Counted from the stretch's first letter, positions 1 through 64,000 are shown. The stretch: DNA of 64,000 bases from Bacteroidota bacterium (GCA_040755055.1 JBFMBS010000007.1:27444-91443), one strand, 5' to 3'. Numbers and translations are program-made. The notes: generated from the letters alone by a model not told the origin.

Positions 1-956
1 CCGGTGGAATTATTAATTTTATTTTTGTTCTCGGATTATTATCCGCTGTTATCACTGAATATATAGGCATCCATGCAATTTTCGGAGCATTCATTATGGG
101 AATTGCAATTGGGGATTCCGTTCATTTAAAGGAGGATACAAGAGAAATAATTCAACAGTTTGTCACTAACATTTTTGCTCCAATTTTCTTTGTATCGATA
201 GGGTTGAAAATAAATTTCATCACAAATTTTGATCTGCTGCTTGTCATAATATTTTTATCACTATCTGTCGCTGGCAAAATGTTAGGCAGTTTATTGGGTG
301 CAAGGTTAGGAGGTATAAAAAAGGAAAATTCTATAATTATCGGCTTGGGCTTGAATGTTCATGGTGCAATTGAAATAATTTTAGGAACCATAGCACTACA
401 GAATAATTTGATTCAGGAAAGAGTATTTGTTGCACTCGTTATTATGGCACTGACCACATCAATCACAAGTGCACCGTTGATGAACTATTTTTTGAAGAGA
501 AGTAGAAAATTCTTGAGTTTTGTTAAACTTGTAAAATCTGAAAATGTATTTTTCACAAATGCTAAAACAAAGAGTGAAGTCATAAAAGAACTCTGCAATA
601 AAATTTCTATTTACCACAAACTCAGTAACGAAAAATTATTAGAGGAAGTGTTAACACGAGAGGAACTGATCTCTACCGGTTTGGAAAAACATCTTGCTAT
701 ACCTCATGCAAAAGTAAATATTCCTAACCCTTTGGTTGCAGTTGCAATTCATAAAGACGGTATAGAGTTTGATTCGCTTGACGGATTGCCGGCTAAACTA
801 ATAATCTTATTAATAACGCCTCAAAATGATCCTGAGCTACAATTGAAATTATTAGCAGAAATTTCCCGGATGTTGGGTGATAAAGAGAGGATTGATAAGT
901 TAATAAATTCTGGGAACGCGACTGAATTTGTGTCTAATCTCAATCAACTTTCTTAG
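1..956 (+). CDS. Cation:proton antiporter (Na+/H+ exchanger family), 3' part, fused to a C-terminal PTS EIIA type-2 (PtsN-like) domain; the 5' end is outside the window
   Basis: Frame 3 is open from the first bases of the window (..EYIGIHAIFGAFIMGIAIGD.., an exchanger-type TM segment), so the ATG at 96 is internal. The last ~150 aa carry an EIIA-2-like region around the His in LAIPHAKV. Confidence 0.7.
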   Translation, partial: GGIINFIFVLGLLSAVITEYIGIHAIFGAFIMGIAIGDSVHLKEDTREIIQQFVTNIFAPIFFVSIGLKINFITNFDLLLVIIFLSLSVAGKMLGSLLGARLGGIKKENSIIIGLGLNVHGAIEIILGTIALQNNLIQERVFVALVIMALTTSITSAPLMNYFLKRSRKFLSFVKLVKSENVFFTNAKTKSEVIKELCNKISIYHKLSNEKLLEEVLTREELISTGLEKHLAIPHAKVNIPNPLVAVAIHKDGIEFDSLDGLPAKLIILLITPQNDPELQLKLLAEISRMLGDKERIDKLINSGNATEFVSNLNQLS

Positions 957-958
957 TT

Positions 959-1756
959 TTGAATGAGCAAATAAGAAAAATTATGATTACAAGATTTGTT
1001 CGATTGATCGGTAAAAAAACGCTGGATTTTTTTCAGGAGAGTGGGCAAGTATTTCGTTTGCTGTGGGAAATCATCAAATATGCACCCTCATTAATTAAGA
1101 ATAGAAAAAATTTTGTTTACCAGATGGAACACATTGGCGTAAATTCCATTCCGCTTGTTTTGATAATTGCAATCTTCACCGGTGCAGTTGCTGCATGGCA
1201 AGCAGCTTATCAATTAAAAGGGATTGCACCGTTATCTTTTCTTGGTGCAGCAACCAGTAGGGCAATCATCACCGAATTAGGTCCCGTGCTCACCGCGATT
1301 GTAATTGCCGGAAGAGTAGGAGCTTCAATTGCAGCAGAACTCGGCTCGATGAAAGTTACGGAACAAATTGATGCTCTTGATACGATGGGTATTAGCCCGG
1401 TAAAATTTTTAGCAACACCGCGCTTCTTTGCTGCCATAACTATGATGCCGGTTTTGATTGTATTTGCCAATGCTGTTTCCATTACCGGCGCATATTTTAT
1501 TTCGAACATGTTTCTTGGTGTATCGTTCAATGTTTTTTTTGAATCGGTAAAAAGATATTTTATTCTAAACGACCTTTTCTTTGGTTTGGTAAAAGGTGTT
1601 TTTTTTGGCGGGGTTACTTCGTTGCTTGGTTGTCACATCGGTTTCAAAACCGAAGGCGGTGCCGAAGGTGTAGGATTCTCTACAATCAGATCTTTCGTTT
1701 TAAGCTCTGCAATGATTTTAATACTCGATTATATACTCTGGACTTTGATATTTTAG
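959..1756 (+). CDS. mlaE: MlaE/YrbE-family ABC transporter permease
   Basis: 265 aa and polytopic. Typical MlaE stretches: RAIITELGPVLTAIVIAGRVGASIAAELGSMKVTEQIDAL. TTG start in the ORF track. No mlaF or mlaD gene is adjacent. Confidence 0.8.
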   Translation: MNEQIRKIMITRFVRLIGKKTLDFFQESGQVFRLLWEIIKYAPSLIKNRKNFVYQMEHIGVNSIPLVLIIAIFTGAVAAWQAAYQLKGIAPLSFLGAATSRAIITELGPVLTAIVIAGRVGASIAAELGSMKVTEQIDALDTMGISPVKFLATPRFFAAITMMPVLIVFANAVSITGAYFISNMFLGVSFNVFFESVKRYFILNDLFFGLVKGVFFGGVTSLLGCHIGFKTEGGAEGVGFSTIRSFVLSSAMILILDYILWTLIF

Positions 1757-2173
1757 CCGGAATCGTTACTACTTTCTAAATCAAATCATAAAACAAATCT
1801 TGAGCTAAAATTTTTATAATTATTTTTTATGCAACTCGAATTTCTATTTCAAAAGTTATTTATTGAATAGGTATATTTTTTTAAGCTGATGACTGCTAAT
1901 CCTCTTATAATTTTAGTTAAGTATGATACTTTATTAAATTTTTATTGAACCAACCTGTACAGTTGGAAGGGAAATATCGCTTGCTTAAGAATTTATATGC
2001 TTCTATTTTGCACAGCAACAGATTACGATTTTTGCACTAAGTGATGTAATTGGTTTTGGGAATGGATGTAATAAATAGATACTCGTTTCCACATACGAAA
2101 AAAGAACTTTCAAGCAGTTTATTGATAAATTTCTGCACTAAAGTTTTTCCTTCTCTTCATTCCAATCAACTAA

Positions 2174-3568
<1,395 letters not shown>

Positions 3569-3578
3569 AATTCTGAGT

Positions 3579-3596
3579 CCCCGACTTTAGTCGGGG
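3579..3596 (+). terminator. GC-rich hairpin downstream of gdhA (CCCCGAC-TTTA-GTCGGGG)
   Basis: 7-bp perfect stem 11 nt after the gdhA stop. No clear U-tract follows, so terminator function is inferred from position only. Confidence 0.35.
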
Positions 3597-3646
3597 CGAA
3601 GAATCTCTAGCTCATAATCTGTAATAATATAATTTATCATTCATAT

Positions 3647-3675
3647 AGTAGAGACGTTCACGGAACGTCTCTACT
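3647..3675. repeat. GTAGAGACG...CGTCTCTAC palindromic repeat (intergenic copy)
   Basis: agtagagacgttcacggaacgtctctact lies between the convergent gdhA and CocE/NonD genes and is followed by ttttta. It could act as a bidirectional terminator. Same family as 25149-25176, 25873-25897 and the two in-CDS copies. Confidence 0.7.
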
Positions 3676-3691
3676 TTTTATCAAACACAAA

Positions 3692-5659
3692 TTACTTCAT
3701 TAGAATAAATTTCTTCACATCGGAAAAAGTACCGGCTTGTAATCTGTAAAAATATACGCCGCTTGGTAAAGACGTTCCATGGAACGTCTCTACATTAAAT
3801 TCCACCTTATATTTTCCCGGCTGCTTGTATTCATTGACCAGTGTTGCGGCCTCTCTGCCAAGTAGATCATAAACTTTTAGAGTTACAACCCCTCCCATAT
3901 CCCTCCCCTTAGTAAGGTGAGAGACAGAGGGTAGGGTAGGTATTGTATACTCTATTGTTGTTGTTGGGTTGAACGGATTTGGATAATTTTGGGATAACTG
4001 AAATCCGTATGGTATTGTTTGATCGGGTAATTTTATATCCGTTCCAGGCGAAGTCTTCCATGTAATATTTGATGCATATTCGCTTGAAAAATAAACGATA
4101 TTGTTAGCAACAAGTGTATCTCCCATTATATACATTGGACCACCGTTGTTCAAATTGATATCGAACATTGGGTAATTGGATGAGCTAATAATTAATCTTA
4201 GTTTATGCTGGGGCAGAATTTTAATAGCGAGATCACATAATTCGACAGTAACTTTATAAATTTGTCCCGGGGTTATTAATTCAGGGTCCGAATATGAATT
4301 CCGGAAACGCATTCTTTTAATTCCCTGGGTAATCAGCATTGATCTTCCGTCCGGGTAAACATCGCATAATCTTACACTAAAATCGGTATCGGTTCTATTG
4401 GACGAAACATATAAATTAATTGCAACCGGTCCGAGGATTTCAATAGGAGAAGTTAATTCCTCCGTTGAAAAGATCAATACATCGTTTCTGCTCTCAACGT
4501 AAAATCTTTGATCACGGGGACCTAAAAGAATAGTGGGATTAAACGGATTGAAACGGGAACCCCCGAATGTAGGGGACGGATTTTTAGGATCGTAAATGTA
4601 GCCATGCGATGATGCACCGCTATAAATTTCCTTCCGTAAAAAGCCATCAGGGTACAGATAAAAGTACATTTCACTTATACCAACGTCAGTCCAAGTAGAA
4701 GCATTTTCCCAAACATTGCTCCCCATTACAAAATACCGAACTGCTGGAATCAATTCATAACCATTGGTTTTGCCTCTCAAATAAAAATCAAAAAATTGTG
4801 ACGCCGCCGTATCGGTAATTCCAACAGCTTCGGGAAATTCCAAACCGCCTTGTTGTTCCGCACCTATTTCTCCATGAAGCCATGGCCCAACAATTAATTT
4901 ATGTTTATTTCTAACTGCCTGGTCGCTTTTCGTTACAATATCGTTGTAAGCTCTAATTACATCGGTAGGATAATGATCAAACCACCCGGTTACCATCAAC
5001 ATCGGGACTGCAATTTGATCTGGATAATTATTTGCAGATTCGGTCAAATCCCAAAAATCATCTTGTGCTGGATGCGCTGTAATTAAATCCATATCGATAA
5101 AACGAAGTCTTTCAATCGATTCGACATGTTCTTTTCTTAAAACTCCGCCATAATAAAAGTCTGAATATTTGGTTTTAAAATCTTTTATCATTGGCATTGC
5201 ACAAACAAGATGCGGCGGTTTGTGCCGGGCAGTTTGAAATTGTATTAACCCAAGTGCCGAGCCGCCGAATGTTCCAACTTTATCGTTACACCATGCTTGC
5301 TGTGCAATCCATTCTATGCAATCGTAGCCGTCAAGCCCACGGTCGTAAAACGGTACGGCTGCGGAGTCGGAACCGTAAAAGCCCCGCCAATCGACTACAA
5401 CATAATTATAGTGTTCCAAGTTAAACGGCATAGGAGCTGCGCTTGATGGAAAACCGGTTCTATAAGAATTTTTATTGTACGGGGTTTGAATCAATATTAC
5501 CGGTTTGGGAAAATTTAAATCGAGTGTATAAAGATCCGCAGCAAGCTCTTTCCCATCGCGTGTAGGAATTAAAATTTTGTAATAATCTATTTGTGAATAA
5601 ATGGAAAGCGGCAGCAAAAGAAATAATAAGACAACGGAAGCGAGCTTAATATGTTTCAT
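3692..5659 (-). CDS. CocE/NonD-family (X-Pro dipeptidyl-peptidase S15-like) serine hydrolase with T9SS C-terminal sorting domain
   Basis: IPTRDGKELAADLY..PVILIQTPYNK..VVVDWRGFYGS..DGYDCIEWIAQQAWCNDKVGTFGGSALG fits the CocE/NonD fold with a GxSxG nucleophile. The C-terminus has QNYPNPFNPTTTIEY...GVYFYRLQAG. The start was moved to MKHIKLASVVLLFLLL (signal peptide) rather than the ORF-track ATG at 5701. Confidence 0.75.
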   Translation of the reverse strand: MKHIKLASVVLLFLLLPLSIYSQIDYYKILIPTRDGKELAADLYTLDLNFPKPVILIQTPYNKNSYRTGFPSSAAPMPFNLEHYNYVVVDWRGFYGSDSAAVPFYDRGLDGYDCIEWIAQQAWCNDKVGTFGGSALGLIQFQTARHKPPHLVCAMPMIKDFKTKYSDFYYGGVLRKEHVESIERLRFIDMDLITAHPAQDDFWDLTESANNYPDQIAVPMLMVTGWFDHYPTDVIRAYNDIVTKSDQAVRNKHKLIVGPWLHGEIGAEQQGGLEFPEAVGITDTAASQFFDFYLRGKTNGYELIPAVRYFVMGSNVWENASTWTDVGISEMYFYLYPDGFLRKEIYSGASSHGYIYDPKNPSPTFGGSRFNPFNPTILLGPRDQRFYVESRNDVLIFSTEELTSPIEILGPVAINLYVSSNRTDTDFSVRLCDVYPDGRSMLITQGIKRMRFRNSYSDPELITPGQIYKVTVELCDLAIKILPQHKLRLIISSSNYPMFDINLNNGGPMYIMGDTLVANNIVYFSSEYASNITWKTSPGTDIKLPDQTIPYGFQLSQNYPNPFNPTTTIEYTIPTLPSVSHLTKGRDMGGVVTLKVYDLLGREAATLVNEYKQPGKYKVEFNVETFHGTSLPSGVYFYRLQAGTFSDVKKFILMK

Positions 5660-5904
5660 TTTATTATCGTTGAAATACAAAAAGAGTCTCATTGCCGGCA
5701 AATATATATAATTTGAAATTGACTCAATAGTTTTTTGTCTTGACGCCAGTCAATCCGCACCGTCTATGATTTCACTTCCAATAAAGTAATGGCACTGCTT
5801 CAATAGGTTAATTCAAAAAAACATATGGTTGGATGCACAAAAGCACAAAAAACGACACGAACGAAAGCAATCAAATATTGCAGTTGTAAAAAAAGTATGT
5901 GAGG

Positions 5905-5967
5905 TAAAACAAAAACCCGGCTCATTTCGAAACTGCTCCAAGTCATCGAAGGCGAAGTAAGCCGGGT
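5905..5967 (-). terminator. Probable intrinsic terminator of the LamG/phosphoesterase gene
   Basis: On the minus strand, ACCCGGCT ... AGCCGGGT forms an 8-bp outer stem with inner TTCGA/TCGAA pairing, followed by TTTTTGTTTT. It lies 26 nt after the stop at 5993. Confidence 0.5.
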
Positions 5968-5992
5968 CCAACCGACAGTCCTAATTCTAAAT

Positions 5993-8575
5993 TTATTTAA
6001 TTAGAACAAATTTCTTTGTATCGGTAAACGAACCGGCTTGTAATCTGTAAAAATATACGCCGCTTGGTAAAGACGTTCCATGGAACGTCTCTACATTAAA
6101 TTCCACCTTATATTTTCCCGGCTGCTTGTATTCATTGACCAGTGTTGCTACTTCTTTGCCAAGAACGTTGTAAACTTTTAAAGTTACAACCCCTCCCATA
6201 TTCCTCCCCTTACTAAGGGGAGGGACAGAGTGTGGGGTCGGTATTGTGTACTCTATTGTTGTTGCTGGATTAAATGGATTGGGATAATTCTGAGATAAAC
6301 TATAAGTAGTTGGTATATCAAGAGTGTTCGCTAAATAAGTAGTTATATTAAATGAAGTCGCATTAGACCATTCACTCCATTTGAGATTATGATCGCGGTA
6401 TTTAACTCTGTAAAAGTATGGAGTGTTCTTTTTAAACCTTGAATTGTTAAATGATAATTTTGTAAGATTGATCCCGTTATTTTTATCGATCGGGTTGAAC
6501 CCGGCATCTACCTGGTAAATATTTTCCCAATGAATCATTGTGTCGATAGCTGTTACGTTGAATTCTGAATTTTCGGAAATTTGGATTCTAACGGTCATCA
6601 ATGAATCATTTGATATCGGGGATGTATTAAAAGTAATCTGGCTTTCATTAATAGTAGGAATATCAGTAACCGGTTGTGCCGGTACCGGTTGATTAATTTT
6701 TATATACCAGCTATCCATAACCTCGTTATCCCTTGCTCTGCTTGTGTTACCTAAACTATACATTTTAGATTCGAAAGTTTTATTCGCAACATCAATTTCA
6801 ATAACCTGGTAGAAAAAATGATCGAGTGTTATATGAATATTGGAAAAATCCTGGTTCTGGTAAGCACCCCAGCGATCGATTGCGCCGCCGCCTCCACCGC
6901 CGCAAACAATTCTGAAATCTCCGCGTAATTCCGGTTTATCTGATTCTATTGTTCCTCTCTCAAAACCGTGTGTATGTCCGTATGAATACTGAATAACTTT
7001 TGAATATTTTTTTAGCAGAGGAAAAACCTGGTTCTTAATGTAAGACGGACCGCCATCATAAGTTATTCCTTCACCCCAGAGCTCTGTTATTGAGAAATGA
7101 TGACCAATAAGAAAAACAAAATCGATGCGAGGATTATTCTCTGCTTCATTGAGTTTTTGTTCAAGCCAAGTGTTTTGTAAAGTTTGAGATGCACCGGTTA
7201 GGTTTGTGTTCAGACCAATAATCATTGTATTTGCTATGACGGTTGACCAAAATTTCTCGGCAAATCCGTTTGGCGGAGGATAACCGGAAATATTATCGTA
7301 ATGCATGTACTTATAATAGTTTTGGTGTTCGCCTTCGTGATTGCCGGTCACGGTTAGAAATGGTATGTAAGGTGATAAGTGAGACATCGGTGCAAAATAT
7401 AATTTTGTCCACTCTGCAATTGAACTGCCGGTCACAACTAAATCGCCGGAATGTAATACCAAATTAACTTGATTGTGTATATCGTTGCCATAAATCTGCT
7501 GAATAGTTTTCTTTGATTCTTTAATTACCTTGACTGACTTTGTGGTGTCGCCGTTATGAGTATCGCTGAAGAGCAAAATTCTAATTTTGCCGTTATAATT
7601 TGAATCGGGAAAAGTCTTAAAATTATATATTGGTGAATTACCGGTTCCGCTGACTATTTTATAATAATATTCCTGGTTTGGCTGAAGACCGGTTAATTCA
7701 ACAGTGTGCCATCTATGCAAACCGAAAACAATTTCACTTGTGCCGGAAGCACTTTCTCCTAAAGAGGAAGTAGTACCGTAATCGACCCTTGTTAGGGTTG
7801 CAAGTGTATCGTGCCAGCAAACTATCATTGATGTTGCCGACGGGTTTTGCAAATAGGGGACTAAAAGTAATTGTGTTGAACCTTGTCCGGTGATTTGGTG
7901 ACCGTAACCTCCCAGATTTTTTATCTCTGTATTATCGAGCGGATAATTCCAGATAGCAATTTCTGCACAATCTATCTCACCGTCTTCGCTGTTATCATCT
8001 GCAAATAATAATAATTTACTCTCAAGAGAAAATCTTCCATCTATGGTTTGTGTATTGCCGGTTAATAATAAGTTGCCATCTAAAAAGTATTTGTATTGGA
8101 TCCCATTTTTTACAGAAATAACCAATCGATACCATTCATTTGGTTTAACCGAATAAGAAGAATACCCGGTAGCTGCAACACCTATGTTTCCACTTGGATT
8201 TATAAAACATTCACCGTCATTAGAATTTGTTAAGTTAGTTTGGAAGAAAGTGTACCAGGGTCCTAAAGTCTTAACTTTAAAATCGATCTGTATGGTGAAT
8301 TCATTTACGAATGTACCACCGCCGTTTGGAGAAATACCATGTGTGAGCGAATAAAAACTCCCAACACCGATAGTTATCGCGCCATTCTCGGCAGTAGGTC
8401 CGCTTGTTTCTTGATGGGTACCGATTAATTGTAGGTCTGTTCCGGTCTCTGCTTTAAGTAGGTTTGTGCTATCGTCAAATTTCCATAAACCGGTCTGTGC
8501 GTGTGCTTGTGCGAATAAATAAGATTGCCCGAATGTTATAGCAATAAATAAAATGATGTTGATAAGTTTTTTCAT
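5993..8575 (-). CDS. Secreted LamG-like module + purple-acid-phosphatase-like metallophosphoesterase + T9SS sorting domain
   Basis: Signal peptide MKKLINIILFIAITFG. The N-terminal module WKFDD...NDGECFINP...EIDCAE...LGGYGH is paralogous to the three modules of 12769-15009. Calcineurin-like motifs are present: LLFSDTHNG, SGDLVVTG, VTGNHE, IGHHF, GHTHGFE. Ends in a QNYPNPFNP sorting tail. The start was moved to 8575 because the 57 upstream codons of the ORF track lack signal-peptide character. Confidence 0.75.
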   Translation of the reverse strand: MKKLINIILFIAITFGQSYLFAQAHAQTGLWKFDDSTNLLKAETGTDLQLIGTHQETSGPTAENGAITIGVGSFYSLTHGISPNGGGTFVNEFTIQIDFKVKTLGPWYTFFQTNLTNSNDGECFINPSGNIGVAATGYSSYSVKPNEWYRLVISVKNGIQYKYFLDGNLLLTGNTQTIDGRFSLESKLLLFADDNSEDGEIDCAEIAIWNYPLDNTEIKNLGGYGHQITGQGSTQLLLVPYLQNPSATSMIVCWHDTLATLTRVDYGTTSSLGESASGTSEIVFGLHRWHTVELTGLQPNQEYYYKIVSGTGNSPIYNFKTFPDSNYNGKIRILLFSDTHNGDTTKSVKVIKESKKTIQQIYGNDIHNQVNLVLHSGDLVVTGSSIAEWTKLYFAPMSHLSPYIPFLTVTGNHEGEHQNYYKYMHYDNISGYPPPNGFAEKFWSTVIANTMIIGLNTNLTGASQTLQNTWLEQKLNEAENNPRIDFVFLIGHHFSITELWGEGITYDGGPSYIKNQVFPLLKKYSKVIQYSYGHTHGFERGTIESDKPELRGDFRIVCGGGGGGAIDRWGAYQNQDFSNIHITLDHFFYQVIEIDVANKTFESKMYSLGNTSRARDNEVMDSWYIKINQPVPAQPVTDIPTINESQITFNTSPISNDSLMTVRIQISENSEFNVTAIDTMIHWENIYQVDAGFNPIDKNNGINLTKLSFNNSRFKKNTPYFYRVKYRDHNLKWSEWSNATSFNITTYLANTLDIPTTYSLSQNYPNPFNPATTIEYTIPTPHSVPPLSKGRNMGGVVTLKVYNVLGKEVATLVNEYKQPGKYKVEFNVETFHGTSLPSGVYFYRLQAGSFTDTKKFVLIK

Positions 8576-8653
8576 AATGTTCCCGGAAGTATTACTGTTA
8601 ATAGTCAATTTTGATTTTATCATTGAAAAAGTAATTTGTAACGATGGGCAAAA

Positions 8654-8677
8654 CAATAGCACGTTTGTGGTATTTGA
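8654..8677 (-). promoter_or_regulatory. Conserved near-palindromic box (copy 1) upstream of the LamG/phosphoesterase gene
   Basis: The plus strand reads caatagcacgtttgtggtatttga, about 80 nt upstream of the start at 8575. In gene orientation the box is followed directly by TTGTTT, 17 nt, then TACTTT. Confidence 0.45.
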
Positions 8678-8749
8678 ATCTTGACGGGTGTAAATGCTTC
8701 TAATGGAAAAAACAAGTGGGGTAGTTATACCCCACTTTAGAATCAATTG

Positions 8750-11700
8750 TTATTTAATCAGAACAAATTTCTTTGTATCGATGAATGAGCCAGCTTTTAA
8801 TCTGTAAAAGTAAACTCCGCTTGAAAGGTTGCTTCCGTTAAATTTAACTTCATATTTGCCCGGTGTCTTTACTTCGTTAATTAATGTAGAAACCTCTCTC
8901 CCGAGTATATCATAGATTGTTAGTTGAACATTGCCGATTTCTGCAATATGATAATTTATTGTTGTAGTAGGATTAAATGGATTGGGATAATTCTGTAACA
9001 GTGCAAATCTAAGCGGAATTAGTTCGGTTCCATTTTCTTCAACACTAACTATATCCCTAATTGCAGCAGTTTTTATCTTCTCATAGTTCTCTACAATTTC
9101 TTCGGCACTTAATGCTCTGTTGAATATCTGGAGATTATCCATAGAACCTTTAAAATATGAAGGAGAATTTTTTGCACTTCTTCCGAGCCATGCTTCTTGT
9201 CCTGGTTTTACATCACCGGTTAAATTATGAGAATCTTTTAAAACACCATTTAAATAAACCATGGCTTTTGTACCATCGTACACGCCGACAACATTTATCC
9301 ATTGCCCGGTTATCAAATCGGTTTCAGGAATTCCCGGTCTTTCTGCGCCGGCGGTTGTGGATACTTTGAACCTCAACTCTTTATTCCCTTTGTCCGCATA
9401 TATAACATATTGATCACCGTCCGAATCGAACAACGGTCCGAATGAACCCGGCATTTCAGCCGGCAAATAATTTAAATTTACCCACAAAGAAACAGTTACT
9501 GCACTGCCGCCAATATCAAAAGAAGTAGAAATAGGGAATTGAACATAATCATCTACTCCATCGAACTGTAGTGCATTGCCGAGCAATCCTTCCGAAAGCA
9601 CCGTCCCATTTCGCAATGTTCCGTTATTTGCATTTGCTGTATAGTCGGTTAAAACACTATCGCTCTGGATACTATCCATACTGTAATAAGCGATAATATT
9701 TTCGGGCAAGTTTTTATGAGTGAATTTTACAGTATCCGGCAACATAGTATTTGATGCACTCGCTCTGTCTTTTACATTCTTAACGATTAATGTGTAAGTA
9801 TTCTCAGATAGAACTGATGTTGTTAGTATTACCGATTTCTGGTCTAAAGCCAACTCTGCATCTGATACGGTAGCATTATCAAGTGTATAATTAGCAATTG
9901 TCTCGCTGGTAGTTTGATCAACTTTTTCGTTAAACTCAACAACAAGTTTAGTTGTTTCTGCCCTGGAGGTTGTATTTAATATTTCAGGTTTGAAGAGATC
10001 CTGACCGGTAGCTGCGTTTAATTCATTGCTGAAATTTGCACTTAACAATGCAGAAGAATTTTTTGCCTTAATTCTATAGTAATAGGTTTTGTTTTCTTCG
10101 GTATCGGTATCGATAAATTCCAACACGTTTGCTGCGGTAGCATGTAAAGTTGTGGGTTCGGTTTGGGTATCCCGATAAATTTCATATCCAACAACAGTTG
10201 ATTCATAATTTACAACCGGCTGCCATTGTAATTTAATATACTGATCATCTAACTGGGCTGACGTAAATACTACATCTGTTGGTCTTGGATCTACCGGTGC
10301 AAGCTTTGTTGAATTATATAAATCCTCAACTTCTTCCCGGCTTAGAGCTGTATTCAATATCAGAACATTATCAATGCTGCCCTGGAAATAACTTGGAGAA
10401 CTTGTTGAACTACGACCAAGCCATGCAACTTGCCCGGTTTTGACCGTCCCGGTTAATTGATGTGAATCTTGCAGAACTCCGTTTAGATAAATTTTAGCAT
10501 AAGTTCCATCATAAACACCAACAATATGAATCCATTCATCAGCTGTAAGATTGCCGCCCGGTATTCCGGGTCTTTCGGCTGAAGATGATGTTGATACTTT
10601 AAACCTGAGTTCGTTGTTACCTTTATCTTCATAAAGAACATACTGATCGCTGTTTGAATCAAAGAGAGGACCGTATGCGCCGGGTAGATCAGCCGGCAAA
10701 TATTCTAACTTGGTCCAAAGGGAAACTGTTACTGCACTGCCGTTAATATCGAATGATGGTGAACTTGGGAATTCAACATAATCATCAACACCGTCGAATA
10801 GTAAAGCGTTGCCTAAGAAACCTTCAGAAAGCGTCGGCCCATTTTTTAGAACGCCGTTATTTTGGTTTGTGGATGCATCTGCTAAAACACTGTCTTGGGT
10901 AATTGCATCGATGCTGTAATAAGCCACCGTGCTTGCCGGCAAACTATTATGAATAAATATTGCTGTTGTAGTAACCATTGTATTTGGTGCAGCGGCTTTA
11001 TCTTTAACATTCTTAACAGTCAATTTATACGAATCTGCTGCCAATGCCGATGTGGTAAGGATAACCGACTTTTGATCTAATGCAAGCAGCGCTGATTCCA
11101 CAGTAACGGATTTATTGATTGTGTAATTATTTTTTGTCTCGGCAGTAGTTTGATCGACTCTCTCGCTAAATTCGACAACAATTTTATTATCCTCAGCGTT
11201 CGATGTTACATTTGTTAATGATGGTTTGGTAACGTCGGTTGTAGTAGCAGCAGAAACTTCATTACTGAAATTTGCGCTTAATAAACCGGCACCGTTAATT
11301 GCTTTAATTCTGTAATAATATGTCTGTGTCTCAGTGTAGGTTTCATCTGTAAATTCGGTTGTGTCACCAACAGTAGCAAGTAAAGTTGTTGGAGAAGGAG
11401 TAACATCACGGTAGATATTATAACCGGTTATATCACTTTCAGCATCGGATGCGGCTTGCCAGGTTAAAGCAATTTTTGTTTCTGATGGAGTAGCAGATGA
11501 TAATACAACATCGGATGGCGGTGTTGTGTCCGATACGATTTGCAGAGTCAACGGATTATCCGTAGTAATACCATCAACACCTAATTGCGATAAAGAAATC
11601 ATTTGCGAAGCGCTGTTAATAGTCCAGCTATTGAACTTCACATTTTTTGAGTGGGCATAATTCAAGAAATCGGTTGTAACTGTTCCACCGCTTCCGATCC

Positions 11701-12310
11701 ATTCTCCGCCGATTGCTGCAACTTGATCGATGCTTCCATTTGATGTTGTGCTTACAAATAATTGTACCGGTATAGTGTTATCTAAATTCTTGGATTCTGT
11801 AATCTGGCTTAATGTGAAACTTGATATGATTACACGGCTTTCCATATCAAGGTACTGAACCATATTTACAACTTTTTGAACAACACCGGCAGCCGTGGTT
11901 TTAATTTCAATAACAACACCAATATTGTTGGAACTGTTTTTTGCCAGCATTAACGATTCGTATAAAGTTGGAATTTTTTCACCGGCAAATGCCGCACTAA
12001 ATTTTGATCCGGCATCGTAAGTGCGAAGCTGTGCATACGTTAGCGAGCTAACACTGCCCGTACCGGTTGTTGTTCTGTTTATTGTGTTATCATGCATAAT
12101 CATCAGGGAATCATCTGCAGAAATTTGAACATCCAGCTCAAAATAGTCAGCACCGATATCAATTGCATTTGAGAATGCTGCTAAAGTGTTTTCAGGGGCG
12201 AGTGCTGCACCGCCTCTGTGAGCAATGTTTGCCACCTGGGCTAAATTGCCCACGGGCACAAGCAATGCCAGCATAAATGTAGCTGTAAAAAATAACTTGA
12301 TCATTTTCAT
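8750..12310 (-). CDS. Secreted glycerophosphodiester phosphodiesterase (GDPD) domain protein with 2x [FN3 - Ig-like - LamG] and T9SS sorting domain
   Basis: Signal peptide. GDPD motif: AHRGGAALAPENTLAAFSNAIDIGADYFELDVQISADDSLMIMHDNTINRTT. FN3 elements: YNIYRD..YYYRIKA. LamG-like elements: LLFDGVDDYVEFP...WIHIVGVYDG...IYLNG...GSIDNV. The tail has LLQNYPNPFNPTTTINY...GVYFYRLKAG. Confidence 0.8.
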   Translation of the reverse strand: MKMIKLFFTATFMLALLVPVGNLAQVANIAHRGGAALAPENTLAAFSNAIDIGADYFELDVQISADDSLMIMHDNTINRTTTGTGSVSSLTYAQLRTYDAGSKFSAAFAGEKIPTLYESLMLAKNSSNNIGVVIEIKTTAAGVVQKVVNMVQYLDMESRVIISSFTLSQITESKNLDNTIPVQLFVSTTSNGSIDQVAAIGGEWIGSGGTVTTDFLNYAHSKNVKFNSWTINSASQMISLSQLGVDGITTDNPLTLQIVSDTTPPSDVVLSSATPSETKIALTWQAASDAESDITGYNIYRDVTPSPTTLLATVGDTTEFTDETYTETQTYYYRIKAINGAGLLSANFSNEVSAATTTDVTKPSLTNVTSNAEDNKIVVEFSERVDQTTAETKNNYTINKSVTVESALLALDQKSVILTTSALAADSYKLTVKNVKDKAAAPNTMVTTTAIFIHNSLPASTVAYYSIDAITQDSVLADASTNQNNGVLKNGPTLSEGFLGNALLFDGVDDYVEFPSSPSFDINGSAVTVSLWTKLEYLPADLPGAYGPLFDSNSDQYVLYEDKGNNELRFKVSTSSSAERPGIPGGNLTADEWIHIVGVYDGTYAKIYLNGVLQDSHQLTGTVKTGQVAWLGRSSTSSPSYFQGSIDNVLILNTALSREEVEDLYNSTKLAPVDPRPTDVVFTSAQLDDQYIKLQWQPVVNYESTVVGYEIYRDTQTEPTTLHATAANVLEFIDTDTEENKTYYYRIKAKNSSALLSANFSNELNAATGQDLFKPEILNTTSRAETTKLVVEFNEKVDQTTSETIANYTLDNATVSDAELALDQKSVILTTSVLSENTYTLIVKNVKDRASASNTMLPDTVKFTHKNLPENIIAYYSMDSIQSDSVLTDYTANANNGTLRNGTVLSEGLLGNALQFDGVDDYVQFPISTSFDIGGSAVTVSLWVNLNYLPAEMPGSFGPLFDSDGDQYVIYADKGNKELRFKVSTTAGAERPGIPETDLITGQWINVVGVYDGTKAMVYLNGVLKDSHNLTGDVKPGQEAWLGRSAKNSPSYFKGSMDNLQIFNRALSAEEIVENYEKIKTAAIRDIVSVEENGTELIPLRFALLQNYPNPFNPTTTINYHIAEIGNVQLTIYDILGREVSTLINEVKTPGKYEVKFNGSNLSSGVYFYRLKAGSFIDTKKFVLIK
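9071..11521 (-). repeat. Internal tandem duplication (~411 codons x 2) inside the GDPD gene
   Basis: Residues ~264-672 and ~675-1080 align over their full length. Examples: YYYRIKAINGAGLLSANFSNEVSAAT vs YYYRIKAKNSSALLSANFSNELNAAT; LDQKSVILTTS occurs in both; NALLFDGVDDYVEFP vs NALQFDGVDDYVQFP. Confidence 0.85.
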
Positions 12311-12431
12311 TGAACCTCCTTATAGATAATTTATTTTCGGCTAACTTTTTATTTCAAGATAAACCGGGATAATAAAATTCTGTGTGGATTGATCTTCTAA
12401 TTGAAAAGATATAAGATTGAATAAATTTCGA

Positions 12432-12455
12432 CAATCGCACGTTTGTGGTATTTGA
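12432..12455 (-). promoter_or_regulatory. Conserved near-palindromic box (copy 2) upstream of the GDPD gene
   Basis: The plus strand reads caatcgcacgtttgtggtatttga, about 120 nt upstream of the start at 12310. In gene orientation it is followed by TTGTCG, 17 nt, then TATCTT. Confidence 0.45.
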
Positions 12456-12575
12456 TAGAGCAGAGATTCTCAATACTGTAAAATGGTGGGTAAGCAGAAA
12501 TATTTTTTTTTCTGAAAATATCCTTCGTAATTGAAATTAGCAACTTATCGCTTAAAATAAAGAGAATATTTTTGT

Positions 12576-12670
12576 CCTTCGTGTATCTTTATATCTTCTT
12601 CTTGTTTCTTCGTGAAATGACAATTTTCTTACACGAAGTTCCGCGAAGTAGGCACGAAGACCCACGAAGT
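12576..12670. repeat. Word-array repeat (TTCGTG words followed by inverted CACGAAG words)
   Basis: ccttcgtg and tcttcgtg are followed by acacgaag, cgcgaag, gcacgaag and ccacgaag. The arrangement could fold into a long imperfect hairpin. It lies just downstream of the stop (12769) of the triple LamG-like gene, at the far end of the GDPD gene's upstream region. ORF 12572-12805 is only its translation. Confidence 0.6.
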
Positions 12671-12768
12671 TGTAAGATTTATGCTGCCATAGAACTTAAG
12701 ATGATTAGACGAAAGGTTTTTATGAAACCCTCTCCTAAAATTACCGGAGAGGGTCCCAGATGGAGAGG

Positions 12769-15009
12769 CTATTTGAGTAAAATTAATTTCTTAGATAAGG
12801 AATAATTATCACTAATCATTCTATATATATAAACTCCGGATGCTAATCTGCTGCCGTCAAAATTGATTGTATAATAACCGGCATTTTTGTATCCATTCTC
12901 TATAACCGATACTTCGTTGCCGAGTATGTCATATAGCTTGATAGTTACTTGTGATGCCTTAGGAACCGAATAATTAATTGTCGTAGAAGGATTAAACGGG
13001 TTAGGATAGTTTTGCGATAGTGAATACTCAGTCGGAATTTTATTTGTAGATTCACCAACATCACTGATGACATGACCATAACCGCCAAGTGCAGTCACTT
13101 CACTGCTTGATAGCGCATAATTATAAATAGCAAGTTCAGCACAATCGATAATATCGTCTTCACCGTTTTCGTCGGCAAAAATTAAAAGTTCGCTGCCAAG
13201 AGCAAAACGCCCGTCTATTTGCTGAACTGTTCCGCTCAAAGCTAATGTGCCGTCAAGATAAATTAAGTAATGTGAAGCATTAAGAACCGAAACAACCATG
13301 CGGTACCATTCGTTGGGAATAATGGAATATTCGGTATAGCCGGTAGCTTGTACTCCAACCTTGCCGGAAGTATTAATGAAGCAATCGCCGTCATTAACAT
13401 TACCGGTGTTTGTCTGGAAGAAACAATGCCAGTTATCTAATGACGGAACTCTGAAATCGAAAAGTAATGTGTATTCGTTTACTGAAAATCCGCCGCCGTT
13501 GGGCAAGATACCATGATTCATTACGTAGTAACTTCCTATGCCGACTCTTGTAGCATAATTAGTTGGAGTAGGACCATCCATTGGTTCGTCATCGCCTACT
13601 AAAGTTAATGGCTGTCCGTTACCATCCGAAACTAAAAGATCAAATGGATTATCGAATGTCCATCTGCCGACTAATTTTTTTTCAACCGAACCGCCATTAG
13701 TTAAGTCATGACCAAAACCGCCTAACTGAGCAGCTTCGGATTCAGTAACGGCTATATCCCACATTCCGATTTCAGCAACATCGATTAGTCCATCATCACC
13801 ATCATTATCTCCAAACAGAATTATTTTATTTGCAAGCGCGAATCTGCTGTCAACGGATTGAACATTTGCTTCAAGAAGAAGCTGCCCATCAAGATAATAT
13901 CTGTAATGAGTACCATTCTTGACTGAAATAACCAAACGATACCATTCATTGGCAAGGACTTTGTATCCGCCATAACCGGTAGCGGCGGTTCCTATTTGTC
14001 CATCGGGATTTATAAAGCAATCGCCATCGCTTGTATTTGTTGTATCTGTTTGGAAGAACGTTCTCCATTTGTTGAGTTCGGAAACTTTGAAATCGAATTT
14101 TAATGTATATTCATTAACAAGATTTCCGCCGCCGTTGGCATTGATACCGTGGTTTACTTCATAATAACTACCTACATCAATTCTTACAGCTTTGTTGGTA
14201 GGTGTTGGGCCCTCGACGGATGAATGAGAACCGGTTAATTCTAAATCGTTTCCGTAATAAGCTTCCGTTAAACTGGATTCATAATCAAATTTCCAGAGAT
14301 TGACCGGCTGTAAATCTGCTTTTGGTAATTCGTGTCCGTAACCTCCAAGTGAAAGTATCTGCCCGCTTGTGAGAGCTGTATTCCAAATGGCAAGTTCCGC
14401 ACAATCAATTTCATTATCCTCGCCGTCTTCGTCTGCAAAAACTAACAAGATATCATCGAGAGCGAATCTTCCATCAATTGATTGAACAGTACCATCTAAT
14501 AATAATTGACCATCGAGATAGTATTTATAAAAAACTCCGTTTTTTACAGATACAACCAAACGGTACCATTCGTTAGGACTAATTGAAAATGAGCTGTACC
14601 CGGTAGCGGCAACACCAATCATTTCGGATGGATTAATAAAACAATCGCCGTCATTGGAATTGGTTGCACTTGTCTGAAACAGTGCATGCCACAAACTGAT
14701 TTCAGTTATCCGGATATCCATTTGTAAAGTGTACTCATTAACTAAAGTGTCCGGCGAGGGTGTGATACCGTGAGTCATCTTATAATGACTGCCAATTCCA
14801 ATATGAGTAGCACCGTTTTCCGCTGAGGGTCCGGAAACCGCTTCTTGAACTCCTACTAATTCCAATGCATTTCCAATTTCTGCTTTTGTAATGTTTGCAG
14901 CGTCATCGAATTTCCACCAGCCGGAACGCGTTGGAACTTGTGCTTGTGCTAACGAGAGAACTAAAAAGAAAATCATCAAACAATTAGTAATGAAAATGTT
15001 TTTTCTCAT
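12769..15009 (-). CDS. Secreted protein with three tandem LamG/ConA-like modules and T9SS sorting domain
   Basis: Signal peptide MRKNIFITNCLMIFFLVLSLAQA. Three ~200-aa repeats (aa ~31-226, 238-434, 449-646) share WKFD, NEYTL, FQT..N..DGDCFIN, ATGY, NEWYR.V.SV.N, YLDG, DGRFAL, IDCAE and GGYGH. The tail has SQNYPNPFNPSTTINY...GVYIYR. The LamG assignment rests on sequence resemblance only. Confidence 0.7.
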   Translation of the reverse strand: MRKNIFITNCLMIFFLVLSLAQAQVPTRSGWWKFDDAANITKAEIGNALELVGVQEAVSGPSAENGATHIGIGSHYKMTHGITPSPDTLVNEYTLQMDIRITEISLWHALFQTSATNSNDGDCFINPSEMIGVAATGYSSFSISPNEWYRLVVSVKNGVFYKYYLDGQLLLDGTVQSIDGRFALDDILLVFADEDGEDNEIDCAELAIWNTALTSGQILSLGGYGHELPKADLQPVNLWKFDYESSLTEAYYGNDLELTGSHSSVEGPTPTNKAVRIDVGSYYEVNHGINANGGGNLVNEYTLKFDFKVSELNKWRTFFQTDTTNTSDGDCFINPDGQIGTAATGYGGYKVLANEWYRLVISVKNGTHYRYYLDGQLLLEANVQSVDSRFALANKIILFGDNDGDDGLIDVAEIGMWDIAVTESEAAQLGGFGHDLTNGGSVEKKLVGRWTFDNPFDLLVSDGNGQPLTLVGDDEPMDGPTPTNYATRVGIGSYYVMNHGILPNGGGFSVNEYTLLFDFRVPSLDNWHCFFQTNTGNVNDGDCFINTSGKVGVQATGYTEYSIIPNEWYRMVVSVLNASHYLIYLDGTLALSGTVQQIDGRFALGSELLIFADENGEDDIIDCAELAIYNYALSSSEVTALGGYGHVISDVGESTNKIPTEYSLSQNYPNPFNPSTTINYSVPKASQVTIKLYDILGNEVSVIENGYKNAGYYTINFDGSRLASGVYIYRMISDNYSLSKKLILLK

Positions 15010-15101
15010 GATCCACCTTTTAAGTGATAATTGAGCTAACAGTTGTAATGGATTAATAAAAATTTTACCAAATATAATTTAGAAGGGGGATTAAAAAGCC
15101 A

Positions 15102-15125
15102 CAATCGCACGAACGTGGTATTCGA
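15102..15125 (-). promoter_or_regulatory. Conserved near-palindromic box (copy 3) upstream of the triple LamG-like gene
   Basis: The plus strand reads caatcgcacgaacgtggtattcga. It lies ~93 nt upstream of the start at 15009 and 6 nt after the response-regulator stop. In gene orientation it is followed by TTGTGG, 17 nt, then TAAATT. Confidence 0.45.
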
Positions 15126-15130
15126 CGGAA

Positions 15131-15781
15131 CTACAGTAAATTTTCTTTATATACTTTTGAAACAGCACCGGAACGGGTATTAACGTGAAGTTTATGATAG
15201 ATGTTTTTTATATGTGTGTTTACAGTATGAAAACTAAGGAATAGTTTATCGGCTATTTGCTGTTTTGTTAAGCCGGAAATTAAAAGCTGGAGTATCTCTT
15301 TCTCACGATCGGTTAGACCGTAATCCGTCTTTTTAGTTTTAAAGCGGCTGAACATTTCCAATACTTTATGGGCAATTTTCATATTCATTGGCGCTCCGCC
15401 GGCAAGTACTTCTTTTATCGAATCAATTATCTTTTCCGGCGGCGAATCTTTTAGTAAGTAACCGGATGCACCGTTACAGAGCGCTTCAAACACATTATCG
15501 TTGTCGTCATAAACTGTTAGGATTAATATGTGTGTGGAAGGGAAGATAGTTTTAAATTTATCGATGCCTTTGATACCGCTCATTCCCGGCAGACCTATAT
15601 CCATCAAAATAATTTCCGGCGCTTCTATTTCCGAAACACTATTTAATGCATCCTCGCAAGATGTGAAAGCATTTGTACATTTCATGCCTTCGGTTCTATT
15701 TATTAAACCGTACAATGTTCTTTGATAGCTAATGTTATCTTCGATAATAAGGACGTTAATCATTACTGTATTTTTTTTCAT
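15131..15781 (-). CDS. NarL/FixJ-type response regulator (REC + LuxR-type HTH)
   Basis: The receiver has VLIIEDN, ILMDIGLPGMSG and a later K. The C-terminal part, LTDREKEILQLLISGLTKQQIADKLFLSFHTVNTHIKNIYHKLHV, is a LuxR-family HTH. Confidence 0.9.
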   Translation of the reverse strand: MKKNTVMINVLIIEDNISYQRTLYGLINRTEGMKCTNAFTSCEDALNSVSEIEAPEIILMDIGLPGMSGIKGIDKFKTIFPSTHILILTVYDDNDNVFEALCNGASGYLLKDSPPEKIIDSIKEVLAGGAPMNMKIAHKVLEMFSRFKTKKTDYGLTDREKEILQLLISGLTKQQIADKLFLSFHTVNTHIKNIYHKLHVNTRSGAVSKVYKENLL

Positions 15782-15821
15782 TAATCTATGGTAAAAGATA
15801 AATTTTAAAATAGTATAAATT

Positions 15822-18800
15822 CTATACCACGTTCGTGCGATTCTTCTTTAGAAATTTTATTGATCTGAGAAATTCCCGGTAATCGTGAAGTTGTATTCTA
15901 AGTTCTATTGTCGTACCGATATTTACTTCACTTTTAATAAGTAAATCGGCGTGAATTTTCCCGGCTCTTCTTTTCATGTTTATCAGCCCGAAATTTTCAC
16001 TTGCATTGTCAATATCAAATCCTTTCCCGTTGTCTTTAATCCTTAAGATAAAATATTTTTGATCCGAGAGTAGTTCAATAGTGCATTTATTTGCATCGGC
16101 ATGGCGGATAACATTTGTAATAGCTTCCTTGAAAAGAAGGAAAATGTTACGCCTAATTTCAAGGTTAAATATTTCTAAGTTGATATCATCCTGAATAAAA
16201 ATATCCCAATTTATGTTGGAAAGAATTTTTGCTGCTGTTTCTTTAATTCTAAAAATAAAATTTTCGTTCAAGTCGTTTTTAGGATTAATAAACCAAATGA
16301 TATCCCTGAACGATTCTATCGTAACCTTAGCGGTTTTGCTGATGTTGGTTGATAGTTCCTTTTCGGTATTGGTAATAGAATTACTTGAAATCAGCGATTG
16401 ACTGTCCACGCTTATACTGCTCAGGTTGCTTCCGACTTCGTCATGAAGATCGCTTGCTATGTTTAAACGTATTCTTTCAATTTGCAGTAGTTGGTTCATC
16501 CGGTATTTGTAAATTGCAAAACCGGCACTTATTAAAAATAATACGGCAATTATTTTAAACCATAGAGTATTCCACCAGGAAGGTTTGATTATAATTTTTA
16601 GTAAAATTGGGTTGCCCCAATAACCATCTGCATTTGCTGCCTTAACAAGAAATTTGTACTCACCATATTTTATATCGGTATAAAAAGCCGTAGTTCTGTT
16701 ACCGGCTTGCACCCAAACCGGGTCGATTCCTTCCAGCATGTACATGTATTTATGTTTACTTTCCGGGAATAGGTCCAGTGCAATAAATTCTATCGAGAAA
16801 AAGTTTTGGTAATGTTCCAACACAATTTCTTTGGTTGTTGAAAGCGAATGCCGCAATGGAGTTTCAATATCGAATACCTTGAATGATGTTAAAATAACCG
16901 TTGGGGCGTTTTGGTCTATTGTTATTGAATCGGGATTAAAAGAAACAAATCCATCAATACCGCCGAAATACATTTTACCGTTTTTACTTTTGTAATAAGC
17001 ATGCCAATTGAATTGGTTATTAACTATGCCGTCATTCTTATCATATACTCTGTAATTACCGGTGTTAGGGTTGTATCTAACCAACCCGTTCATTGTACTA
17101 ATCCATAAATTATCTTTCTCGTCTTCAAGTATGCCGAAAACAACGTCATTCGGGAGCCCATTCAAAGTTGTGAAGTGATAAAATTTATTTTCCTTTTTAT
17201 CAAATTTATTTACACCGCCGCTGTGGGTGCCGAGCCAGATGAATCCTTTGCTGTCTTCAATTATTGAAGTGATTTTATTTGATGTAATTGAATACTCTTT
17301 TCTATCTGGTAGAAAATTATAGAGCATTTTTGAATCGGGATCATAACGGTAAAGCCCGTTCAGCCACGTGCCAATCCATAAATTGTTTTTGCTGTCTTCA
17401 TATAAAGCATTGATGGAAACGGTATCCGGGAATTTAATTGAGTTACTGGATAATACCGGTTTGAACGGATAAAATTTTTCTTTTTCACGATCAAAAATTT
17501 GGAGTGCATCATTAGTGCCGATAAGAAAAGTTCCGTCATGTGTTTCTAAAATTTGTTGTACCCAATTTGTTCTAATTCCATATTGGTTAGTTGGATCAAA
17601 CACATAATGTTTAAATGATTTTGTTCGTTTGTCAAACCGGTTAAGTCCGCCGTCATTTGTACCGATCCATAAAATGCCTTCCTTATCTTCATAAAGTGTT
17701 ATCACATCATTCGCAAACAGACTGTTTCTATTATTAGGATCATTTTTGTAATGAGTAATGATGCCGGTTTTAAGATTATAACCATCAAAACCATTTCCGT
17801 TGTAACCGATCCATAACAAATTATCTTTTCCTTCAATAATATTGCTTACAACTCTGCCCCCCAGACTATTTTTTCTTAAAGGCATGTAGCGGTGCTGTGT
17901 AAAAGATTTGGTAGAAGCAAGTTTGCCTAACCCATCTTCCGTTCCCAACCAAATATTCCCGATCTTATCTTCGTATATCCATCTTATCCGGTCGCATAAA
18001 AGCGAGTTCGGATCATCTTCTTCGTTTCTCAAATGAATTAACTGCAAATTGTTCGAATCGTTTTTTTCTAAAAGGTAAAGACCTTGGTAGTTGTAAGTCC
18101 CGATCCAGATTTTGCCTTTAGAGTCTTTAGTTAACTGTCTTATCGAACCGTAAAAATCCCGGTATCGGTCTTTTGGTATATAAGGATTAGAAATTATTTT
18201 TTTTGTGCCGAGATCAATTTTATCTAAACCGCTGTCGGTACAAATTATCATGGAGTTGTTGTTATCTTTGACTAAAAGCCAGACTGCATTATTGCTGATA
18301 GAATTTTTATTGCCGGGGTTATGCTGAAAAATTTCATAATCTTTTGTTTGAGTGTTGAACCTTAATATTCCCTTAGTCCAGGAACTGATCCAAAGATTAT
18401 TTTTTTCATCTTCAATGACAGATGTGATATTATTATCTAAAATTTTACCCGGTATTTTGTACTTATCTTTTAAGTAAAATATTTTGGAAGATTTTGGATT
18501 ATAGTAGTACAAACTGTTGTTGGCAGAGCCAACTAATATGTTGCCTTCTTTGTCTTCATCGATGAATTGTATGTAACTGTTGGAAGACTTCTCCAATTTT
18601 TCAAATGATTCATAGGTAGGATTGTATTTACACAGACCTCTGCCCCAGGTGCCAACCCAAAGTGTTTTATCTTTACTTTCGTATAAGTACATGATATAGT
18701 TCTCGGGTAAGGAGAGTGAATCATTCGGATTATGTTTGAACACTTTAAAATTATTGCCGTCGAACCTATTGAGACCGTCTTTCGTTGCAATCCATAAATA

Positions 18801-18965
18801 ACCGTCCGCTGTTTGGATAACGCAATTAACCGAGTTGTTGGATAATCCATCTTGAATATTGAAATGTTCAAACTGGTAAGTTGTTAGCTGGGGATAAGCC
18901 GTGCAATAACCAAGAATTAAAATTAATATTGAGTGCTTTAGGAAAGTCAATATTATTTTCTCCAA
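15822..18965 (-). CDS. Sensor histidine kinase with periplasmic two-component-regulator propeller repeats + Y_Y_Y domain, one TM, HisKA_3 and HATPase
   Basis: Many repeats of the form D..G.LWIGT..GL..F/Y. A Y_Y_Y-like region has GEYKFLVKAANADGYW. TM segment: WFKIIAVLFLISAGFAIY. The H-box ASDLHDEVGSNLSSI is HisKA_3, the NarL-partner type. The ATPase region has IKDNGKGF. Confidence 0.85.
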   Translation of the reverse strand: MEKIILTFLKHSILILILGYCTAYPQLTTYQFEHFNIQDGLSNNSVNCVIQTADGYLWIATKDGLNRFDGNNFKVFKHNPNDSLSLPENYIMYLYESKDKTLWVGTWGRGLCKYNPTYESFEKLEKSSNSYIQFIDEDKEGNILVGSANNSLYYYNPKSSKIFYLKDKYKIPGKILDNNITSVIEDEKNNLWISSWTKGILRFNTQTKDYEIFQHNPGNKNSISNNAVWLLVKDNNNSMIICTDSGLDKIDLGTKKIISNPYIPKDRYRDFYGSIRQLTKDSKGKIWIGTYNYQGLYLLEKNDSNNLQLIHLRNEEDDPNSLLCDRIRWIYEDKIGNIWLGTEDGLGKLASTKSFTQHRYMPLRKNSLGGRVVSNIIEGKDNLLWIGYNGNGFDGYNLKTGIITHYKNDPNNRNSLFANDVITLYEDKEGILWIGTNDGGLNRFDKRTKSFKHYVFDPTNQYGIRTNWVQQILETHDGTFLIGTNDALQIFDREKEKFYPFKPVLSSNSIKFPDTVSINALYEDSKNNLWIGTWLNGLYRYDPDSKMLYNFLPDRKEYSITSNKITSIIEDSKGFIWLGTHSGGVNKFDKKENKFYHFTTLNGLPNDVVFGILEDEKDNLWISTMNGLVRYNPNTGNYRVYDKNDGIVNNQFNWHAYYKSKNGKMYFGGIDGFVSFNPDSITIDQNAPTVILTSFKVFDIETPLRHSLSTTKEIVLEHYQNFFSIEFIALDLFPESKHKYMYMLEGIDPVWVQAGNRTTAFYTDIKYGEYKFLVKAANADGYWGNPILLKIIIKPSWWNTLWFKIIAVLFLISAGFAIYKYRMNQLLQIERIRLNIASDLHDEVGSNLSSISVDSQSLISSNSITNTEKELSTNISKTAKVTIESFRDIIWFINPKNDLNENFIFRIKETAAKILSNINWDIFIQDDINLEIFNLEIRRNIFLLFKEAITNVIRHADANKCTIELLSDQKYFILRIKDNGKGFDIDNASENFGLINMKRRAGKIHADLLIKSEVNIGTTIELRIQLHDYREFLRSIKFLKKNRTNVV
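15823..15842 (-). promoter_or_regulatory. Conserved near-palindromic box (copy 4, opposite orientation) upstream of the response-regulator gene
   Basis: The plus strand reads tataccacgttcgtgcgatt, the reverse complement of copy 3 at 18 of 20 positions. It lies ~42 nt upstream of the regulator start and overlaps the last codons of the kinase ORF. Confidence 0.4.
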
Positions 18966-19170
18966 TGAGCTACCTAATATTAACCAAAAAAAGTTTTTTT
19001 AGCTTAAAAAATATTATGACGGATTCATCGAGCAAATTGCTCGATCGACAAATAATATCCGGCAAAAGGTGATTGTGAATTAATCAGTCGGGGAATGTTT
19101 TAGTCGTAGTAGGAATCATCTATTAGAAGTTGTGGACCAAACCTGGGTTCGATCCACAACAATTTGTATA

Positions 19171-20556
19171 TCAGTTGGGTCTGGTAACAAAAGAAAATGT
19201 ATATGGTGTTTTCATATTAGTCCCATGCATATCTTTTATAGCAGTAGAAATTGTTATAGTGTATTTTGTATTTGCTTGCAAAGCACTGTTCGGCTGAAAT
19301 ACAATCTTATCCATTTGTTCGTATGGATAATAGCCATCATAATAAATAGTCCCGCTAATTTGAGGCGAAATAGAAATTGCAGCCCTAGCCGAAGTTAATG
19401 TAATGTAATTATTGAAAGACATGCGGATCGGTTCTGTTGGTGATACAAACAACTGTCCATTGTTCGGGGAAGTATAAGTTATTCCAAGTTCGGCAGTTTG
19501 AAATGAAAATGTAAATGTATGCCCGAGTTTTACACCATCTTTATCTTTTGCCGTGCTGTCTATAGTTACAGTAATCGTAGTATCCGACATAAATGGTCCG
19601 CCGGTATATATACGTAATTTATTTTCTTCAGGCCAAAGAAGGATAGTATTCATTTGCGGTGTTACATGAGTGGACATTTCAACAGAAGTTTTATCCATAC
19701 GTCTTGGGAAAGTTACGGTAATTCCGCTATATGCATAGTATAATGGGGAAATATTAATATCACCGTGTACCGGGTCGGTTTGAATACCATTTTGTGTCGA
19801 ATAGGATTGTACTGTTTTAAACTTGAAATGCAAAGGAAATCGTAAATGATTGCCGGCTGTATCCTTAGCGGTTGTATTAATTGTGACAGTATAAGTTGTA
19901 TCGGTAAAGGAATCTTTTTTGGAGAAGTAGTATGTCATTGAAGTTACTTTGCTGTATGTAGTAATCGTAGCACTTTTATCAAAATATGAATCCGATGGAT
20001 CGGTAAAAAATGAATTCACCGGTGCATGTGTATAGTTACCCCAATGAAAAATTCCTTCAGTAGGAGGATTAGTAGAAAAAGCTGCTTCAACGCTTTCTCT
20101 ATCCATAGGTGAAGTAAATAATATTGAAATGGTTATTCTGCCGTAACGCCAATCATATACAATTTCATCGTTGTCCTCAGGATAGTGTTCTTCAATCAAA
20201 TCCGGGACAGTCGATAATTTTATTTCACCAAAATAAATAATACTGCCGCCGTTTAACATAACGTTGGTTCTCTTATAAATACGATAATTATCGGCCTTAA
20301 TTGTTACATCGTAATTACCGCTTCTAATGTTACGGAATTCAAAAGTGCCGTCGGCCGAATTAATTTCTACTGAATCGATGGGCGCGGTTTGGCTTATTAT
20401 TACTTTTGCTTTACTATCCTTTTGAACTACCTTGCCTATTAAATCAGCATGAAGTAGATCATTTGTGAATTCTTTCGGTATTTGTTGTTCAACTATTGTT
20501 TCTTTACAGCCGAAGCAAATAATAATTATGGAAAAAATTAGTAGGAAAGTTTTCAT
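19171..20556 (-). CDS. Lipoprotein with carboxypeptidase-regulatory-like domain and three Ig-like (SbsA/Big_5-like) domains
   Basis: MKTFLLIFSIIIICFGC is a lipobox. GTFEFRNIRSGNYDVTIKADNY is CarboxypepD_reg-like. Repeated ..MD+.SVE...P...G....Y.VTI...A.D..GN.. units follow. The start was moved to the internal Met (residue 22 of the ORF track). Function unknown. Confidence 0.5.
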   Translation of the reverse strand: MKTFLLIFSIIIICFGCKETIVEQQIPKEFTNDLLHADLIGKVVQKDSKAKVIISQTAPIDSVEINSADGTFEFRNIRSGNYDVTIKADNYRIYKRTNVMLNGGSIIYFGEIKLSTVPDLIEEHYPEDNDEIVYDWRYGRITISILFTSPMDRESVEAAFSTNPPTEGIFHWGNYTHAPVNSFFTDPSDSYFDKSATITTYSKVTSMTYYFSKKDSFTDTTYTVTINTTAKDTAGNHLRFPLHFKFKTVQSYSTQNGIQTDPVHGDINISPLYYAYSGITVTFPRRMDKTSVEMSTHVTPQMNTILLWPEENKLRIYTGGPFMSDTTITVTIDSTAKDKDGVKLGHTFTFSFQTAELGITYTSPNNGQLFVSPTEPIRMSFNNYITLTSARAAISISPQISGTIYYDGYYPYEQMDKIVFQPNSALQANTKYTITISTAIKDMHGTNMKTPYTFSFVTRPN

Positions 20557-20783
20557 GTTGCCCCTCCTATTTCTTATGGAGTACAGTAATAATCTAACTT
20601 TAGTGGAACAATTATTCAATGAAAAAATTTGGTGTGATAATTAAGACCGGATTTCTTATCGTATCTGGAAATAATTTTTGTGTGAAGATTCTCATCCATG
20701 TTATATAACAATATCGGGAGAAAATTTATTAGTAACATAAATTCAACTTTAATACTTTTGTCATCATAAAATAATTTCTATCT

Positions 20784-23780
20784 ATGAATAAGCAGCCAAT
20801 TAAATTCAACAAAGAGCTGATAGAAAAGAGCCGGTATTCCAAGTTTCAGGATTTCCACAACCTGATGCAATTCCGCATACGAGATATACTTCTCGTTTCG
20901 AGTCTTTATGATTCTTACATATTCGAAGAGGATAACCGGTTGTATGAACTAATAAGGCAAGAATATGAAGGATTAAGTCTCAGTCATTCTCCGGAATTGG
21001 TCCAGGTATCAAGCGGTAACGATGCATTTAGATTGATTAACGATGAAAGAAGGTTTGACCTGATTATCACGACGCTCCATATTGAAGATATGTCGGCTAT
21101 TTCTTTCGCAAAAAAAATCCGCGAAGCTGGAATCGATATTCCCATTGTTCTGCTTGGATATGATAATAGGGAAATGACTGACTTGATTGCGACCCAAAAT
21201 ATTTCTGTGTTCGATAAAGTTTTTATCTGGCAAGGTGATTACCGTATTGTTCTAGGTATAATAAAATTTTTGGAAGATAAACTGAATGTAAATAACGATG
21301 CAAAACGTGTCGGCGTTCAATCTATTATTCTGATTGAAGATAATGTTCGGTTTTATTCATCTTACCTTCCGCTAATTTATACGGTTGTACTTCAACAATC
21401 GCAAAGTTTGATCTCTGAAGGAATAAACCTCTCTCATAAATTTTTAAGAATGCGTGCAAGACCTAAAATCTTACTCTGTTCAAGTTACGAAGAAGCGTGG
21501 GATTATTTTACCAAATATGAAGAATACATACTCGGCGTAATTTCAGATATCGATTTTTTAAGAAATGGTAAGCCCGATCCGCAAGCCGGGATTCTGTTTG
21601 CGCAGAAAGTGAAAGAACGCCAACCTGATATTCCTATCCTTTTGCAATCTTCTTTAAAAGATAATGAAAAAGTTGCCTCGTCTTTAAGCGCTTCTTTTTT
21701 GTTGAAAGACTCGCCGACACTTTTAGATGATCTAAAAATGTTCATGGTGCAAAATTTCGGTTTTGGAGATTTTGTTTTTAAAACCGAAGATGGACAAGAA
21801 GTGGGTCGTGCAAGAAATTTAAGAGAGATGGAAAAACTCTTAGCAAGTGTACCTGATGAAAGCATTCTTTACCACGCTTCACGAAATCACTTTTCTAATT
21901 GGCTTAAAGCACGGACGGAATTTTGGCTCGCCCATCAGCTCCGTCCTAAAAAAGTTACGGATTTCAATTCTGCTGCTGAACTGAGAAATTTGTTGATAGA
22001 ATCGGTTAGAGAATTCCGCAAATCAAGGCAGATAGGTGTAATCTCAGACTTCAACAAAAACACTTTTGATTCTACAACAACATTTGCAAGAATCGGGGGC
22101 GGCTCACTTGGTGGTAAAGCAAGGGGGTTGGGATTCGTCAACAGATTACTGAGCGATTTTGAAATACGATACAGATTTGAAGGAGTGAAAATTTTTGTCC
22201 CCTCTGCCGTAGTTTTAGCAACTGATGTGTTCGATCAATTCATGGCGGATAATAATCTTCTAAATTTTGCTTTGAGATCGAAAGATGATGAGAAGATTAA
22301 ACAAAAATTTTTTAGTGCTGATCGAATTCCCGGTTACGCTTTAAACGACCTACGTGATTTCCTGGAAATCGTTAAGGAACCAATTGCTGTCCGCTCTTCA
22401 AGTTTGCTTGAAGATTCACAAGGGCAACCGTTTGCCGGCGTGTACGATACATATATGCTGCCGAATAATCATCCGGATTTAGATGTACGCCTCAAACAGT
22501 TAATCCATGCGATAAAAAGAATTTACATGTCAATCTATTTCCAAAGGTCCAAGGATTATATTAAAGTAACTACTTACCGTTTGGAAGAAGAAAAGATGGC
22601 TGTAATAATTCAGAAACTTGTTGGTGCAGAACATAATGGTAAATATTATCCGGAATTTTCCGGTGTAGCTAAATCATACAATTTTTATCCCTCGCCGCCT
22701 CTTAAATCAACAGATGGAATTGTATCTGTTGCGCCCGGACTTGGCAAATATATAGTAGAAGGCGGATTGACTTTCAGGTTTTGCCCCAAATATCCCCAGC
22801 ATGTCTTGCAGTTCGCAACAATACATGATATTCTTAAATATTCTCCCAGCGAATTTTTTGCGCTCGATTTTAAGCAAGAATTTCTTGATAAAAACATCGA
22901 TGAAGATTCATTACTAAAAAAATACAGTATTGCTGATGCCCTTGATGATAACACTTTAGACCAAACTTGTTCAACTTACTCTGCAGATAACAATGTACTG
23001 TACGATGGCATAAACCGTCCCGGGCCTAAACTGTTTAATCTTTCGCCAATACTTAAGTATAGATTGTTTCCTCTACCCGAAATTTTAGATTTGCTGCTGG
23101 AGATGGGCAACTGGGGGACCGGCAATCCAATAGAAATTGAATTTGCCGTGAATTTGAGTGTACAGCAAGGTAAGCCGAAAGAATTCGCACTTCTTCAGAT
23201 GCGTCCGTTGGTTATCACAAATGAAATTGAAGAATTAGAATTTGATACACATGAACCGAATGAATTAATATGCAAAAGCGATCAAGTACTTGGGCATGGT
23301 GTAATCAATAATATTAGAGACATAGTATTTGTTGATATTAATAAGTTTGATAGAAAACTAACTTTGGAAGTTGCACACGAAATTACTCAATTCAATTCTA
23401 AACTTTTGCACGAGTCACTTCCTTATTTATTGATCGGGTTAGGAAGATGGGGTACCCTTGATCCATGGCTTGGAATTCCCGTTACATGGGAAAGTATAAA
23501 CGGCGCTAAAGCAATCATCGAATCTAATTTTTCTGATTTCAATGTAGCTCCTTCGCAAGGCTCTCACTTTTTCCAAAATCTAACTTCGTTCAAGGTCGGT
23601 TATTTTACTATTGATGAGTTTTCCCAACAAGGATTTATTAACTGGCATTGGCTTAACAAACAACATGTTGTTGAGGATAAAGGTTTTGCCAAACATATAA
23701 AACTTGAAAAACCGGTTGTAATAAAAATAAACGGACATAAAAGCAAAGGAATTATCTTAAAACCTTCTAATAATTATTAG
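20784..23780 (+). CDS. PEP/pyruvate-binding (PPDK_N-type) domain protein with two N-terminal receiver-like domains
   Basis: ARIGGGSLGGKARGLGFV and VRSSSLLEDSQGQPFAGVYDT are the nucleotide-binding signatures of PEP synthase and PPDK N-domains. Two CheY-like segments lie N-terminal. The first has T where the phospho-Asp is expected (DLIITT). The second keeps IEDN / VISDID / LLK. Confidence 0.7.
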   Translation: MNKQPIKFNKELIEKSRYSKFQDFHNLMQFRIRDILLVSSLYDSYIFEEDNRLYELIRQEYEGLSLSHSPELVQVSSGNDAFRLINDERRFDLIITTLHIEDMSAISFAKKIREAGIDIPIVLLGYDNREMTDLIATQNISVFDKVFIWQGDYRIVLGIIKFLEDKLNVNNDAKRVGVQSIILIEDNVRFYSSYLPLIYTVVLQQSQSLISEGINLSHKFLRMRARPKILLCSSYEEAWDYFTKYEEYILGVISDIDFLRNGKPDPQAGILFAQKVKERQPDIPILLQSSLKDNEKVASSLSASFLLKDSPTLLDDLKMFMVQNFGFGDFVFKTEDGQEVGRARNLREMEKLLASVPDESILYHASRNHFSNWLKARTEFWLAHQLRPKKVTDFNSAAELRNLLIESVREFRKSRQIGVISDFNKNTFDSTTTFARIGGGSLGGKARGLGFVNRLLSDFEIRYRFEGVKIFVPSAVVLATDVFDQFMADNNLLNFALRSKDDEKIKQKFFSADRIPGYALNDLRDFLEIVKEPIAVRSSSLLEDSQGQPFAGVYDTYMLPNNHPDLDVRLKQLIHAIKRIYMSIYFQRSKDYIKVTTYRLEEEKMAVIIQKLVGAEHNGKYYPEFSGVAKSYNFYPSPPLKSTDGIVSVAPGLGKYIVEGGLTFRFCPKYPQHVLQFATIHDILKYSPSEFFALDFKQEFLDKNIDEDSLLKKYSIADALDDNTLDQTCSTYSADNNVLYDGINRPGPKLFNLSPILKYRLFPLPEILDLLLEMGNWGTGNPIEIEFAVNLSVQQGKPKEFALLQMRPLVITNEIEELEFDTHEPNELICKSDQVLGHGVINNIRDIVFVDINKFDRKLTLEVAHEITQFNSKLLHESLPYLLIGLGRWGTLDPWLGIPVTWESINGAKAIIESNFSDFNVAPSQGSHFFQNLTSFKVGYFTIDEFSQQGFINWHWLNKQHVVEDKGFAKHIKLEKPVVIKINGHKSKGIILKPSNNY

Positions 23781-23854
23781 TCCATTGAACTTCGCATTCT
23801 AATGAGCTAATTTTTATCGCAATGAAAAATCAATTTTCTAATCGTGGAGTTGTG

Positions 23855-25078
23855 ATGAAAAATTTTGTAATTAAACCGGCAGTAAGAACTGAGAATGTAA
23901 CATATGCAGTTAGAGATATTGTTGTGCTTGCAAATCAAGTTGCCAAAACCGGCAGAGAGATGTTGTACCTGAACATAGGTGATCCAAACTTGTTTGATTG
24001 GGAACCGCCGAAACACCTTATTGAAGAAACTTATAAAGCCATGTTGAAAAACTTGAATGGTTACGCACCGTCATCAGGGATTAAACAAGCAGTTGATGCA
24101 ATAGCACTAGAAGCCGAAAAAAAAGGGATAAAAAATGTTCAAGATATTTTTGTTACTACCGGAGCCAGTGAAGCAATTGATATTTGTCTAACTGCTCTTG
24201 TTAATGATGGTGAAAATGTTTTAACTCCAACTCCCGGCTATCCGCTCTACACAGCTATCCAAAGTAAATTGCAGATGTATGAAAATCCGTATTACCTGGA
24301 TGAGAGTAACGGGTGGCAGCCGAATATTGATGATATGAAAAGTAAGATTAACGATAAAACGCGAGCAATAATTTTAATTAATCCGAATAACCCTACCGGC
24401 TCTAATTTTTCTCCCGAAACATTGAAACAAATAATTGACCTCGCTATAGAGCACAATCTTGTAATCTTTGCAGATGAGATTTATGATAAACTATTGATGG
24501 ATGGTAAAAAACATACTTCGATTGCATCTCTCAATTCAGAAGTACCGATGATAACTTTCGGCGGATTATCGAAAAATTATATGGTGCCGGGATTTAGAAT
24601 CGGGTGGGGCATTGTAAGTGGAGATAGATCAATACTAAAAGATTACATAGAAGCGATTAATAAGTTGCTGCGTGCGCGTCTATCTGCAAATCACCCTGAA
24701 CAATATGGAATTGCACCGTCGCTTCTTGGAGATCAATCACATCTAAATATTGCAATGAAAAAATTAACTAAGCGCCGTGATCTGACAGTGGAAGCAATGA
24801 ATTCAATTCCTGGCATTTCTTGTGTTGCACCGGAAGGGGCTTTCTATGCCTTCCCCAGAATTCACAACATTACCGATGATGCGCACTGGACACAAGAATT
24901 GATTAAAGAAACCGGTGTTGTTGTTGTACACGGCAGCGGATTCGGACAAATGCCCGATACCAACCATTTTAGAATAGTTTTTCTACCACCTGAAAATATT
25001 TTAGAGAAAGCCTACAAAGCTATTGCACAGTTTCATCAAAAGTATGTAGAAAAGTGTGAGAAACAATTCGTAAAATAA
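23855..25078 (+). CDS. Class I/II pyridoxal-phosphate aminotransferase (alanine/aspartate aminotransferase-like)
   Basis: Motifs: YAVRDI..LNIGDPN.., NPNNPTG and GLSKNYMVPGFRIGW (PLP lysine). The start was set at the ATG preceded by GGAG. The ORF-track start at 23822 remains possible. Confidence 0.85.
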   Translation: MKNFVIKPAVRTENVTYAVRDIVVLANQVAKTGREMLYLNIGDPNLFDWEPPKHLIEETYKAMLKNLNGYAPSSGIKQAVDAIALEAEKKGIKNVQDIFVTTGASEAIDICLTALVNDGENVLTPTPGYPLYTAIQSKLQMYENPYYLDESNGWQPNIDDMKSKINDKTRAIILINPNNPTGSNFSPETLKQIIDLAIEHNLVIFADEIYDKLLMDGKKHTSIASLNSEVPMITFGGLSKNYMVPGFRIGWGIVSGDRSILKDYIEAINKLLRARLSANHPEQYGIAPSLLGDQSHLNIAMKKLTKRRDLTVEAMNSIPGISCVAPEGAFYAFPRIHNITDDAHWTQELIKETGVVVVHGSGFGQMPDTNHFRIVFLPPENILEKAYKAIAQFHQKYVEKCEKQFVK

Positions 25079-25148
25079 TCACAAGTAGAAATTCCACACT
25101 AGTGAAGACACTGTCTTGCCACTACTGATGTTTTGTCTATTGAAAACT

Positions 25149-25176
25149 GTAGAGACGCCCCATGGGGCGTCTCTAC
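25149..25176. repeat. GTAGAGACG...CGTCTCTAC palindrome (28-bp perfect)
   Basis: gtagagacgccccatggggcgtctctac lies 60 nt upstream of vapB. Confidence 0.8.
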
Positions 25177-25236
25177 TATAGACATTGCAATTTAAAAATT
25201 AAGTATATACTTTTGGTATAGATTATTGAGGTAAGA

Positions 25237-25470
25237 ATGGAAACAGCAAAATTATTCACAAATGGAAAAAGTCAAGCGGTACGTTTGCCGAAAGCTTACC
25301 GCTTGAAAGGAAAAGAAGTTGGAATAACGAAAATCGGCAACGCAGTAGTTCTATATCCGATTAAGACAAAGTGGAATGCACTTATTGAAAGTCTGGATAA
25401 ATTCAGCGATGACTTTATGGAGGAACGCAAACAGCCTGAACTTGAAAATAGAGAAGATTTGTTCCTATGA
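25237..25470 (+). CDS. vapB: VapB/VagC-type antitoxin (AbrB/SpoVT fold)
   Basis: 77 aa. METAKLFTNGKSQAVRLPKAYRL.G.EV is the typical SpoVT-AbrB N-terminus. It overlaps the downstream PIN gene by 4 nt (ATGA). Confidence 0.85.
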   Translation: METAKLFTNGKSQAVRLPKAYRLKGKEVGITKIGNAVVLYPIKTKWNALIESLDKFSDDFMEERKQPELENREDLFL

Positions 25471-25865
25471 AATATCTTCTCGACACAAATATTTGTATCT
25501 ATATCATAAAGAAGAAACCGGAAGCAGTAATAAAAAGATTTCTTAAGATGAAACCGGATTTAATTGGTATTTCAAGCATTACCGTCTCAGAACTTTATTA
25601 TGGAGTGGCTAAAAGTTCTAAACCAAATGAAAACGCAATTGCATTAGAACAGTTTATTCTTCCTTTAACGGTTATAAATTTTAATAAAGAAGATTCCATT
25701 GCTTATGGAAAATTACGAGCACGATTAGAACAAAAAGGGAAATTAATTGGTGCAATGGATATGCTGATCGCGGCTCAAGCGTTGAGCAGAGATTTAATCT
25801 TGGTAACTAATAATGAACGCGAATTCAAAAAGGTTGAAGAACTTGCCATAGAGAATTGGGTCTAA
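25467..25865 (+). CDS. vapC: VapC PIN-domain ribonuclease toxin
   Basis: 132 aa. MKYLLDTNICIY carries the first acidic residue. ..SSITVSELYYG.. and ..DMLIAAQAL....LVTNNEREF are PIN acidic-residue contexts. Confidence 0.9.
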   Translation: MKYLLDTNICIYIIKKKPEAVIKRFLKMKPDLIGISSITVSELYYGVAKSSKPNENAIALEQFILPLTVINFNKEDSIAYGKLRARLEQKGKLIGAMDMLIAAQALSRDLILVTNNEREFKKVEELAIENWV

Positions 25866-25872
25866 TATAATT

Positions 25873-25897
25873 GTAGAGACGCTATACATGGCGTCTC
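25873..25897. repeat. GTAGAGACGC ... GCGTCTC palindrome (degenerate copy)
   Basis: gtagagacgctatacatggcgtctc begins 8 nt after the vapC stop. Confidence 0.7.
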
Positions 25898-25937
25898 AAA
25901 TACCAATGTTTGATTGGATTAATCCCATTCTCTATAT

Positions 25938-27272
25938 TTGTTCATCATTTTAATACAATTTACGAAAACATCCCACTTGAAGAATATAAACATCACACAA
26001 TTACCCAACGAAATGCATGTAATCTCTGAAAAGATAACTCATGTAAAATCTTTTTCGCTTGGGTTCTGGTTCAACGTTGGTTCACGCGATGAAAATACTG
26101 AAAACAGCGGCATAAGCCATTTCCTCGAACATATGTTTTTTAAGGGAACTAAAACACGATCTGCTAAAAAAATATCTGAAGAAATAGAATCGCTCGGCGG
26201 ATATTTAAACGCTTTTACTTCAAAAGAACATACATGTTTTTACGGCAGAGGGATGAGCGAGCACATCGAAAAAACTTTTGAAGTACTTGCGGATATGGTG
26301 CAGAATTCCGTTTTCTCGCCAAAAGAAATTACTAAGGAATCTCAAGTTGTAATAGATGAACTTTATGATATTGAAGATTCTCCCGATGAATTGATCTTTG
26401 ACAAGTTTGAAAGTAATATTTTTAATGGTAACCCTTTGGGAATGCCGATAATAGGAACAGAAAAAAATCTTCGCTCATTCAAACAGAAAGATCTGAAAGA
26501 TTTTGTAAATGAAAACTATACATTCGATCGCTTCTATATAGTTGCATGTGGAAACATCAACCATTCCGATCTAATCAGGTTCGCTAATAAATATATTACT
26601 AAAAATCTCAAACTGACTAATTCGAAAACAAGAGAATTGAAATTGCAGCAGTCTTCGGATTTGTTTGTTGAAAAGGAGACTCAGCAAGTTCACTACATTC
26701 TTGGCAAAACAACTTATGGGTTTAATGATAAACGAAGAATCCCGGTAAGCGTTCTTTCTCATATTTTAGGTGAAGGCAGCAGTTCAAGACTCTTCCAAAA
26801 AATTAGAGAGGAGAACGGCATTGCTTACCAAATCAATACGTTCTTAAATTCCTTTTACGATATATCAACATTCGGTGTTTATCTTTCGACTAATGAAAAA
26901 TCCGTTCACAAAGCTCAAAACCTGATTTATCAAGAATTGAAAAAAATCAGGGAGAAAAAAGTAAACGATGAAGAACTCAACAGAGCTAAAGAATATTTGA
27001 TCGGCAATATGTTAATGAGTCTCGAAAGTACAACAAACCGGATGCTGAGAATAGCACAATCTATGATCTATTATAATAAGATAAGAACTGTTGAGGATAC
27101 AGTTAGAAAGATACAATCGGTAACTCGCGAAGAGATTAGGGAATTTGCCGATGAGTTATTCTCAACTGGCGGTAAATTAATTTTCCCGGATCAAACAGAA
27201 AAATTTGGAAATAGTGCTTTAACAAGAGTAATTTTAAGTCCAAAAAATTTATTGTTACAGCTCGCAGCATAA
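25938..27272 (+). CDS. M16-family (insulinase/pitrilysin-like) zinc peptidase
   Basis: GISHFLEHMFFKGT is the inverted zincin motif HxxEH, followed by the downstream E of the M16 family. Two-domain length (444 aa). TTG start per the ORF track. Confidence 0.85.
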   Translation: MFIILIQFTKTSHLKNINITQLPNEMHVISEKITHVKSFSLGFWFNVGSRDENTENSGISHFLEHMFFKGTKTRSAKKISEEIESLGGYLNAFTSKEHTCFYGRGMSEHIEKTFEVLADMVQNSVFSPKEITKESQVVIDELYDIEDSPDELIFDKFESNIFNGNPLGMPIIGTEKNLRSFKQKDLKDFVNENYTFDRFYIVACGNINHSDLIRFANKYITKNLKLTNSKTRELKLQQSSDLFVEKETQQVHYILGKTTYGFNDKRRIPVSVLSHILGEGSSSRLFQKIREENGIAYQINTFLNSFYDISTFGVYLSTNEKSVHKAQNLIYQELKKIREKKVNDEELNRAKEYLIGNMLMSLESTTNRMLRIAQSMIYYNKIRTVEDTVRKIQSVTREEIREFADELFSTGGKLIFPDQTEKFGNSALTRVILSPKNLLLQLAA

Positions 27273-27283
27273 AAGGGAATGAT

Positions 27284-28975
27284 ATGCCTAAATTTATTGT
27301 CGATGGTAATGAAATAGAATTTCAACAAGGTCAAACAATAATTGAAGCGGCGAGAAGTGCCGGTATTAAGATACCACACTTTTGCTGGCACCCGAGTCTA
27401 TCAATTTCAGGCAACTGCCGTGTATGTCTTGTTGAAGTTGAAAAAATGCCCAAACTTGTCATTGCATGTTCGACATATGCAACAGAAGGAATGGTAGTTA
27501 ATACCAAATCAGCAAAAACACTTGAAGCGCGCAATGCAGTAATGGAATTTATTTTGATCAATCATCCTCTCGATTGCCCGATTTGTGATGAAGCCGGTGA
27601 ATGCAAATTGCAAGAATATGCCTATGCGCACGGAAAAGGTGAAAGCAGATTCGATGAAATCAAAAATAGAAAAGAAAAAAGAGTTCAGTTAGGTCCACAC
27701 ATTAAATTTGATGGTGAGAGATGCATATCGTGCTCTCGTTGTATTCGCTTCTCAGATGAAATTGCCAAAGCAAACCAATTAACTTTTGTAAAACGCGGTG
27801 ATCGTGTTACGATAAATACGTTCCCGGGAGAATCATTTGATAATCCTTACACTTTGAATACGGTTGATATTTGTCCCGTTGGTGCTTTAACTAACAATGA
27901 TTTCCGCTTCAAATCCCGTGTATGGGAAATGTCATCTACAAATTCTGTTTGTATCGGTTGTGCTCGCGGATGCAATACCGAAATCTGGGTCCGCAACAAT
28001 GAAATATTAAGACTAACACCAAGACGCAACGATGATGTAAACAAATATTGGATGTGCGATCACGGCAGACTGAATACTTTCAAATTTGTTAATTCCGATG
28101 ATAGAATTGATGGGGCATTTGTTAGAAAAGATGGGCAGTTAGTAAAAGATGAATGGGAACCGGTAATAAATTATGCTGCAAAAGAGTTGAAGAAATTTAA
28201 AGGAAGTGAAATTGCATTTATCGGTTCACCGTATTCAACTTGTGAAGATAATTTTGTTCTGCTCAAATTAGCTAAATCTCTTGGTGTAGTGAATATAGAT
28301 TTTGCTCACCATATAAAAGCCGGTGATCAAGATGATATTCTAATTCGCGAAGATAAAACTCCGAACTCTCTCGGTGCCGAACTGGTAGGAATAAAACCAT
28401 CATCAAACGGATTGAATTTGGACGGGATATTAAAATCAATCAATGAAGGTAAAGTTAAAGCGCTTTATATAATGGAAGATGATATTGCATCTCTCGGAGA
28501 TGAATGGGACGAAGCACTTGGTAAGCTTGATCTTTTAATAGTAAGTGCTGCAAATAAGAACAAGACTACTCTGCTTGCCGATATATTGTTAGGTGCTTCT
28601 ACATTTGCAGAGAAAAACGGAACGTTTGTAAACTTTCAAGGTATTGCACAAAGAATTAAACCGGCAGTTGCTGCAGAAGAAATGGATCGCGCACTTGATG
28701 GAATGAACATGAGTCGTTGGGACAAATTCGGTACAAAGTATGATCGCTGGATGCAAGGACGTAAATTTAATTCTAAACCAAGCTGGAAAATTTTGACTCT
28801 TCTTTCTCTTGAATTAGGCGGTAAATTAAAGTATGATATGGCTGAAGAAATTTTTAATGATATTACAAATTCAATTGATAGCTTTAAAGGATTAGATTAT
28901 GATATGATTGGTGATAAAGGAGTTCAAATGAAAGGTGTGAATTCCGGAACGCGGATGGAAGTTAAAAGTTATTGA
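27284..28975 (+). CDS. nuoG: NADH-quinone oxidoreductase subunit G (short form)
   Basis: 2Fe-2S and 4Fe-4S ligand patterns: CWHPSLSISGNCRVCLVE, HPLDCPICDEAGECKLQ, CISCSRCIRF, CPVGAL. A molybdopterin-oxidoreductase-like region follows. Confidence 0.85.
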   Translation: MPKFIVDGNEIEFQQGQTIIEAARSAGIKIPHFCWHPSLSISGNCRVCLVEVEKMPKLVIACSTYATEGMVVNTKSAKTLEARNAVMEFILINHPLDCPICDEAGECKLQEYAYAHGKGESRFDEIKNRKEKRVQLGPHIKFDGERCISCSRCIRFSDEIAKANQLTFVKRGDRVTINTFPGESFDNPYTLNTVDICPVGALTNNDFRFKSRVWEMSSTNSVCIGCARGCNTEIWVRNNEILRLTPRRNDDVNKYWMCDHGRLNTFKFVNSDDRIDGAFVRKDGQLVKDEWEPVINYAAKELKKFKGSEIAFIGSPYSTCEDNFVLLKLAKSLGVVNIDFAHHIKAGDQDDILIREDKTPNSLGAELVGIKPSSNGLNLDGILKSINEGKVKALYIMEDDIASLGDEWDEALGKLDLLIVSAANKNKTTLLADILLGASTFAEKNGTFVNFQGIAQRIKPAVAAEEMDRALDGMNMSRWDKFGTKYDRWMQGRKFNSKPSWKILTLLSLELGGKLKYDMAEEIFNDITNSIDSFKGLDYDMIGDKGVQMKGVNSGTRMEVKSY

Positions 28976-29035
28976 CCAAATTTGTAATTGCTACCCGGCA
29001 CTAAATTAAACGGGTAAAGTTCTTAAGGAGTAATA

Positions 29036-30064
29036 ATGAGCATATTTGAGATTATAATTATTTCATTAATCAAGATTGTGATAGCAGTTGTTGTTTTACT
29101 ATTGACTGTGGCTTATTTAGTTTATTTCGAAAGAAAGATTAGCGCATGGGCGCAAAACAGAATTGGTCCAAACCGTGTTGGATTTCACGGATTGCTTCAA
29201 CCCTTTGCAGATGTATTCAAACTATTATTGAAAGAAGATATTGTTCCCGATGCTGCTAATAAGCCGCTTCACACTTTGGCGCCGTTTATAGCTTTGTTTG
29301 TTGCCTTTGCTACTTATGCTGTTATCCCGATTGGCCCGGCAGTTCACATTTTGGGCTACGATATTAATCTGGTTGTTGCCGATGTTAATATTGGTGTGTT
29401 ATATGTTCTCGCATTAACTTCACTCGGTGTTTACGGAATAACATTTGCCGGATGGTCGTCGGGAAGTAAATATTCGCTGCTCGGTGGTGTCCGGTCATCA
29501 GCACAAATGATATCTTACGAAGTGTCCATGGGATTTTCGATTGCCGGTGTGCTATTGCTTTCCGAATCACTGCGACCGATCGATATAGTAAACTCACAGT
29601 ATGGCTGGATGTGGAATGCTATTGTTCAACCGATAGGATTTATAACATTTGTTGTTTCAGCTTTTGCCGAAACAAATAGATTACCGTTCGATTTACCTGA
29701 AGCAGAACCTGAATTGGTTGGCGGTTATCATACTGAATACAGTTCATTTAAATTTGCCGGATTCTTTTTAGCAGAATATGCCAACATGATAATCGCAAGC
29801 AGTATGATAGTAACACTATATCTTGGCGGCTGGCAAAATCCTCTAGTTGATATTTTAGGAATAACCGGAACAGCTGCCACTTTATTGTACGTTGTTTCAT
29901 TTCTGCTTAAAGTAGCGTTCATACTGTTTTTCTTTATGTGGGTACGATGGAGTATCCCGAGATTTCGTTACGATCAATTAATGAATCTTGGCTGGAAAGT
30001 AATGTTCCCGCTATCATTAGTTAACATTGTTTGGGTTGCAGTGTTAATAATGTTGTTCAATTAA
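29036..30064 (+). CDS. nuoH: NADH-quinone oxidoreductase subunit H
   Basis: YFERKISAWAQNRIGPNRVG..GLLQPFADVFKLLLKEDI and ETNRLPFDLPEAEPELVGGYHTEYS are NuoH/ND1 signatures. Confidence 0.95.
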   Translation: MSIFEIIIISLIKIVIAVVVLLLTVAYLVYFERKISAWAQNRIGPNRVGFHGLLQPFADVFKLLLKEDIVPDAANKPLHTLAPFIALFVAFATYAVIPIGPAVHILGYDINLVVADVNIGVLYVLALTSLGVYGITFAGWSSGSKYSLLGGVRSSAQMISYEVSMGFSIAGVLLLSESLRPIDIVNSQYGWMWNAIVQPIGFITFVVSAFAETNRLPFDLPEAEPELVGGYHTEYSSFKFAGFFLAEYANMIIASSMIVTLYLGGWQNPLVDILGITGTAATLLYVVSFLLKVAFILFFFMWVRWSIPRFRYDQLMNLGWKVMFPLSLVNIVWVAVLIMLFN

Positions 30065-30082
30065 AAGAGTACAAAGGAAGTT

Positions 30083-30577
30083 ATGACAGTAAAAAAGAGA
30101 ACCGAAGATTTAACTTTTTTCCAGAAGATATATGTTGCCGAAATAGGACGCGGATTAATGCTCACATTGAAGAATATGTTCCGCCCCAAAGTTACTATGC
30201 AATATCCTGAAGTTAAATTTACGCCCCCGGCATCGTACCGCGGTCGTCCCGTTCTCGTTCAAGAAAATAATGGTGTGGAAAGGTGTGTTGCGTGCGGATT
30301 GTGTTCGCGTGTGTGCCCGGCACTTGCGATTGAAGTCCAAGCTGCTGAAACAGATCTCGAAAAAGAAAGATATCCTCAAAAGTTTGAGATAAATATGCTG
30401 CGCTGTATCTTCTGCGGCTTCTGCGAAGAAGTATGTCCCGAAGAAGCAATTGTTATGAGCAAAGATTACGAGTTGGTTTTCACTAATAGAGAAGACGCAA
30501 TCTACGGCAAAGATAAATTATTAACTCCAGTCGATAAATTAAAAGACCGCCTCGAATTTTTAAGAAAGTTTAAATAG
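30083..30577 (+). CDS. nuoI: NADH-quinone oxidoreductase subunit I (2x 4Fe-4S ferredoxin)
   Basis: CVACGLCSRVCP and CIFCGFCEEVCP cluster motifs at the expected spacing. Confidence 0.9.
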   Translation: MTVKKRTEDLTFFQKIYVAEIGRGLMLTLKNMFRPKVTMQYPEVKFTPPASYRGRPVLVQENNGVERCVACGLCSRVCPALAIEVQAAETDLEKERYPQKFEINMLRCIFCGFCEEVCPEEAIVMSKDYELVFTNREDAIYGKDKLLTPVDKLKDRLEFLRKFK

Positions 30578-30689
30578 AATTTTTCATAAGAATAATTCAA
30601 TTCCATATGTAGTTCAGTTGAAAAATATCTTTTAGTTTAAAATAAATTTTTTATTAGGTTGAATTCATAATCTGCTTCTGAGGAAATAG

Positions 30690-32228
30690 ATGTTCTCAAA
30701 AGTATATTCTGCCTCTACATTTGGAATTGATGCCTACAAAGTTGAAGTTGAAACGCACAGCGAAAAACAACTCCCATCCATCACAATTGTCGGTTTGCCG
30801 GATAATGCAGTTAAGGAAAGCAAAGAACGAATTACCGCCGCACTTAAAAATACCAACATAGAACTTCCGCTTAAAAAAGTAACTGTTAACCTTGCACCGG
30901 CAGATATTAAGAAAGAAGGGAGTGCATTTGATTTGCCGATTGCTGTCGGTATTCTGTCCTCAAATGAAATTGTACAGCTGGGTAAACTTGAAGCAACTTT
31001 GCTGCTAGGCGAACTTTCACTCGACGGGACACTAAGAAAAGTTAAAGGCGGCTTGCCTATTGCTGTTGAAGTAAAAAAACTTGGAATAAAAAATTTTATC
31101 CTTCCAATCGATTCTGTTAAAGAAGCATCTATTGTTGAAGGTGTAAATGTTTATGGATTAGAAAATCTTACCGAAGTAATTCAGTTCCTGAATAACGAAA
31201 ATCATTTTGAACCGGTTTACACCGATAAAGATGAAGTCTTTTCTCAAGTGAATACATATCATTTGGATTTTTCCGATGTGAAGGGACAGGAGAATGTTAA
31301 ACGTTCTTTGGAAATTGCTGCAGCCGGGGGTCATAATATTCTGATGATCGGTCCGCCCGGTTCAGGCAAAACTATGCTTGCAAAAAGATTGCCTACAATT
31401 CTTCCACCGTTAACTTTTGAAGAAGCACTTGCTACAACAAAAATTCATTCGGTTGCCGGAATCCTTCCAAAGGACAAAGCACTAATAACAGAAAGACCGT
31501 TTCGCAGCCCGCACCACACAGTCAGCGATGCCGCACTAATCGGCGGCGGAAGTATTCCGCGGCCCGGAGAAGTTTCGTTTGCTCATCACGGAGTTTTATT
31601 TCTTGATGAACTACCTGAGTTCAAAAAAAATGTATTGGAAGTTTTGCGTCAGCCGCTTGAAGATTATAAAGTAACAATCAGCCGCTCAAAAATGTCTTTG
31701 GAATTTCCGGCAAACTTTATGCTTGCTGCCGCGATGAACCCGTGTCCGTGCGGATATTTTACCGATCCTACAAAAGAATGCACTTGCAACACTTCTCAAA
31801 TTCAAAAATATATGGCACGTATCTCCGGGCCATTACTCGATAGAATTGATATACACATTGAGGTACCGGCTGTTAAATTTAAGGAGTTATCGTCAAGTTC
31901 AACCGGAGAACGGTCTGAAGTAATTAGGGAAAGAGTTGTTAATGCGAGAATAGTTCAGAACAAACGGTTTGAAGGGATGAAAAATATTTATTGTAACGCT
32001 GACATGGGTTCAAAAGAATTAAGAAAATTTTGTAAAATTGATTCTGCCTCGGAAGAATTATTAAAAATGGCAATGACACGTCTTGGTTTATCTGCCCGTG
32101 CATACGATAGAATAATAAAAGTCAGTCGAACAATTGCCGATCTCGAGAACTCGGAAAACATTTTACCGCAGCACATCAGCGAAGCAATTCAATACCGTAC
32201 ACTCGATAGGGAATTGTGGGGGCACTGA
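30690..32228 (+). CDS. comM: YifB/ComM-family Mg-chelatase-like AAA+ ATPase
   Basis: Lon-protease-like N-domain. Walker A: [27 protein letters not shown] zinc-ribbon-like CPCGY...C.C. The C-terminal part has [18 protein letters not shown]. Confidence 0.9.
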
Positions 32229-32232
32229 AAGC

Positions 32233-32390
32233 AAGTACGAAATACTAAGTTCGAAGGACGAATTTAAAAGCATGAATGCATGATTGCATGAAAGCATGAT
32301 TTTGTTGCTATTCTTTTATCCAGTATCAAGTATCCAGCATCGTTACCTAAAAGTCATCCGGACAAGCATCCAGCAATCTTCTTCTTTTTT
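32233..32390. repeat. Composite word-array repeat, copy A (ACGAA words, GCATGAnn octamers, CCAGTAT heptamers)
   Basis: Contains gcatgaat gcatgatt gcatgaaa gcatgatt and ccagtat caagtat ccagcat. The 44-bp block 32285-32328 matches 54067-54110 at 42 of 44 positions. Confidence 0.75.
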
Positions 32391-32410
32391 TATTAAAACT
32401 TAAAAGCCAC

Positions 32411-32439
32411 TTGCATCTTGAAGAAACTTATTTTATGTT
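32411..32439 (+). promoter_or_regulatory. Candidate sigma-70-type promoter of the LacI-family gene (TTGCAT-17-TATGTT)
   Basis: Hexamers with a 17-nt spacer lie immediately upstream of the palindromic operator. Called from sequence pattern only. Confidence 0.35.
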
Positions 32440-32440
32440 T

Positions 32441-32458
32441 TGCACAAACGTTTGCGCA
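32441..32458 (+). promoter_or_regulatory. LacI/PurR-type palindromic operator (tgCACAAACGTTTGCGca)
   Basis: The core CAAACGTTTG is a perfect 10-bp palindrome, and 16 bp are symmetric with one mismatched pair. It lies 16 nt upstream of the likely regulator start codon. LacI-family operators have a central CG flanked by AA/TT. Confidence 0.6.
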
Positions 32459-32473
32459 AAAGTTGGATTTTCT

Positions 32474-33505
32474 ATGAAAGAGTACAATCTTAATACCATC
32501 AAACATATTGCGGAGAAAGTAGAGTTATCGGTTTCGACAGTTTCGCGAGTATTAAACGGGAAAGCGAAGAAATACAGAATCAGCGATGAGGCATCCGAAA
32601 TTATTCTCAAAGCTGCGAAGGAACTGAATTACACTCCGAATTTGCTTGCACGCGGTTTGAGGCTTAACAAAACATTTACGATCGGTTATATCATCCCTGA
32701 TATTGCCAACCCTTTCTTTTCGAGGATTGCAGATAACGTAGAAAAGTACGCACGTAAAAAAGGTTACTCTGTTGTGCTTTGCGATAGTGAGGAAGATGCA
32801 AATGTTGAGAAATCGTCTGTACAAATTTTAGCGGACAAAAAAATAGACGGTATGATAATATCTCCGGTCGGGCAAGAAATTCAACACATACTTGATTTGA
32901 AGAAAAAGAAAATCCCGATTGTGTTCATTGACCGTTATTTCCCGGGCAAAGATATTCCGTTTGTTACATCGGAAAATTATAAAGGTGCATTCGAAGCAGT
33001 AAAACATCTGATAGAAAACGGGCACGAAAGAATTGCGTGCATTCAGGGTTTGAAAGAAACACTTCCGATTATGGAAAGAGTCCGGGGGTATATTGCTGCT
33101 TTGAAAAATTACAACATTCCGGTTGATGAGAGTTTGATTGTCGGCGATAATTTCAGCGAGCAGAACGGTTACATCGAAACGAAACTGCTTCTTAAAAAAT
33201 CAAAACCGCCCACTGCAATTTTTGGATTGAGCAATTTGATTTCATTTGGAGCGATGCGAGCACTGCGCGAAGAAGGGTTATCTATACCCGGCGACACTTC
33301 TTTAATAACATTTGATGATTTACCGTACCTCGATTTTTTATCAACACCGATGACAGCAGTTGAACAGCAAGGCAATGAAATCGGCAACATCGCAACAAAA
33401 ATGTTGATCGATCAAATCGAATCGGGAAAGAATTACGAAGCAGAAGGAATTTTTGTACCGACAAAATTAATCGCACGCAGTTCGGTAAAAAAAATCAACG
33501 GGTAA
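32474..33505 (+). CDS. LacI-family transcriptional regulator
   Basis: N-terminal HTH: NTIKHIAEKVELSVSTVSRVLNG. This is followed by a periplasmic-binding-protein-like sugar-binding core (..GMIISP.., ..SLITFDD..). The start was moved to MKEYNL; the upstream part of the ORF track is the promoter/operator region. Confidence 0.85.
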   Translation: MKEYNLNTIKHIAEKVELSVSTVSRVLNGKAKKYRISDEASEIILKAAKELNYTPNLLARGLRLNKTFTIGYIIPDIANPFFSRIADNVEKYARKKGYSVVLCDSEEDANVEKSSVQILADKKIDGMIISPVGQEIQHILDLKKKKIPIVFIDRYFPGKDIPFVTSENYKGAFEAVKHLIENGHERIACIQGLKETLPIMERVRGYIAALKNYNIPVDESLIVGDNFSEQNGYIETKLLLKKSKPPTAIFGLSNLISFGAMRALREEGLSIPGDTSLITFDDLPYLDFLSTPMTAVEQQGNEIGNIATKMLIDQIESGKNYEAEGIFVPTKLIARSSVKKING

Positions 33506-33566
33506 AATTTGAAGAGCAACATAAATAGTAAACACACTTTTAGTAATCTCTTTTAAAGGGAGTTTT

Positions 33567-36479
33567 ATGTTGAACGCAAAAAATATTTTCATAAACTCTT
33601 GGAATAAGCCGGTACTCTTTGCAATAATTTTTCTTTCTATTTATGCAAACATATTTGCAAAGGGAAAGGTAACCGGCAAAGTTGTAGATAAAGAAACGGG
33701 TGAGCCGCTTGTTGGAGTAAACGTTATTATTAAAGATGCGAAAGTTGGTGCGGCAACCGATCTCGACGGTGAATATATAATAATCAATGTTCCGCCGGGA
33801 GTTTATTCCATTACCGCAACAAGTATCGGTTACGAAGCTGCAACAGTAACGGATGTTAACGTAATTACTAACCGAACAATCAGAGTTGATTTTCAACTAT
33901 CGAGTTCTGCTTTTCAGCAAAATGAAGTTGTTATTTCTGCTGAGAGACCACCCGTAGTAAAAGACCTTACTGCAAGCGAACAAATTATAGACGATAAATT
34001 TTTATCGCGCTCGATTGCTCGAAGTGTTCCCGAAGCAATTGAAACACAAGCCGGAATTTTTCAAGGTTATTACCGCGGAAGTACACAAGTGCAAGCTTTG
34101 TACATGCTCGATAATGTTAGCATGAACAGCGGACTTTTTTCCGAAAACTATACCGGCATCAACACTTCTACAATTCAAGAGATTGCGGTATTAACCGGCG
34201 GATACAATGCAGAGTTTGGAAATGCACGTTCGGCAATTATTAATGTAACAACCAAAACAAGCAAGCAAGGAATACACGGAACGGTGATTGGCAGAATGCG
34301 TCCAGCCGGTATCTACCATTTTGGTTCTTACATGTACGGAAAAGACCTTTATGATTGGACTCACTTCAATCTCGATTATTGGACAGCGCAGACACAAGAT
34401 CCCAACAGCGCGCATTACGGGAAAAATCCTTCAGAATTACTTGAGCTATGGCAGAAGCAAATTACTCCAAACGATACATTAAAAAATTATGATAAACGTG
34501 TTCAGTACGAAACAGAAGCAACACTTTACGGACCGGTTACGGAGGATCTTTCTTTTCTTGCTTCGGGACGTTTTGTGAGACACATAAATATTTTTCCGCA
34601 AGCCATTCCCGATAATCCAGAATTTAATTTTCAAGGCACGCTCGATTACAAACTCGGTTCCGATATTCAAATTAAGGTAAGTGGTTTATTCGGCGGTTAT
34701 GAAAGTGCCGATAACATGTCAACAAATTGGCAAAGCACGGAATCGGCTCAAGAAGCGCAGTGGTACACACAAATGGTTGTTACCGATCCGTATCAAAGAG
34801 AAAAATATGCTTTGATGGGTGCGTTCCTTTATCAATGGCCCGAAAAAAGAAGATGGTCGCAGCTCTCAACAAAAGTTACATATCTGATTAATACTGATTC
34901 GTTTCTCGAAACAACATTCAGCTATCTGCATGATAATATGGACCGTTCGGATCGTTACAATTCGGTCCCCGATTCATTGTATTCACATACAGCAGACAAG
35001 CAAAAATTAATTTGGTATTTGGATAAAGGTTACGAACATGCATACGATAAAACCGATGCAAAAGTTTATTCGTTGAAATCAACTTTCACGAGTCAGATAA
35101 CAAAAAATCATCTCGTGAAAACCGGCATTGAATTTACCACTTATGATTTTTACGAAGATCATTTCATGGTTGAATACAAAGGCGGCGGCAGAGAAAATTT
35201 TGTAAATAAATTTCATGGTTATCCGTACGAAGGAAATTTCTTTATTCAGGACAAAATGGAATTTCCCGGAATGGTTGTTAATGCCGGTATTCGTGTTGAT
35301 TTCTTTGACCAAAACAGAGAAGCACCGAAGAGTATGTTTGATCCGCTCGCGTTTCAATTAACAACGCCGGGTCATAACGCCGATGAACCGTACGGTTACC
35401 CCGGCAATCCCGAAAGAGAGAGAACAAAATTACAAGTTGCTGTTGCGCCGCGTTTGGGTATTTCACACCCGATAACAGATAATACCGTTCTTCATTTTTC
35501 TTACGGACATTTTTATCAAAGACCTTCGTGGAGTAAAATGTTCGGCTTTCCAACTGTAAGTTATGTTGAAGACGACAGCGCCGCACTCGATCAATACGGT
35601 GATCAAAAAACTTTCATGGAAGAATGGCACGGTTATTACGGCAATCCGAAACTCACTTACGAAAAAACAATTCAGTACGAAATTGGAGTTGAACACAATC
35701 TCGCAAATCTGATGATGATTGATGTAACCGGTTATTACAAAGACGGCTCGCGCGAAACCGGATTTAATTCGATCACCGGTGTTTACCCGGCGACACATTA
35801 CGCAAACAAAGCAATCATGGTTAGCAACGGCGGCTACTCCGATGTACGCGGCATCGAAAGTAAAATTGAAACACGCGCAGATTTTTATTTGAACGGCGGA
35901 ATGAGCTACGATATTTATTGGTCGTGGGATGGTGTAGTCGGCTACTCGCGTTTGTACGAACCCGGCGCCGATAGAGAAAATGTTCCGAAAGGTTTGAGAA
36001 ATGCAAAAGGTGCTTGGAGTAGTTTTCATAAAATAAAAGCATGGGCAACGCTTGCGTTCCCGAAAGAATTTGGTCCCGAAGTTTTTGGTTTCAAACCTTT
36101 GAGTGATTTCTTCGTGTACGTTTATTCATGGTGGCGGAGCGGCGACCCGTACACTTATCACGATCCGGGTGATCTTTCGACTCAGCCGAATAACAAAACG
36201 TGGTTCAATTATTATGAAATCGATTTGAAGATTGCGAAAGGATTTGAGTTCCTCGGCACACGTTTTCAATTAAGCATGGATGTAAAAAATCTTCTCGACA
36301 GCAAATTCTACAGAAGATTATACAGTGACGATTTGATCAGATGGCATGAGCGCACCGATTTGCCGGAGGAAGAACGTCTGCCCAAAAATGATTTTTCGAA
36401 CGAGCCGGACGTTTGGAACTGGTACACTTATGAGGTTCCGCCGCGCCAAATCAATTTTGAATTGAGAATGGATTTTTGA
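33567..36479 (+). CDS. TonB-dependent receptor with N-terminal carboxypeptidase-regulatory-like domain (SusC-like architecture)
   Basis: The signal peptide is followed by KVTGKVVDKETGEPLVGVNVIIKD...GEYIIINVPPGVYSITATSIGY (CarboxypepD_reg). A plug region has ..GGYNAEFGNARSAIINVTTK... There is a long beta-barrel, and the C-terminus ends in an aromatic residue (..ELRMDF). Confidence 0.8.
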   Translation: MLNAKNIFINSWNKPVLFAIIFLSIYANIFAKGKVTGKVVDKETGEPLVGVNVIIKDAKVGAATDLDGEYIIINVPPGVYSITATSIGYEAATVTDVNVITNRTIRVDFQLSSSAFQQNEVVISAERPPVVKDLTASEQIIDDKFLSRSIARSVPEAIETQAGIFQGYYRGSTQVQALYMLDNVSMNSGLFSENYTGINTSTIQEIAVLTGGYNAEFGNARSAIINVTTKTSKQGIHGTVIGRMRPAGIYHFGSYMYGKDLYDWTHFNLDYWTAQTQDPNSAHYGKNPSELLELWQKQITPNDTLKNYDKRVQYETEATLYGPVTEDLSFLASGRFVRHINIFPQAIPDNPEFNFQGTLDYKLGSDIQIKVSGLFGGYESADNMSTNWQSTESAQEAQWYTQMVVTDPYQREKYALMGAFLYQWPEKRRWSQLSTKVTYLINTDSFLETTFSYLHDNMDRSDRYNSVPDSLYSHTADKQKLIWYLDKGYEHAYDKTDAKVYSLKSTFTSQITKNHLVKTGIEFTTYDFYEDHFMVEYKGGGRENFVNKFHGYPYEGNFFIQDKMEFPGMVVNAGIRVDFFDQNREAPKSMFDPLAFQLTTPGHNADEPYGYPGNPERERTKLQVAVAPRLGISHPITDNTVLHFSYGHFYQRPSWSKMFGFPTVSYVEDDSAALDQYGDQKTFMEEWHGYYGNPKLTYEKTIQYEIGVEHNLANLMMIDVTGYYKDGSRETGFNSITGVYPATHYANKAIMVSNGGYSDVRGIESKIETRADFYLNGGMSYDIYWSWDGVVGYSRLYEPGADRENVPKGLRNAKGAWSSFHKIKAWATLAFPKEFGPEVFGFKPLSDFFVYVYSWWRSGDPYTYHDPGDLSTQPNNKTWFNYYEIDLKIAKGFEFLGTRFQLSMDVKNLLDSKFYRRLYSDDLIRWHERTDLPEEERLPKNDFSNEPDVWNWYTYEVPPRQINFELRMDF

Positions 36480-36523
36480 AACCAGCTTTAATATCAAGTA
36501 AAAAAAATTTTAAAGGAAATAAA

Positions 36524-38485
36524 ATGCTGCCGAATCGATTAATCATAAAAAAGGTCAAACAAAAAATTTCTGCTCTAATTTTATTTTTATTGATCTTCAC
36601 TTCTCACACGAATGCACAAGTGCAGTGGGGGCATGAAGATTTGACACGCGGAAAATTGTGGCAGACAATCTGGAACTCACTTCAATACGGCGAGCCGAAT
36701 AATTTATTCTCAAGTTCATTTTATACGATGGACTATCCCGGCTACACAAAAGGAAGCGATGCCGGCGATGCATTGAATTATTGCCAGGCAACCGGCTATT
36801 CGATTTACGGAAAGAGAAACGACACTCCGCTTGCATATACAATTACGACGCGCTTTCAGCCATCGGGCAGATATGTTTATCCTCTCGAAGAAGCGGCTCT
36901 CAAAAAAAATTACAACTTTGTTAATCCAACCGATAAAGCCGAAGAAACAGTAACGGGCGCTCATCATGTAATCGATTTAAATGTGGACATCGCACACAAA
37001 AGCATGGTGTGGAGTCTGCCGGGCTACAGCGATTTTGTAATTCACGAAGTTACAATTACAAACACACATTGGACTGCACTTTCGGATATCTACTTCGGAA
37101 TGCGTTACGGAATTGTAATGACTTTGAGATCGGGAACCGAATACGATGAAAAGTACGGCTGGGATGAAAACGCAAAGCTCTTCTACTTTTATGATCACAG
37201 AAGTTTTAGATGGGATGATGAAGCACCGATAGTTTACAACTTTGGCGTTGGACCCGAAAGAGGAGACATTGCCGATGCGCGCGATATTTACGAACAAGGA
37301 TCGCGCGAACACGAACTTGATGCACCCGGATATTTCACGGCATTTTGTCTCGATTCGAAGAACGCACCGGTTTATCAAAATATACTTGAACATCTCGGCG
37401 GAAATTTTGCAACCGAAGCGCCGGTCGAAGATCAAATGATCCGGCTCGATCAACTTGAATCACTCGGTGCAAATCGATTGAAAGAAATAATGATTCATGA
37501 ACAGCCGCATCTTTCGTGGGATGAAGCAAAAGCAAACGGGCAAGAAGGCGGAAATAAATTTGAGAGAAAACCGGAATTTTTAGTGAGCGCGGGTCCGTAC
37601 GAACTTGAACCGTACGAATCGATCACACTTGTTTTTGCGGAAGCCGTAGGAGAAATGGACCGCGCAAAAATTGTTGAAGGAGGCGTTGCAAATATTGATC
37701 TGCTCGCAACGGAATCGAAAGCAGCTTTACTCGAACATGTAAAAACCGCAAAAGAATTTTATGCAAACGGCTATGTGCCGAAAGCGTATCCGCCGATGAC
37801 AGTGAGCGGCGGCGAAAATAGTTTGGAACTTTCGACCGAACCCGGAGCTGTTCGAATAAAATGGGAACCGGTTCCTTCGACATATACTGATCCTCTTACT
37901 TTACAAAATGACTTTGCCGGTTACAGAGTTTACCGGTCAACTTATTTCACAATCGGTCCTTGGAAACTTGCTGCCGATATTCCGAAAGCTGAAGCACAAG
38001 TTGACGAATTCGGGAAAGTATATTACGTCGATTCAGATTTACCGTACGGAGTGGGAAATTATTATTGTGTTACAACTTACGATGCCGAAGGAAACGAGAG
38101 CGCAAAACTAAACAACAACCGTTACCCGGTTTATCCCTTGAGAGGTTCCAACAAAGAATTTCCAAAAAATGTTTATGTGGTTCCAAACCCGTTTAGGCAG
38201 CACAGCGGTTTGTACGGTTCGGGTGAAAGATACAGAATGGAATTTATCGGTCTGCCCGGCAAATGCAGAATTAAAATTTTTACCGCAATGGGAGAACTTG
38301 TCAAAGAAATTCATCACGATGACGGAACCGGTTCTACTTCGTGGGGAAGTATTAAAACTCTCGACTATCAATTAAACAACTGGATGCTCGGCGTTGCACC
38401 CGGAGTTTATATTTATTCGGTTGAATCACTCGTGCCCGAACACAACGGCGAAACCTTTATCGGAAAGTTTGCAATAATTAAATAA
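36524..38485 (+). CDS. Secreted protein of unknown function with C-terminal FN3-like and beta-sandwich (FlgD-Ig / sorting-domain-like) regions
   Basis: Signal peptide ISALILFLLIFTSHTNAQ. No recognisable catalytic motif. FN3-like: VRIKWEPVPS..FAGYRVYRS..YYCVTTYDAEGNES. The tail has VYVVPNPF....CRIKIFTAMGELVKEI....GVYIYSV. The ORF overlaps the stop of the receptor gene, which suggests co-translation or an operon. Confidence 0.5.
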   Translation: MLPNRLIIKKVKQKISALILFLLIFTSHTNAQVQWGHEDLTRGKLWQTIWNSLQYGEPNNLFSSSFYTMDYPGYTKGSDAGDALNYCQATGYSIYGKRNDTPLAYTITTRFQPSGRYVYPLEEAALKKNYNFVNPTDKAEETVTGAHHVIDLNVDIAHKSMVWSLPGYSDFVIHEVTITNTHWTALSDIYFGMRYGIVMTLRSGTEYDEKYGWDENAKLFYFYDHRSFRWDDEAPIVYNFGVGPERGDIADARDIYEQGSREHELDAPGYFTAFCLDSKNAPVYQNILEHLGGNFATEAPVEDQMIRLDQLESLGANRLKEIMIHEQPHLSWDEAKANGQEGGNKFERKPEFLVSAGPYELEPYESITLVFAEAVGEMDRAKIVEGGVANIDLLATESKAALLEHVKTAKEFYANGYVPKAYPPMTVSGGENSLELSTEPGAVRIKWEPVPSTYTDPLTLQNDFAGYRVYRSTYFTIGPWKLAADIPKAEAQVDEFGKVYYVDSDLPYGVGNYYCVTTYDAEGNESAKLNNNRYPVYPLRGSNKEFPKNVYVVPNPFRQHSGLYGSGERYRMEFIGLPGKCRIKIFTAMGELVKEIHHDDGTGSTSWGSIKTLDYQLNNWMLGVAPGVYIYSVESLVPEHNGETFIGKFAIIK

Positions 38486-38528
38486 CAAACTCTCTATTGG
38501 TCTGTTTCTCATAATAGGAGAATATAAA

Positions 38529-39545
38529 ATGAAGTTTCATACAATTCGAATAACTGCCGCTGCGATTCTATTGCTTGCACAACCGGCAATTCTTTTTGCA
38601 CAAAGCGGAATAGAGCCATATAAGATAGAAAGAACGGGACAATCAGGATGGCAGTTTTTAAAGATCAACGGGGATGCACGCCAAGCCGCACTTGGAAATT
38701 CTTACACAGCATTAGCAGAAGGCGATGCAAATTCCGTGTTCGGAAATCCGGCTGCAATTGTGAACGTGAAAAATGTTGATGTTGCTTTGAATAGAACAAA
38801 CTGGATTGCCGATATCGGTTATCAATCAATTGCAGTCGTAAAAAATTTTGAAGGGATCGGTGTGGTCGGAATCAGCATTGCAAATATTGATTACGGCGAC
38901 ATTCCCGAAACAATTAATAGTCCCATCTCCGGCGAGAACAGAACAGAAACCGTAGTTACCGGCAATACTTTTACGGCAACAGATATTGCAGTTGGCATAA
39001 CATACGCGCGAAGTATAACCGATCGTCTTTCTGTTGGCGGCAGCATTCGCTGGATGAGAGAAAGTATTGCAGATGTAAGTATGAACAACTGGTCGCTCGA
39101 TATCGGCACGTTGTTTTACACGGGATTCAGAAGTTTAAGAATCGGTTTCTCAGCCAGAAATTTTGGACCCGATTCACATTTAATCGGCTTCAATGAAGAG
39201 TTGCAATCCGAGCCGCAAGATATCAAGATGCCTCTCGATTTCCGGCTCGGCGTTGCAATGGATTTTTTCGACGAACCGGAGAGCAAAAATTTATTGACTG
39301 TTTCTTTTGACGGCAATCATCCGAATGACGGTACCGAAAAATTCCGTGTTGGAGTTGAATACACTTTCAACAAAATATTTTCTGTGCGTGCCGGCTACAA
39401 ATTCAATTACGATGAAGAGAATTTTACATTCGGCGCCGGTATCGAATACCCGGTTTACGATTACAAATTATCCGTGCATTACGCGTATGTCGATTTCGGA
39501 ATACTTGAGCAAGTACACATGTTCACGGTTGGTTTCTCTTTGTGA
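38529..39545 (+). CDS. PorV/PorQ-family outer-membrane beta-barrel protein
   Basis: The signal peptide is followed by SGWQFLKINGDARQAALGNSYTALAEGDANSVFGNPAAI, the characteristic PorV-family N-terminus. Alternating beta-strand pattern. C-terminal ..FTVGFSL. Confidence 0.65.
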   Translation: MKFHTIRITAAAILLLAQPAILFAQSGIEPYKIERTGQSGWQFLKINGDARQAALGNSYTALAEGDANSVFGNPAAIVNVKNVDVALNRTNWIADIGYQSIAVVKNFEGIGVVGISIANIDYGDIPETINSPISGENRTETVVTGNTFTATDIAVGITYARSITDRLSVGGSIRWMRESIADVSMNNWSLDIGTLFYTGFRSLRIGFSARNFGPDSHLIGFNEELQSEPQDIKMPLDFRLGVAMDFFDEPESKNLLTVSFDGNHPNDGTEKFRVGVEYTFNKIFSVRAGYKFNYDEENFTFGAGIEYPVYDYKLSVHYAYVDFGILEQVHMFTVGFSL

Positions 39546-39560
39546 TCAATTAGAAAAATT

Positions 39561-40325
39561 ATGAACACTCACTCAATGAAAAACAGATTTGTAATAATTC
39601 TATTATTAGCGATGATAAGCTGTTCGAACTCGGATGACGTTACGAAACCCGGAACAACAGAGAAAGCTTTTCAAGCAGAAGTCCGCGATTCGGAAGGATA
39701 TAATTTTCTTTTGTTCATGCCTGAAAATGAATCGCAAAAAGTAGAAGGCAAGTATCCAACAATTTTATTTCTTCATGGAATTGGCGAACGCGGAAACGAT
39801 CTTCAAATTTTGAAAAAGGAAGGGCTGCCAAAAATTTTGGACGGCGACAAAAATTTCCCCTTCATAGTTATTTCTCCGCAATGCCCTTCAACGACCGAAT
39901 GGTATTACACAAACGAAGATAATGTTCGTGCACTCAATAGTATGCTCGATGATGCGGTCAAAAGATTTCCGATCGATACAAACAGAATTTATATCACGGG
40001 TTTAAGTATGGGCGGAATCGGGACGTGGTACTTTGCAATTAAATCGCCACACAGATTTGCGGCAATGGCTCCGATTGCATTCCGCGGCGACGGATGGAGT
40101 CCGTGTCCGGCAAATAAAATTCCGGCATGGGCATTTCACGGTGAGCGCGATAATATTATTCCGGTTTCATCGGCACAAAGTATTGTCAATCAATTTAAAG
40201 AGTGCGGCGGAAAAATTGATTTCACAATTTATCCCGATTTATCTCACGATTGCTGGACACGCACTTATAACAATCCGGAATTGTACACATGGTTTTTAAA
40301 ACATAATAAACAAAATCTCAACTGA
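39561..40325 (+). CDS. Alpha/beta-hydrolase esterase lipoprotein (phospholipase/carboxylesterase-like)
   Basis: Lipobox LLLAMISCS. LFLHGIGERGND. Nucleophile elbow GLSMGG. Later HGERDNIIP and SHD could supply the Asp and His of the triad. Confidence 0.7.
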   Translation: MNTHSMKNRFVIILLLAMISCSNSDDVTKPGTTEKAFQAEVRDSEGYNFLLFMPENESQKVEGKYPTILFLHGIGERGNDLQILKKEGLPKILDGDKNFPFIVISPQCPSTTEWYYTNEDNVRALNSMLDDAVKRFPIDTNRIYITGLSMGGIGTWYFAIKSPHRFAAMAPIAFRGDGWSPCPANKIPAWAFHGERDNIIPVSSAQSIVNQFKECGGKIDFTIYPDLSHDCWTRTYNNPELYTWFLKHNKQNLN

Positions 40326-40351
40326 AATATTCTCAATGAGGTTACTGTAAC

Positions 40352-41293
40352 ATGAGCGGTAAAATTGTTGTTGTTGGAAGTTCGAACACGGATTTAACAA
40401 TTAAGATGAACAAACTCCCTAAGCTTGGCGAGACGGTCATCGGAAAGGATTACGTAAAATCACTTGGCGGCAAAGGTGCAAATCAAGCAGTGGCTACCGC
40501 ACGAGCCGGTGCATCGGTAACATTTATTACTAAAATGGGAAACGATGAATTCGGGAACGAAGCATTAAAAAGTTTTGACGGCGAAGGCATCAATACAAAA
40601 AATATTTTGATCGATGAAAAATCCAAATCGGGTCTTGCAATGATTTGGGTTGATAGCGACGGCGAAAATTCGATTGCAGTTGCATCCGGTGCAAATGCTA
40701 ATTTGTCTGCGGCGGAGATAATTGAAAAAAGTGATGAAATAAAAAGTGCTTCCATTTTGCTAACCCAGCTCGAAATACCTTTTGAAACTGTGAAGAGTGC
40801 CATCGACATTGCGCATCAAAATAATGTTAGAGTAATTCTTAATCCGGCGCCGGCTTACGTCTTGCCGGAGGACTTGCTTGCAAAGATAAATATCATCACA
40901 CCGAACATTTATGAATTGGAAACACTAACCGGAGTTAAATCTAACGATGCAAATGATATAAAATATGCGGCGAAGCTGCTTCATTCAAAGGGAATTGAAC
41001 AAGTGATTGTTACTTGCGGAAGCAAAGGATCATATCTCTTCAACAAGAATGAATTTGTTCATCTTCCGCCGTTTAGTGTTGATGCAGTTGATACAACCGC
41101 CGCCGGAGATATTCTAAACGGTGCATTTGCTGCGGCTCTGCTTGAAAACAAAACTATAAAAGAAGCTCTCGTTTTTGCGAGTGCCGCGGCAGCAATTTCG
41201 GTTACACAAATGGGTGCTCAAATTTCTGCACCGCACAAAAATCAGATTCTCGAATTCCTCGCAAAAAGATCGATGGAGGTTTCATTACAATAA
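40352..41293 (+). CDS. rbsK: Ribokinase (PfkB family)
   Basis: VVGSSNTDL, GGKGANQAVA and the C-terminal DTTAAGDILNGAFAAAL (PfkB signature 2, anion hole), with ribokinase-typical length and order. Confidence 0.85.
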   Translation: MSGKIVVVGSSNTDLTIKMNKLPKLGETVIGKDYVKSLGGKGANQAVATARAGASVTFITKMGNDEFGNEALKSFDGEGINTKNILIDEKSKSGLAMIWVDSDGENSIAVASGANANLSAAEIIEKSDEIKSASILLTQLEIPFETVKSAIDIAHQNNVRVILNPAPAYVLPEDLLAKINIITPNIYELETLTGVKSNDANDIKYAAKLLHSKGIEQVIVTCGSKGSYLFNKNEFVHLPPFSVDAVDTTAAGDILNGAFAAALLENKTIKEALVFASAAAAISVTQMGAQISAPHKNQILEFLAKRSMEVSLQ

Positions 41294-41333
41294 ATAAGCA
41301 GTCATCATAAAAAAATATGTAGAGGGAGGTCGT

Positions 41334-43481
41334 ATGAAATTTAAGAAACAGTTTTTGAACATTTCGCTACTTTTTGTTCTTCTTCCTTTTTTCGGATTGA
41401 AGGCACAAGAGGTAAACAACATGACTTTGCTCGGCAACTTCGGCAAAGGCGAAGGGCAATGCAAAGCCGTGTTTGCGCTCGGCACACTGACCTATTACAG
41501 TGTCGGGGAAAAATTTAAGATTGCCGATTTCACCACTCCGGCTCAGCCGGTAAATCTTGGCAGTTTAACTCTCGATGCTGTCATCGAAGATTTAGTCCGC
41601 TCCGGAAATTATGCTTACATGATTGCCGGCAATAAAGTTTATATCGCAAATGTTCAGAACCCAACGAATATTTCTCTTGCCGGAAATTTTTCGTTTACCG
41701 GTTACGGTGAAGGGATCGCAACAAAATCAACTTACGTTTATGTTGCTGCCGGAGACGGCGGCTTGAGAATAATTGATGCGTCAACTCCTTCATCGCCGGT
41801 TGAAATTGCTGCAGTCGATACAATCGGTTATTCTGAAAATGTTTCCGTCGGCGGAAATTACGCATACGTTGCAACCGGTGCAAAAGTAAGAATAATTGAT
41901 ATCTCGAATCCGGCTTCGCCGGTTTACGTTGGCGAAATCGGAAGTCCGGCGGATTATTATCAAAGTGTTACTGTTCGCGGAAGCTACGCATACATTTGCG
42001 ATTACAGTGTTGCACTTCGGATTGTGAACATTTCTAATCCGGCTTCACCCGTTGTTGTCAGCGATTTCCCGACCGGTTCAAGAACCACGCGTGTTCAACT
42101 CGACGGCAATTATGCGTACATTGCCAACGGCGATTCAATAAAAATAGTTGATGTAACTGATCCGGCTTCTCCGAAAAAAGCCGGTGCTCTCGCAATGACT
42201 GAAAGGGCAGTCAGCGTTTGGGTTGGCGTTAATCAATTATTTGTTGCCGATAGAAATTCGGGACTCAAATGTGTTGACATTTCCAATCCGTCATCACCAT
42301 CGTTAACAAGTTCAATCAATGTTGTTCCTTCCGCATCGGGAAGTGCTTACGGAGTTTTTGCTGCCGATAATAAAGCATACGTTGCTTACGGCTCATCCGG
42401 TTTACGAATTGTTGATGTTACAAATGCAAGTTTGCCAAACTTGCTTGGGGAAATTTCTTTGAGCGGCGATTCACGGCAAGTTGCTGTTAAAGGAAACTAT
42501 GCATACGTTGCTGCACGCGACGGCGGTGTTCATGTTGTTGATGTTTCAAATCCTTCATCTCCAGTTGCCGTAAAAAAAATTGAAACACCTCGTGCAAGAG
42601 GAATTACAATCGGCGGAAATTATGTTTACGTTGCTGCAAGTGATTCCGGCATGGCAATTATTGATGTTACCGATCCGGCAAATCCAAATTGGGTAAAAAG
42701 TGCAACGGCAAGTTACGGAGAAGGTGTTGCTGTTTCGGGGAATGTTGCCGCTGTTACTGATTACTCCAACATAAAATTGTACGACATCACAAATCCAACT
42801 GCGCCGGTACTAAAAGGTGAAACCGGTTCATTAACAAGCGGAACAGCTGGAATGACAATCTCCGACAATTATCTTTATGTGCCGGATTTTGATACGCTGA
42901 AAATTTTTGACATCTCAAATCTCGATGCACCGGTAAAAGTATCTTCGGTTTATTGCGGTGCAAGCTGGGACGGCTCTGTTGTTATCGAAGGGAAATATGC
43001 TTACGTAGCCGCAGAAGAATACGGAGTTCGTGTTTTCGATATTACTAATCCACTCGCACCGGTTGAAGCGGCATATTACAAAAGTTCTTCATCTGCACGC
43101 GGATTAACCGTGAGCAGCGGTTTGGTTTTTGTAGCGCAGAAAACAGACGGAATGACAATCTATAAAAATGATTTGGTCACAGATGTTGAAGATGAAACGT
43201 CAACAATTCCTTCTTCGTTCGAATTGATGCAGAATTACCCGAACCCGTTCAACCCGGAAACAACAATTGAGTTCCGAGTTGTGAGTTACGAGTTTGTAAG
43301 TTTAAAAGTCTTTGATATTTTAGGTAGAGAAGTTGCAACACTTGTTAATGAGTACAAATCTCCGGGCAGATATTTTGCAAAACTTTCGGCAGATAAATTG
43401 CATTTGGCAAGTGGAATTTATTTTTACAGATTCCAAGCCGGTTCTTATTCGGATATTAAAAAACTTATCTTGATGAAATAA
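41334..43481 (+). CDS. LVIVD-repeat beta-propeller protein with T9SS sorting domain
   Basis: About 12 repeats of G.YAYVA....GL+I+D+SNP..P. The tail has MQNYPNPFNPETTIEF...GIYFYRFQAG. Confidence 0.75.
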   Translation: MKFKKQFLNISLLFVLLPFFGLKAQEVNNMTLLGNFGKGEGQCKAVFALGTLTYYSVGEKFKIADFTTPAQPVNLGSLTLDAVIEDLVRSGNYAYMIAGNKVYIANVQNPTNISLAGNFSFTGYGEGIATKSTYVYVAAGDGGLRIIDASTPSSPVEIAAVDTIGYSENVSVGGNYAYVATGAKVRIIDISNPASPVYVGEIGSPADYYQSVTVRGSYAYICDYSVALRIVNISNPASPVVVSDFPTGSRTTRVQLDGNYAYIANGDSIKIVDVTDPASPKKAGALAMTERAVSVWVGVNQLFVADRNSGLKCVDISNPSSPSLTSSINVVPSASGSAYGVFAADNKAYVAYGSSGLRIVDVTNASLPNLLGEISLSGDSRQVAVKGNYAYVAARDGGVHVVDVSNPSSPVAVKKIETPRARGITIGGNYVYVAASDSGMAIIDVTDPANPNWVKSATASYGEGVAVSGNVAAVTDYSNIKLYDITNPTAPVLKGETGSLTSGTAGMTISDNYLYVPDFDTLKIFDISNLDAPVKVSSVYCGASWDGSVVIEGKYAYVAAEEYGVRVFDITNPLAPVEAAYYKSSSSARGLTVSSGLVFVAQKTDGMTIYKNDLVTDVEDETSTIPSSFELMQNYPNPFNPETTIEFRVVSYEFVSLKVFDILGREVATLVNEYKSPGRYFAKLSADKLHLASGIYFYRFQAGSYSDIKKLILMK

Positions 43482-43489
43482 TTTAAAGC

Positions 43490-43593
43490 GGTTGTCTCAG
43501 AAGTATATCTTTTTAAAGAATAGCACGCGGATAAAAACTGATTTAAACGGATTAACGCAGATTTTAAATTGAACAATTACTTCTGAGACAACC
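43490..43593. repeat. 16-bp perfect inverted repeat enclosing 72 bp (MITE/REP-like element)
   Basis: ggttgtctcagaagta (43490-43505) and tacttctgagacaacc (43578-43593). It lies between the LVIVD gene and the first ABC permease. Confidence 0.7.
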
Positions 43594-43603
43594 TCGGATA
43601 ATT

Positions 43604-43619
43604 TGACAAACGATTGAGC
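43604..43619 (+). promoter_or_regulatory. Possible second LacI-type operator half-degenerate site (tgaCAAACGATTGagc)
   Basis: Matches the CAAACGTTTG core of 32441-32458 at 9 of 10 positions. It overlaps the TTG start of the first ABC permease. Confidence 0.25.
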
Positions 43620-44504
43620 GAAAAGAAAAAAAATATTTTTGAGCACAACGGGCAGTTGAAACTTTTGCTGCCCGTTTTGATACCCGTGATAATTTTATCG
43701 ATCCTTCCGATACTTCGCGGAATTTATCTCGGTTTTACCGATTACCGTCTCGGCTCGGAAATAAAATTTAATTTCTTCGATAATTATCTCTACATGCTCA
43801 ACGATAGATATTTCTGGAAGTCTTTCCGAATCGGTTTCATCTGGACTTTCGCGGTTACATCCGGACAAATTGTTTTGGGTTTGGGTCTCGCTTTATTGTT
43901 GAATGAAAAACTGAAATTAAATTCAATCACGCGCGTACTAATTTTAGTTCCGTGGGCGATGCCGCCGGTTATCCGCGGAATTTTGTGGCGGCTTATGTAT
44001 GAAATTGACACCGGCGTTTTTAATAATCTTTTTTTGAGCTGGGGGATTATCGGTCAGCCGGTTAATTGGCTCAACAGTTTTGATTACACTGTTCCTTCAA
44101 TAATTATTACCGGAATTTGGGGCGAGATGCCGAAAGCCGCTGTCTTTTTATTGGCGGGACTCAAAACAATTCCAAAAGATTTGTACGAGTCTGCGCATCT
44201 CGACGGCGCGAATGCATGGCAGTCGTTCCGCAACATCACATTGCCGGTGCTCAAACCGATAATTGCGGCGACTGTATCGCTTGCGTTCATGTGGAATTTT
44301 AATGCGTTCGGTTCGATATGGGTTTTAACTCAAGGCGGTCCCGGAGGATTGACACGCTTGCCGATGCTTGCCGCATACGAAGAAGCTTTTAGATACGGCA
44401 ATGTTGGCTACGCCGCGGCAATCGGAAACATAATGGTAATTGCGATTGCAGTTGTTCTCTATTTTTATCTACGGAAACAATTTAAAGAAAGAATTTCTTC
44501 GTAA
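43614..44504 (+). CDS. Carbohydrate ABC transporter permease (CUT1, MalF/UgpA-like)
   Basis: Six TM segments with the EAA-loop region LYESAHLDGANAWQSFRNITLPVLKP. Confidence 0.85.
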   Translation: MSEKKKNIFEHNGQLKLLLPVLIPVIILSILPILRGIYLGFTDYRLGSEIKFNFFDNYLYMLNDRYFWKSFRIGFIWTFAVTSGQIVLGLGLALLLNEKLKLNSITRVLILVPWAMPPVIRGILWRLMYEIDTGVFNNLFLSWGIIGQPVNWLNSFDYTVPSIIITGIWGEMPKAAVFLLAGLKTIPKDLYESAHLDGANAWQSFRNITLPVLKPIIAATVSLAFMWNFNAFGSIWVLTQGGPGGLTRLPMLAAYEEAFRYGNVGYAAAIGNIMVIAIAVVLYFYLRKQFKERISS

Positions 44505-44587
44505 CTGAAGTTACGAAGAATCCAAATTTGGATACTTTTAATTGCCATGACATTTAGAGGTAGTGTGAAAATTATAGATAAACATTT

Positions 44588-44685
44588 GAACTCATCCCCC
44601 GCCCCCTTCTCTTAAAAAGAGAAGGGGTGCTCACGCAAGTTTTTAAAAGTCCCTCTCTTTTTAAGAGAGGATTTAGGGTGAGTTC
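44588..44685. repeat. ~98-bp element with terminal inverted repeats and two internal GC-rich hairpins
   Basis: Ends: gaactcatccc / agggtgagttc. Hairpins: ccccttctctt-aaa-aagagaagggg and cctctctt-ttt-aagagagg. It sits between the two permease genes of one apparent operon. Confidence 0.7.
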
Positions 44686-44771
44686 GCTTTTGATTTTGAA
44701 TTATCACACGGACTTTGAAGCTCGCGCCAATTAAAAACATAATTTGCATAACTTCAGTTAGTAAGGAAAGT

Positions 44772-45608
44772 ATGAACAGCAAAAAGAAAATTATGAAATG
44801 GGTGAAGATATTTTTGTTGATGCTCTACGTTTTGTTTCTAACGTTTCCACTGATATGGGCTTTGTCGTTGTCGTTCAAATCAACTGCAGAAATTTTTTCG
44901 GGCGAAGTAAATCTTATTCCAAAATCTCCAACATTAATTCAGTACGAAACTGTTTTTACCGAGCAGACAATTTTCAACAGCATGTTCAATAGTTTTCAAG
45001 CCGGGGTTATTTCAACAATAATTGTTTTGATAATTTCACTTCCGGCAGCGTATGCAATCACGCGTTACAAATCTGCAATCAACAAATTTTTTATGGGATG
45101 GATTTTAACTTCGCAAGTTTTCCCGGTAATAATCGTGATGATTCCTTTGTACATAATTTTACGAACAATGGGATTGACCGATTCGATATTGGGATTAAGT
45201 TTGGTGTATGTTGTGTGGTCGCTTCCGTTTGTGCTGTGGATGCTTCAAGGATACATCAAAGGAATTCCGGTTGAACTCGAAGAAGCCGCATCGATTGACG
45301 GCGCGACGAGATCGCAAATAATTTTTAAAGTGATAACACCGCTGCTTCTTCCGGCAATCGGTGCTTCGGCATTGTTTACTTTTATTTCTGCATGGAATGA
45401 ATTTTTCTTTGCGCTTGTGCTGATGAAAAGCCAAGAATTGATTACGCTTCCGGTCGATCTCGCGCGGTTCACCGGGATGGAAGGGCAAGCAAGATTGGGT
45501 CCGCTTGCCGCTGCAAGTATAATCTCAACAATTCCATCGCTTGTATTGTTCGGTTTTCTCCAAAAATTTTTCTCGGAAGGTTTGCTTGCCGGGGCGGTAA
45601 AAGAATAG
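44772..45608 (+). CDS. Carbohydrate ABC transporter permease (CUT1, MalG/UgpE-like)
   Basis: EAA loop: LEEAASIDGATRSQIIFKVITPLLLP. The start was set at the ATG preceded by AGGAAAG. The upstream ORF-track extension runs toward the repeat element. Confidence 0.85.
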   Translation: MNSKKKIMKWVKIFLLMLYVLFLTFPLIWALSLSFKSTAEIFSGEVNLIPKSPTLIQYETVFTEQTIFNSMFNSFQAGVISTIIVLIISLPAAYAITRYKSAINKFFMGWILTSQVFPVIIVMIPLYIILRTMGLTDSILGLSLVYVVWSLPFVLWMLQGYIKGIPVELEEAASIDGATRSQIIFKVITPLLLPAIGASALFTFISAWNEFFFALVLMKSQELITLPVDLARFTGMEGQARLGPLAAASIISTIPSLVLFGFLQKFFSEGLLAGAVKE

Positions 45609-46916
45609 ATGAAAAAATTCTTCTCCATATTGAAAAAATTTTTCTTCCCCGCGTTGATGATTTTTGTTTTTTCTTGTTCGCAAAAAAATGAGCACGACAG
45701 AATTCGTTTTGTTTCGCTTGCATGGCAAGAACAATCGCTCGCTGCAAATAAAGAAATTATTCAAGAATGGAACCGCTTGCATCCCGGTAAAGAAGTGGAA
45801 TATGTTCAAGCGAACTGGACTTCAATTTATGATTACTTGATTACATCTTTTGAAACCGGCGACGTGCCCGATGTTTTCCATTACGAAGCTTCGATGATTA
45901 CCGATTTCGGTTTACGCGGAAACTTAACCGACTTGCGGCAGTATATCAGCGACAGTTTGAAAAATGATATTTATCCTTCCGCGTGGGAATCGGTAACACT
46001 CAACGACGGAAGAATTATCGGCGTGCCGTTCTTTTTCGAATCGCTGATTGTTCTTTACAACAAAGATATTTTTGAAAAAAATAATATCGAACTTCCGACG
46101 CATGAAAAACCGTGGACGTGGAATGAACTTAAGAACACGGCAATAAAACTTACAAAAGATTTTGACCACGACGGCAAAACAGATCAATGGGGCGCGGCAA
46201 TCGGTCTTAAAATTTCGGGCAACATAATTTTGAATTTAACTCTCGGTTTCAGCGGAGGATTTTTTTATAAAGTGGGGAATGAATATAAAGTGAGAATCGA
46301 AGAGCCGGAAAAAAAACTTCTCACGACAATTCATGATATGATTTACGAAGACAAAAGCATGTCGCCCTTTGCCGCAAGCCAGAGCGGGTCGGGACTTGTT
46401 CCGCAATTTTACAACGGTAAGTATGCAATGTTAATCGGAATCGGCACTTGGGCACGCCAGCAAATTGTTGAAAATGCCCCGAAGAATTTTCGTTGGGGCG
46501 TGCTCGAACCGATTAAGGAAATAAATCAAGAGCAAGGATCGAACACACAAACGTTGAGTATTCCGAGCGGATCGAAAAGAAAAAAAGATGCTGCTGAGTT
46601 CATCGAATTTTTCCTCGGCAAAAAAAATCTTGCACGACTCGCACTCAGCGATTGGATGAATCCAACAAGAATTTCTTGCCGCACAATGCCGGAATTTCAA
46701 AACGAAAAACTCGGATGGAAAACTACAATCTCGATGATAGATAATTTAAGAATGGGTCCGTGGCTTCAAGTGCCCGGCTTTTCGGAATGGAAGGGAAGAG
46801 TTGCAAACCCGATTTTTCAAGAATACTTTTCCGGGAGAATGAGTTTTGAAGAAATGCGTAATAGTTTGATCGAAGAGAGCGATTATGTTTTGAGTAGGTA
46901 TAAAATAAGAGATTGA
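45609..46916 (+). CDS. ABC transporter extracellular solute-binding lipoprotein (family 1, sugar type)
   Basis: Lipobox MIFVFSCSQ. 435 aa. Its ATG directly abuts the stop of the upstream permease gene. Typical family-1 SBP size and composition. Substrate unknown. Confidence 0.75.
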   Translation: MKKFFSILKKFFFPALMIFVFSCSQKNEHDRIRFVSLAWQEQSLAANKEIIQEWNRLHPGKEVEYVQANWTSIYDYLITSFETGDVPDVFHYEASMITDFGLRGNLTDLRQYISDSLKNDIYPSAWESVTLNDGRIIGVPFFFESLIVLYNKDIFEKNNIELPTHEKPWTWNELKNTAIKLTKDFDHDGKTDQWGAAIGLKISGNIILNLTLGFSGGFFYKVGNEYKVRIEEPEKKLLTTIHDMIYEDKSMSPFAASQSGSGLVPQFYNGKYAMLIGIGTWARQQIVENAPKNFRWGVLEPIKEINQEQGSNTQTLSIPSGSKRKKDAAEFIEFFLGKKNLARLALSDWMNPTRISCRTMPEFQNEKLGWKTTISMIDNLRMGPWLQVPGFSEWKGRVANPIFQEYFSGRMSFEEMRNSLIEESDYVLSRYKIRD

Positions 46917-47049
46917 AATTACGCAAACGACCAAAAGCATAGCCACGAAGTCACGAATAAATATAAAAGCAGAAATAAATATTGAATTTGCACTTAGTGC
47001 CTTGGTGGCAAAAAAATCACTGCTTGCATAACCACAACAAGAGAAAAAA

Positions 47050-48024
47050 ATGAAACACGATTTTATGGATAAAGCAAAAGGATGTCTCGTTGGTCTTGCA
47101 ATCGGCGATGCACTTGGAATTCATACCGAAGGAAAAACTCCCGACGAGATTAAAAAACAATTTGGTTTTGTTTCGGATTTCCTTTCTGAAAATCCGGCTG
47201 GCAGCGACGATACAGAGTTTGCACTTTTCAATGCACTCATTCTTTTAAAGCACGGAAAGAAAATAGATTCGAAAATTATTGCCGGAGAGTGGAGAGAATT
47301 TATTCTTCCGCACGAAGGAGCGTTTAAAGGCGCGGGCTTCAGCCAAATGATGGCAATTGAAAATCTTAGAAAAGGTTTAGAACCGCCGCAGACCGGAATG
47401 CATGCACACAGTTGGAGCGACGGACTTGCAATGAGGGTTGCGCCGTTCGGAATAATTTTTCCCGGGCAGCCGGAAAAAGCATGTGCACTAACTATTGAAG
47501 ACGGTTCGGTTGATCATTCGGGCGAAGGAATTTATTCTGCGATGGCTGTTGTTTCTGCAATTTCCATGGCGATGATTGATGCGTCACTCGAAAAAATTTT
47601 TGATATGGCGCTCAACTCGATGCCGAAAGATTCTTGGAGTTATAGAGCAATCGTAAAAGGAATTGAAATCGGATCGACCGCATTAAACATGGATGATGCG
47701 CTTGTGAAATTGTACAATGAAATACCGAGCAGTTATTATCATTGGGCGGATGTTGCGCCGGAAGCTGTCGGACTAAGTTTCGGATTGATTGCCGCTTCGA
47801 AAGGAAATTTTTCGGATGCGGTTCTCGGCGGAGTTAATATTGGAAGAGACACCGATACGATTGCCGCAATTGCCGGCGCAATCATCGGTGCCAAAATTGG
47901 ATACGGAATGCTTCCCGAAAAGTGGAGCGGAAAAGTTAAAACCGTAAACGGTAAATGCATCGAAATGGTTAAAGATATTGATCTGGTTTCAATAGCAAGC
48001 AAACTTTCTGAGTTGATTGATTAA
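47050..48024 (+). CDS. ADP-ribosylglycohydrolase-family protein (paralog 1, canonical motifs)
   Basis: GCLVGLAIGDALG near the N-terminus, GSDDTEFAL, and the C-terminal GRDTDTIAAIAGAIIGA. These are the metal-binding motifs of the ARH/DraG fold. Confidence 0.8.
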   Translation: MKHDFMDKAKGCLVGLAIGDALGIHTEGKTPDEIKKQFGFVSDFLSENPAGSDDTEFALFNALILLKHGKKIDSKIIAGEWREFILPHEGAFKGAGFSQMMAIENLRKGLEPPQTGMHAHSWSDGLAMRVAPFGIIFPGQPEKACALTIEDGSVDHSGEGIYSAMAVVSAISMAMIDASLEKIFDMALNSMPKDSWSYRAIVKGIEIGSTALNMDDALVKLYNEIPSSYYHWADVAPEAVGLSFGLIAASKGNFSDAVLGGVNIGRDTDTIAAIAGAIIGAKIGYGMLPEKWSGKVKTVNGKCIEMVKDIDLVSIASKLSELID

Positions 48025-48056
48025 TTATTGTTTTGCAAGCTTTTATTTTTTCTGCC

Positions 48057-48212
48057 GCTCCAACGGAGCTAAAATTTTTATGCTAAATGTTATTACCAAG
48101 ATTACGTCCCTACGGGACTTTATAAAAAATAAACTTGAGATTGTGCAAAGCTCCGAAGGAGCGAGATATAGGTAACGAGTAAAAAAGTGAGATCAAAAAC
48201 CCCTTTAGGGGT
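48057..48212. repeat. Cluster of four short GC-stem hairpins in the gap between ARH paralogs 1 and 2
   Basis: gctcc-aac-ggagc (48057), gtccc-tac-gggac (48106), gctcc-gaa-ggagc (48150) and acccc-ttta-ggggt (48199), spaced about 45-50 nt apart. Confidence 0.7.
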
Positions 48213-48272
48213 GATACGAAAATATCATGCACAATAAGAAGAGTAATAAATACGTACCACGGATAAATTGAA

Positions 48273-49325
48273 ATGAATTATCAAAGAACAAAAAATGCTT
48301 TGCTCGGTCTTGCCGCCGGAGACGCATTAAGCTGGCAAGCACTCTATCACAAAAGTTACAACTTCCCGTTCTGGACGCGTCGGTTGAGAAGAGAGATTGA
48401 TGTTGAATCGGAATCAGTTGGAATTATAAAACCCAATCTTCCTTTTTCATTGAACATTCCAACGGAGCCGTTTAAAATTTCTCCGACGGACGACAGCGAG
48501 TGGGCTGCGTTTACTTCACTCGTCCTAATTCATAACAAAGGTGTTTACGATTTTGATTCACACATAAAAGTATGGAAGGAACTTGCTGAAGATAAATCGC
48601 AAATTAAGGGAAGCGTTGCAGTTGTTGCCGCTCTAAATAATTTTAAAAAAAATTTGATGCCCCCGGCAACCGGTAACGACAACCCTCATTATTTCGATGA
48701 CAGCTCGATGGTGCGTGCAATTCCTACCGGTGCTTTGTATGCCGGAAATATTTCTAAAGCTGTTGAGTGTGCCGGATTTGAAGCATCAATCACAAACTCG
48801 CTCGATGGAATTTGGGCGGCGCAATCTATTGCTGCGGCTGTCAGCACAGCTTGTGTTGAAAAAGAAATTGAAAAAATTATTTCCGCGGCACTTCAACCGA
48901 TTCCGGCAAACAGCTGGCTCTATTTAGAAGTAAACGAAGCGCTGAAAATTTCTAAAAAGTATAAAACTGTTTTTAGGGCACTGCCGGTTTTGCACGATGA
49001 AATAATCGATCACACATACAATTACGGTTCATCCGCACCGGATAATCTTGCACTTACACTTGCATTGTTTGTTTTATCGCGCGGAGATATTTCTGTTGGA
49101 ATTACTGCCGCGGCTTCGCTTGCCAAAACTGCTGATTCGGTGCCGGCATTTGTCGGCGCGCTTTGCGGCGCAATGAACAATGAATCTTTCGAAGAAGAAT
49201 GGACAAAAAGTTTTTCGCGGCTGAACGGTATTTGCATCCCTTCTTTGAAAGGAAAAAATTTCAACACGATAGCAGAACAACTAAATCAAATTGCAGAAAC
49301 AATTTTGACAAATAAAAAAATATGA
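48273..49325 (+). CDS. ADP-ribosylglycohydrolase-family protein (paralog 2, degenerate C-terminal metal site)
   Basis: The N-terminal LLGLAAGDALS and SPTDDSEWA are conserved. The C-terminal motif position reads LAKTADSVPAFVGALCGA instead of D-T-D-T. Confidence 0.65.
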   Translation: MNYQRTKNALLGLAAGDALSWQALYHKSYNFPFWTRRLRREIDVESESVGIIKPNLPFSLNIPTEPFKISPTDDSEWAAFTSLVLIHNKGVYDFDSHIKVWKELAEDKSQIKGSVAVVAALNNFKKNLMPPATGNDNPHYFDDSSMVRAIPTGALYAGNISKAVECAGFEASITNSLDGIWAAQSIAAAVSTACVEKEIEKIISAALQPIPANSWLYLEVNEALKISKKYKTVFRALPVLHDEIIDHTYNYGSSAPDNLALTLALFVLSRGDISVGITAAASLAKTADSVPAFVGALCGAMNNESFEEEWTKSFSRLNGICIPSLKGKNFNTIAEQLNQIAETILTNKKI

Positions 49326-50650
49326 AAGTAGATATTACATGGATTCGTCCCGAACAGCTTGTTGAATTCGAACTCGTCCAGCTTGGAGATGAAGGAGTTG
49401 AAACAAGCAATCTAAAAATTGAATGGGAAGCGATTAAGAAAAATTATCCCGATCAAACTCACACCAGAGACGAAGCGGAAAAATTTTTAGTACGATTGGA
49501 AAGCTTTAAGAAGAATATCAGCAATACCGGTATTCAAAATTTTTTAGATGGATTAAAACAGAAAGAAGCAAAACCGGAAATTGATTTTTCATTCGATCAG
49601 CTTTATGATAAAATTCTCGGCGGATGGAATGGTCGTGCCGCCGGATGTTTGCTCGGTAAACCGGTTGAAAAATATTCGCGCGCGGTAATCAAAGAAATTC
49701 TTTCTTCGAATAATTCTTATCCGCTCGATAATTATATAACCGCCGGAGGCATGCCGGAAGAAATTCTAAAAAAATATCCTTGGAATAGACACGAAGGAAA
49801 AGAAAGTCTGCGCGAAAATATTTTGTGTATGACTGAAGACGACGACATGAATTACGCGATGCTCAACCTTCATATTCTTGAAAAGTATGGAAAGGAATTT
49901 ACAACCGGCAATGTTGCAGAAACTTGGCTCGGCATTCTTCCGGTGCTTTCAACATTTACTGCGGAACGCGCCGCATACAACAATCTATTGCAATTGATCG
50001 ATTTGCAAAATGTTCCAATCTATCATAATCCTTACCGCGAATGGATTGGTGCAATGATACGTGCCGATGTTTGGGGCTGGGCTTCGCCGGGCAATCCTTT
50101 GCAAGCGGCACAACTTGCTTTTAAAGATGCATCGCTTACACACACAAGAGACGGCGTGTATGCAGAAATGTTTATCGCAGCAGCTATTGCAATTTCATTT
50201 TCTGTAGATAATGCCGAAGATGTTTTGACTTCGGCGCTCAATTATATTCCCGATGAAAGCAGAACATCACACGCAGTTAAATTCGGAATTGCAACTGCGA
50301 AAAAATTTTCATCGTGGGATTCGGTACTCAACGTTCTTCTCAAAGAATATGAAAAATATTTTTGGGTTCACTCGGTGAACAACATTGCATTGATTGCCGC
50401 CGCGCTCATTTACGGCAAAGGTGATTTTGAAAAATCGATCTGTGCAACAGTGATGGGCGGTTTGGATACCGACAGCAGCGGTGCAACTGTCGGCTCGATT
50501 ATCGGTACAATAAATGGTTTTAACAAACTTCCTTCAAAATGGATAGCAGCTTTAAAAGATAAAATAAGAAGCAGCATGAGAGGATTCGACAATTCAACTT
50601 TTTCAAATCTTGCCAAACGCACTTGCGAAACGGCAGTCAAAAAATTTTAG
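49322..50650 (+). CDS. ADP-ribosylglycohydrolase-family protein (paralog 3, with ~100-aa N-terminal extension)
   Basis: GRAAGCLLGKPVE, MTEDDDMNYA and GGLDTDSSGATVGSIIG. A 4-nt ATGA overlap with paralog 2 suggests translational coupling. Confidence 0.7.
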   Translation: MKVDITWIRPEQLVEFELVQLGDEGVETSNLKIEWEAIKKNYPDQTHTRDEAEKFLVRLESFKKNISNTGIQNFLDGLKQKEAKPEIDFSFDQLYDKILGGWNGRAAGCLLGKPVEKYSRAVIKEILSSNNSYPLDNYITAGGMPEEILKKYPWNRHEGKESLRENILCMTEDDDMNYAMLNLHILEKYGKEFTTGNVAETWLGILPVLSTFTAERAAYNNLLQLIDLQNVPIYHNPYREWIGAMIRADVWGWASPGNPLQAAQLAFKDASLTHTRDGVYAEMFIAAAIAISFSVDNAEDVLTSALNYIPDESRTSHAVKFGIATAKKFSSWDSVLNVLLKEYEKYFWVHSVNNIALIAAALIYGKGDFEKSICATVMGGLDTDSSGATVGSIIGTINGFNKLPSKWIAALKDKIRSSMRGFDNSTFSNLAKRTCETAVKKF

Positions 50651-50662
50651 CAAGGAGAAAAA

Positions 50663-51646
50663 ATGAAATCCAAAATTGATTTAATAAAAAACGAAAGTTT
50701 GTTAATCGATAAAGCATACGGCGCATTGATCGGTCATTCAATCGGCGATTCGTTTGGCGATGCTGCACGCACACCGGAAAAACATTTTATGTACGGCATA
50801 ACAATGGATTTTGACGAAGGCGAAGTGCCGAGCACCGACGACACTGACTTTGCATTGTTGACAGCACAAACACTAATTGAGTGCAGCGGAAAATTAACTA
50901 TAGATGATGTAGTGAAATCGTGGATTAAATATGTCGGACCGAACAAAGAATTGAAGCGCGGCGGTGCAAGTGAGATTGAAGGGATGGCAAATATCAAACG
51001 CGGAATTATGCCGCCCGAATCCGGCAAGTTCAACGCTTACAATATCAGCGACGGCGCGGCGATGAGAATTACACCGATCGGAATTATCAGTGCCGGAGAT
51101 CCCGATAAAGCCGCACATTACGCGGAGATTGAATCTTCATTGAGTCATTGGCGCGACGGCGTTTGGGGCGCGCAATCTGTCGCCGCCGCAATTTCTGTTG
51201 CAATGATCGATGCAACAATTGATGAGATAATCGACACGGCTTTAAAATTTATGCCGGAAGATTCGTGGTTGAGATATAACATGCTCAAAGCAATCGAGAT
51301 AATTAACAATTCCAATTCGTTCGAAGAAGCGTGGATGCCGCTTCATCATCAATTGTGGTCAACATACAAAGCCGCAGTTCCCGAAGCAGTGGTCGAAGCA
51401 TTTGCAGTTTTGATGTTAACGAAAGGTGATTTCAAAAAAGGAATAATCTACGGAGGAAATTTCGGGCGCGATGCAGATACAATCGGTGCGATTGTCGGTG
51501 CAATCAACGGTGCGTTGAGCGGCGCAAAAAATATTCCTGAAATTTGGAAAGAGAAAACACGTTACCCGGCCGGCATTTGTCTTCCGTTCACAAAAGGACT
51601 GGATGTTTTTGATGTTGCAAAAAAACTGGCAATGCTAATTGTATAA
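50663..51646 (+). CDS. ADP-ribosylglycohydrolase-family protein (paralog 4, canonical motifs)
   Basis: GALIGHSIGDSFGD, PSTDDTDFAL and GRDADTIGAIVGAINGA. Confidence 0.8.
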   Translation: MKSKIDLIKNESLLIDKAYGALIGHSIGDSFGDAARTPEKHFMYGITMDFDEGEVPSTDDTDFALLTAQTLIECSGKLTIDDVVKSWIKYVGPNKELKRGGASEIEGMANIKRGIMPPESGKFNAYNISDGAAMRITPIGIISAGDPDKAAHYAEIESSLSHWRDGVWGAQSVAAAISVAMIDATIDEIIDTALKFMPEDSWLRYNMLKAIEIINNSNSFEEAWMPLHHQLWSTYKAAVPEAVVEAFAVLMLTKGDFKKGIIYGGNFGRDADTIGAIVGAINGALSGAKNIPEIWKEKTRYPAGICLPFTKGLDVFDVAKKLAMLIV

Positions 51647-51723
51647 AAAAGTTACGCAACATTCATGTTTGTATAGTTGCAAGGACCTTTAAAGTCTATT
51701 GCATAACGTGAATCTTGTTTTTT

Positions 51724-51845
51724 CCTTTGCGCTCTTAGCGCCTTCTTTGCGGTCTTTGCGTTAAAAGCATTTAACCGCAGAGCGCGCGGAGAAGGCGCTG
51801 TGCCGGGCCCAGCACGGCAGAGTTGCGCAGAGAGTTTTTGCAACA
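51724..51845. repeat. Word-array repeat (CTTTGCG words followed by inverted CGCAGAG words)
   Basis: cctttgcgc, tctttgcgg and tctttgcgt are followed by ccgcagag, ggcagag and gcgcagagag. ORF 51652-51846 is only its translation. Confidence 0.65.
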
Positions 51846-51918
51846 CACTCTTTAGGTCGTGAGATTTCAGTTACATAAAAAATATTACTCATTTGTTGAA
51901 GGCTGATAAAGGATTTCT

Positions 51919-53043
51919 ATGGCGGACGTAAAACTAATTAACATCAACAAAATTTATGAAGGGGATAATCATGTTGTGCATGATGTGAATCTTCATATTC
52001 ATGATAGAGAATTCATTGTGCTCGTAGGTCCTTCCGGCTGCGGAAAATCTACAACACTCAGAATGGTTGCCGGACTCGAAGAAATATCGAGCGGCGAACT
52101 TTTAATTGATGAAAAAAAAGTAAACGATGTTCCGCCGAAGGATCGTGACATTGCAATGGTATTTCAGAATTATGCTCTTTATCCGCACATGACGGTTTAT
52201 GAAAATCTTGCGTTCGGTTTGAAGCTGAGGAAGTTTGATAAAACTGAAATCGAGCGAAGAGTAAAAGATGCAGCAAAGATTCTCGGCATCGAAGAATTGC
52301 TTGGTAGAAAACCAAAGCAGCTTTCCGGCGGACAGCGTCAGCGAGTTGCAGTCGGCAGAGCAATTGTTAGAAAACCAAAATTGTTTTTGTTCGATGAGCC
52401 GCTCAGCAATCTTGATGCTAAATTGCGTGTGCAGATGCGGACGGAAATATCAAAACTTCATCGTGAACTTGGCGCAACAATAATTTACGTAACGCACGAT
52501 CAAGTCGAAGCAATGACGATGGGGGATAAAATTGCAGTGATGAATAAAGGCGTTGTCCAGCAATTTGATTCGCCGCTCAATTTGTATAACTCGCCCGTAA
52601 ATAAATTTGTCGCCGGGTTTCTCGGCAATCCTTCTATGAATTTTATTGAGGGAAAAATAATTAACAACGACGGATTAACTTTTGTTGATGAAAGCAGTAC
52701 GCTTCAAATCAAATTAACAAAAGAGAGTAAAGAGTTATCGAACTACATCGAAGAAAAAATTACGATGGGAATTCGCCCGGAAGATATTTCAGTTTATGAA
52801 TTAAAAAGCCCTTCCCTTCGGGAAGGGTTGGGATGGGCTTTTATAGAAACAACAATCGAAGTAGCAGAAATGCTCGGCAACGAAATTTTTATTTATTTCA
52901 ATATTGGTACAAAACAATTGGTTTCGAGAGTTCCGGTGAACAATCAACTTCATGCCGGAATGAAAATTAAAATGAAGTTCAATCTCGAAAAACTATATTT
53001 CTTTGATAGTAGTACAGATAAAACAATTGGCATTAAAATCTGA
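51919..53043 (+). CDS. Sugar ABC transporter ATP-binding protein (MalK/UgpC/MsmX type)
   Basis: Walker A GPSGCGKST, Q-loop, signature LSGGQRQRVA, Walker B LFLFDEPLS, H-loop VTHDQ, plus the C-terminal regulatory TOBE-like domain. Confidence 0.9.
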   Translation: MADVKLININKIYEGDNHVVHDVNLHIHDREFIVLVGPSGCGKSTTLRMVAGLEEISSGELLIDEKKVNDVPPKDRDIAMVFQNYALYPHMTVYENLAFGLKLRKFDKTEIERRVKDAAKILGIEELLGRKPKQLSGGQRQRVAVGRAIVRKPKLFLFDEPLSNLDAKLRVQMRTEISKLHRELGATIIYVTHDQVEAMTMGDKIAVMNKGVVQQFDSPLNLYNSPVNKFVAGFLGNPSMNFIEGKIINNDGLTFVDESSTLQIKLTKESKELSNYIEEKITMGIRPEDISVYELKSPSLREGLGWAFIETTIEVAEMLGNEIFIYFNIGTKQLVSRVPVNNQLHAGMKIKMKFNLEKLYFFDSSTDKTIGIKI

Positions 53044-53150
53044 GTTGTCCTTTGCGAACTTGGCGTCTCCTTAGCGGTCTCCGCGTGAAATACCTTTCTT
53101 TTTTCACGCAAAGGGCGCAAAGTTTTACGCTAAGACCGCAGAGAAATAAG
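53044..53150. repeat. Word-array repeat of the CTTTGCG/CGCAAAG family with central GCGTGAAA...TTTCACGC hairpin
   Basis: cctttgcg, cttagcgg and ctccgcgtgaaa are followed by tttcacgcaaagg, gcgcaaag, cgctaag and ccgcagag. It starts immediately after the ATPase stop codon. Confidence 0.65.
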
Positions 53151-53192
53151 ATTTGCGTAAGGTGATTGAATAAATAGAGTATAGGAAATATC

Positions 53193-54038
53193 ATGCTTCT
53201 TAAAATTATACTGCTGCTGTTCATGCCGGCATATGTTTTCGGCGGAACAATTGTAAAATCCGAACTCGAATCGAAAGAGTTGAATCGCAAATGGAAATAC
53301 TCGGTTTATTTGCCCGATGATTACAACACCTCCGGCAAAAGATACCCGGTGATTTATCTTTTACACGGTAACGGTGATGATGAAAATGCGTGGTCGCCGA
53401 TTTACAGTGTTGTTGATTCGCTTGTAAAAGCCGGAAAGATCGAACCGCTGATACTTGTTACCCCAACCGGCGAAAGAGGATGGTGGGTGAACTCAACTGA
53501 AAAATTTGAGTCGGCTGTGATTAATGAATTGATTCCCGAAATAGATGCAAAATATTTTACCACTGCATCGCGCAAAGGAAGAATGATTGCCGGCTACTCG
53601 ATGGGAGGTTTCGGTGCGTTAAGATACGGACTTGTTTATTCCGAACTTTTTAGTGCGTGTGCAATTTTTAGTCCGGCACTCTACAACGAAGAACCGCCGG
53701 AAGGTTCGAGCGCGCGGACAAAAGGTATTTTCGGAAATCCGTTCGATATAAAAATTTGGAACGAGCTGAATTATCCCGTCTCATTAAAAAAATATTTGTC
53801 GAAGACCAATGAAGTTTTCTTTTTTATCGGCACCGGTGATGACGATTGGAATCATACCGAAGGAAAAAAATATAACGTAGAGTATCAAACTGTTTTGCTT
53901 TATCAACAACTCCGCAAGCAATTAAACATACCGGCAGAATTAAGAATAATCAACGGCAGTCACTCATGGAAAGTTTGGAAACCGCTCTTCACCGAAGCGA
54001 TACAACTGATGCAAAAATTTGAGAGTGGTGATAAATAA
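53193..54038 (+). CDS. Esterase-family protein (putative esterase / esterase D-like alpha/beta hydrolase)
   Basis: YPVIYLLHGNGDDENAW and nucleophile elbow GYSMGGFGAL. N-terminal signal-like segment. Confidence 0.75.
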   Translation: MLLKIILLLFMPAYVFGGTIVKSELESKELNRKWKYSVYLPDDYNTSGKRYPVIYLLHGNGDDENAWSPIYSVVDSLVKAGKIEPLILVTPTGERGWWVNSTEKFESAVINELIPEIDAKYFTTASRKGRMIAGYSMGGFGALRYGLVYSELFSACAIFSPALYNEEPPEGSSARTKGIFGNPFDIKIWNELNYPVSLKKYLSKTNEVFFFIGTGDDDWNHTEGKKYNVEYQTVLLYQQLRKQLNIPAELRIINGSHSWKVWKPLFTEAIQLMQKFESGDK

Positions 54039-54049
54039 TTTTTTTGTGT

Positions 54050-54165
54050 TGAAAGCAATGCATGGCTGCATGAAAGCATGATTTTGTTGTTAATCTTTTA
54101 TCCAGTATCAGCATCCAGTTTCAACACTTGTCTCGCATCTTTCGTCTCACGTCTCGCGTTCATTC
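54050..54165. repeat. Composite word-array repeat, copy B
   Basis: tgcatgaaagcatgattttgttgttaatcttttatccagtatca matches copy A at 42 of 44 positions. It is followed by ttgtctcgcatctttcgtctcac, which matches copy C at 22 of 23. Confidence 0.75.
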
Positions 54166-54247
54166 CATGTATCTATCTGGGATTCAAACTTGCTTGTAGT
54201 TATTTAATAATTTATGTTGATGCATAACGAAACAGTTGAACAAATAA

Positions 54248-55000
54248 ATGAAAACCGCGCGTATAAGATTTTATGAAGAACTGAATGATTTTCTTCCGTC
54301 GCAAAAAAGAAAGCGGAGATACGAAATTAACTTCACCGGCACTCCCTCAATAAAAGATGTAATCGAATCGCAAGGTGTACCTCACACGGAAGTTGATTTA
54401 ATACTAGTCCATGGCAAGTCGGTCCGTTTTGACTACAAATTGAAAAGCGAAGATGATGTTTCTGTCTATCCGCTCTTTGAATCGTTCGACATTTCTTCTT
54501 TGCAAAGATTACGTGCAAAACCGTTGCGTAAATCAAAATTTGTTCTTGATGTTCACCTTGGGACACTCGCAAAGTATATGAGAATGTTCGGATTCGATAC
54601 TAAATATCAAAATGATTTTTCTGACGAAAAGATAATTGAAATTTTCCTTCATGAAAAAAGAACAGTATTAACTCGTGATGTAGGGATTCTAAAACGGAAG
54701 GAAGTAACCCATGGATATTTTGTTAGAAATATAAAACCAATAAAACAGATTGAAGAGATTATAAAAAGATTCGACTTGCAAAAAGAAATTAAAGGATTCA
54801 GCCGTTGTATTAGATGTAATACTAAAATTGTCCCGATTGAAAAAGAAAAGATAATTGATAAAATTCCGCCAAAGGTAAAAAGTATTCATTCAAGGTTTTT
54901 TTATTGTAAGGTATGCAAAAAAGTATATTGGAAGGGAAGTCATTACGATAAGATGAAAGTGTTGATTGAGAAGATGAAAGCTTCACAGTATAGAGTATAA
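54248..55000 (+). CDS. Mut7-C (DUF82, PIN-like) RNase domain protein with N-terminal ubiquitin/ThiS-like domain and C-terminal zinc ribbon
   Basis: The N-terminal ~80 aa are beta-grasp-like (IRFYEELNDFLP...GVPHTEVDLILVHG). FVLDVHLGTLAKYMRMFGFDT and LTRD are the Mut7-C core. CxxC...CxxC: CIRCN...CKVCKKVYWKGSHY. Confidence 0.75.
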   Translation: MKTARIRFYEELNDFLPSQKRKRRYEINFTGTPSIKDVIESQGVPHTEVDLILVHGKSVRFDYKLKSEDDVSVYPLFESFDISSLQRLRAKPLRKSKFVLDVHLGTLAKYMRMFGFDTKYQNDFSDEKIIEIFLHEKRTVLTRDVGILKRKEVTHGYFVRNIKPIKQIEEIIKRFDLQKEIKGFSRCIRCNTKIVPIEKEKIIDKIPPKVKSIHSRFFYCKVCKKVYWKGSHYDKMKVLIEKMKASQYRV

Positions 55001-55290
55001 AGTATAAGAAGAAGTACGAAGTACCAGGTACAAGGGACGAAGGAGAAGTTCGATTCAGGAATTGAATAACTCGAAACTACAAACCGGGAACGCGAAACTA
55101 TTTGTAATTACGAAGTACGAATTTTAGAATGCATGATTGCGTGAAAACATGACTGTCTAAAAAACCTTTGCATGGAACAAGGTAAAGGAATTTGTCTCGC
55201 ATCTTGCGTCTCACATTTATTGCCGGTGTCCAATATCCAGTATCAAGTATTCGGAATCCAGCATCAGGCATCCAGCATCTTGTTTGTGCA
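55001..55290. repeat. Composite word-array repeat, copy C
   Basis: Contains aagtacgaagtac and attacgaagtacgaat words. gaatgcatgattgcgtgaaaacatgac is close to copy A. ttgtctcgcatcttgcgtctcac matches copy B. tatccagtatcaagtat is identical to copy A. Also has tccagcatc words. Confidence 0.75.
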
Positions 55291-55320
55291 TAATTATGCA
55301 AAAATTTTAATAAATGGCAC

Positions 55321-55349
55321 TTGACATCGCAAATTATAAACCGTATAAT
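55321..55349 (+). promoter_or_regulatory. Consensus sigma-70 promoter TTGACA-17 nt-TATAAT upstream of the ilv-leu leader
   Basis: ttgaca tcgcaaattataaaccg tataat. Both hexamers match the consensus perfectly and the spacer is the optimal 17 nt. Confidence 0.7.
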
Positions 55350-55420
55350 TGCATCCAACAATAATCATGGTCAACAGTCAAAAACATATCGTCACAATCC
55401 AAAAGATTTCAGGACGTAAA

Positions 55421-55540
55421 ATGTCCGTTGAAGTTGACCGTTCAAATTTTATTAATAACTCTTCTTTAGATAACCTTCTATTAGGGATTATTATTCTATC
55501 GATTATTAGCATTATTAACCTAGTGATAATTCTAGGCTAA
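55421..55540 (+). CDS. Candidate ilv-leu leader peptide (39 aa, Ile/Leu/Val-rich C-terminus)
   Basis: MSVEVDRSNFINNSSLDNLLLGIIILSIISIINLVIILG. 16 of the last 21 codons are Ile, Leu or Val. AGGA lies 6 nt before the ATG. The alternative in-frame start at 55367 would give 57 aa. Confidence 0.6.
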   Translation: MSVEVDRSNFINNSSLDNLLLGIIILSIISIINLVIILG

Positions 55541-55621
55541 TAATAATAGTCAATCCCTAACCAAACATAACAAAAGAGAGACGCACAAAAGATGAATTTA
55601 GGGATTGACTAAAGCCCTAAA
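55481..55621 (+). promoter_or_regulatory. Attenuator-like set of four mutually exclusive pairing segments (TTAGGGATT / AATCCCTAA / TTAGGGATTGACT / CCCTAAA)
   Basis: Segment 1 (55481-55489) lies within the Ile codons. Segment 2 is agtcaatccctaa (55548-55560). Segment 3 is ttagggattgact (55598-55610). Segment 4 is ccctaaa (55615-55621). Pairing 2:3 is a 13-bp perfect stem. Pairings 1:2 and 3:4 are alternatives. No clear U-tract follows 3:4. Confidence 0.5.
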
Positions 55622-55664
55622 GGTATATCTGAAGTTATTTTATGAATAATTATTCAGAGGTTTT

Positions 55665-57347
55665 ATGCGCTCCGATCTTATAAAAAAAGGGTTTGATAAA
55701 GCTCCTCATAGAAGCTTATTGAAAGCTACCGGTGTCATCAAAAATGACGGTGATTTCAACAAACCCTTTATTGGTATCTGCAACTCGTACATAGATTTGA
55801 TCCCCGGGCACGTTCATTTGCAAGAATTCGGCAGAGTAATTAAAGAAGAAGTCCGTAAAGCCGGCGGAGTCCCTTTCGAATTTAATACAATCGGTGTTGA
55901 TGATGGAATTGCAATGGGGCATATCGGCATGCGCTATTCACTCGCAAGCCGCGAACTTATAGCCGATAGTTTGGAAACCGTTGTTGAAGCACACCGATTG
56001 GATGGATTAATCTGCATCCCAAATTGTGATAAGATTGTACCGGGAATGTTGATGGGCGCTGTTCGTGTTAACATTCCAACGATATTTATTTCAGGCGGAC
56101 CGATGAAAGCCGGCAGAACCCCTTCCGGTGAAAAAGTTGATTTGATTTCAGTCTTCGAAGGTGTTGGAAAATTTTCGACCGGGCAGATTGACGAAAAAAA
56201 ATTAAAAGAGCTTGAAGATTTCGGATGCCCGTCATGCGGCTCGTGTTCAGGCATGTTCACTGCCAACTCAATGAATTGTTTGATGGAGGCATTGGGAATG
56301 GCATTACCCGGTAACGGTTCCATCCTCGCAGTAGATCCAAAACGCCACGATTTAGCAAAAGAAGCCGCACGGAAAATTCTCGATCTTATAAAATTAGATT
56401 TAAAACCAAAAGATATTATCACACGCGAATCAATTTTGAATTCGTTTGCGCTTGATATGGCAATGGGCGGCAGCACGAATACGGTTCTTCATACACTTGC
56501 CATTGCAAGCGAAGCCGGAATTGATTTCAAGCTCGAAGAAATAAATGAGCTGTCCAAAAAAACCCCATACATCTGCAAAGTATCGCCGGCAACAAAAAAT
56601 GTTCACATGGAAGATGTTGATAGAGCCGGGGGAATTTCTGCCATTCTCAACGAACTCTCCAAAGTTGATGGGGTATTAAATTTGTCTCTTCCTACCGTAA
56701 CCGGACAAACAATTGGAGAGAATATTAAATCTGCCGGAGCGAAAGATAGAACAGTAATAAAAACAATTGATAAACCTTATCGTAAAACCGGAGGTCTTTC
56801 AGTTCTATTCGGTAATCTTGCACCAAAAGGTTCTGTAGTAAAGACCGGTGCAGTCGAAGAAAAGATGATGGTGCATAAAGGTCAGGCAATAATTTTTGAT
56901 TCACAAGATGATGCAATTGCCGGAATCAGAAATGGATCGGTAAAACCCGGGCATGTTGTAGTAATTCGTTACGAGGGACCCAAAGGCGGACCGGGTATGC
57001 CGGAAATGTTGGCGCCAACGAGTGAAATTGTTGGAATGGGACTCGGCGACAAAGTTGCACTGATAACCGACGGAAGATTTTCAGGCGGAACACGAGGTGC
57101 TTGCATCGGGCATGTTTCCCCCGAAGCCGCTGTGAAAGGACCAATAGCAGCATTAAAAGACGGAGATATAATTTCGATTGATATACCTAATAATTCTCTA
57201 AACGTTGAATTAAGTGAAGAAGAAATTCAAAATAGATTAAATGGATTACCGGATTTCAAACCGAAAATTAACAAAGGATATTTAGCACGATATTCGAGAA
57301 TGGTTACTTCTGCGAACACCGGTGCAGTTTTAATTTTACCAGAATAA
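55665..57347 (+). CDS. ilvD: Dihydroxy-acid dehydratase
   Basis: 560 aa. Typical IlvD blocks: [42 protein letters not shown] and [16 protein letters not shown]. Confidence 0.95.
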
Positions 57348-57362
57348 AAAAGAGTATTGACT

Positions 57363-59078
57363 ATGCATACTAAAAAGAAAATTTCAGGGGCGGATATATT
57401 TTTTGAATGCCTCAAAAAAGAAGGCGTTGAATATGTTTTTGGATATCCTGGCGGTGCTGTTCTTAAAATCTACGAGCATCTTCATGATATAAATTTTTTA
57501 AAACACATTTTGGTGCGTCATGAACAAGGTGCTACACACATGGCTGAAGGTTACGCAAAAGCTACCGGGAAAGTCGGTGTGGTGTTGGTAACATCCGGAC
57601 CGGGTGCAACGAACACAGTTACCGGAATTGCCGATGCATATATGGACTCGGTTCCGATAGTTGTCTTTACCGGGCAAGTTGCAACTCATCTTATCGGCAA
57701 TGATGCGTTCCAGGAAGCAGATATTGTTGGTATAACAAGACCGATCACAAAACATAATTTTTTAGTTCGCGACGTAAATGAATTAGCAACAATAATTAAA
57801 AAAGCATTTTACATTGCTTCCACCGGCAGACCGGGACCGGTTTTGGTTGATCTACCTAAGAATGTAATTAACAGTGTATGCGAATTTGATTACCCGGAAG
57901 AAGTTGAAATGCGTGGATATAAACCGAGACTTTTTGGTCATCAAAATCAAATTAAGAAAGCGGCAACGATGATACAAAAAGCAAAACGACCTTTGCTCTA
58001 CGTCGGCGGCGGTGTCATCATGTCTGAAGGTAATCGTGAATTGTATCTGCTTGCAAAAGAAAATAATCTTCCGGTTACAATGACTTTGCAAGGTTTGGGT
58101 GCATTCCCCGGAACTGATCCGCAATCACTCGGTATGCTCGGTATGCACGGAACTTACTGGGCTAATCAAGCTGTTAATAATTGCGATCTTTTAATTTCGC
58201 TTGGCGCCCGTTTTGATGACCGCGTTACCGGCAAGATTGAAACGTTTGCAACTAAAGCTTATAAAATTCACGTTGATATTGACCCGACATGTATCGATAA
58301 AAATATTATTGTCAATCTTCCGATTGTAGGTGATGTTAAACATGTGATGGCTGAACTTGCATCCGAACTAACGACTAAACCTGATTTAAGTGAATGGTGG
58401 TCGCAGATCAATAAGTGGAGGGAAGAATGTCCGCTCCATTATGAAAAGAATGACGGACGTCTGCGCTCGGAATATGTAATTGAAAAATTATCTGAGATTA
58501 CTCAAGGCGAAGCAGTTGTTGTTACTGATGTTGGGCAAAATCAAATGTGGACTGCACAATATTATAAATTCAATCATCCACGTTCACATATAACAAGCGG
58601 CGGACTTGGAACGATGGGTTTCTCATTACCGGCGGCGATAGGTGCGGCTTTCGGCATCAAGGACCGTCCGGTTGTTTCAATCAGCGGTGATGGCGGCTTT
58701 CAGATGAATATACAAGAACTTGCAACTGTTGTCTATCATAAACTTCCTATTCTATTTATAATATTGAATAACAGCTTTTTGGGAATGGTGCGCCAATGGC
58801 AAGAGTTGTTCCATGCAGAAAAATTTAGCTTTACAAACTTATCCGATAGCAACCCTGATTTTGCGAAGGTGGCTTCGGCATTTGGCTTAAAAGCATTTTC
58901 AACAAATGATCCTAAAGACGTAGAACCGTTGTTAAAGGAAGCACTCGCCACAAAAGATGGACCGGTGTTAATCGAATTCAAAGTTGTAAAAGAAGATATG
59001 GTCTTTCCTATCATACCTTCGGGTGCTTCAATTAGTGATATGATTACAAGAAGATTAGATCCAAAGGAGATGTTATAA
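57363..59078 (+). CDS. ilvB: Acetolactate synthase (acetohydroxy-acid synthase) large subunit
   Basis: ThDP-enzyme blocks: GYPGGAVL, HEQGATHMAEGYA, GPGATN, and the ThDP motif GDGGFQMN...LNN. The TTG at 57357 is an alternative start. Confidence 0.95.
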   Translation: MHTKKKISGADIFFECLKKEGVEYVFGYPGGAVLKIYEHLHDINFLKHILVRHEQGATHMAEGYAKATGKVGVVLVTSGPGATNTVTGIADAYMDSVPIVVFTGQVATHLIGNDAFQEADIVGITRPITKHNFLVRDVNELATIIKKAFYIASTGRPGPVLVDLPKNVINSVCEFDYPEEVEMRGYKPRLFGHQNQIKKAATMIQKAKRPLLYVGGGVIMSEGNRELYLLAKENNLPVTMTLQGLGAFPGTDPQSLGMLGMHGTYWANQAVNNCDLLISLGARFDDRVTGKIETFATKAYKIHVDIDPTCIDKNIIVNLPIVGDVKHVMAELASELTTKPDLSEWWSQINKWREECPLHYEKNDGRLRSEYVIEKLSEITQGEAVVVTDVGQNQMWTAQYYKFNHPRSHITSGGLGTMGFSLPAAIGAAFGIKDRPVVSISGDGGFQMNIQELATVVYHKLPILFIILNNSFLGMVRQWQELFHAEKFSFTNLSDSNPDFAKVASAFGLKAFSTNDPKDVEPLLKEALATKDGPVLIEFKVVKEDMVFPIIPSGASISDMITRRLDPKEML

Positions 59079-59594
59079 ATGCAGCACATAATTTCAGTTC
59101 TATGCGAAAATCAATTTGGCGCATTCAATCGTATCGTTACAATGTTTAGCGGCAAGGGATTTAATGTTCATTCAATGTCGATTGGTGAAACAGAAAATCC
59201 CGAAGTTTCCCGGATGACAATCGTAACAGAAGGTGACGACCAGATCATCGAACAAGTAGTTAAGCAATTAAATCGTTTGATCGACACAATTAAAATTATT
59301 GATCTGACTAACCAGGCAAAAGTTCAGCGTGAACTTGCATTGATCACTGTTTTTTACCAGAAAGGTACTCGTTCAGAGATAATGGATATCTGTGAAATCT
59401 TCCGCGGCAATATCGTAGATATCAACAACAAAACATTAATGCTGGAAATTACCGGTCCGCCCGATAAAATTGATGCGGCAATAAATGTGCTAGAACCGTA
59501 TGGTATTAAAGAGCTGGCGAGATCGGGTAATGTTGTTCTTAAACGCGGTGAACAATTAGGTAAGGAAACTAAAGAAGTTAAATCCGATAAGTAG
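59079..59594 (+). CDS. ilvN: Acetolactate synthase small (regulatory) subunit
   Basis: ACT domain: [35 protein letters not shown]. Its ATG directly abuts the ilvB stop codon. Confidence 0.9.
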
Positions 59595-59616
59595 AAAAAA
59601 TATTCAAGGAGAAAAA

Positions 59617-60609
59617 ATGAAAGTTTATTATGATTCCGATGCAGACTTAAATCTGCTGAAAGGAAAAAAGTTAAGCGTAATTGGATTTGGAAGTCAGGGT
59701 CATGCACATGCACTGAACCTAAAAGAGAGCGGTATGGATGTAGCAGTTGGTTTAAGAAAGGCAAGTGCACGATGGAAAGAAGCAGAGGAAGCCGGTGTTA
59801 AAGTAATGACAGTTGAAGAAGCTTCAGCCTGGGGCGATGTTATCATGATATTACTGCCTGATCAAAGCCAAAAAGAAGTTTATGAGAAAGAAATTAAACA
59901 GCACATGAAAACCGGCAAGACCCTGGCGTTTGCGCACGGATTCAATATTCTTTACAAACAAGTTGATCCTCCAAAAGATGTTGATGTTATAATGATTGCA
60001 CCTAAAAGCCCGGGACACTTGGTACGCAGAACATACCAGGGCGGGAGCGGTACACCATGTTTAATTGCAATCCATCAAGATGCGAGCGGCAAAGCAAAAG
60101 AGACCGCTCTTGCCTGGGCAAAAGGAATTGGCGGAACGCGCGCCGGTGTTATTGAAACAACTTTTAAAAATGAAACCGAAACGGATTTGTTCGGCGAACA
60201 AGCTGTCCTTTGCGGCGGTTCGGCTGAACTTATTAAATCTGGATTTGAAACGTTGGTTGAAGCCGGTTACGATCCTGAACTAGCATACTTTGAATGTATG
60301 CACGAATTAAAATTAATTGTTGATCTTTATTACGAAGGCGGACTTTCAAGAATGAATTATTCCGTGAGTGATACTGCTGAATATGGTGGAATGACACGCG
60401 GACCAAAAGTTATTACAAGCGATACAAAAAAAGTTATGAAACAAATTTTAACGGATATTCAAACCGGGAAATTTGCCGAAGAATGGATCAATGAGAACAA
60501 AAACGGTCAGCCGGTTTTGAACAAACTTAGAGAAGAAAATAAAAATCACATTATTGAAAAAGTCGGCTCTCAACTTAGAGGTATGATGAGCTGGTTGATC
60601 AAAAAATAA
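59617..60609 (+). CDS. ilvC: Ketol-acid reductoisomerase (class I)
   Basis: [28 protein letters not shown] and [12 protein letters not shown]. Confidence 0.95.
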
Positions 60610-60616
60610 TTTACAT

Positions 60617-60661
60617 CTCTGTGTCTCTGTGGTAAAAAAAATAAACCACGGAGACACAGAG
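60617..60661. repeat. 17-bp-stem hairpin (CTCTGTGTCTCTGTGGT / ACCACGGAGACACAGAG) between ilvC and leuB
   Basis: One mismatch in 17 bp, A-rich 11-nt loop. It lies inside the apparent operon and could be a REP-like element or a partial terminator/processing site. Confidence 0.6.
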
Positions 60662-60685
60662 TCACGGAGAAAATAGGAGAAAGCA

Positions 60686-61780
60686 ATGTTTAAGATTATA
60701 CTCTTGCCCGGCGATGGAATTGGTCCCGAAGTTGTTGACGCGGCAGTTAAAGTTTTAAAATTGGTCGGTGAAAAATTTAATACTGAATTTGAATTTAAAA
60801 CTTGTTTGATGGGCGGATGCTCTTATGATGTTCACGGTACACCTTTGACTGATGAGGTACTGAGCGAATGTTACAGTTCAGATGCAGTATTCCTTGGTGC
60901 GGTTGGCGGATACAAATGGGAAGATTTGCCGCATCATCTAAAACCGGAAGCCGCTTTATTAAAAATAAGGAAAGCATTAGGACTCTATGCAAATTTACGT
61001 CCGGCAAAAGTTTACACTTCTATGCTTTCAAATTCTTCTTTGAAGGCCGAAGTGCTAAAAGGAACTGATGTTTTGATATTGCGTGAATTGACCGGCGGAA
61101 TTTATTTCGGTCAGCCGCGCGGATATGATGATGAAAAGGGATTCAATACGATGATTTATACAAAGGGAGAAGTTGAGAGAATCGCAAGAAAAGCTTTTGA
61201 ATTTGCAAGAGTTAGAAATGGGAAAGTAACATCTGTTGATAAAGCAAATGTCCTTGAAGTATCTCAATTCTGGAGAAAGGTTGTTGTTGAAGTTCACAAA
61301 GATTACCCGGATGTACAGCTTCAGCACATGTATGTTGATAACGCAGCAATGCAGCTTGTCCGCGATCCAAAGCAATTTGATGTTGTATTAACGTCAAATT
61401 TATTTGGTGATATACTCAGCGATATCGCCGCAATGATTACCGGGAGTCTCGGTATGCTGCCGTCTGCAAGTATCGGTTCTAAATATGCTTTGTATGAACC
61501 GGTGCATGGAAGCGCACCTGATATTGCCGGGCAAAATATTGCCAACCCGATTGCGGCTATTTCTTCGGCGGCAATGATGCTGAAATATTCTTTCCAGATG
61601 GATAAAGCGGCAGAACTTGTTGAAGAAGCTATTGAAAATGTTTTGAACAAAAGTTATCGAACAAAAGATATTTATCAAGATGGTGATAAACTTGTTTCGA
61701 CCGATGGAATGACCAATAAAATTATTGATGAGTTTGAAACGGTCTGCGCAAATCATTCATTAAATGTCTTTACACTTTAA
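60686..61780 (+). CDS. leuB: 3-isopropylmalate dehydrogenase
   Basis: LLPGDGIGPEV, NLFGDILSDIAAMITGSLGMLPSAS and HGSAPDIAGQNIANP. Confidence 0.95.
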   Translation: MFKIILLPGDGIGPEVVDAAVKVLKLVGEKFNTEFEFKTCLMGGCSYDVHGTPLTDEVLSECYSSDAVFLGAVGGYKWEDLPHHLKPEAALLKIRKALGLYANLRPAKVYTSMLSNSSLKAEVLKGTDVLILRELTGGIYFGQPRGYDDEKGFNTMIYTKGEVERIARKAFEFARVRNGKVTSVDKANVLEVSQFWRKVVVEVHKDYPDVQLQHMYVDNAAMQLVRDPKQFDVVLTSNLFGDILSDIAAMITGSLGMLPSASIGSKYALYEPVHGSAPDIAGQNIANPIAAISSAAMMLKYSFQMDKAAELVEEAIENVLNKSYRTKDIYQDGDKLVSTDGMTNKIIDEFETVCANHSLNVFTL

Positions 61781-61798
61781 TTTATAACGAGGTAACAA

Positions 61799-63382
61799 AT
61801 GTCATCAAATAGAATAACAATATTTGATACAACTTTGAGAGATGGCGAGCAATCGCCCGGTGCATCATTAAACGTACATGAAAAGGTAGAGATAGCGCAT
61901 CAGCTTGCCAAGTTAAAAGTTGATGTTATCGAAGCCGGTTTTCCGGTTTCTTCGCCGGCTCAATTCGAAGGTGTGAGAAGAATTGCCGAAGAAGTAAATG
62001 CGATTATTGCCGGGCTATCACGAGCCAATGAAAAAGATATTAAAGCTGCGGCTGATTCATTAGCGCCGGCGCCAAGAAAAAGAATTCATACATTCTCAAG
62101 CACTTCCGATTACCATATACTTGGTAAATTCAGTCATCCTCGTTACGGTTCAACTCTTCAAGAAAAAAGAAAGACAATTATTAAAATGTCTTACGATGCA
62201 GTAGCATATGCAAAAACTTTTACAGATGACGTTGAATTCTCTGCTGAGGATGCCGGGAGAACAGACATCGGGTACTTAGCAGAAGTTATCGAAACAGCAA
62301 TTGAAGCCGGTGCTACTACAGTTAATATCCCGGATACTACCGGTTATACATTACCTTCTGAATACGGAGAAAAGATTGCGGAACTAAAACGCAGAGTTAA
62401 AAATATTGATAAAGCGATTATCAGTGTTCATTGCCATAATGATCTTGGACTTGCAGTAGCAAATTCTATTTCGGCAATGCAAAATGGTGCAAGACAAATT
62501 GAATGTACAATTAACGGAATTGGGGAACGTGCCGGCAACGCATCATTGGAAGAATTAGTGATGGCATTGAACGTACGCAAAGATTTGTTAAACTATTATA
62601 CAAACATTAATACGTACGAAATCTACAATACAAGCAAGATGGTTTCTGCTTTTACCGGTTTACTTGTTCAAAGAAACAAAGCTATAGTTGGTGAAAATGC
62701 TTTCTCACATGAATCGGGTATTCATCAAGACGGAGTGCTTAAAAATCGTGAGACGTATGAAATTATGACTCCCGAAAGCGTTGGTATTCCTACAAACAAA
62801 ATTGTTTTGGGAAGGCATTCGGGAAGGCATGGATTGAAAGTAAGATTGGAACAATTAGGTTATAAAGTTACTGAAGAGGAAGTACAAAGAATTTATGAAG
62901 CATTCACAGAACTTGCAGATAAGAAGAAAGAAGTATTCGATGACGATTTAAGAATGTTAATGGGTGATGAGATTCAAAAGAAAGATGAAGTTTATGAATT
63001 GGAATATTTGCAAATCAATGCCGGAACAAATTCTATTCCGAATGCAGTGGTAAGAATAAAATCAGGCGAGCAAACATTTGAAGAGACCGCAACGGGTGAT
63101 GGACCGGTTGATGCAGTATTCAACTCGATTGAACGTGCGCTATCGATTAAATCCGAAGTTGAATCATACCAGGTTCGCTCGGTTACATCAGGCCGAGAAG
63201 CGATGGGTGAAGTACTGATAAGGATTAGAAGTAATGGTAAATCATTTACCGGCAGAGGAATTTCAACTGATATTATTGAGGCAAGTGCAAAATCATATTT
63301 AAGTGCATTGAATCAAAAAGAACAATACATGAAAGAATCGGAAACACTTTCAAACAGTGAAACATTATCGGAAGTAATTTAA
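61799..63382 (+). CDS. leuA: 2-isopropylmalate synthase (long form with C-terminal regulatory domain)
   Basis: IFDTTLRDGEQSPG, HCHNDLGLAVANS, GIGERAGNA and a LeuA-dimer regulatory domain. Confidence 0.95.
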   Translation: MSSNRITIFDTTLRDGEQSPGASLNVHEKVEIAHQLAKLKVDVIEAGFPVSSPAQFEGVRRIAEEVNAIIAGLSRANEKDIKAAADSLAPAPRKRIHTFSSTSDYHILGKFSHPRYGSTLQEKRKTIIKMSYDAVAYAKTFTDDVEFSAEDAGRTDIGYLAEVIETAIEAGATTVNIPDTTGYTLPSEYGEKIAELKRRVKNIDKAIISVHCHNDLGLAVANSISAMQNGARQIECTINGIGERAGNASLEELVMALNVRKDLLNYYTNINTYEIYNTSKMVSAFTGLLVQRNKAIVGENAFSHESGIHQDGVLKNRETYEIMTPESVGIPTNKIVLGRHSGRHGLKVRLEQLGYKVTEEEVQRIYEAFTELADKKKEVFDDDLRMLMGDEIQKKDEVYELEYLQINAGTNSIPNAVVRIKSGEQTFEETATGDGPVDAVFNSIERALSIKSEVESYQVRSVTSGREAMGEVLIRIRSNGKSFTGRGISTDIIEASAKSYLSALNQKEQYMKESETLSNSETLSEVI

Positions 63383-63393
63383 GGGATTAATAA

Positions 63394-64000
63394 ATGGGAA
63401 TGACGATCACAGAAAAAATTTTGGCTAAAGCATCCGGCAGAAATAAAGTTATACCCGGGGAAAATATTTGGTTGAATGTTGATGTGCTGATGACGCACGA
63501 TGTTTGCGGACCGCCGACAATCGAAATATGGAAAAGAGAATTTGGTGATAAAGCAAAAATTTGGGATAAGAAAAAGTTAGTGATCTTTCCCGATCATTAT
63601 ATCTTTACCAAAAATCCTCAAGCAAATAGGAACGTAAATGTACTTCGTGAGTTTGCTTCGGAATATGGAATTGAAAATTATTATGATGTTGGCACTGACC
63701 GCTACAAAGGTGTGTGTCATATTGCACTTGCAGAAGAAGGTTATAACATACCGGGAACAGTTTTATTCGGTACTGATTCGCACACATGTACATCCGGCGC
63801 ATTCGGGATGTTCTCAACCGGTGTAGGGAACACGGATGCTGCCTTCATTTTAGGCACGGGAAAAATTTGGGAAAAAGTTCCTGAATCTCTGAAGTTCGTT
63901 TTTAACGGTGAGCTGCCGAAATACATCACAGCAAAAGATTTAATACTTCAAGTGCTTGGAGATATTACAACTGATGGCGGAACATACCGCTCATTGGAAT
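63394..64000 (+). CDS. leuC: 3-isopropylmalate dehydratase large subunit (aconitase family), 5' part; continues beyond the window
   Basis: Hand translation gives MGMTITEKILAKASG...MTHDVCGPP...GTDSHTCTSGAFG.. with no stop codon before the window ends. It is absent from the ORF track for that reason. Confidence 0.85.
   Translation, partial: MGMTITEKILAKASGRNKVIPGENIWLNVDVLMTHDVCGPPTIEIWKREFGDKAKIWDKKKLVIFPDHYIFTKNPQANRNVNVLREFASEYGIENYYDVGTDRYKGVCHIALAEEGYNIPGTVLFGTDSHTCTSGAFGMFSTGVGNTDAAFILGTGKIWEKVPESLKFVFNGELPKYITAKDLILQVLGDITTDGGTYRSLE

Follow-up and report, generated by a model that had tools for sequence, protein, structure and literature searches.

A candidate operator family linking a NarL-type response regulator to type IX secretion cargo genes in a Bacteroidota bacterium

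Within the window, a 64-kb stretch of Bacteroidota DNA, four copies of one inverted repeat lie upstream of four minus-strand genes, and it is likely that the NarL/FixJ (LuxR)-type response regulator encoded next to them (15131-15781) uses them as operators. Judged from sequence comparison, it is very likely that this regulator binds the boxes, and it probably activates rather than represses the genes behind them. In the mechanism that we propose, the sensor kinase (15822-18965) would sense an extracellular or periplasmic ligand via a Bacteroides-hybrid-type sensor domain and would then phosphorylate the regulator, the phosphorylated dimer of which would bind a '7-2-7' inverted repeat (TACCACG-WW-CGTGSKA) that holds the TTG of the -35/-33 element at its promoter-proximal end and is centred ~43.5 bp upstream of the predicted start. 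The bound dimer would recruit RNA polymerase to four promoters, three of them serving genes for a type IX-secreted GDPD phosphodiesterase, a LamG-metallophosphoesterase and a triple-LamG protein, and the fourth serving the regulator's own gene, i.e. positive feedback. An earlier note on this DNA had read the locus along these lines; its interpretation is supported, and all of its tests that can be run in silico turned out favourably. As a kind of gene control, the box switch is real but conventional.

The earlier note had placed four boxes 40-120 nt before minus-strand start codons, and all four are where it put them, at measured distances of 79, 122, 93 and 42 nt. The pattern ATNGCACGWWYGTGGTAT matches the window with no mismatch at 8656-8673(+), 12434-12451(+), 15104-15121(+) and 15824-15841(-), against a chance expectation of 0.07 with up to two mismatches allowed, and none of 100 shuffles reached four copies. 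No fifth box was found in the 64 kb, even at three mismatches, nor did a low-threshold weight-matrix scan of the window return a site beyond the four (or any in 20 shuffles), and the rest of the window is thus free of the box. Every site consists of two 7-bp inverted elements with 2 bp between them, TACCACG-AA-CGTGGTA or TACCACR-WW-YRTGCGA. In the dyad proposed earlier, AT-nn-CACG-www-CGTG-nn-AT, the 3-nt centre is really 2 nt long (CACG-WW-YGTG), and the right arm, CGTG, reads TGTG in boxes 1 and 2. Both of these, identified by pattern and weight matrix and serving minus-strand genes, contain an embedded TTG: box 1 (ATACCACAAACGTGCTATTG, 8654-8673) is the putative operator/-35 of the LamG-phosphoesterase gene, and box 2 (ATACCACAAACGTGCGATTG, 12432-12451) that of the GDPD gene. 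Box 3 (15102-15121, minus strand; ATACCACGTTCGTGCGATTG in gene orientation) likewise embeds a TTG, lies 10 nt past the regulator stop codon and would be the operator/-35 of the triple-LamG gene. Box 4 (15824-15841, minus strand; ATCGCACGAACGTGGTAT in gene orientation), the candidate operator of the regulator's own promoter, sits within the final 7 codons of the kinase ORF and is followed by AG where the other boxes have TG.

The gene identities given earlier were right according to Pfam. The three cargo genes, all on the minus strand, encode a LamG-like protein with a purple-acid-phosphatase N-terminal domain, a calcineurin-like metallophosphoesterase domain and a T9SS sorting domain (5993-8575, the real ATG being at 8575 and not the TTG at 8746); a GDPD (glycerophosphodiester phosphodiesterase; PDB relatives 2PZ0, 9EUF and 5T91) with two LamG domains, Ig-like/fn3-like spacers and a T9SS sorting domain (8750-12310); and a protein with three LamG-like (Laminin_G_3) domains and a T9SS C-terminal sorting domain (12769-15009). 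Por_Secre_tail scores above the Pfam cut-off in all three. Directly 3' of the GDPD stop codon, a terminator-like hairpin with a T-run (8714-8737, minus strand) sets the GDPD transcript apart from the box promoter that follows. The regulator (minus strand; 216 aa, recognition helix SFHTVNTHIKNIYHKLHV) combines a receiver (Response_reg, E 3e-19) with a GerE helix-turn-helix (E 5e-18); its best solved relatives, aligned full-length, are VraR and NarL (1A04, E 2e-24), and 30 orthologs all keep the receiver residues E14, D15, D61, T89 and K111, of which D61 aligns with NarL D59. The sensor histidine kinase (15822-18965, minus strand; Pfam and structure matches) runs from an N-terminal signal/TM segment through a periplasmic part of ~750 aa, made up of a Reg_prop beta-propeller and Y_Y_Y, to a TM helix, HisKA_3 and HATPase_c. 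Its start codon is uncertain, TTG at 18965 being used here and the near-identical locus L001 being called 5 codons shorter. A HisKA_3 kinase immediately upstream of the regulator is kept in nearly all orthologous loci; in L095 the adjacent kinase is absent.

Is the box kept elsewhere, as an operator should be? At least 32 species-level genomes have the same 20-mer (ATACCAC-R-WW-Y-R-TGCGATTG) just downstream of the orthologous regulator gene and upstream of GDPD/LamG/T9SS-tail genes, with its orientation unchanged throughout, and the intergenic sequence around it is, unlike the box, not conserved. The arrangement recurs in dozens of species of uncultured Ignavibacteria-like bacteria. Absence from orthologous loci had been named as a finding that would count against the regulon; when loci were fetched through the regulator protein alone, the box was present at the orthologous position in nine of nine, 20-130 nt past the regulator stop codon and upstream of a T9SS cargo gene. 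Scanning 185,579 species genomes with the 20-mer gave 87 exact matches, 36 of them with a regulator ortholog (>=50% identity) immediately upstream on the same strand. Among 33 box-downstream genes in other genomes, 16 carry GDPD, 16 LamG and 17 a T9SS tail, many of these genes being truncated by locus ends, and the GDPD gene is predicted to be the core target across species and the commonest box-controlled gene. LamG-phosphoesterase orthologs follow the regulator in L083, L086, L089, L093, L095, L096, L182 and L183. The regulator's orthologous group is large, its members being 65-94% identical and their recognition helix almost unchanged, and in 23 orthologous loci boxes also occur 70-117 nt before the aligned regulator start. 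This second conserved box at constant spacing implies autoregulation of the regulator gene; the kinase gene has no box promoter.

The promoters themselves speak to how such a regulator would act. The arrangement TTGTnn-17 nt-TAnnTT described for the three cargo genes is present as proposed, but the box, which had been thought to abut the -35, overlaps that element instead of merely adjoining it, because the box itself closes with the TTG (caat = ATTG). Candidate -10/-7 elements lie 20 nt after the TTG at the LamG-phosphoesterase (TACTTTTT, 8626-8633, predicted start near 8621), GDPD (TATCTTTT, 12404-12411, near 12399) and triple-LamG genes (TAAATTAT, 15074-15081, near 15069), all on the minus strand. 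At the regulator gene, the corresponding element (TATCTTTT, 15793-15800, minus strand) comes 21 nt after the final G of box 4, one base beyond the family norm, which for regulator-upstream boxes places TAnnTT at positions 41-46; the predicted 5' leader is very short there (~7 nt), unless Met7 (ATG at 15763) is the real start of the regulator, as it may be. Across 46 non-redundant sites, exactly 20 nt separate the terminal TTG of the box from TAnnTT(T), which at positions 41-47 provides the sole conserved columns outside the box (T46 100%, T45 87%, A42 83%, T41 80%), and 23 regulator-upstream boxes show equal spacing to TAnnTT with TGG or TAG replacing TTG. The hexamers suggested earlier thus keep a fixed distance from the box in both sets, and the promoter appears to be a Bacteroidetes-type TTG / TAnnTT(T) one; in Bacteroidetes sigma-A promoters, a -33 TTTG/TTG and a -7 box TAnnTTTG stand about 19-21 nt apart. 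The final G of TAnnTTTG is conserved in the Bacteroidales sites but not in those of Ignavibacteria type. Given that the sigma-A -7 box of Bacteroidetes reaches from -12 to -5 (PMC9723704) and that the -33 element is TTTG (PMC7366714), the 20-nt spacing would put the dyad centre near -43.5, upstream of the -35, with respect to the predicted start sites.

This would be the place occupied by NarL at Escherichia coli yeaR, where NarL binds a 7-2-7 site with its centre at -43.5, directly ahead of the -35, and activates, as seen in a cryo-EM structure (PMC10853779); the predicted box position, which had been called the one expected for an activator, matches this solved complex. The two systems share the regulator family (receiver plus GerE helix-turn-helix), inverted heptamers 2 bp apart with outer TAC/GTA, a single dimer site per promoter and, as predicted here from spacing, a position immediately upstream of the -35 with the centre at ~-43.5. 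They differ in the heptamer, which is TACCACG here and TAACCAA..AATGGTA at yeaR (site TAACCAATAAATGGTA); in the residues aligned with NarL K188/V189, here N/T; in the promoter, here an FCB-group TTG / TAnnTT(T) with the proximal arm fused to TTG rather than sigma-70 hexamers; in the partner kinase, which has a large beta-propeller sensor and not the NarX-type nitrate sensor; and in the targets, here secreted hydrolases. The E. coli NarL/NarP regulon heptamer is TACYYMT. With it the present heptamer shares only outer TAC/GTA and one C, and the element is for this reason an analogue with its own specificity, not a NarL-regulon site.

Could the same regulator at the same boxes nevertheless be a repressor that covers the -35/-33 TTG and blocks polymerase until the signal arrives or phosphorylation is lost? 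One base of the TTG falls within the operator, which covers ~-52 to -35, making a steric block possible; a site overlapping the -35 would suit a repressor just as well, and the cargo promoters already own a TTG that fits the consensus and a fair TAnnTT(T). In the 46 and 23 sites, however, the box keeps an invariant distance from the -10-like element, as is typical of the face-of-helix contacts of activators; the regulator's own promoters keep the box without the TTG (TGG/TAG) and look activator-dependent; and identical geometry is proven to be activating for NarL. Phosphorylated NarL/FixJ-type regulators mostly activate from such sites, and repression is in our estimate unlikely.

That the adjacent regulator, and not some other protein, reads the box is indicated by three observations: its recognition helix and the half-sites change together, distant relatives have other half-sites, and in Odoribacteraceae the pairing of box and helix recurs. 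LuxR-type HTH response regulators bind inverted repeats as dimers. All loci with the helix HTVNTH have ATACCAC..GTGCGATTG, whereas the four loci with HTVTTH have ATACC(T/G)C..GAGGGATTG, both half-sites changing along with the helix from CCAC/GTGC to CCTC/GAGG; boxes altered in the matching way also stand ahead of the regulator gene in three of the four loci, L182 having no such box. In the alignment with NarL, the changed helix residue falls on Lys188, which contacts bases. Inside the orthologous group, this co-variation is confined to one clade and counts as one evolutionary event. More distant relatives (47-53% identity) show the arrangement dyad-ATTG-20 nt-TAnnTT beside the regulator gene with different half-sites, an architecture found four times in 1.07 Mb versus none in the shuffle. 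Two Odoribacteraceae genomes have the same box, with unchanged spacing, between cysK and a divergent GerE-family gene, the product of which has a recognition helix of the same type (LSFHTINTHRKNIF) and is otherwise only 40% identical over 62 residues.

The competing view is that a different DNA-binding protein, a global LuxR-type or other dimeric FCB factor, reads the box and that its closeness to the regulator reflects conserved gene order. In keeping with it, the 20-mer stands with the same promoter spacing before cysK-like, SDF-transporter and Cys/Met PLP-enzyme genes in Prevotella, Segatella and Dysgonomonas, where no regulator ortholog was found within the retrieved 8 kb, which means that the box alone does not identify this two-component system. 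Yet the two Odoribacteraceae boxes again adjoin a GerE protein with the same recognition helix, the half-sites of the HTVTTH clade and of the distant relatives shift along with the helix of the neighbouring regulator, the regulator's own gene has a box, and 36 sites lie right after the regulator gene, all of which makes another reader of the box quite improbable. Hardly any weight can be given to the palindrome as an RNA or single-stranded structure, e.g. a terminator or stability hairpin of the upstream gene: every copy does lie downstream of a same-strand stop codon and is a dyad, but the dyad centre is only 2 nt, the four sites are predicted to fold only weakly (-1.3 to -7.6 kcal/mol) and do not surpass shuffles (z -1.2 to +0.8), the box is not followed by a T-run, box 1 has a genuine, separate terminator hairpin ahead of it, the variable Y7/R12 positions lack base-pair co-variation (both C..A and T..G occur) and an Rfam search gave no match. 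Chance matches or functionless leftovers of a recent local duplication have a negligible probability as well, for although boxes 1 and 2 are one base apart and the cargo genes share LamG and sorting domains, implying that some local duplication did occur, the expectation by chance is low, the flanks past ~24 nt are dissimilar among the copies, so that the boxes are no relics of upstream stretches that were duplicated, and conservation in the other species refutes the idea.

With the regulator taken as an activator acting at its own boxes, the system resembles several known ones in part. Bacteroides HTCS sensors bind glycan breakdown products and turn on loci for secreted or surface degradative proteins. 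To these (e.g. BT4663; 4A2M is among their structures) the Reg_prop beta-propeller and Y_Y_Y sensor of our kinase is clearly homologous, its periplasmic part matching the structures 4A2L (E 5e-100), 3V9F and 3OTT, and the kinase signal might be a glycan or phosphoglycan fragment. Unlike HTCS proteins, the kinase is a classical one in a polypeptide of its own, which has a DesK-like HisKA_3 core and ends after HATPase_c, the output is a separate GerE regulator rather than a fused receiver and AraC domain, and the targets are T9SS cargo genes, not SusC/D-type utilisation loci. DesK-DesR and VraS-VraR provide the closest solved kinase core and regulator, and their regulators too bind inverted repeats as dimers, but they sense membrane or cell-wall state via TM segments, without a large periplasmic sensor, and have unrelated regulons. 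LuxR/TraR activators at lux-box and tra-box promoters work in a class II-like manner from a centre at ~-42; similar are the GerE-type dimer on an 18-20 bp dyad overlapping the -35 and the positive autoregulation, whereas LuxR and TraR act as receptors for acyl-homoserine lactones rather than as phosphorylated receivers and use a box of unrelated sequence. PorX-PorY, of the same superphylum, is also a two-component system tied to T9SS-dependent proteins. The output of PorX is PglZ/alkaline-phosphatase-like and acts through SigP on the genes of the secretion machinery, whereas the present system is predicted to control individual cargo genes via a DNA operator. A Pho regulon was considered because the targets are phosphoesterases, and was rejected: PhoB/PhoP Pho boxes are direct repeats read by OmpR/PhoB winged-helix proteins, and here the element is an inverted repeat and the regulator of GerE type.

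What might such a switch be for? It may serve the inducible secreted harvesting of phosphodiester-linked glycopolymers, e.g. teichoic-acid-like poly(glycerol phosphate) from dead cells, which may be switched on as the HTCS-like propeller sensor detects polymer breakdown products; if true, uncultured Ignavibacteria would gain a defined necromass-scavenging role. The helix SFHT(V/I)NTH.KNI and the operator ATACCAC-N4-GTGCGATTG fused to TTG may, in addition, form an old, portable module of the FCB superphylum that may be re-used, with a degenerate and probably non-phosphorylated receiver, in gut Bacteroidales to govern cysteine/sulfur amino-acid genes, namely cysK and those of the SDF transporter and the Cys/Met PLP enzyme. 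Taken together, these linked readings are speculative and rather doubtful.

To our knowledge, no member of this two-component system has been studied, and the analysis supplies a concrete operator, promoter geometry and target set for a system widespread in Ignavibacteria-like bacteria, in which a Bacteroides-type glycan sensor domain is joined to a classical NarL-type output. The pairs of helix and half-site (N to T with CAC to CTC, plus the distant relatives) constitute a small natural data set on DNA reading by GerE-type proteins, and the occurrence of this operator ahead of cysteine genes suggests that gut Bacteroidales have a regulator not yet described. For type IX secretion, the prediction is that individual cargo genes can have dedicated transcriptional control.

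A 20-base near-palindrome (the box), the candidate operator of the adjacent NarL/FixJ-type response regulator, matches ATNGCACGWWYGTGGTAT without mismatch at four places in the 64-kb window: boxes 1 to 3 on the plus strand (8656-8673, 12434-12451 and 15104-15121) and box 4 on the minus strand (15824-15841). The four sequences reported in the earlier note were recovered where it had placed them, both by reading the sequence and by pattern matching without mismatch. The three-nucleotide dyad centre that it had assigned has to be replaced by one of two bases (CACG-WW-YGTG), as a core pattern with the longer centre matched nothing, and the 'caat' closing its boxes is the ATTG that contains the proposed -35 TTG. 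If up to two mismatches to ATNGCACGWWYGTGGTAT are tolerated, the chance expectation is 0.07 matches, and four were reached in none of 100 shuffles; a third mismatch added no new locus in the 64 kb, and a weight matrix built from 46 related sites returned the same four places only (none in 20 shuffles), which bears out the absence of the box from the rest of the window. About 24 bases are conserved per box, and the sequence beyond them is unrelated between copies.

The genes concerned lie on the minus strand. A sensor histidine kinase (15822-18965; Reg_prop propellers, Y_Y_Y, transmembrane helix, HisKA_3, HATPase_c), whose last seven codons are overlapped by box 4, is followed by the regulator (15131-15781; receiver and GerE domains), whose stop codon lies 10 nt from box 3. 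Box 3 stands upstream of a gene for three LamG-like domains and a T9SS sorting domain (12769-15009), box 2 upstream of one encoding a GDPD, two LamG domains and a sorting domain (8750-12310), and box 1, preceded by a terminator-like hairpin (8737-8714), upstream of one combining LamG, a purple-acid-phosphatase N domain, a metallophosphoesterase and a sorting domain (5993-8575); no solved structure is related in sequence to the last of these proteins. Regulon membership is defined within the 64-kb window only, and the S15-peptidase T9SS gene (3692-5701) is left out because the weight-matrix scan found no box upstream of it. Its sorting domain (3692-4000) and that of the LamG-phosphoesterase (5993-6301) are nonetheless 83% identical over 102 aa and carry a PSVSHLTKGRDMGGV-like insertion that is missing from the other two cargo genes' sorting domains, a likeness suggesting a recent exchange of tails between neighbouring genes. 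On the plus strand, beyond the Big_5 gene (19171-20619) that borders the kinase gene, lies a gene for a 998-aa protein (20784-23780) in which a PPDK_N (PEP-utilising) domain is combined with a weak receiver-like region; an aminotransferase follows. The pair has this position in the window and in the orthologous loci L001 and L083, and no box accompanies it. At 12576-12670, about four CTTCGTG copies 10-11 nt apart face two to three copies of CACGAAG and fold into an extended, imperfect hairpin (-30.7 kcal/mol, z -3.0). A related genome has a similar array at an intergenic site unrelated to this one (L083, 4915-5010), so that a REP-like palindromic element seems a better reading than a part of the box system.

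How widely is the box conserved? Relatives of the regulator number thousands, the best 120 being 64-94% identical, and most of those among them that carry a name are assigned to Ignavibacteria(les); the ortholog alignment shows hardly any variation in the recognition helix SFHTVNTHLKNIY.KLHV. Nine orthologous loci fetched through the protein alone (L001, L003, L083, L086, L089, L091, L093, L095, L096) share the order kinase - regulator - T9SS cargo, the cargo being GDPD-LamG, LamG-phosphoesterase, LamG, CE2 esterase or GH16, and all nine have the box, in gene orientation, 20-130 nt past the regulator stop codon; most carry a second one ahead of the regulator gene. The presence of the box at orthologous loci, on which the earlier note's proposal depended, was thus seen in every locus retrieved. 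A reverse scan with the derived 20-mer ATACCAYRWWYRTGCGATTG covered one genome for each of 185,579 species, the source genome not being among them, and gave 87 sites in 85 stretches, where our own estimate, which assumes equal base frequencies, is about 17 by chance. In 36 of the 87, from at least 32 different assemblies, a regulator ortholog (50-88% identity) lies immediately upstream, always on the same strand and with its stop codon usually 22-220 nt from the box. Among 33 genes 3' of such regulator-linked boxes, many of them cut by the end of the 8-kb piece, 16 encode GDPD, 16 Laminin_G_3 and 17 a T9SS tail. A metagenome scan with the regulator alignment, in which the matches listed were mostly 40-50% relatives, served as negative control and for the architecture search described below; in the loci of distant relatives (40-53% identity, 533 kb), only two weak matrix matches were found, both adjoining the regulator gene and with altered half-sites.

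An alignment of 46 non-redundant cargo-type sites, anchored on the box, gave the consensus ATACCAC-R-WW-C-R-TGCGATTG at positions 1-20, with CAAA as conserved flank, and showed one other conserved block, at positions 41-47 (T 0.80, A 0.83, n, n, T 0.87, T 1.00, T 0.63). The terminal TTG of the box is therefore followed after exactly 20 nt by TAnnTT(T), which is the TTGTnn-17-TAnnTT element of the earlier note, now found conserved in the 46-site alignment. In the window, the corresponding minus-strand elements are TACTTTTT after box 1 (8633-8626), TATCTTTT after box 2 (12411-12404) and TAAATTAT after box 3 (15081-15074); TAnnTTTG occurs upstream of genes only six times in the window. Promoters of the Bacteroidetes primary sigma factor carry TAnnTTTG at -12 to -5 (PMC9723704) and TTTG near -33 (PMC7366714), and the cargo promoters appear to match this type, the final G being unconserved in the organisms of the 46 sites. 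The GG-N10-GC arrangement of a sigma-54 promoter is absent from the box on both strands. Setting TA at -12/-11 puts the predicted start at position 53 and TTG at -35 to -33, so that the dyad spans -52 to -35 and is centred at -43.5.

This position has a precedent. NarL binds '7-2-7' inverted heptamers, and at yeaR a single NarL site with its centre at -43.5, immediately before the -35 element, is enough for activation, with recruitment via the alpha C-terminal domain seen in the NarL-yeaR cryo-EM structure (PMC10853779). Written as TACCACG-WW-CGTGGTA, the box agrees with this site in architecture and in its inferred position, and differs from it in heptamer sequence and promoter type; by this analogy, the present system would work like NarL at yeaR, outside the NarL regulon. 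Among solved structures, the regulator is closest to VraR, NarL, DevR and DesR. The kinase has a DesK/VraS-like core and a sensor similar to the periplasmic domains of Bacteroides hybrid two-component systems (4A2L, E 5e-100); unlike these, it is no hybrid, its output being neither fused nor of the AraC type.

A box also lies ahead of the regulator gene in 23 loci (consensus AAAT(G/A)CCAC-R-AAC-G-TGGTAT-(G/A)G), again with TAnnTT at 41-46 (T46 1.00, A42 0.91) and with TGG/TAG in place of TTG. From this conserved box and spacing, together with the replaced TTG, the regulator promoter would be box-dependent with a poor -35-like element, as positive autoregulation would predict. Of the autoregulated switch proposed earlier, the regulator half is consistent with these loci; the kinase gene has no box. 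Box 4 itself seems inverted relative to the cargo boxes because its distal arm is ATCGCAC, and its -10-like element (again TATCTTTT, 15800-15793, minus strand) lies one base farther than the family spacing. The main alternative to activation is that binding at the box represses these promoters. The helical phasing, however, is invariant, the autoregulated promoters lack TTG and the NarL precedent points the other way, and activation is accordingly the reading that we favour on comparative grounds.

Is the adjacent regulator the protein that reads the box? Three lines, namely co-variation, distant relatives and an independent association, point to it. CCAC/GTGC half-sites go with the HTVNTH recognition helix in all orthologs that carry it. 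Where the helix is HTVTTH, in four loci (L093, L182, L183, L184), the box past the regulator gene is ATACC(T/G)C-RAAY-GAGGGATTG, and three of these loci (L093, L183, L184) also have ATACC(T/C)T-N-ATTGCGGTATGG ahead of it, with the TAnnTT spacing unchanged; L182 has no box ahead of the gene. The changed residue aligns with Lys188 of NarL, a base-contacting residue (PMC10853779). The HTVTTH loci form one clade and hence represent one evolutionary event. A sequence-blind search for an AT-dyad, TG, 20 nt and TAnnTT through 1.07 Mb of loci of distant relatives gave four matches, as against zero after shuffling, each no farther than about 100 nt from the regulator gene of its locus (L006 at 1398, L008 at 3557, L010 at 178, L012 at 8232; regulators 47-53% identical to that of the window). 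Each has a dyad closing in ATTG, then 20 nt and TAnnTT, with half-sites ATACTAC..GTAGGAT (L006), ATCGCAC..GTGGGAT (L008), ATCACGC..CGTGAT (L010) and ATTACCC..GGGTTAT (L012). L010 and L012 each have their own recognition helix, whereas L006 and L008 share SPSTVLTH despite different half-sites; the set amounts to a natural specificity series. Lastly, in two Odoribacteraceae genomes the same 20-mer and spacing lie between a cysK-like gene and a divergent minus-strand gene for a 214-aa GerE-family protein (L153 4539-5180; L158 3476-4117). This protein has a degenerate receiver-like N-terminus, with FILADNQ in place of the DD pocket, and shares with the window's regulator only 40% identity over 62 residues, along with a matching recognition helix (LSFHTINTHRKNIF).

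That a different factor reads the box at the present locus would fit Prevotella, Segatella and Dysgonomonas, where the box precedes cysK-like, SDF-transporter and Cys/Met-PLP genes and the 8 kb retrieved contain no regulator of the window's type, but it is unlikely given the co-variation of helix and half-site, the architecture kept in distant relatives and the Odoribacteraceae association. The Bacteroidales sites, from gut and environmental Prevotella, Segatella, Odoribacteraceae and Dysgonomonas, deserve mention in their own right (L116 608-627; L108 6206-6225; L109 6814-6833; L171 1040-1059, minus strand; L153 5248-5267; L158 4187-4206; L173 4234-4253; L154 5358-5377; L134 7763-7782). The same 20-mer is followed after 20 nt (21 in L158) by a TAnnTTTG-type box, a full match in most sites and TATCTTCG in L158, and the genes 3' encode cysK-like PALP enzymes, SDF-family transporters, a Cys/Met PLP enzyme and SusD. 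They look like an undescribed cysteine/sulfur amino-acid regulon with the same operator; literature searches for a Bacteroidetes LuxR-cysteine regulon gave nothing relevant.

An RNA hairpin or terminator is rejected as an explanation of the box, since the dyad centre is just 2 nt, the sites fold no better than shuffles and no T-run follows 3'; Rfam has no match in window 3000-21000 at E <= 1, and the Y/R variable positions show no consistent base-pair-like co-variation among orthologous and scanned sites. A Pho box was likewise ruled out, the element being an inverted rather than a direct repeat and the regulator GerE-type. Chance or duplication relics are excluded by the match statistics and the cross-species conservation.

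What, then, is new? The kind of mechanism is textbook, and literature searches on this kinase/regulator type and on T9SS regulation in Ignavibacteria found nothing relevant; the operator, its exact geometry in an FCB-type promoter, the target set, the breadth of conservation and the correspondences between helix and half-site are new, with every functional statement drawn from comparative sequence evidence. Of the targets seen across species, secreted GDPDs with LamG domains are the most frequent, followed by secreted LamG-metallophosphoesterases with a purple-acid-phosphatase N domain and then by LamG-only proteins, CE2 esterases and GH16 enzymes. Solved structures closest to the GDPD domain include 2PZ0, 9EUF (the 848-aa 'ORF58' GP-PDE protein) and 5T91 (Bacillus subtilis GlpQ); for residues 1-270 of the window's protein (8750-12310), 'ORF58' GP-PDE (9EUF, 9F49) is the second-best group, ahead of GlpQ (5T91), a likeness that may point to phosphodiesterase activity on polymers rather than on small molecules. 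The combination of a glycan-binding, HTCS-type sensor with secreted phosphodiesterases and lectin-like domains suggests that the system may serve an induced attack on phosphodiester-containing glycopolymers.

Follow-up and report, generated by a model that had tools for sequence, protein, structure and literature searches.

Positions 32411-54038 of the window, i.e. the whole 64,000-nucleotide stretch of Bacteroidota DNA that was analyzed, appear to form a single catabolic locus for an extracellular ribofuranose-containing compound, likely a ribofuranosyl glycoside of a citrate-like acid. Judged from the sequence, this reading was assigned a probability of about 0.55. Within the locus, four consecutive ADP-ribosylglycohydrolase-family (ARH) paralogs lie between a CUT1-type solute-binding lipoprotein and a MalK-type ATPase, downstream of a ribokinase and a LacI regulator, an arrangement proposed in the initial annotation and confirmed here with Pfam and NCBIfam models. 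The open reading frames described there were all recovered at the same positions on the + strand, and that gene list was right as far as it went, having left out two members of the block, the esterases Est1 and Est2. The features are as follows.

32411-33505, +, LacI-family regulator (Pfam LacI HTH and Peripla_BP_1/3)
33567-36479, +, TonB-dependent outer-membrane receptor (Pfam CarboxypepD_reg and Plug)
36476-38485, +, 669-aa protein, receptor partner; no family match; its start overlaps the receptor stop by 4 bp
38529-39545, +, PorV/PorQ-family outer-membrane beta-barrel (NCBIfam NF033709, 209 bits, above 90)
39561-40325, +, Est1, exported lipoprotein esterase (Pfam Abhydrolase_2; N-terminal lipobox ...LAMISC)
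40352-41293, +, ribokinase RbsK, cytoplasmic (Pfam PfkB; NCBIfam equivalogs NF008353 and TIGR02152)
41334-43481, +, LVIVD-repeat beta-propeller, secreted or surface-located (ten Pfam LVIVD repeats and Por_Secre_tail, a T9SS C-terminal sorting domain; signal peptide)
43614-44504, +, ABC permease 1 (PF00528, BPD_transp_1)
44715-45608, +, ABC permease 2 (PF00528, BPD_transp_1)
45609-46916, +, CUT1-type solute-binding lipoprotein (SBP_bac_1, SBP_bac_8; lipobox ...VFSC)
47050-48024, +, ARH1 (PF03747, E 8.8e-55); catalytic motifs complete; no signal peptide
48273-49325, +, ARH2 (PF03747, E 1.9e-32); dimetal site incomplete
49322-50650, +, ARH3 (PF03747, E 5.2e-40, residues 100-405); catalytic motifs complete
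50663-51646, +, ARH4 (PF03747, E 4.8e-49); catalytic motifs complete
51919-53043, +, MalK-type ABC ATPase (ABC_tran, OB_MalK and TOBE)
53193-54038, +, Est2, exported esterase (PF00756; signal peptide)

In the window the operon is broken by hairpin-rich spacers of 210-272 bp, so co-transcription is not assured; elsewhere the cassette genes are tightly packed, with start/stop overlaps or gaps below 40 bp. A search for a shared LacI-type operator found none, and the Rfam search gave no matches.

The four-ARH locus recurs across many phyla and is thus no local oddity. The order LacI-RbsK-permease-permease-solute-binding protein-ARH1-2-3-4 was found in Halothermothrix orenii (Bacillota), related orders in MAGs of Ignavibacteriota, Calditrichia, KSB1, Neomarinimicrobiota and Chitinophagales, and cassette variants in Deinococcota, Streptomyces and Brevibacillus. 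A gene-neighborhood survey extended the ARH-ABC-ribokinase clustering first noticed in the window to at least five phyla, in which LacI, a true ribokinase and an ABC importer of the CUT1 type accompany the ARH block; the LacI gene comes first in the cassettes of H. orenii and of the Deinococcota and actinobacterial loci. A fifth type, ARH5, takes the place of ARH4 in Deinococcota and Actinobacteria, and the smallest conserved set in other genomes consists of ARH3 plus ARH4 or ARH5 only. Relatives of ARH3 occur in at least 595 species genomes. Streptomyces loci L066 (S. lushanensis) and L078 carry ARH1, ARH2, ARH5 and ARH3 followed by ribokinase, to which L066 adds a CoA-transferase III and a CitE-like lyase. 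No importer was found next to the ARHs in the Streptomyces loci sampled, an arrangement as compatible with turnover of a metabolite made inside the cell as with scavenging. No open-access paper describing a pathway for this cassette was found.

Profile searches with PF03747 were positive for all four consecutive paralogs (E 1e-32 to 1e-55), bearing out their initial family assignment. Pairwise identities of 26-37%, ARH1 and ARH4 being the closest at 36%, mark them as old paralogs and not recent duplicates; each forms a separate orthogroup, scoring 2-5 times higher against its own type than against the others. The C-terminal D-x-D-[TS] motif was present in three of them (ARH1, ARH3 and ARH4), as had been claimed, ARH2 having T-A-D-S instead, and the N-terminal motif was only approximate in ARH3 (G-C-L-L-G-K) and ARH2 (G-D-A-L-S). 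Among orthologs, GDALG...E, SDDTE and GRDTDT are invariant in ARH1, TDDT and GRDxDT in ARH4, and E116, D173-D175, D382 and D384 in ARH3, whose central motif is E-D-D-D-M; the catalytic motifs are likewise invariant in ARH5. By motif, ARH1, ARH3 and ARH4 are catalytically complete. The PF03747 domain of ARH3 lies behind a conserved four-helix N-terminal extension of about 95 aa. Structural models of ARH2 (pLDDT 95.8) and ARH3 (pLDDT 92.2) both gave 1t5j as best PDB match, and MJ1187 is the nearest solved structure to ARH1.

ARH2 stands apart. None of the 48 orthologs has the Glu of the N motif or the first Asp of the C motif, which reads K-T-A-D-S across the set, and two lineages in which ARH1 and ARH2 are fused have lost all motif acids. 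ARH1 was always accompanied by ARH2 in the loci surveyed, and fusions with ARH1 N-terminal and ARH2 C-terminal were found in four representative protein clusters. From these sequence features, the ARH set probably comprises three enzymes and a non-catalytic partner, ARH2, which probably forms with ARH1 a heteromer acting on an additional linkage.

Of 35 multi-ARH loci, 20 have a citrate-cleavage module directly downstream; none of the 46 loci with an ARH3-type gene alone does. It takes non-homologous forms: ACP-CitE plus CitF, in FCB-group loci; a full citCDEFXG set, beside the ARHs in H. orenii; CoA-transferase III plus a CitE-like protein; CoA-transferase III plus a citrate-synthase-like citryl-CoA lyase; and acyl-CoA-synthetase types. 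Half of the associated modules are of the CoA-transferase III kind, without ACP, CitG or CitX. The gap from ARH4 to the module is 13-22 bp in loci L085 and L001, and L086 is one tight operon. Because several non-homologous forms recur, the second product is probably citrate-like, i.e. citrate itself or a near relative of it, for instance homocitrate. The initial statement that the substrate could not be deduced was in this respect too pessimistic, and ribocitrin-like ribofuranosyl-(homo)citrates may be candidate substrates. CitF, CitC and CitX of H. orenii exceeded their equivalog cut-offs and the lyase of locus L023 that of the citryl-CoA-lyase subfamily; CitF fell below its cut-off in L019 and L085, H. 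orenii being the only case above it, and CitE-like proteins fell below the citE cut-off in all loci tested (363 against 443 in H. orenii). As CitE and CitF scores are mostly below cut-off, the acid need not be citrate, and these proteins may act on a citrate analogue. No CitE, CitF or CoA-transferase gene was found within the 64-kb window, and the module is also absent from the loci of the nearest relatives (L003, L005, L008 and L015); hence the citrate assignment reaches the window through orthology only.

The remaining genes point to uptake and ribose metabolism. RbsK passed both ribokinase equivalog cut-offs (NF008353, 360 against 341; TIGR02152, 355 against 300), and the kinases of three other loci also exceeded that of TIGR02152. 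The solute-binding protein has distant PDB relatives only, all of which bind oligosaccharides or glycosides; that most CUT1 binding proteins have neutral sugars as cargo counts against the proposed reading. The TonB-dependent receptor matched the SusC/RagA model weakly (58.9 bits, cut-off 368), and NCBIfam models detected no SusD at the window locus. Loci L016 and L028 have homologs of this receptor adjacent to the ARHs; they also encode homologs of the 669-aa protein, which has a signal-like N-terminus and gave no match in Pfam, NCBIfam or PADLOC. Export signals were found in both esterases and the LVIVD protein and in none of the four ARHs. Est1 is recurrent in FCB-group loci, and Est2 occupies the same position in L003, L005, L008 and L015. 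The LVIVD protein, which occurs in 10 of the 35 multi-ARH loci, has no PDB relative by sequence.

From localization signals and family assignments, the following pathway can be proposed. LacI would repress the locus until an inducer is present. Outside the cytoplasm, an esterified or polymeric form of the compound would be processed by the T9SS-secreted LVIVD propeller and the two exported esterases, and would cross the outer membrane via the TonB-dependent receptor set; the CUT1 lipoprotein would bind the compound, and the MalK ATPase would drive its import through the two permeases. In the cytoplasm, the ARH-fold proteins would cut ribosyl (C1) linkages of substrates putatively belonging to the ribofuranosyl glycosides of a citrate-like acid. 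ARH3 and ARH4 would be the core pair, ARH1 and the metal-site-crippled ARH2, as a probable heteromer, would serve the extra linkage, and ribokinase would convert the freed ribose to ribose-5-phosphate.

A possible reading, if a considerably less probable one, is scavenging of NAD- or nucleotide-derived ribosides (ADP-ribose, O-acetyl-ADP-ribose, nicotinamide riboside, modified nucleosides or RNA breakdown products), with the ARHs acting on ADP-ribose-like molecules, as in the rus systems proposed for Bacteroidetes, and the citrate module being an unrelated neighbor. The ARH fold is known for hydrolysis of ADP-ribosyl linkages and O-acetyl-ADP-ribose, in agreement with the structure matches; the esterases could deacetylate, ribokinase is present, and the window itself has no citrate module. 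However, no Nudix, phosphatase, nucleotidase or nucleoside hydrolase or phosphorylase gene was found at the locus, oligosaccharide-type CUT1 transporters are not usual carriers of nucleosides or nucleotides, and the co-operonic citrate module, in five non-homologous forms, was seen in 20 of the 35 multi-ARH loci and in none of the 46 controls. In the literature, the description of rus PULs that include ARH genes and esterases (bioRxiv 10.1101/574913) favors riboside scavenging, whereas Streptomyces coelicolor SCO2028 and SCO2030 did not act on uracil-linked ADP-ribose (U-ADPr), a single substrate (PMC13036486). That four independently active glycosidases each cleave their own ribosyl linkage of one complex substrate, as initially envisaged, is improbable. 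Two conserved dimetal-site residues are absent from ARH2 throughout, and some of its lineages have lost every motif acid; ARH1 and ARH2 are co-inherited and fused, and in many operons that look functional there are just two ARHs. Such a model could still draw on the fixed order of four anciently diverged orthogroups and on the fact that most ARH2 lineages retain TDD[TS]EW together with an Asp or Glu in the C motif, with which a single-metal mechanism is conceivable.

A role as DraG-like regulatory de-ADP-ribosylases or Tri1-like antitoxin or immunity proteins, reversing modification of pathway proteins or toxin targets, is very improbable. DraG and Tri1 belong to the same Pfam family as the four ARHs, and S. 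coelicolor homologs are listed as putative ADP-ribosyl protein hydrolases (PMC5087735, PMC9411070), yet the weak NCBIfam matches of the four ARHs (at most 59 bits) fall well short of the DraG and Tri1 cut-offs of 337 and 490, no PADLOC defence-system model matched them, Pfam revealed no ADP-ribosyltransferase or toxin gene at the window locus, and two to four paralogs per operon, tied in several phyla to importer, ribokinase and lyase genes, are atypical of a switch. The part of the initial interpretation that favored catabolism over signaling or defence is thus supported by the context. Least probable of all is a role of the ARHs in servicing citrate lyase or malonate decarboxylase, in which they would cut the ribosyl-ribose bond of the 2'-(5''-phosphoribosyl)-3'-dephospho-CoA prosthetic group or of its precursor for turnover or recycling. 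This group contains a ribose-ribose glycosidic bond resembling that of poly-ADP-ribose, and the ARHs abut citCDEFXG or ACP-CitE plus CitF in some loci; but the half of the modules built on CoA-transferase III have no such machinery, and the importer, LacI, ribokinase, exported esterases and receptor would be left unexplained.

The idea of ARHs in ribokinase-containing ribose-scavenging loci of Bacteroidetes has already been published: Glowacki et al. proposed that the ribokinase-centered rus PULs, with an outer-membrane receptor, a regulator (LacI being the second commonest type) and variable hydrolases including ADP-ribosylglycohydrolases and esterases, release ribose from ribose-containing nutrients (bioRxiv 10.1101/574913). 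The window shares these components; by contrast, inner-membrane transport falls here to a CUT1 ABC importer instead of the RusT permease, and the window receptor is not part of a SusC/SusD pair. The cassette also differs in its fixed two- or four-paralog set, found as well in Bacillota, Deinococcota and Actinobacteria, and in its tie to citrate-cleavage genes, whose products represent the citrate lyase (CitDEF) and citryl-CoA lyase/CoA-transferase routes in orthologous operons. In S. coelicolor, SCO2028-SCO2031 are four consecutive ARH genes listed as uncharacterized DraG/ARH homologues (PMC9411070, PMC5087735) and considered candidates for removing ADP-ribose from proteins or nucleic acids; judged from loci L066 and L078, they would be the same cassette. 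Those two Streptomyces loci have ARH5 instead of ARH4, and no importer adjoins them. The all-helical ARH fold is common to the window proteins and MJ1187 (PDB 1t5j), DraG, Tri1 and vertebrate ARH1 and ARH3, and the dimetal-site motifs of this group are shared by window ARH1, ARH3 and ARH4, unlike ARH2; structural-alignment identity is only 12-19%, and the N-terminal extension of window ARH3 is an extra element. By gene content, the locus can also be likened to E. coli yegTUV, an operon controlled by GgaR/YegW that encodes a transporter, the ARH-family YegU and the PfkB kinase YegV (PMC10819704). The logic would be the same, namely import, removal of a ribosyl-type group and phosphorylation, but the E. 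coli operon has only one ARH, its transporter is an MFS protein of the nucleoside type and its regulator is of the GntR family.

ORF inspection of the window showed that the locus under study, at 32411-54038, is a run of + strand genes without interruption. The initial annotation had described four consecutive genes of the ADP-ribosylglycohydrolase (ARH) family in a sugar importer cluster with a ribokinase, and this arrangement was confirmed by ORFs, Pfam and NCBIfam. The genes of the locus are:

Within 32411-54038, +: LacI regulator (Pfam/NCBIfam)
Within 32411-54038, +: TonB-dependent receptor with CarboxypepD_reg and Plug domains (Pfam)
Within 32411-54038, +: 669-aa protein without family (no match in Pfam/NCBIfam)
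Within 32411-54038, +: PorV/PorQ-family barrel (NCBIfam)
Within 32411-54038, +: Abhydrolase_2 esterase, the first esterase (Pfam)
Within 32411-54038, +: ribokinase RbsK (both NCBIfam equivalog cut-offs exceeded: 360 > 341; 355 > 300)
Within 32411-54038, +: LVIVD beta-propeller, 10 repeats and a T9SS sorting domain (Pfam)
Within 32411-54038, +: two BPD_transp_1 permeases and an SBP_bac_1 binding protein (Pfam)
47050-48024, +: ARH1 (PF03747, E 8.8e-55)
48273-49325, +: ARH2 (PF03747, E 1.9e-32)
49322-50650, +: ARH3 (PF03747, E 5.2e-40)
50663-51646, +: ARH4 (PF03747, E 4.8e-49)
Within 32411-54038, +: MalK-type ATPase (Pfam)
Within 32411-54038, +: PF00756 esterase, the second esterase (Pfam)

The binding protein, the two permeases and the ATPase, which has a C-terminal OB/TOBE domain, make up a complete CUT1 carbohydrate ABC importer. 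In a sequence search of solved structures the nearest relatives of the binding protein all bind oligosaccharides or glycosides; relatives found by this search for ARH1-4, the binding protein and the LVIVD protein were distant or generic and gave no clue to the ligand. At their N-termini, the binding protein and the first esterase carry a lipobox; signal peptides were seen on the LVIVD protein, the receptor components and the second esterase, whereas all four ARHs and the ribokinase lacked any such signal. Based on these export signals, ester cleavage and propeller action would be extracytoplasmic, and ARH reactions and ribose phosphorylation would be cytoplasmic. The 669-aa partner of the receptor was also considered as a paralog of the 669-aa ORF at 3692-5701, an idea that was rejected, the latter being an S15 peptidase.

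All four ARH ORFs were significant in the PF03747 profile search, scoring 113-187 bits (gathering score 26.2) with about 280 of the 287 profile positions covered, and their mutual identity in alignment was 26-37%. Models of ARH2 (pLDDT 95.8) and ARH3 (pLDDT 92.2) showed the all-helical ARH fold, and their top Foldseek matches were 1t5j, DraG and ARH3 (probability 1.00, target-normalised TM-score 0.7-0.8). Motif statements made from the initial reading were essentially right, D-x-D-[TS] being kept in three of the ARHs and reading T-A-D-S in ARH2. Among orthologs, the [ST]-D-D and D-x-D-[TS] motifs are invariant in ARH1, ARH3, ARH4 and ARH5, the last being a fifth type that takes the place of ARH4 in other genomes, and the Glu following the G-D-x-x-G motif is invariant in ARH1, ARH3 and ARH5; ARH4 has G-D-S-F-G-D as its N motif and retains DD and DxDT. 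By analogy with the structures of human ARH3 and DraG, we take the Glu, [ST]-D-D and D-x-D-[TS] positions to be the ligands of a two-metal site. ARH3 of the locus carries in addition a conserved N-terminal extension of about 95 residues, in which E17 and Q20 are invariant and which is predicted to form four helices against the ARH core, the best structural match of the modelled core being MJ1187. A 'Bacteroidota bacterium' MAG on record encodes an ARH3 identical to that of the window, and the nearest named relative among the matches listed belongs to a Melioribacter roseus MAG (86% identity).

ARH2 differs from the other paralogs in its catalytic motifs, even though the best PDB match of its model is MJ1187/1t5j. 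The Glu of the N motif and the first Asp of the C motif were missing in 48 out of 48 diverse ARH2 orthologs, which have a conserved W-x-x-x-x-H-R where the Glu would be and a C-motif consensus of K-T-A-D-S. ARH1 never occurred without ARH2 in the surveyed loci, and the three seeming cases of ARH2 without ARH1 were contig ends. Furthermore, an exhaustive profile-free search with ARH2 retrieved fusion proteins, four representatives of which (675-776 aa) have an N-terminal half scoring 241-263 bits to ARH1 and a C-terminal half scoring 153-201 bits to ARH2, so that domain order equals gene order; in two of the four, the ARH2 half has neither the D-D pair nor any acid of the C motif. Motif loss, obligate pairing and fusion together point to an ARH1-ARH2 heteromer with one active site, in which ARH2 probably has no enzymatic activity of its own. 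The set of four enzymes originally proposed is better described as a core pair plus a pair made of an active enzyme and a pseudoenzyme.

To map the distribution of the cassette, an ARH3-type alignment was scanned against one genome per species, at least 595 of 599 candidate stretches being confirmed, and the ORFs of 80 retained loci were labelled using the window's own proteins. This neighbourhood survey for ARH-ABC-ribokinase clusters, suggested in the initial annotation, showed that the cassette recurs across phyla in a fixed gene order. The order Perm-Perm-SBP-ARH1-ARH2-ARH3-ARH4 was found in MAGs of Ignavibacteriota/Melioribacteraceae, Calditrichia, KSB1, Neomarinimicrobiota and Chitinophagales, and in Bacillota, where Halothermothrix orenii H168 (CP001098, about 487-508 kb) has LacI-ribokinase-Perm-Perm-SBP-ARH(329)-ARH(347)-ARH(443)-ARH(326). 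The paralogs form separate orthogroups; for instance, ARH1 of H. orenii scored 371 bits to ARH1 of the window and at most 179 to the others. In Trueperaceae, Streptomyces and Brevibacillus, ARH1, ARH2 and ARH3 are accompanied by ARH5 (about 380 aa) replacing ARH4. Meiothermus, Armatimonadota and several actinobacteria contain only ARH5 and ARH3, and one Neomarinimicrobiota locus contains ARH3 and ARH4 alone; such two-ARH loci indicate that the core consists of ARH3 with ARH4 or ARH5, ARH1 and ARH2 being an add-on pair. Genes in other genomes overlap by 4 bp or are separated by gaps of <40 bp, and the kinases of three further loci exceed the TIGR02152 ribokinase cut-off. In the most complete locus, L086, Perm-Perm-SBP-[ARH1-ARH2 fusion]-ARH5-ARH3-ribokinase-FGE-like-CoA-transferase III-CitE-like form one tight operon with overlapping stops and starts. 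The cassette is therefore an ancient and widespread operon conserved across phyla.

The survey also returned single, more distant ARH3-type proteins (36-43% identity) in Bathyarchaeia, Anaerolineae, Planctomycetota and others (loci within L030-L084). Their neighbours are Gfo/Idh/MocA oxidoreductases, ROK kinases and zinc alcohol dehydrogenases, with no lyase module, and these proteins probably act on a different substrate. Two Meiothermus loci have long ORFs (about 710-760 aa; L020:16236-18518 and L025:13422-15560) that match the ARH domain weakly and lie a few kb 3' of the ARH5-ARH3-CitE-CoA-transferase block.

Unlabelled neighbours of the ARH blocks were clustered and scanned against Pfam and NCBIfam. 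Directly 3' of the ARH block, a module for activation and cleavage of a citrate-type acid was observed in several non-homologous forms. An ACP(CitD)-CitE fusion with CitF is found in Ignavibacteriaceae, Chitinophagales, Neomarinimicrobiota and a Bacteroidota MAG (L085, 13 bp from ARH4), and H. orenii has a complete citCDEFXG after a 22-bp gap (CitF 685 > 501, CitC 303 > 262, CitX above cut-off). Trueperaceae, Meiothermus, Timonella, other actinobacteria and Streptomyces have CoA-transferase III with a CitE-like lyase. CoA-transferase III is accompanied in Armatimonadota (L023) and in L027 by a short citrate-synthase-like protein above the 'citryl-CoA lyase' subfamily cut-off (244 > 212), while Brevibacillus has a CitE-like lyase with an ADP-forming acyl-CoA synthetase, and Calditrichia a SucC-like protein with a weak match to the ATP-citrate-lyase citrate-binding domain. 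Counted over non-redundant loci, the module was present in 20 of 35 multi-ARH loci, several of the 15 negative ones being truncated contigs, versus none of 46 loci with only the more distant ARH3-type gene. Since unrelated proteins supply the same chemical step in different phyla, chance adjacency is unlikely, and the recurrence of the module argues that the products of the pathway are probably ribose and citrate or a citrate-like acid. CitE-like proteins fell below the citE equivalog cut-off in all loci tested, CitF exceeded its own only in H. orenii, and a dedicated lyase occurs in aerobes able to burn citrate through the TCA cycle; the acid may thus be an analogue such as homocitrate or citramalate. 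Homologs of CitE, CitF, CoA-transferase III, the aldo-keto reductase and the FGE-like protein were absent from the 64-kb window, the locus being followed by a Mut7-C RNase and ilv/leu genes, and the window's nearest relatives (L003, L005, L008, L015) have no module at the locus, so the citrate inference reaches the window solely via orthology of the ARH, transporter and kinase genes.

Additional genes accompany the module in some loci. A protein of the FGE-sulfatase/EgtB type (PF03781), often with an N-terminal region of about 480 aa without family match, lies inside the ARH-ribokinase-lyase operon of Deinococcota, Actinobacteria and Neomarinimicrobiota (L011, L020, L026, L029, L039, L041 and L086, the last at L086:8527-9915); it falls outside the ribose-plus-citrate scheme. 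An aldo-keto reductase is located between ARH4 and ACP-CitE in FCB-group loci L007, L010, L019 and L021 (e.g. L007:2928-3986), an AtuA-like protein 3' of ARH4 in two Bacillota MAGs (L017/L018), and a GH127-like gene after CitF in L085 (16364-19021).

Proteins of the ARH fold might instead serve here in signalling or defence. Thousands of bacterial ARH-family genes bear annotations as enzymes that reverse ADP-ribosylation, and some have been studied as such. In NCBIfam the equivalog scores of DraG and Tri1 were not reached by ARH1-4, the best being 58.6 vs 490 bits (Tri1) and 52.5 vs 337 bits (DraG), with no match at all for ARH2. No ADP-ribosyltransferase or toxin gene was present among the 16 genes of the locus or in its flanks, and PADLOC defence models did not match ARH1-4, the LVIVD protein, the 669-aa protein or the Mut7-C protein. 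Combined with the cross-phylum operon of importer and ribokinase, these results make the catabolic use claimed initially the best-supported reading. Candidate aglycones and substrates of other kinds were discarded: a guanidino aglycone was raised by an arginase-family gene in L023, which adjoins the cassette only once, and bacillithiol-type (GlcN-malate) substrates have a similar phyletic pattern, but in all loci tested the kinase proved to be a true ribokinase.

Within the catabolic reading, we tentatively propose, with a probability of roughly one in four, that the cassette encodes an undescribed, widespread pathway in which cytoplasmic alpha-ribofuranosidases of the ARH fold, including a heteromer of active enzyme and pseudoenzyme, act on oligo-ribosyl glycosides of citrate or homocitrate, ribose passing to ribokinase and the acid to the citrate-lyase-type module. 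Hydrolysis of Rib-Rib and Rib-O-acid linkages is the chemistry of the ARH fold on poly-ADP-ribose. A compound of this kind is ribocitrin, a dextransucrase inhibitor reportedly obtained from a Streptomyces by Okami, Takashio and Umezawa in the early 1980s, and said to be citric or homocitric acid carrying several alpha-D-ribofuranosyl residues in glycosidic linkage. Breakdown of a ribocitrin-like compound would need Rib-Rib and Rib-O-acid hydrolases, ribokinase and a citrate-type lyase, and cassettes with two or four ARHs could then correspond to shorter and to longer or branched ribosyl chains, respectively; that the substrate is ribocitrin itself has a low probability. FCB-group loci also encode exported esterases, beta-lactamase-like serine hydrolases and NHL/SGL or LVIVD propellers, which suggests that the extracellular form is esterified or polymeric.

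No paper describing the cassette was found in the open-access literature. The presence of ARH genes in ribokinase-containing ribose-scavenging PULs of Bacteroidetes is an idea already published (bioRxiv 10.1101/574913), without description of this ARH cassette. Similar to rus-type PULs, the window locus has a ribokinase above equivalog cut-offs. However, rus PULs rely on SusC/D and the RusT permease, whereas in the window the receptor scored 58.9 vs 368 bits (SusC/RagA), uptake is by a CUT1 ABC importer, and SusD has no counterpart, the receptor's partner matching neither SusD nor any other family. E. coli yegTUV, encoding a transporter, an ARH and a PfkB kinase, is a formally similar operon (PMC10819704). 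The locus would be another form of the recruitment of ARH-fold hydrolases to ribose scavenging. In the ADP-ribosylation literature, SCO2028-2031 of S. coelicolor appear as four uncharacterized DraG/ARH homologues (PMC9411070, PMC5087735), SCO2028 and SCO2030 showing no activity on uracil-linked ADP-ribose (PMC13036486); one further literature match to SCO2028 was a primer-name typo. The two Streptomyces loci retrieved here have ARH1, ARH2, ARH5 and ARH3 followed by ribokinase, with CoA-transferase III and a CitE-like lyase in addition in S. lushanensis (L066), and we infer that SCO2028-2031 are the same cassette.

To our knowledge, a substrate is known for almost none of the bacterial ARH-family genes. 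The locus offers a testable alternative to ADP-ribosylation reversal, a cross-phylum operon using the ARH fold for nutrition, with three experimental handles: a ribokinase and a binding protein amenable to ligand screening, a predicted pair of active enzyme and pseudoenzyme, and a linked citrate-type lyase that narrows the chemistry of the substrate. The substrate is now open to experiment. If the proposal is true, a large share of the bacterial ARH homologs regarded as 'orphan', SCO2028-2031 among them, would serve in nutrition as glycosidases rather than as erasers of ADP-ribosylation. The tandem of four 'DraG homologues' in Streptomyces coelicolor would also be accounted for. The pathway would then point to ribose-citrate metabolites or polymers as a class that is common in the environment but has gone unrecognised, and a class of ribose-containing compounds with a part in the carbon turnover of sediments, soils and hot springs could be uncovered.

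The operon of the window contains unusually long, hairpin-rich spacers of 132-272 bp (43482-43613, 44505-44714, 48025-48272, 51647-51918 and 53044-53192) at places where the genes of orthologous loci overlap or lie close together. They include a perfect 16-nt inverted repeat (43490-43505 / 43578-43593) and inverted-repeat arms of 18 nt at 44608-44668 and 30 nt at 51737-51799, and look like REP- or MITE-type insertions. An Rfam scan of the window matched no family, nothing convincing as a shared LacI-type palindromic operator emerged from the intergenic regions, and scans for promoters and terminators gave results no different from those for shuffled sequence. The whole 21.8-kb stretch from LacI to esterase is flanked by a direct repeat, about 65 bp long (32276-32340 and 54058-54120), of which a looser third copy lies around 55100-55340; the window has the exact 22-mer GCATGAAAGCATGATTTTGTTG only at 32286 and 54068 (0.01 expected). 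G+C is 0.40-0.43 in the locus versus 0.35-0.39 in the left flank. This repeat may belong to an intergenic repeat family or mark the edge of an acquired island. Directly 3' of the locus, and between two copies of the intergenic repeat, lies the Mut7-C RNase (54248-55000), which has an N-terminal Ub-Mut7C ubiquitin-like domain. On the minus strand, 3692-20619 carries a cluster of T9SS-secreted enzymes adjoining a Reg_prop/Y_Y_Y histidine kinase and a LuxR-type response regulator. The cluster comprises an S15 X-Pro dipeptidyl peptidase, a purple-acid-phosphatase-like metallophosphoesterase, a glycerophosphodiester phosphodiesterase-Laminin_G_3 fusion and another Laminin_G_3 protein, and possibly serves to scavenge phosphodiester-linked material, as a second locus unrelated to the first.
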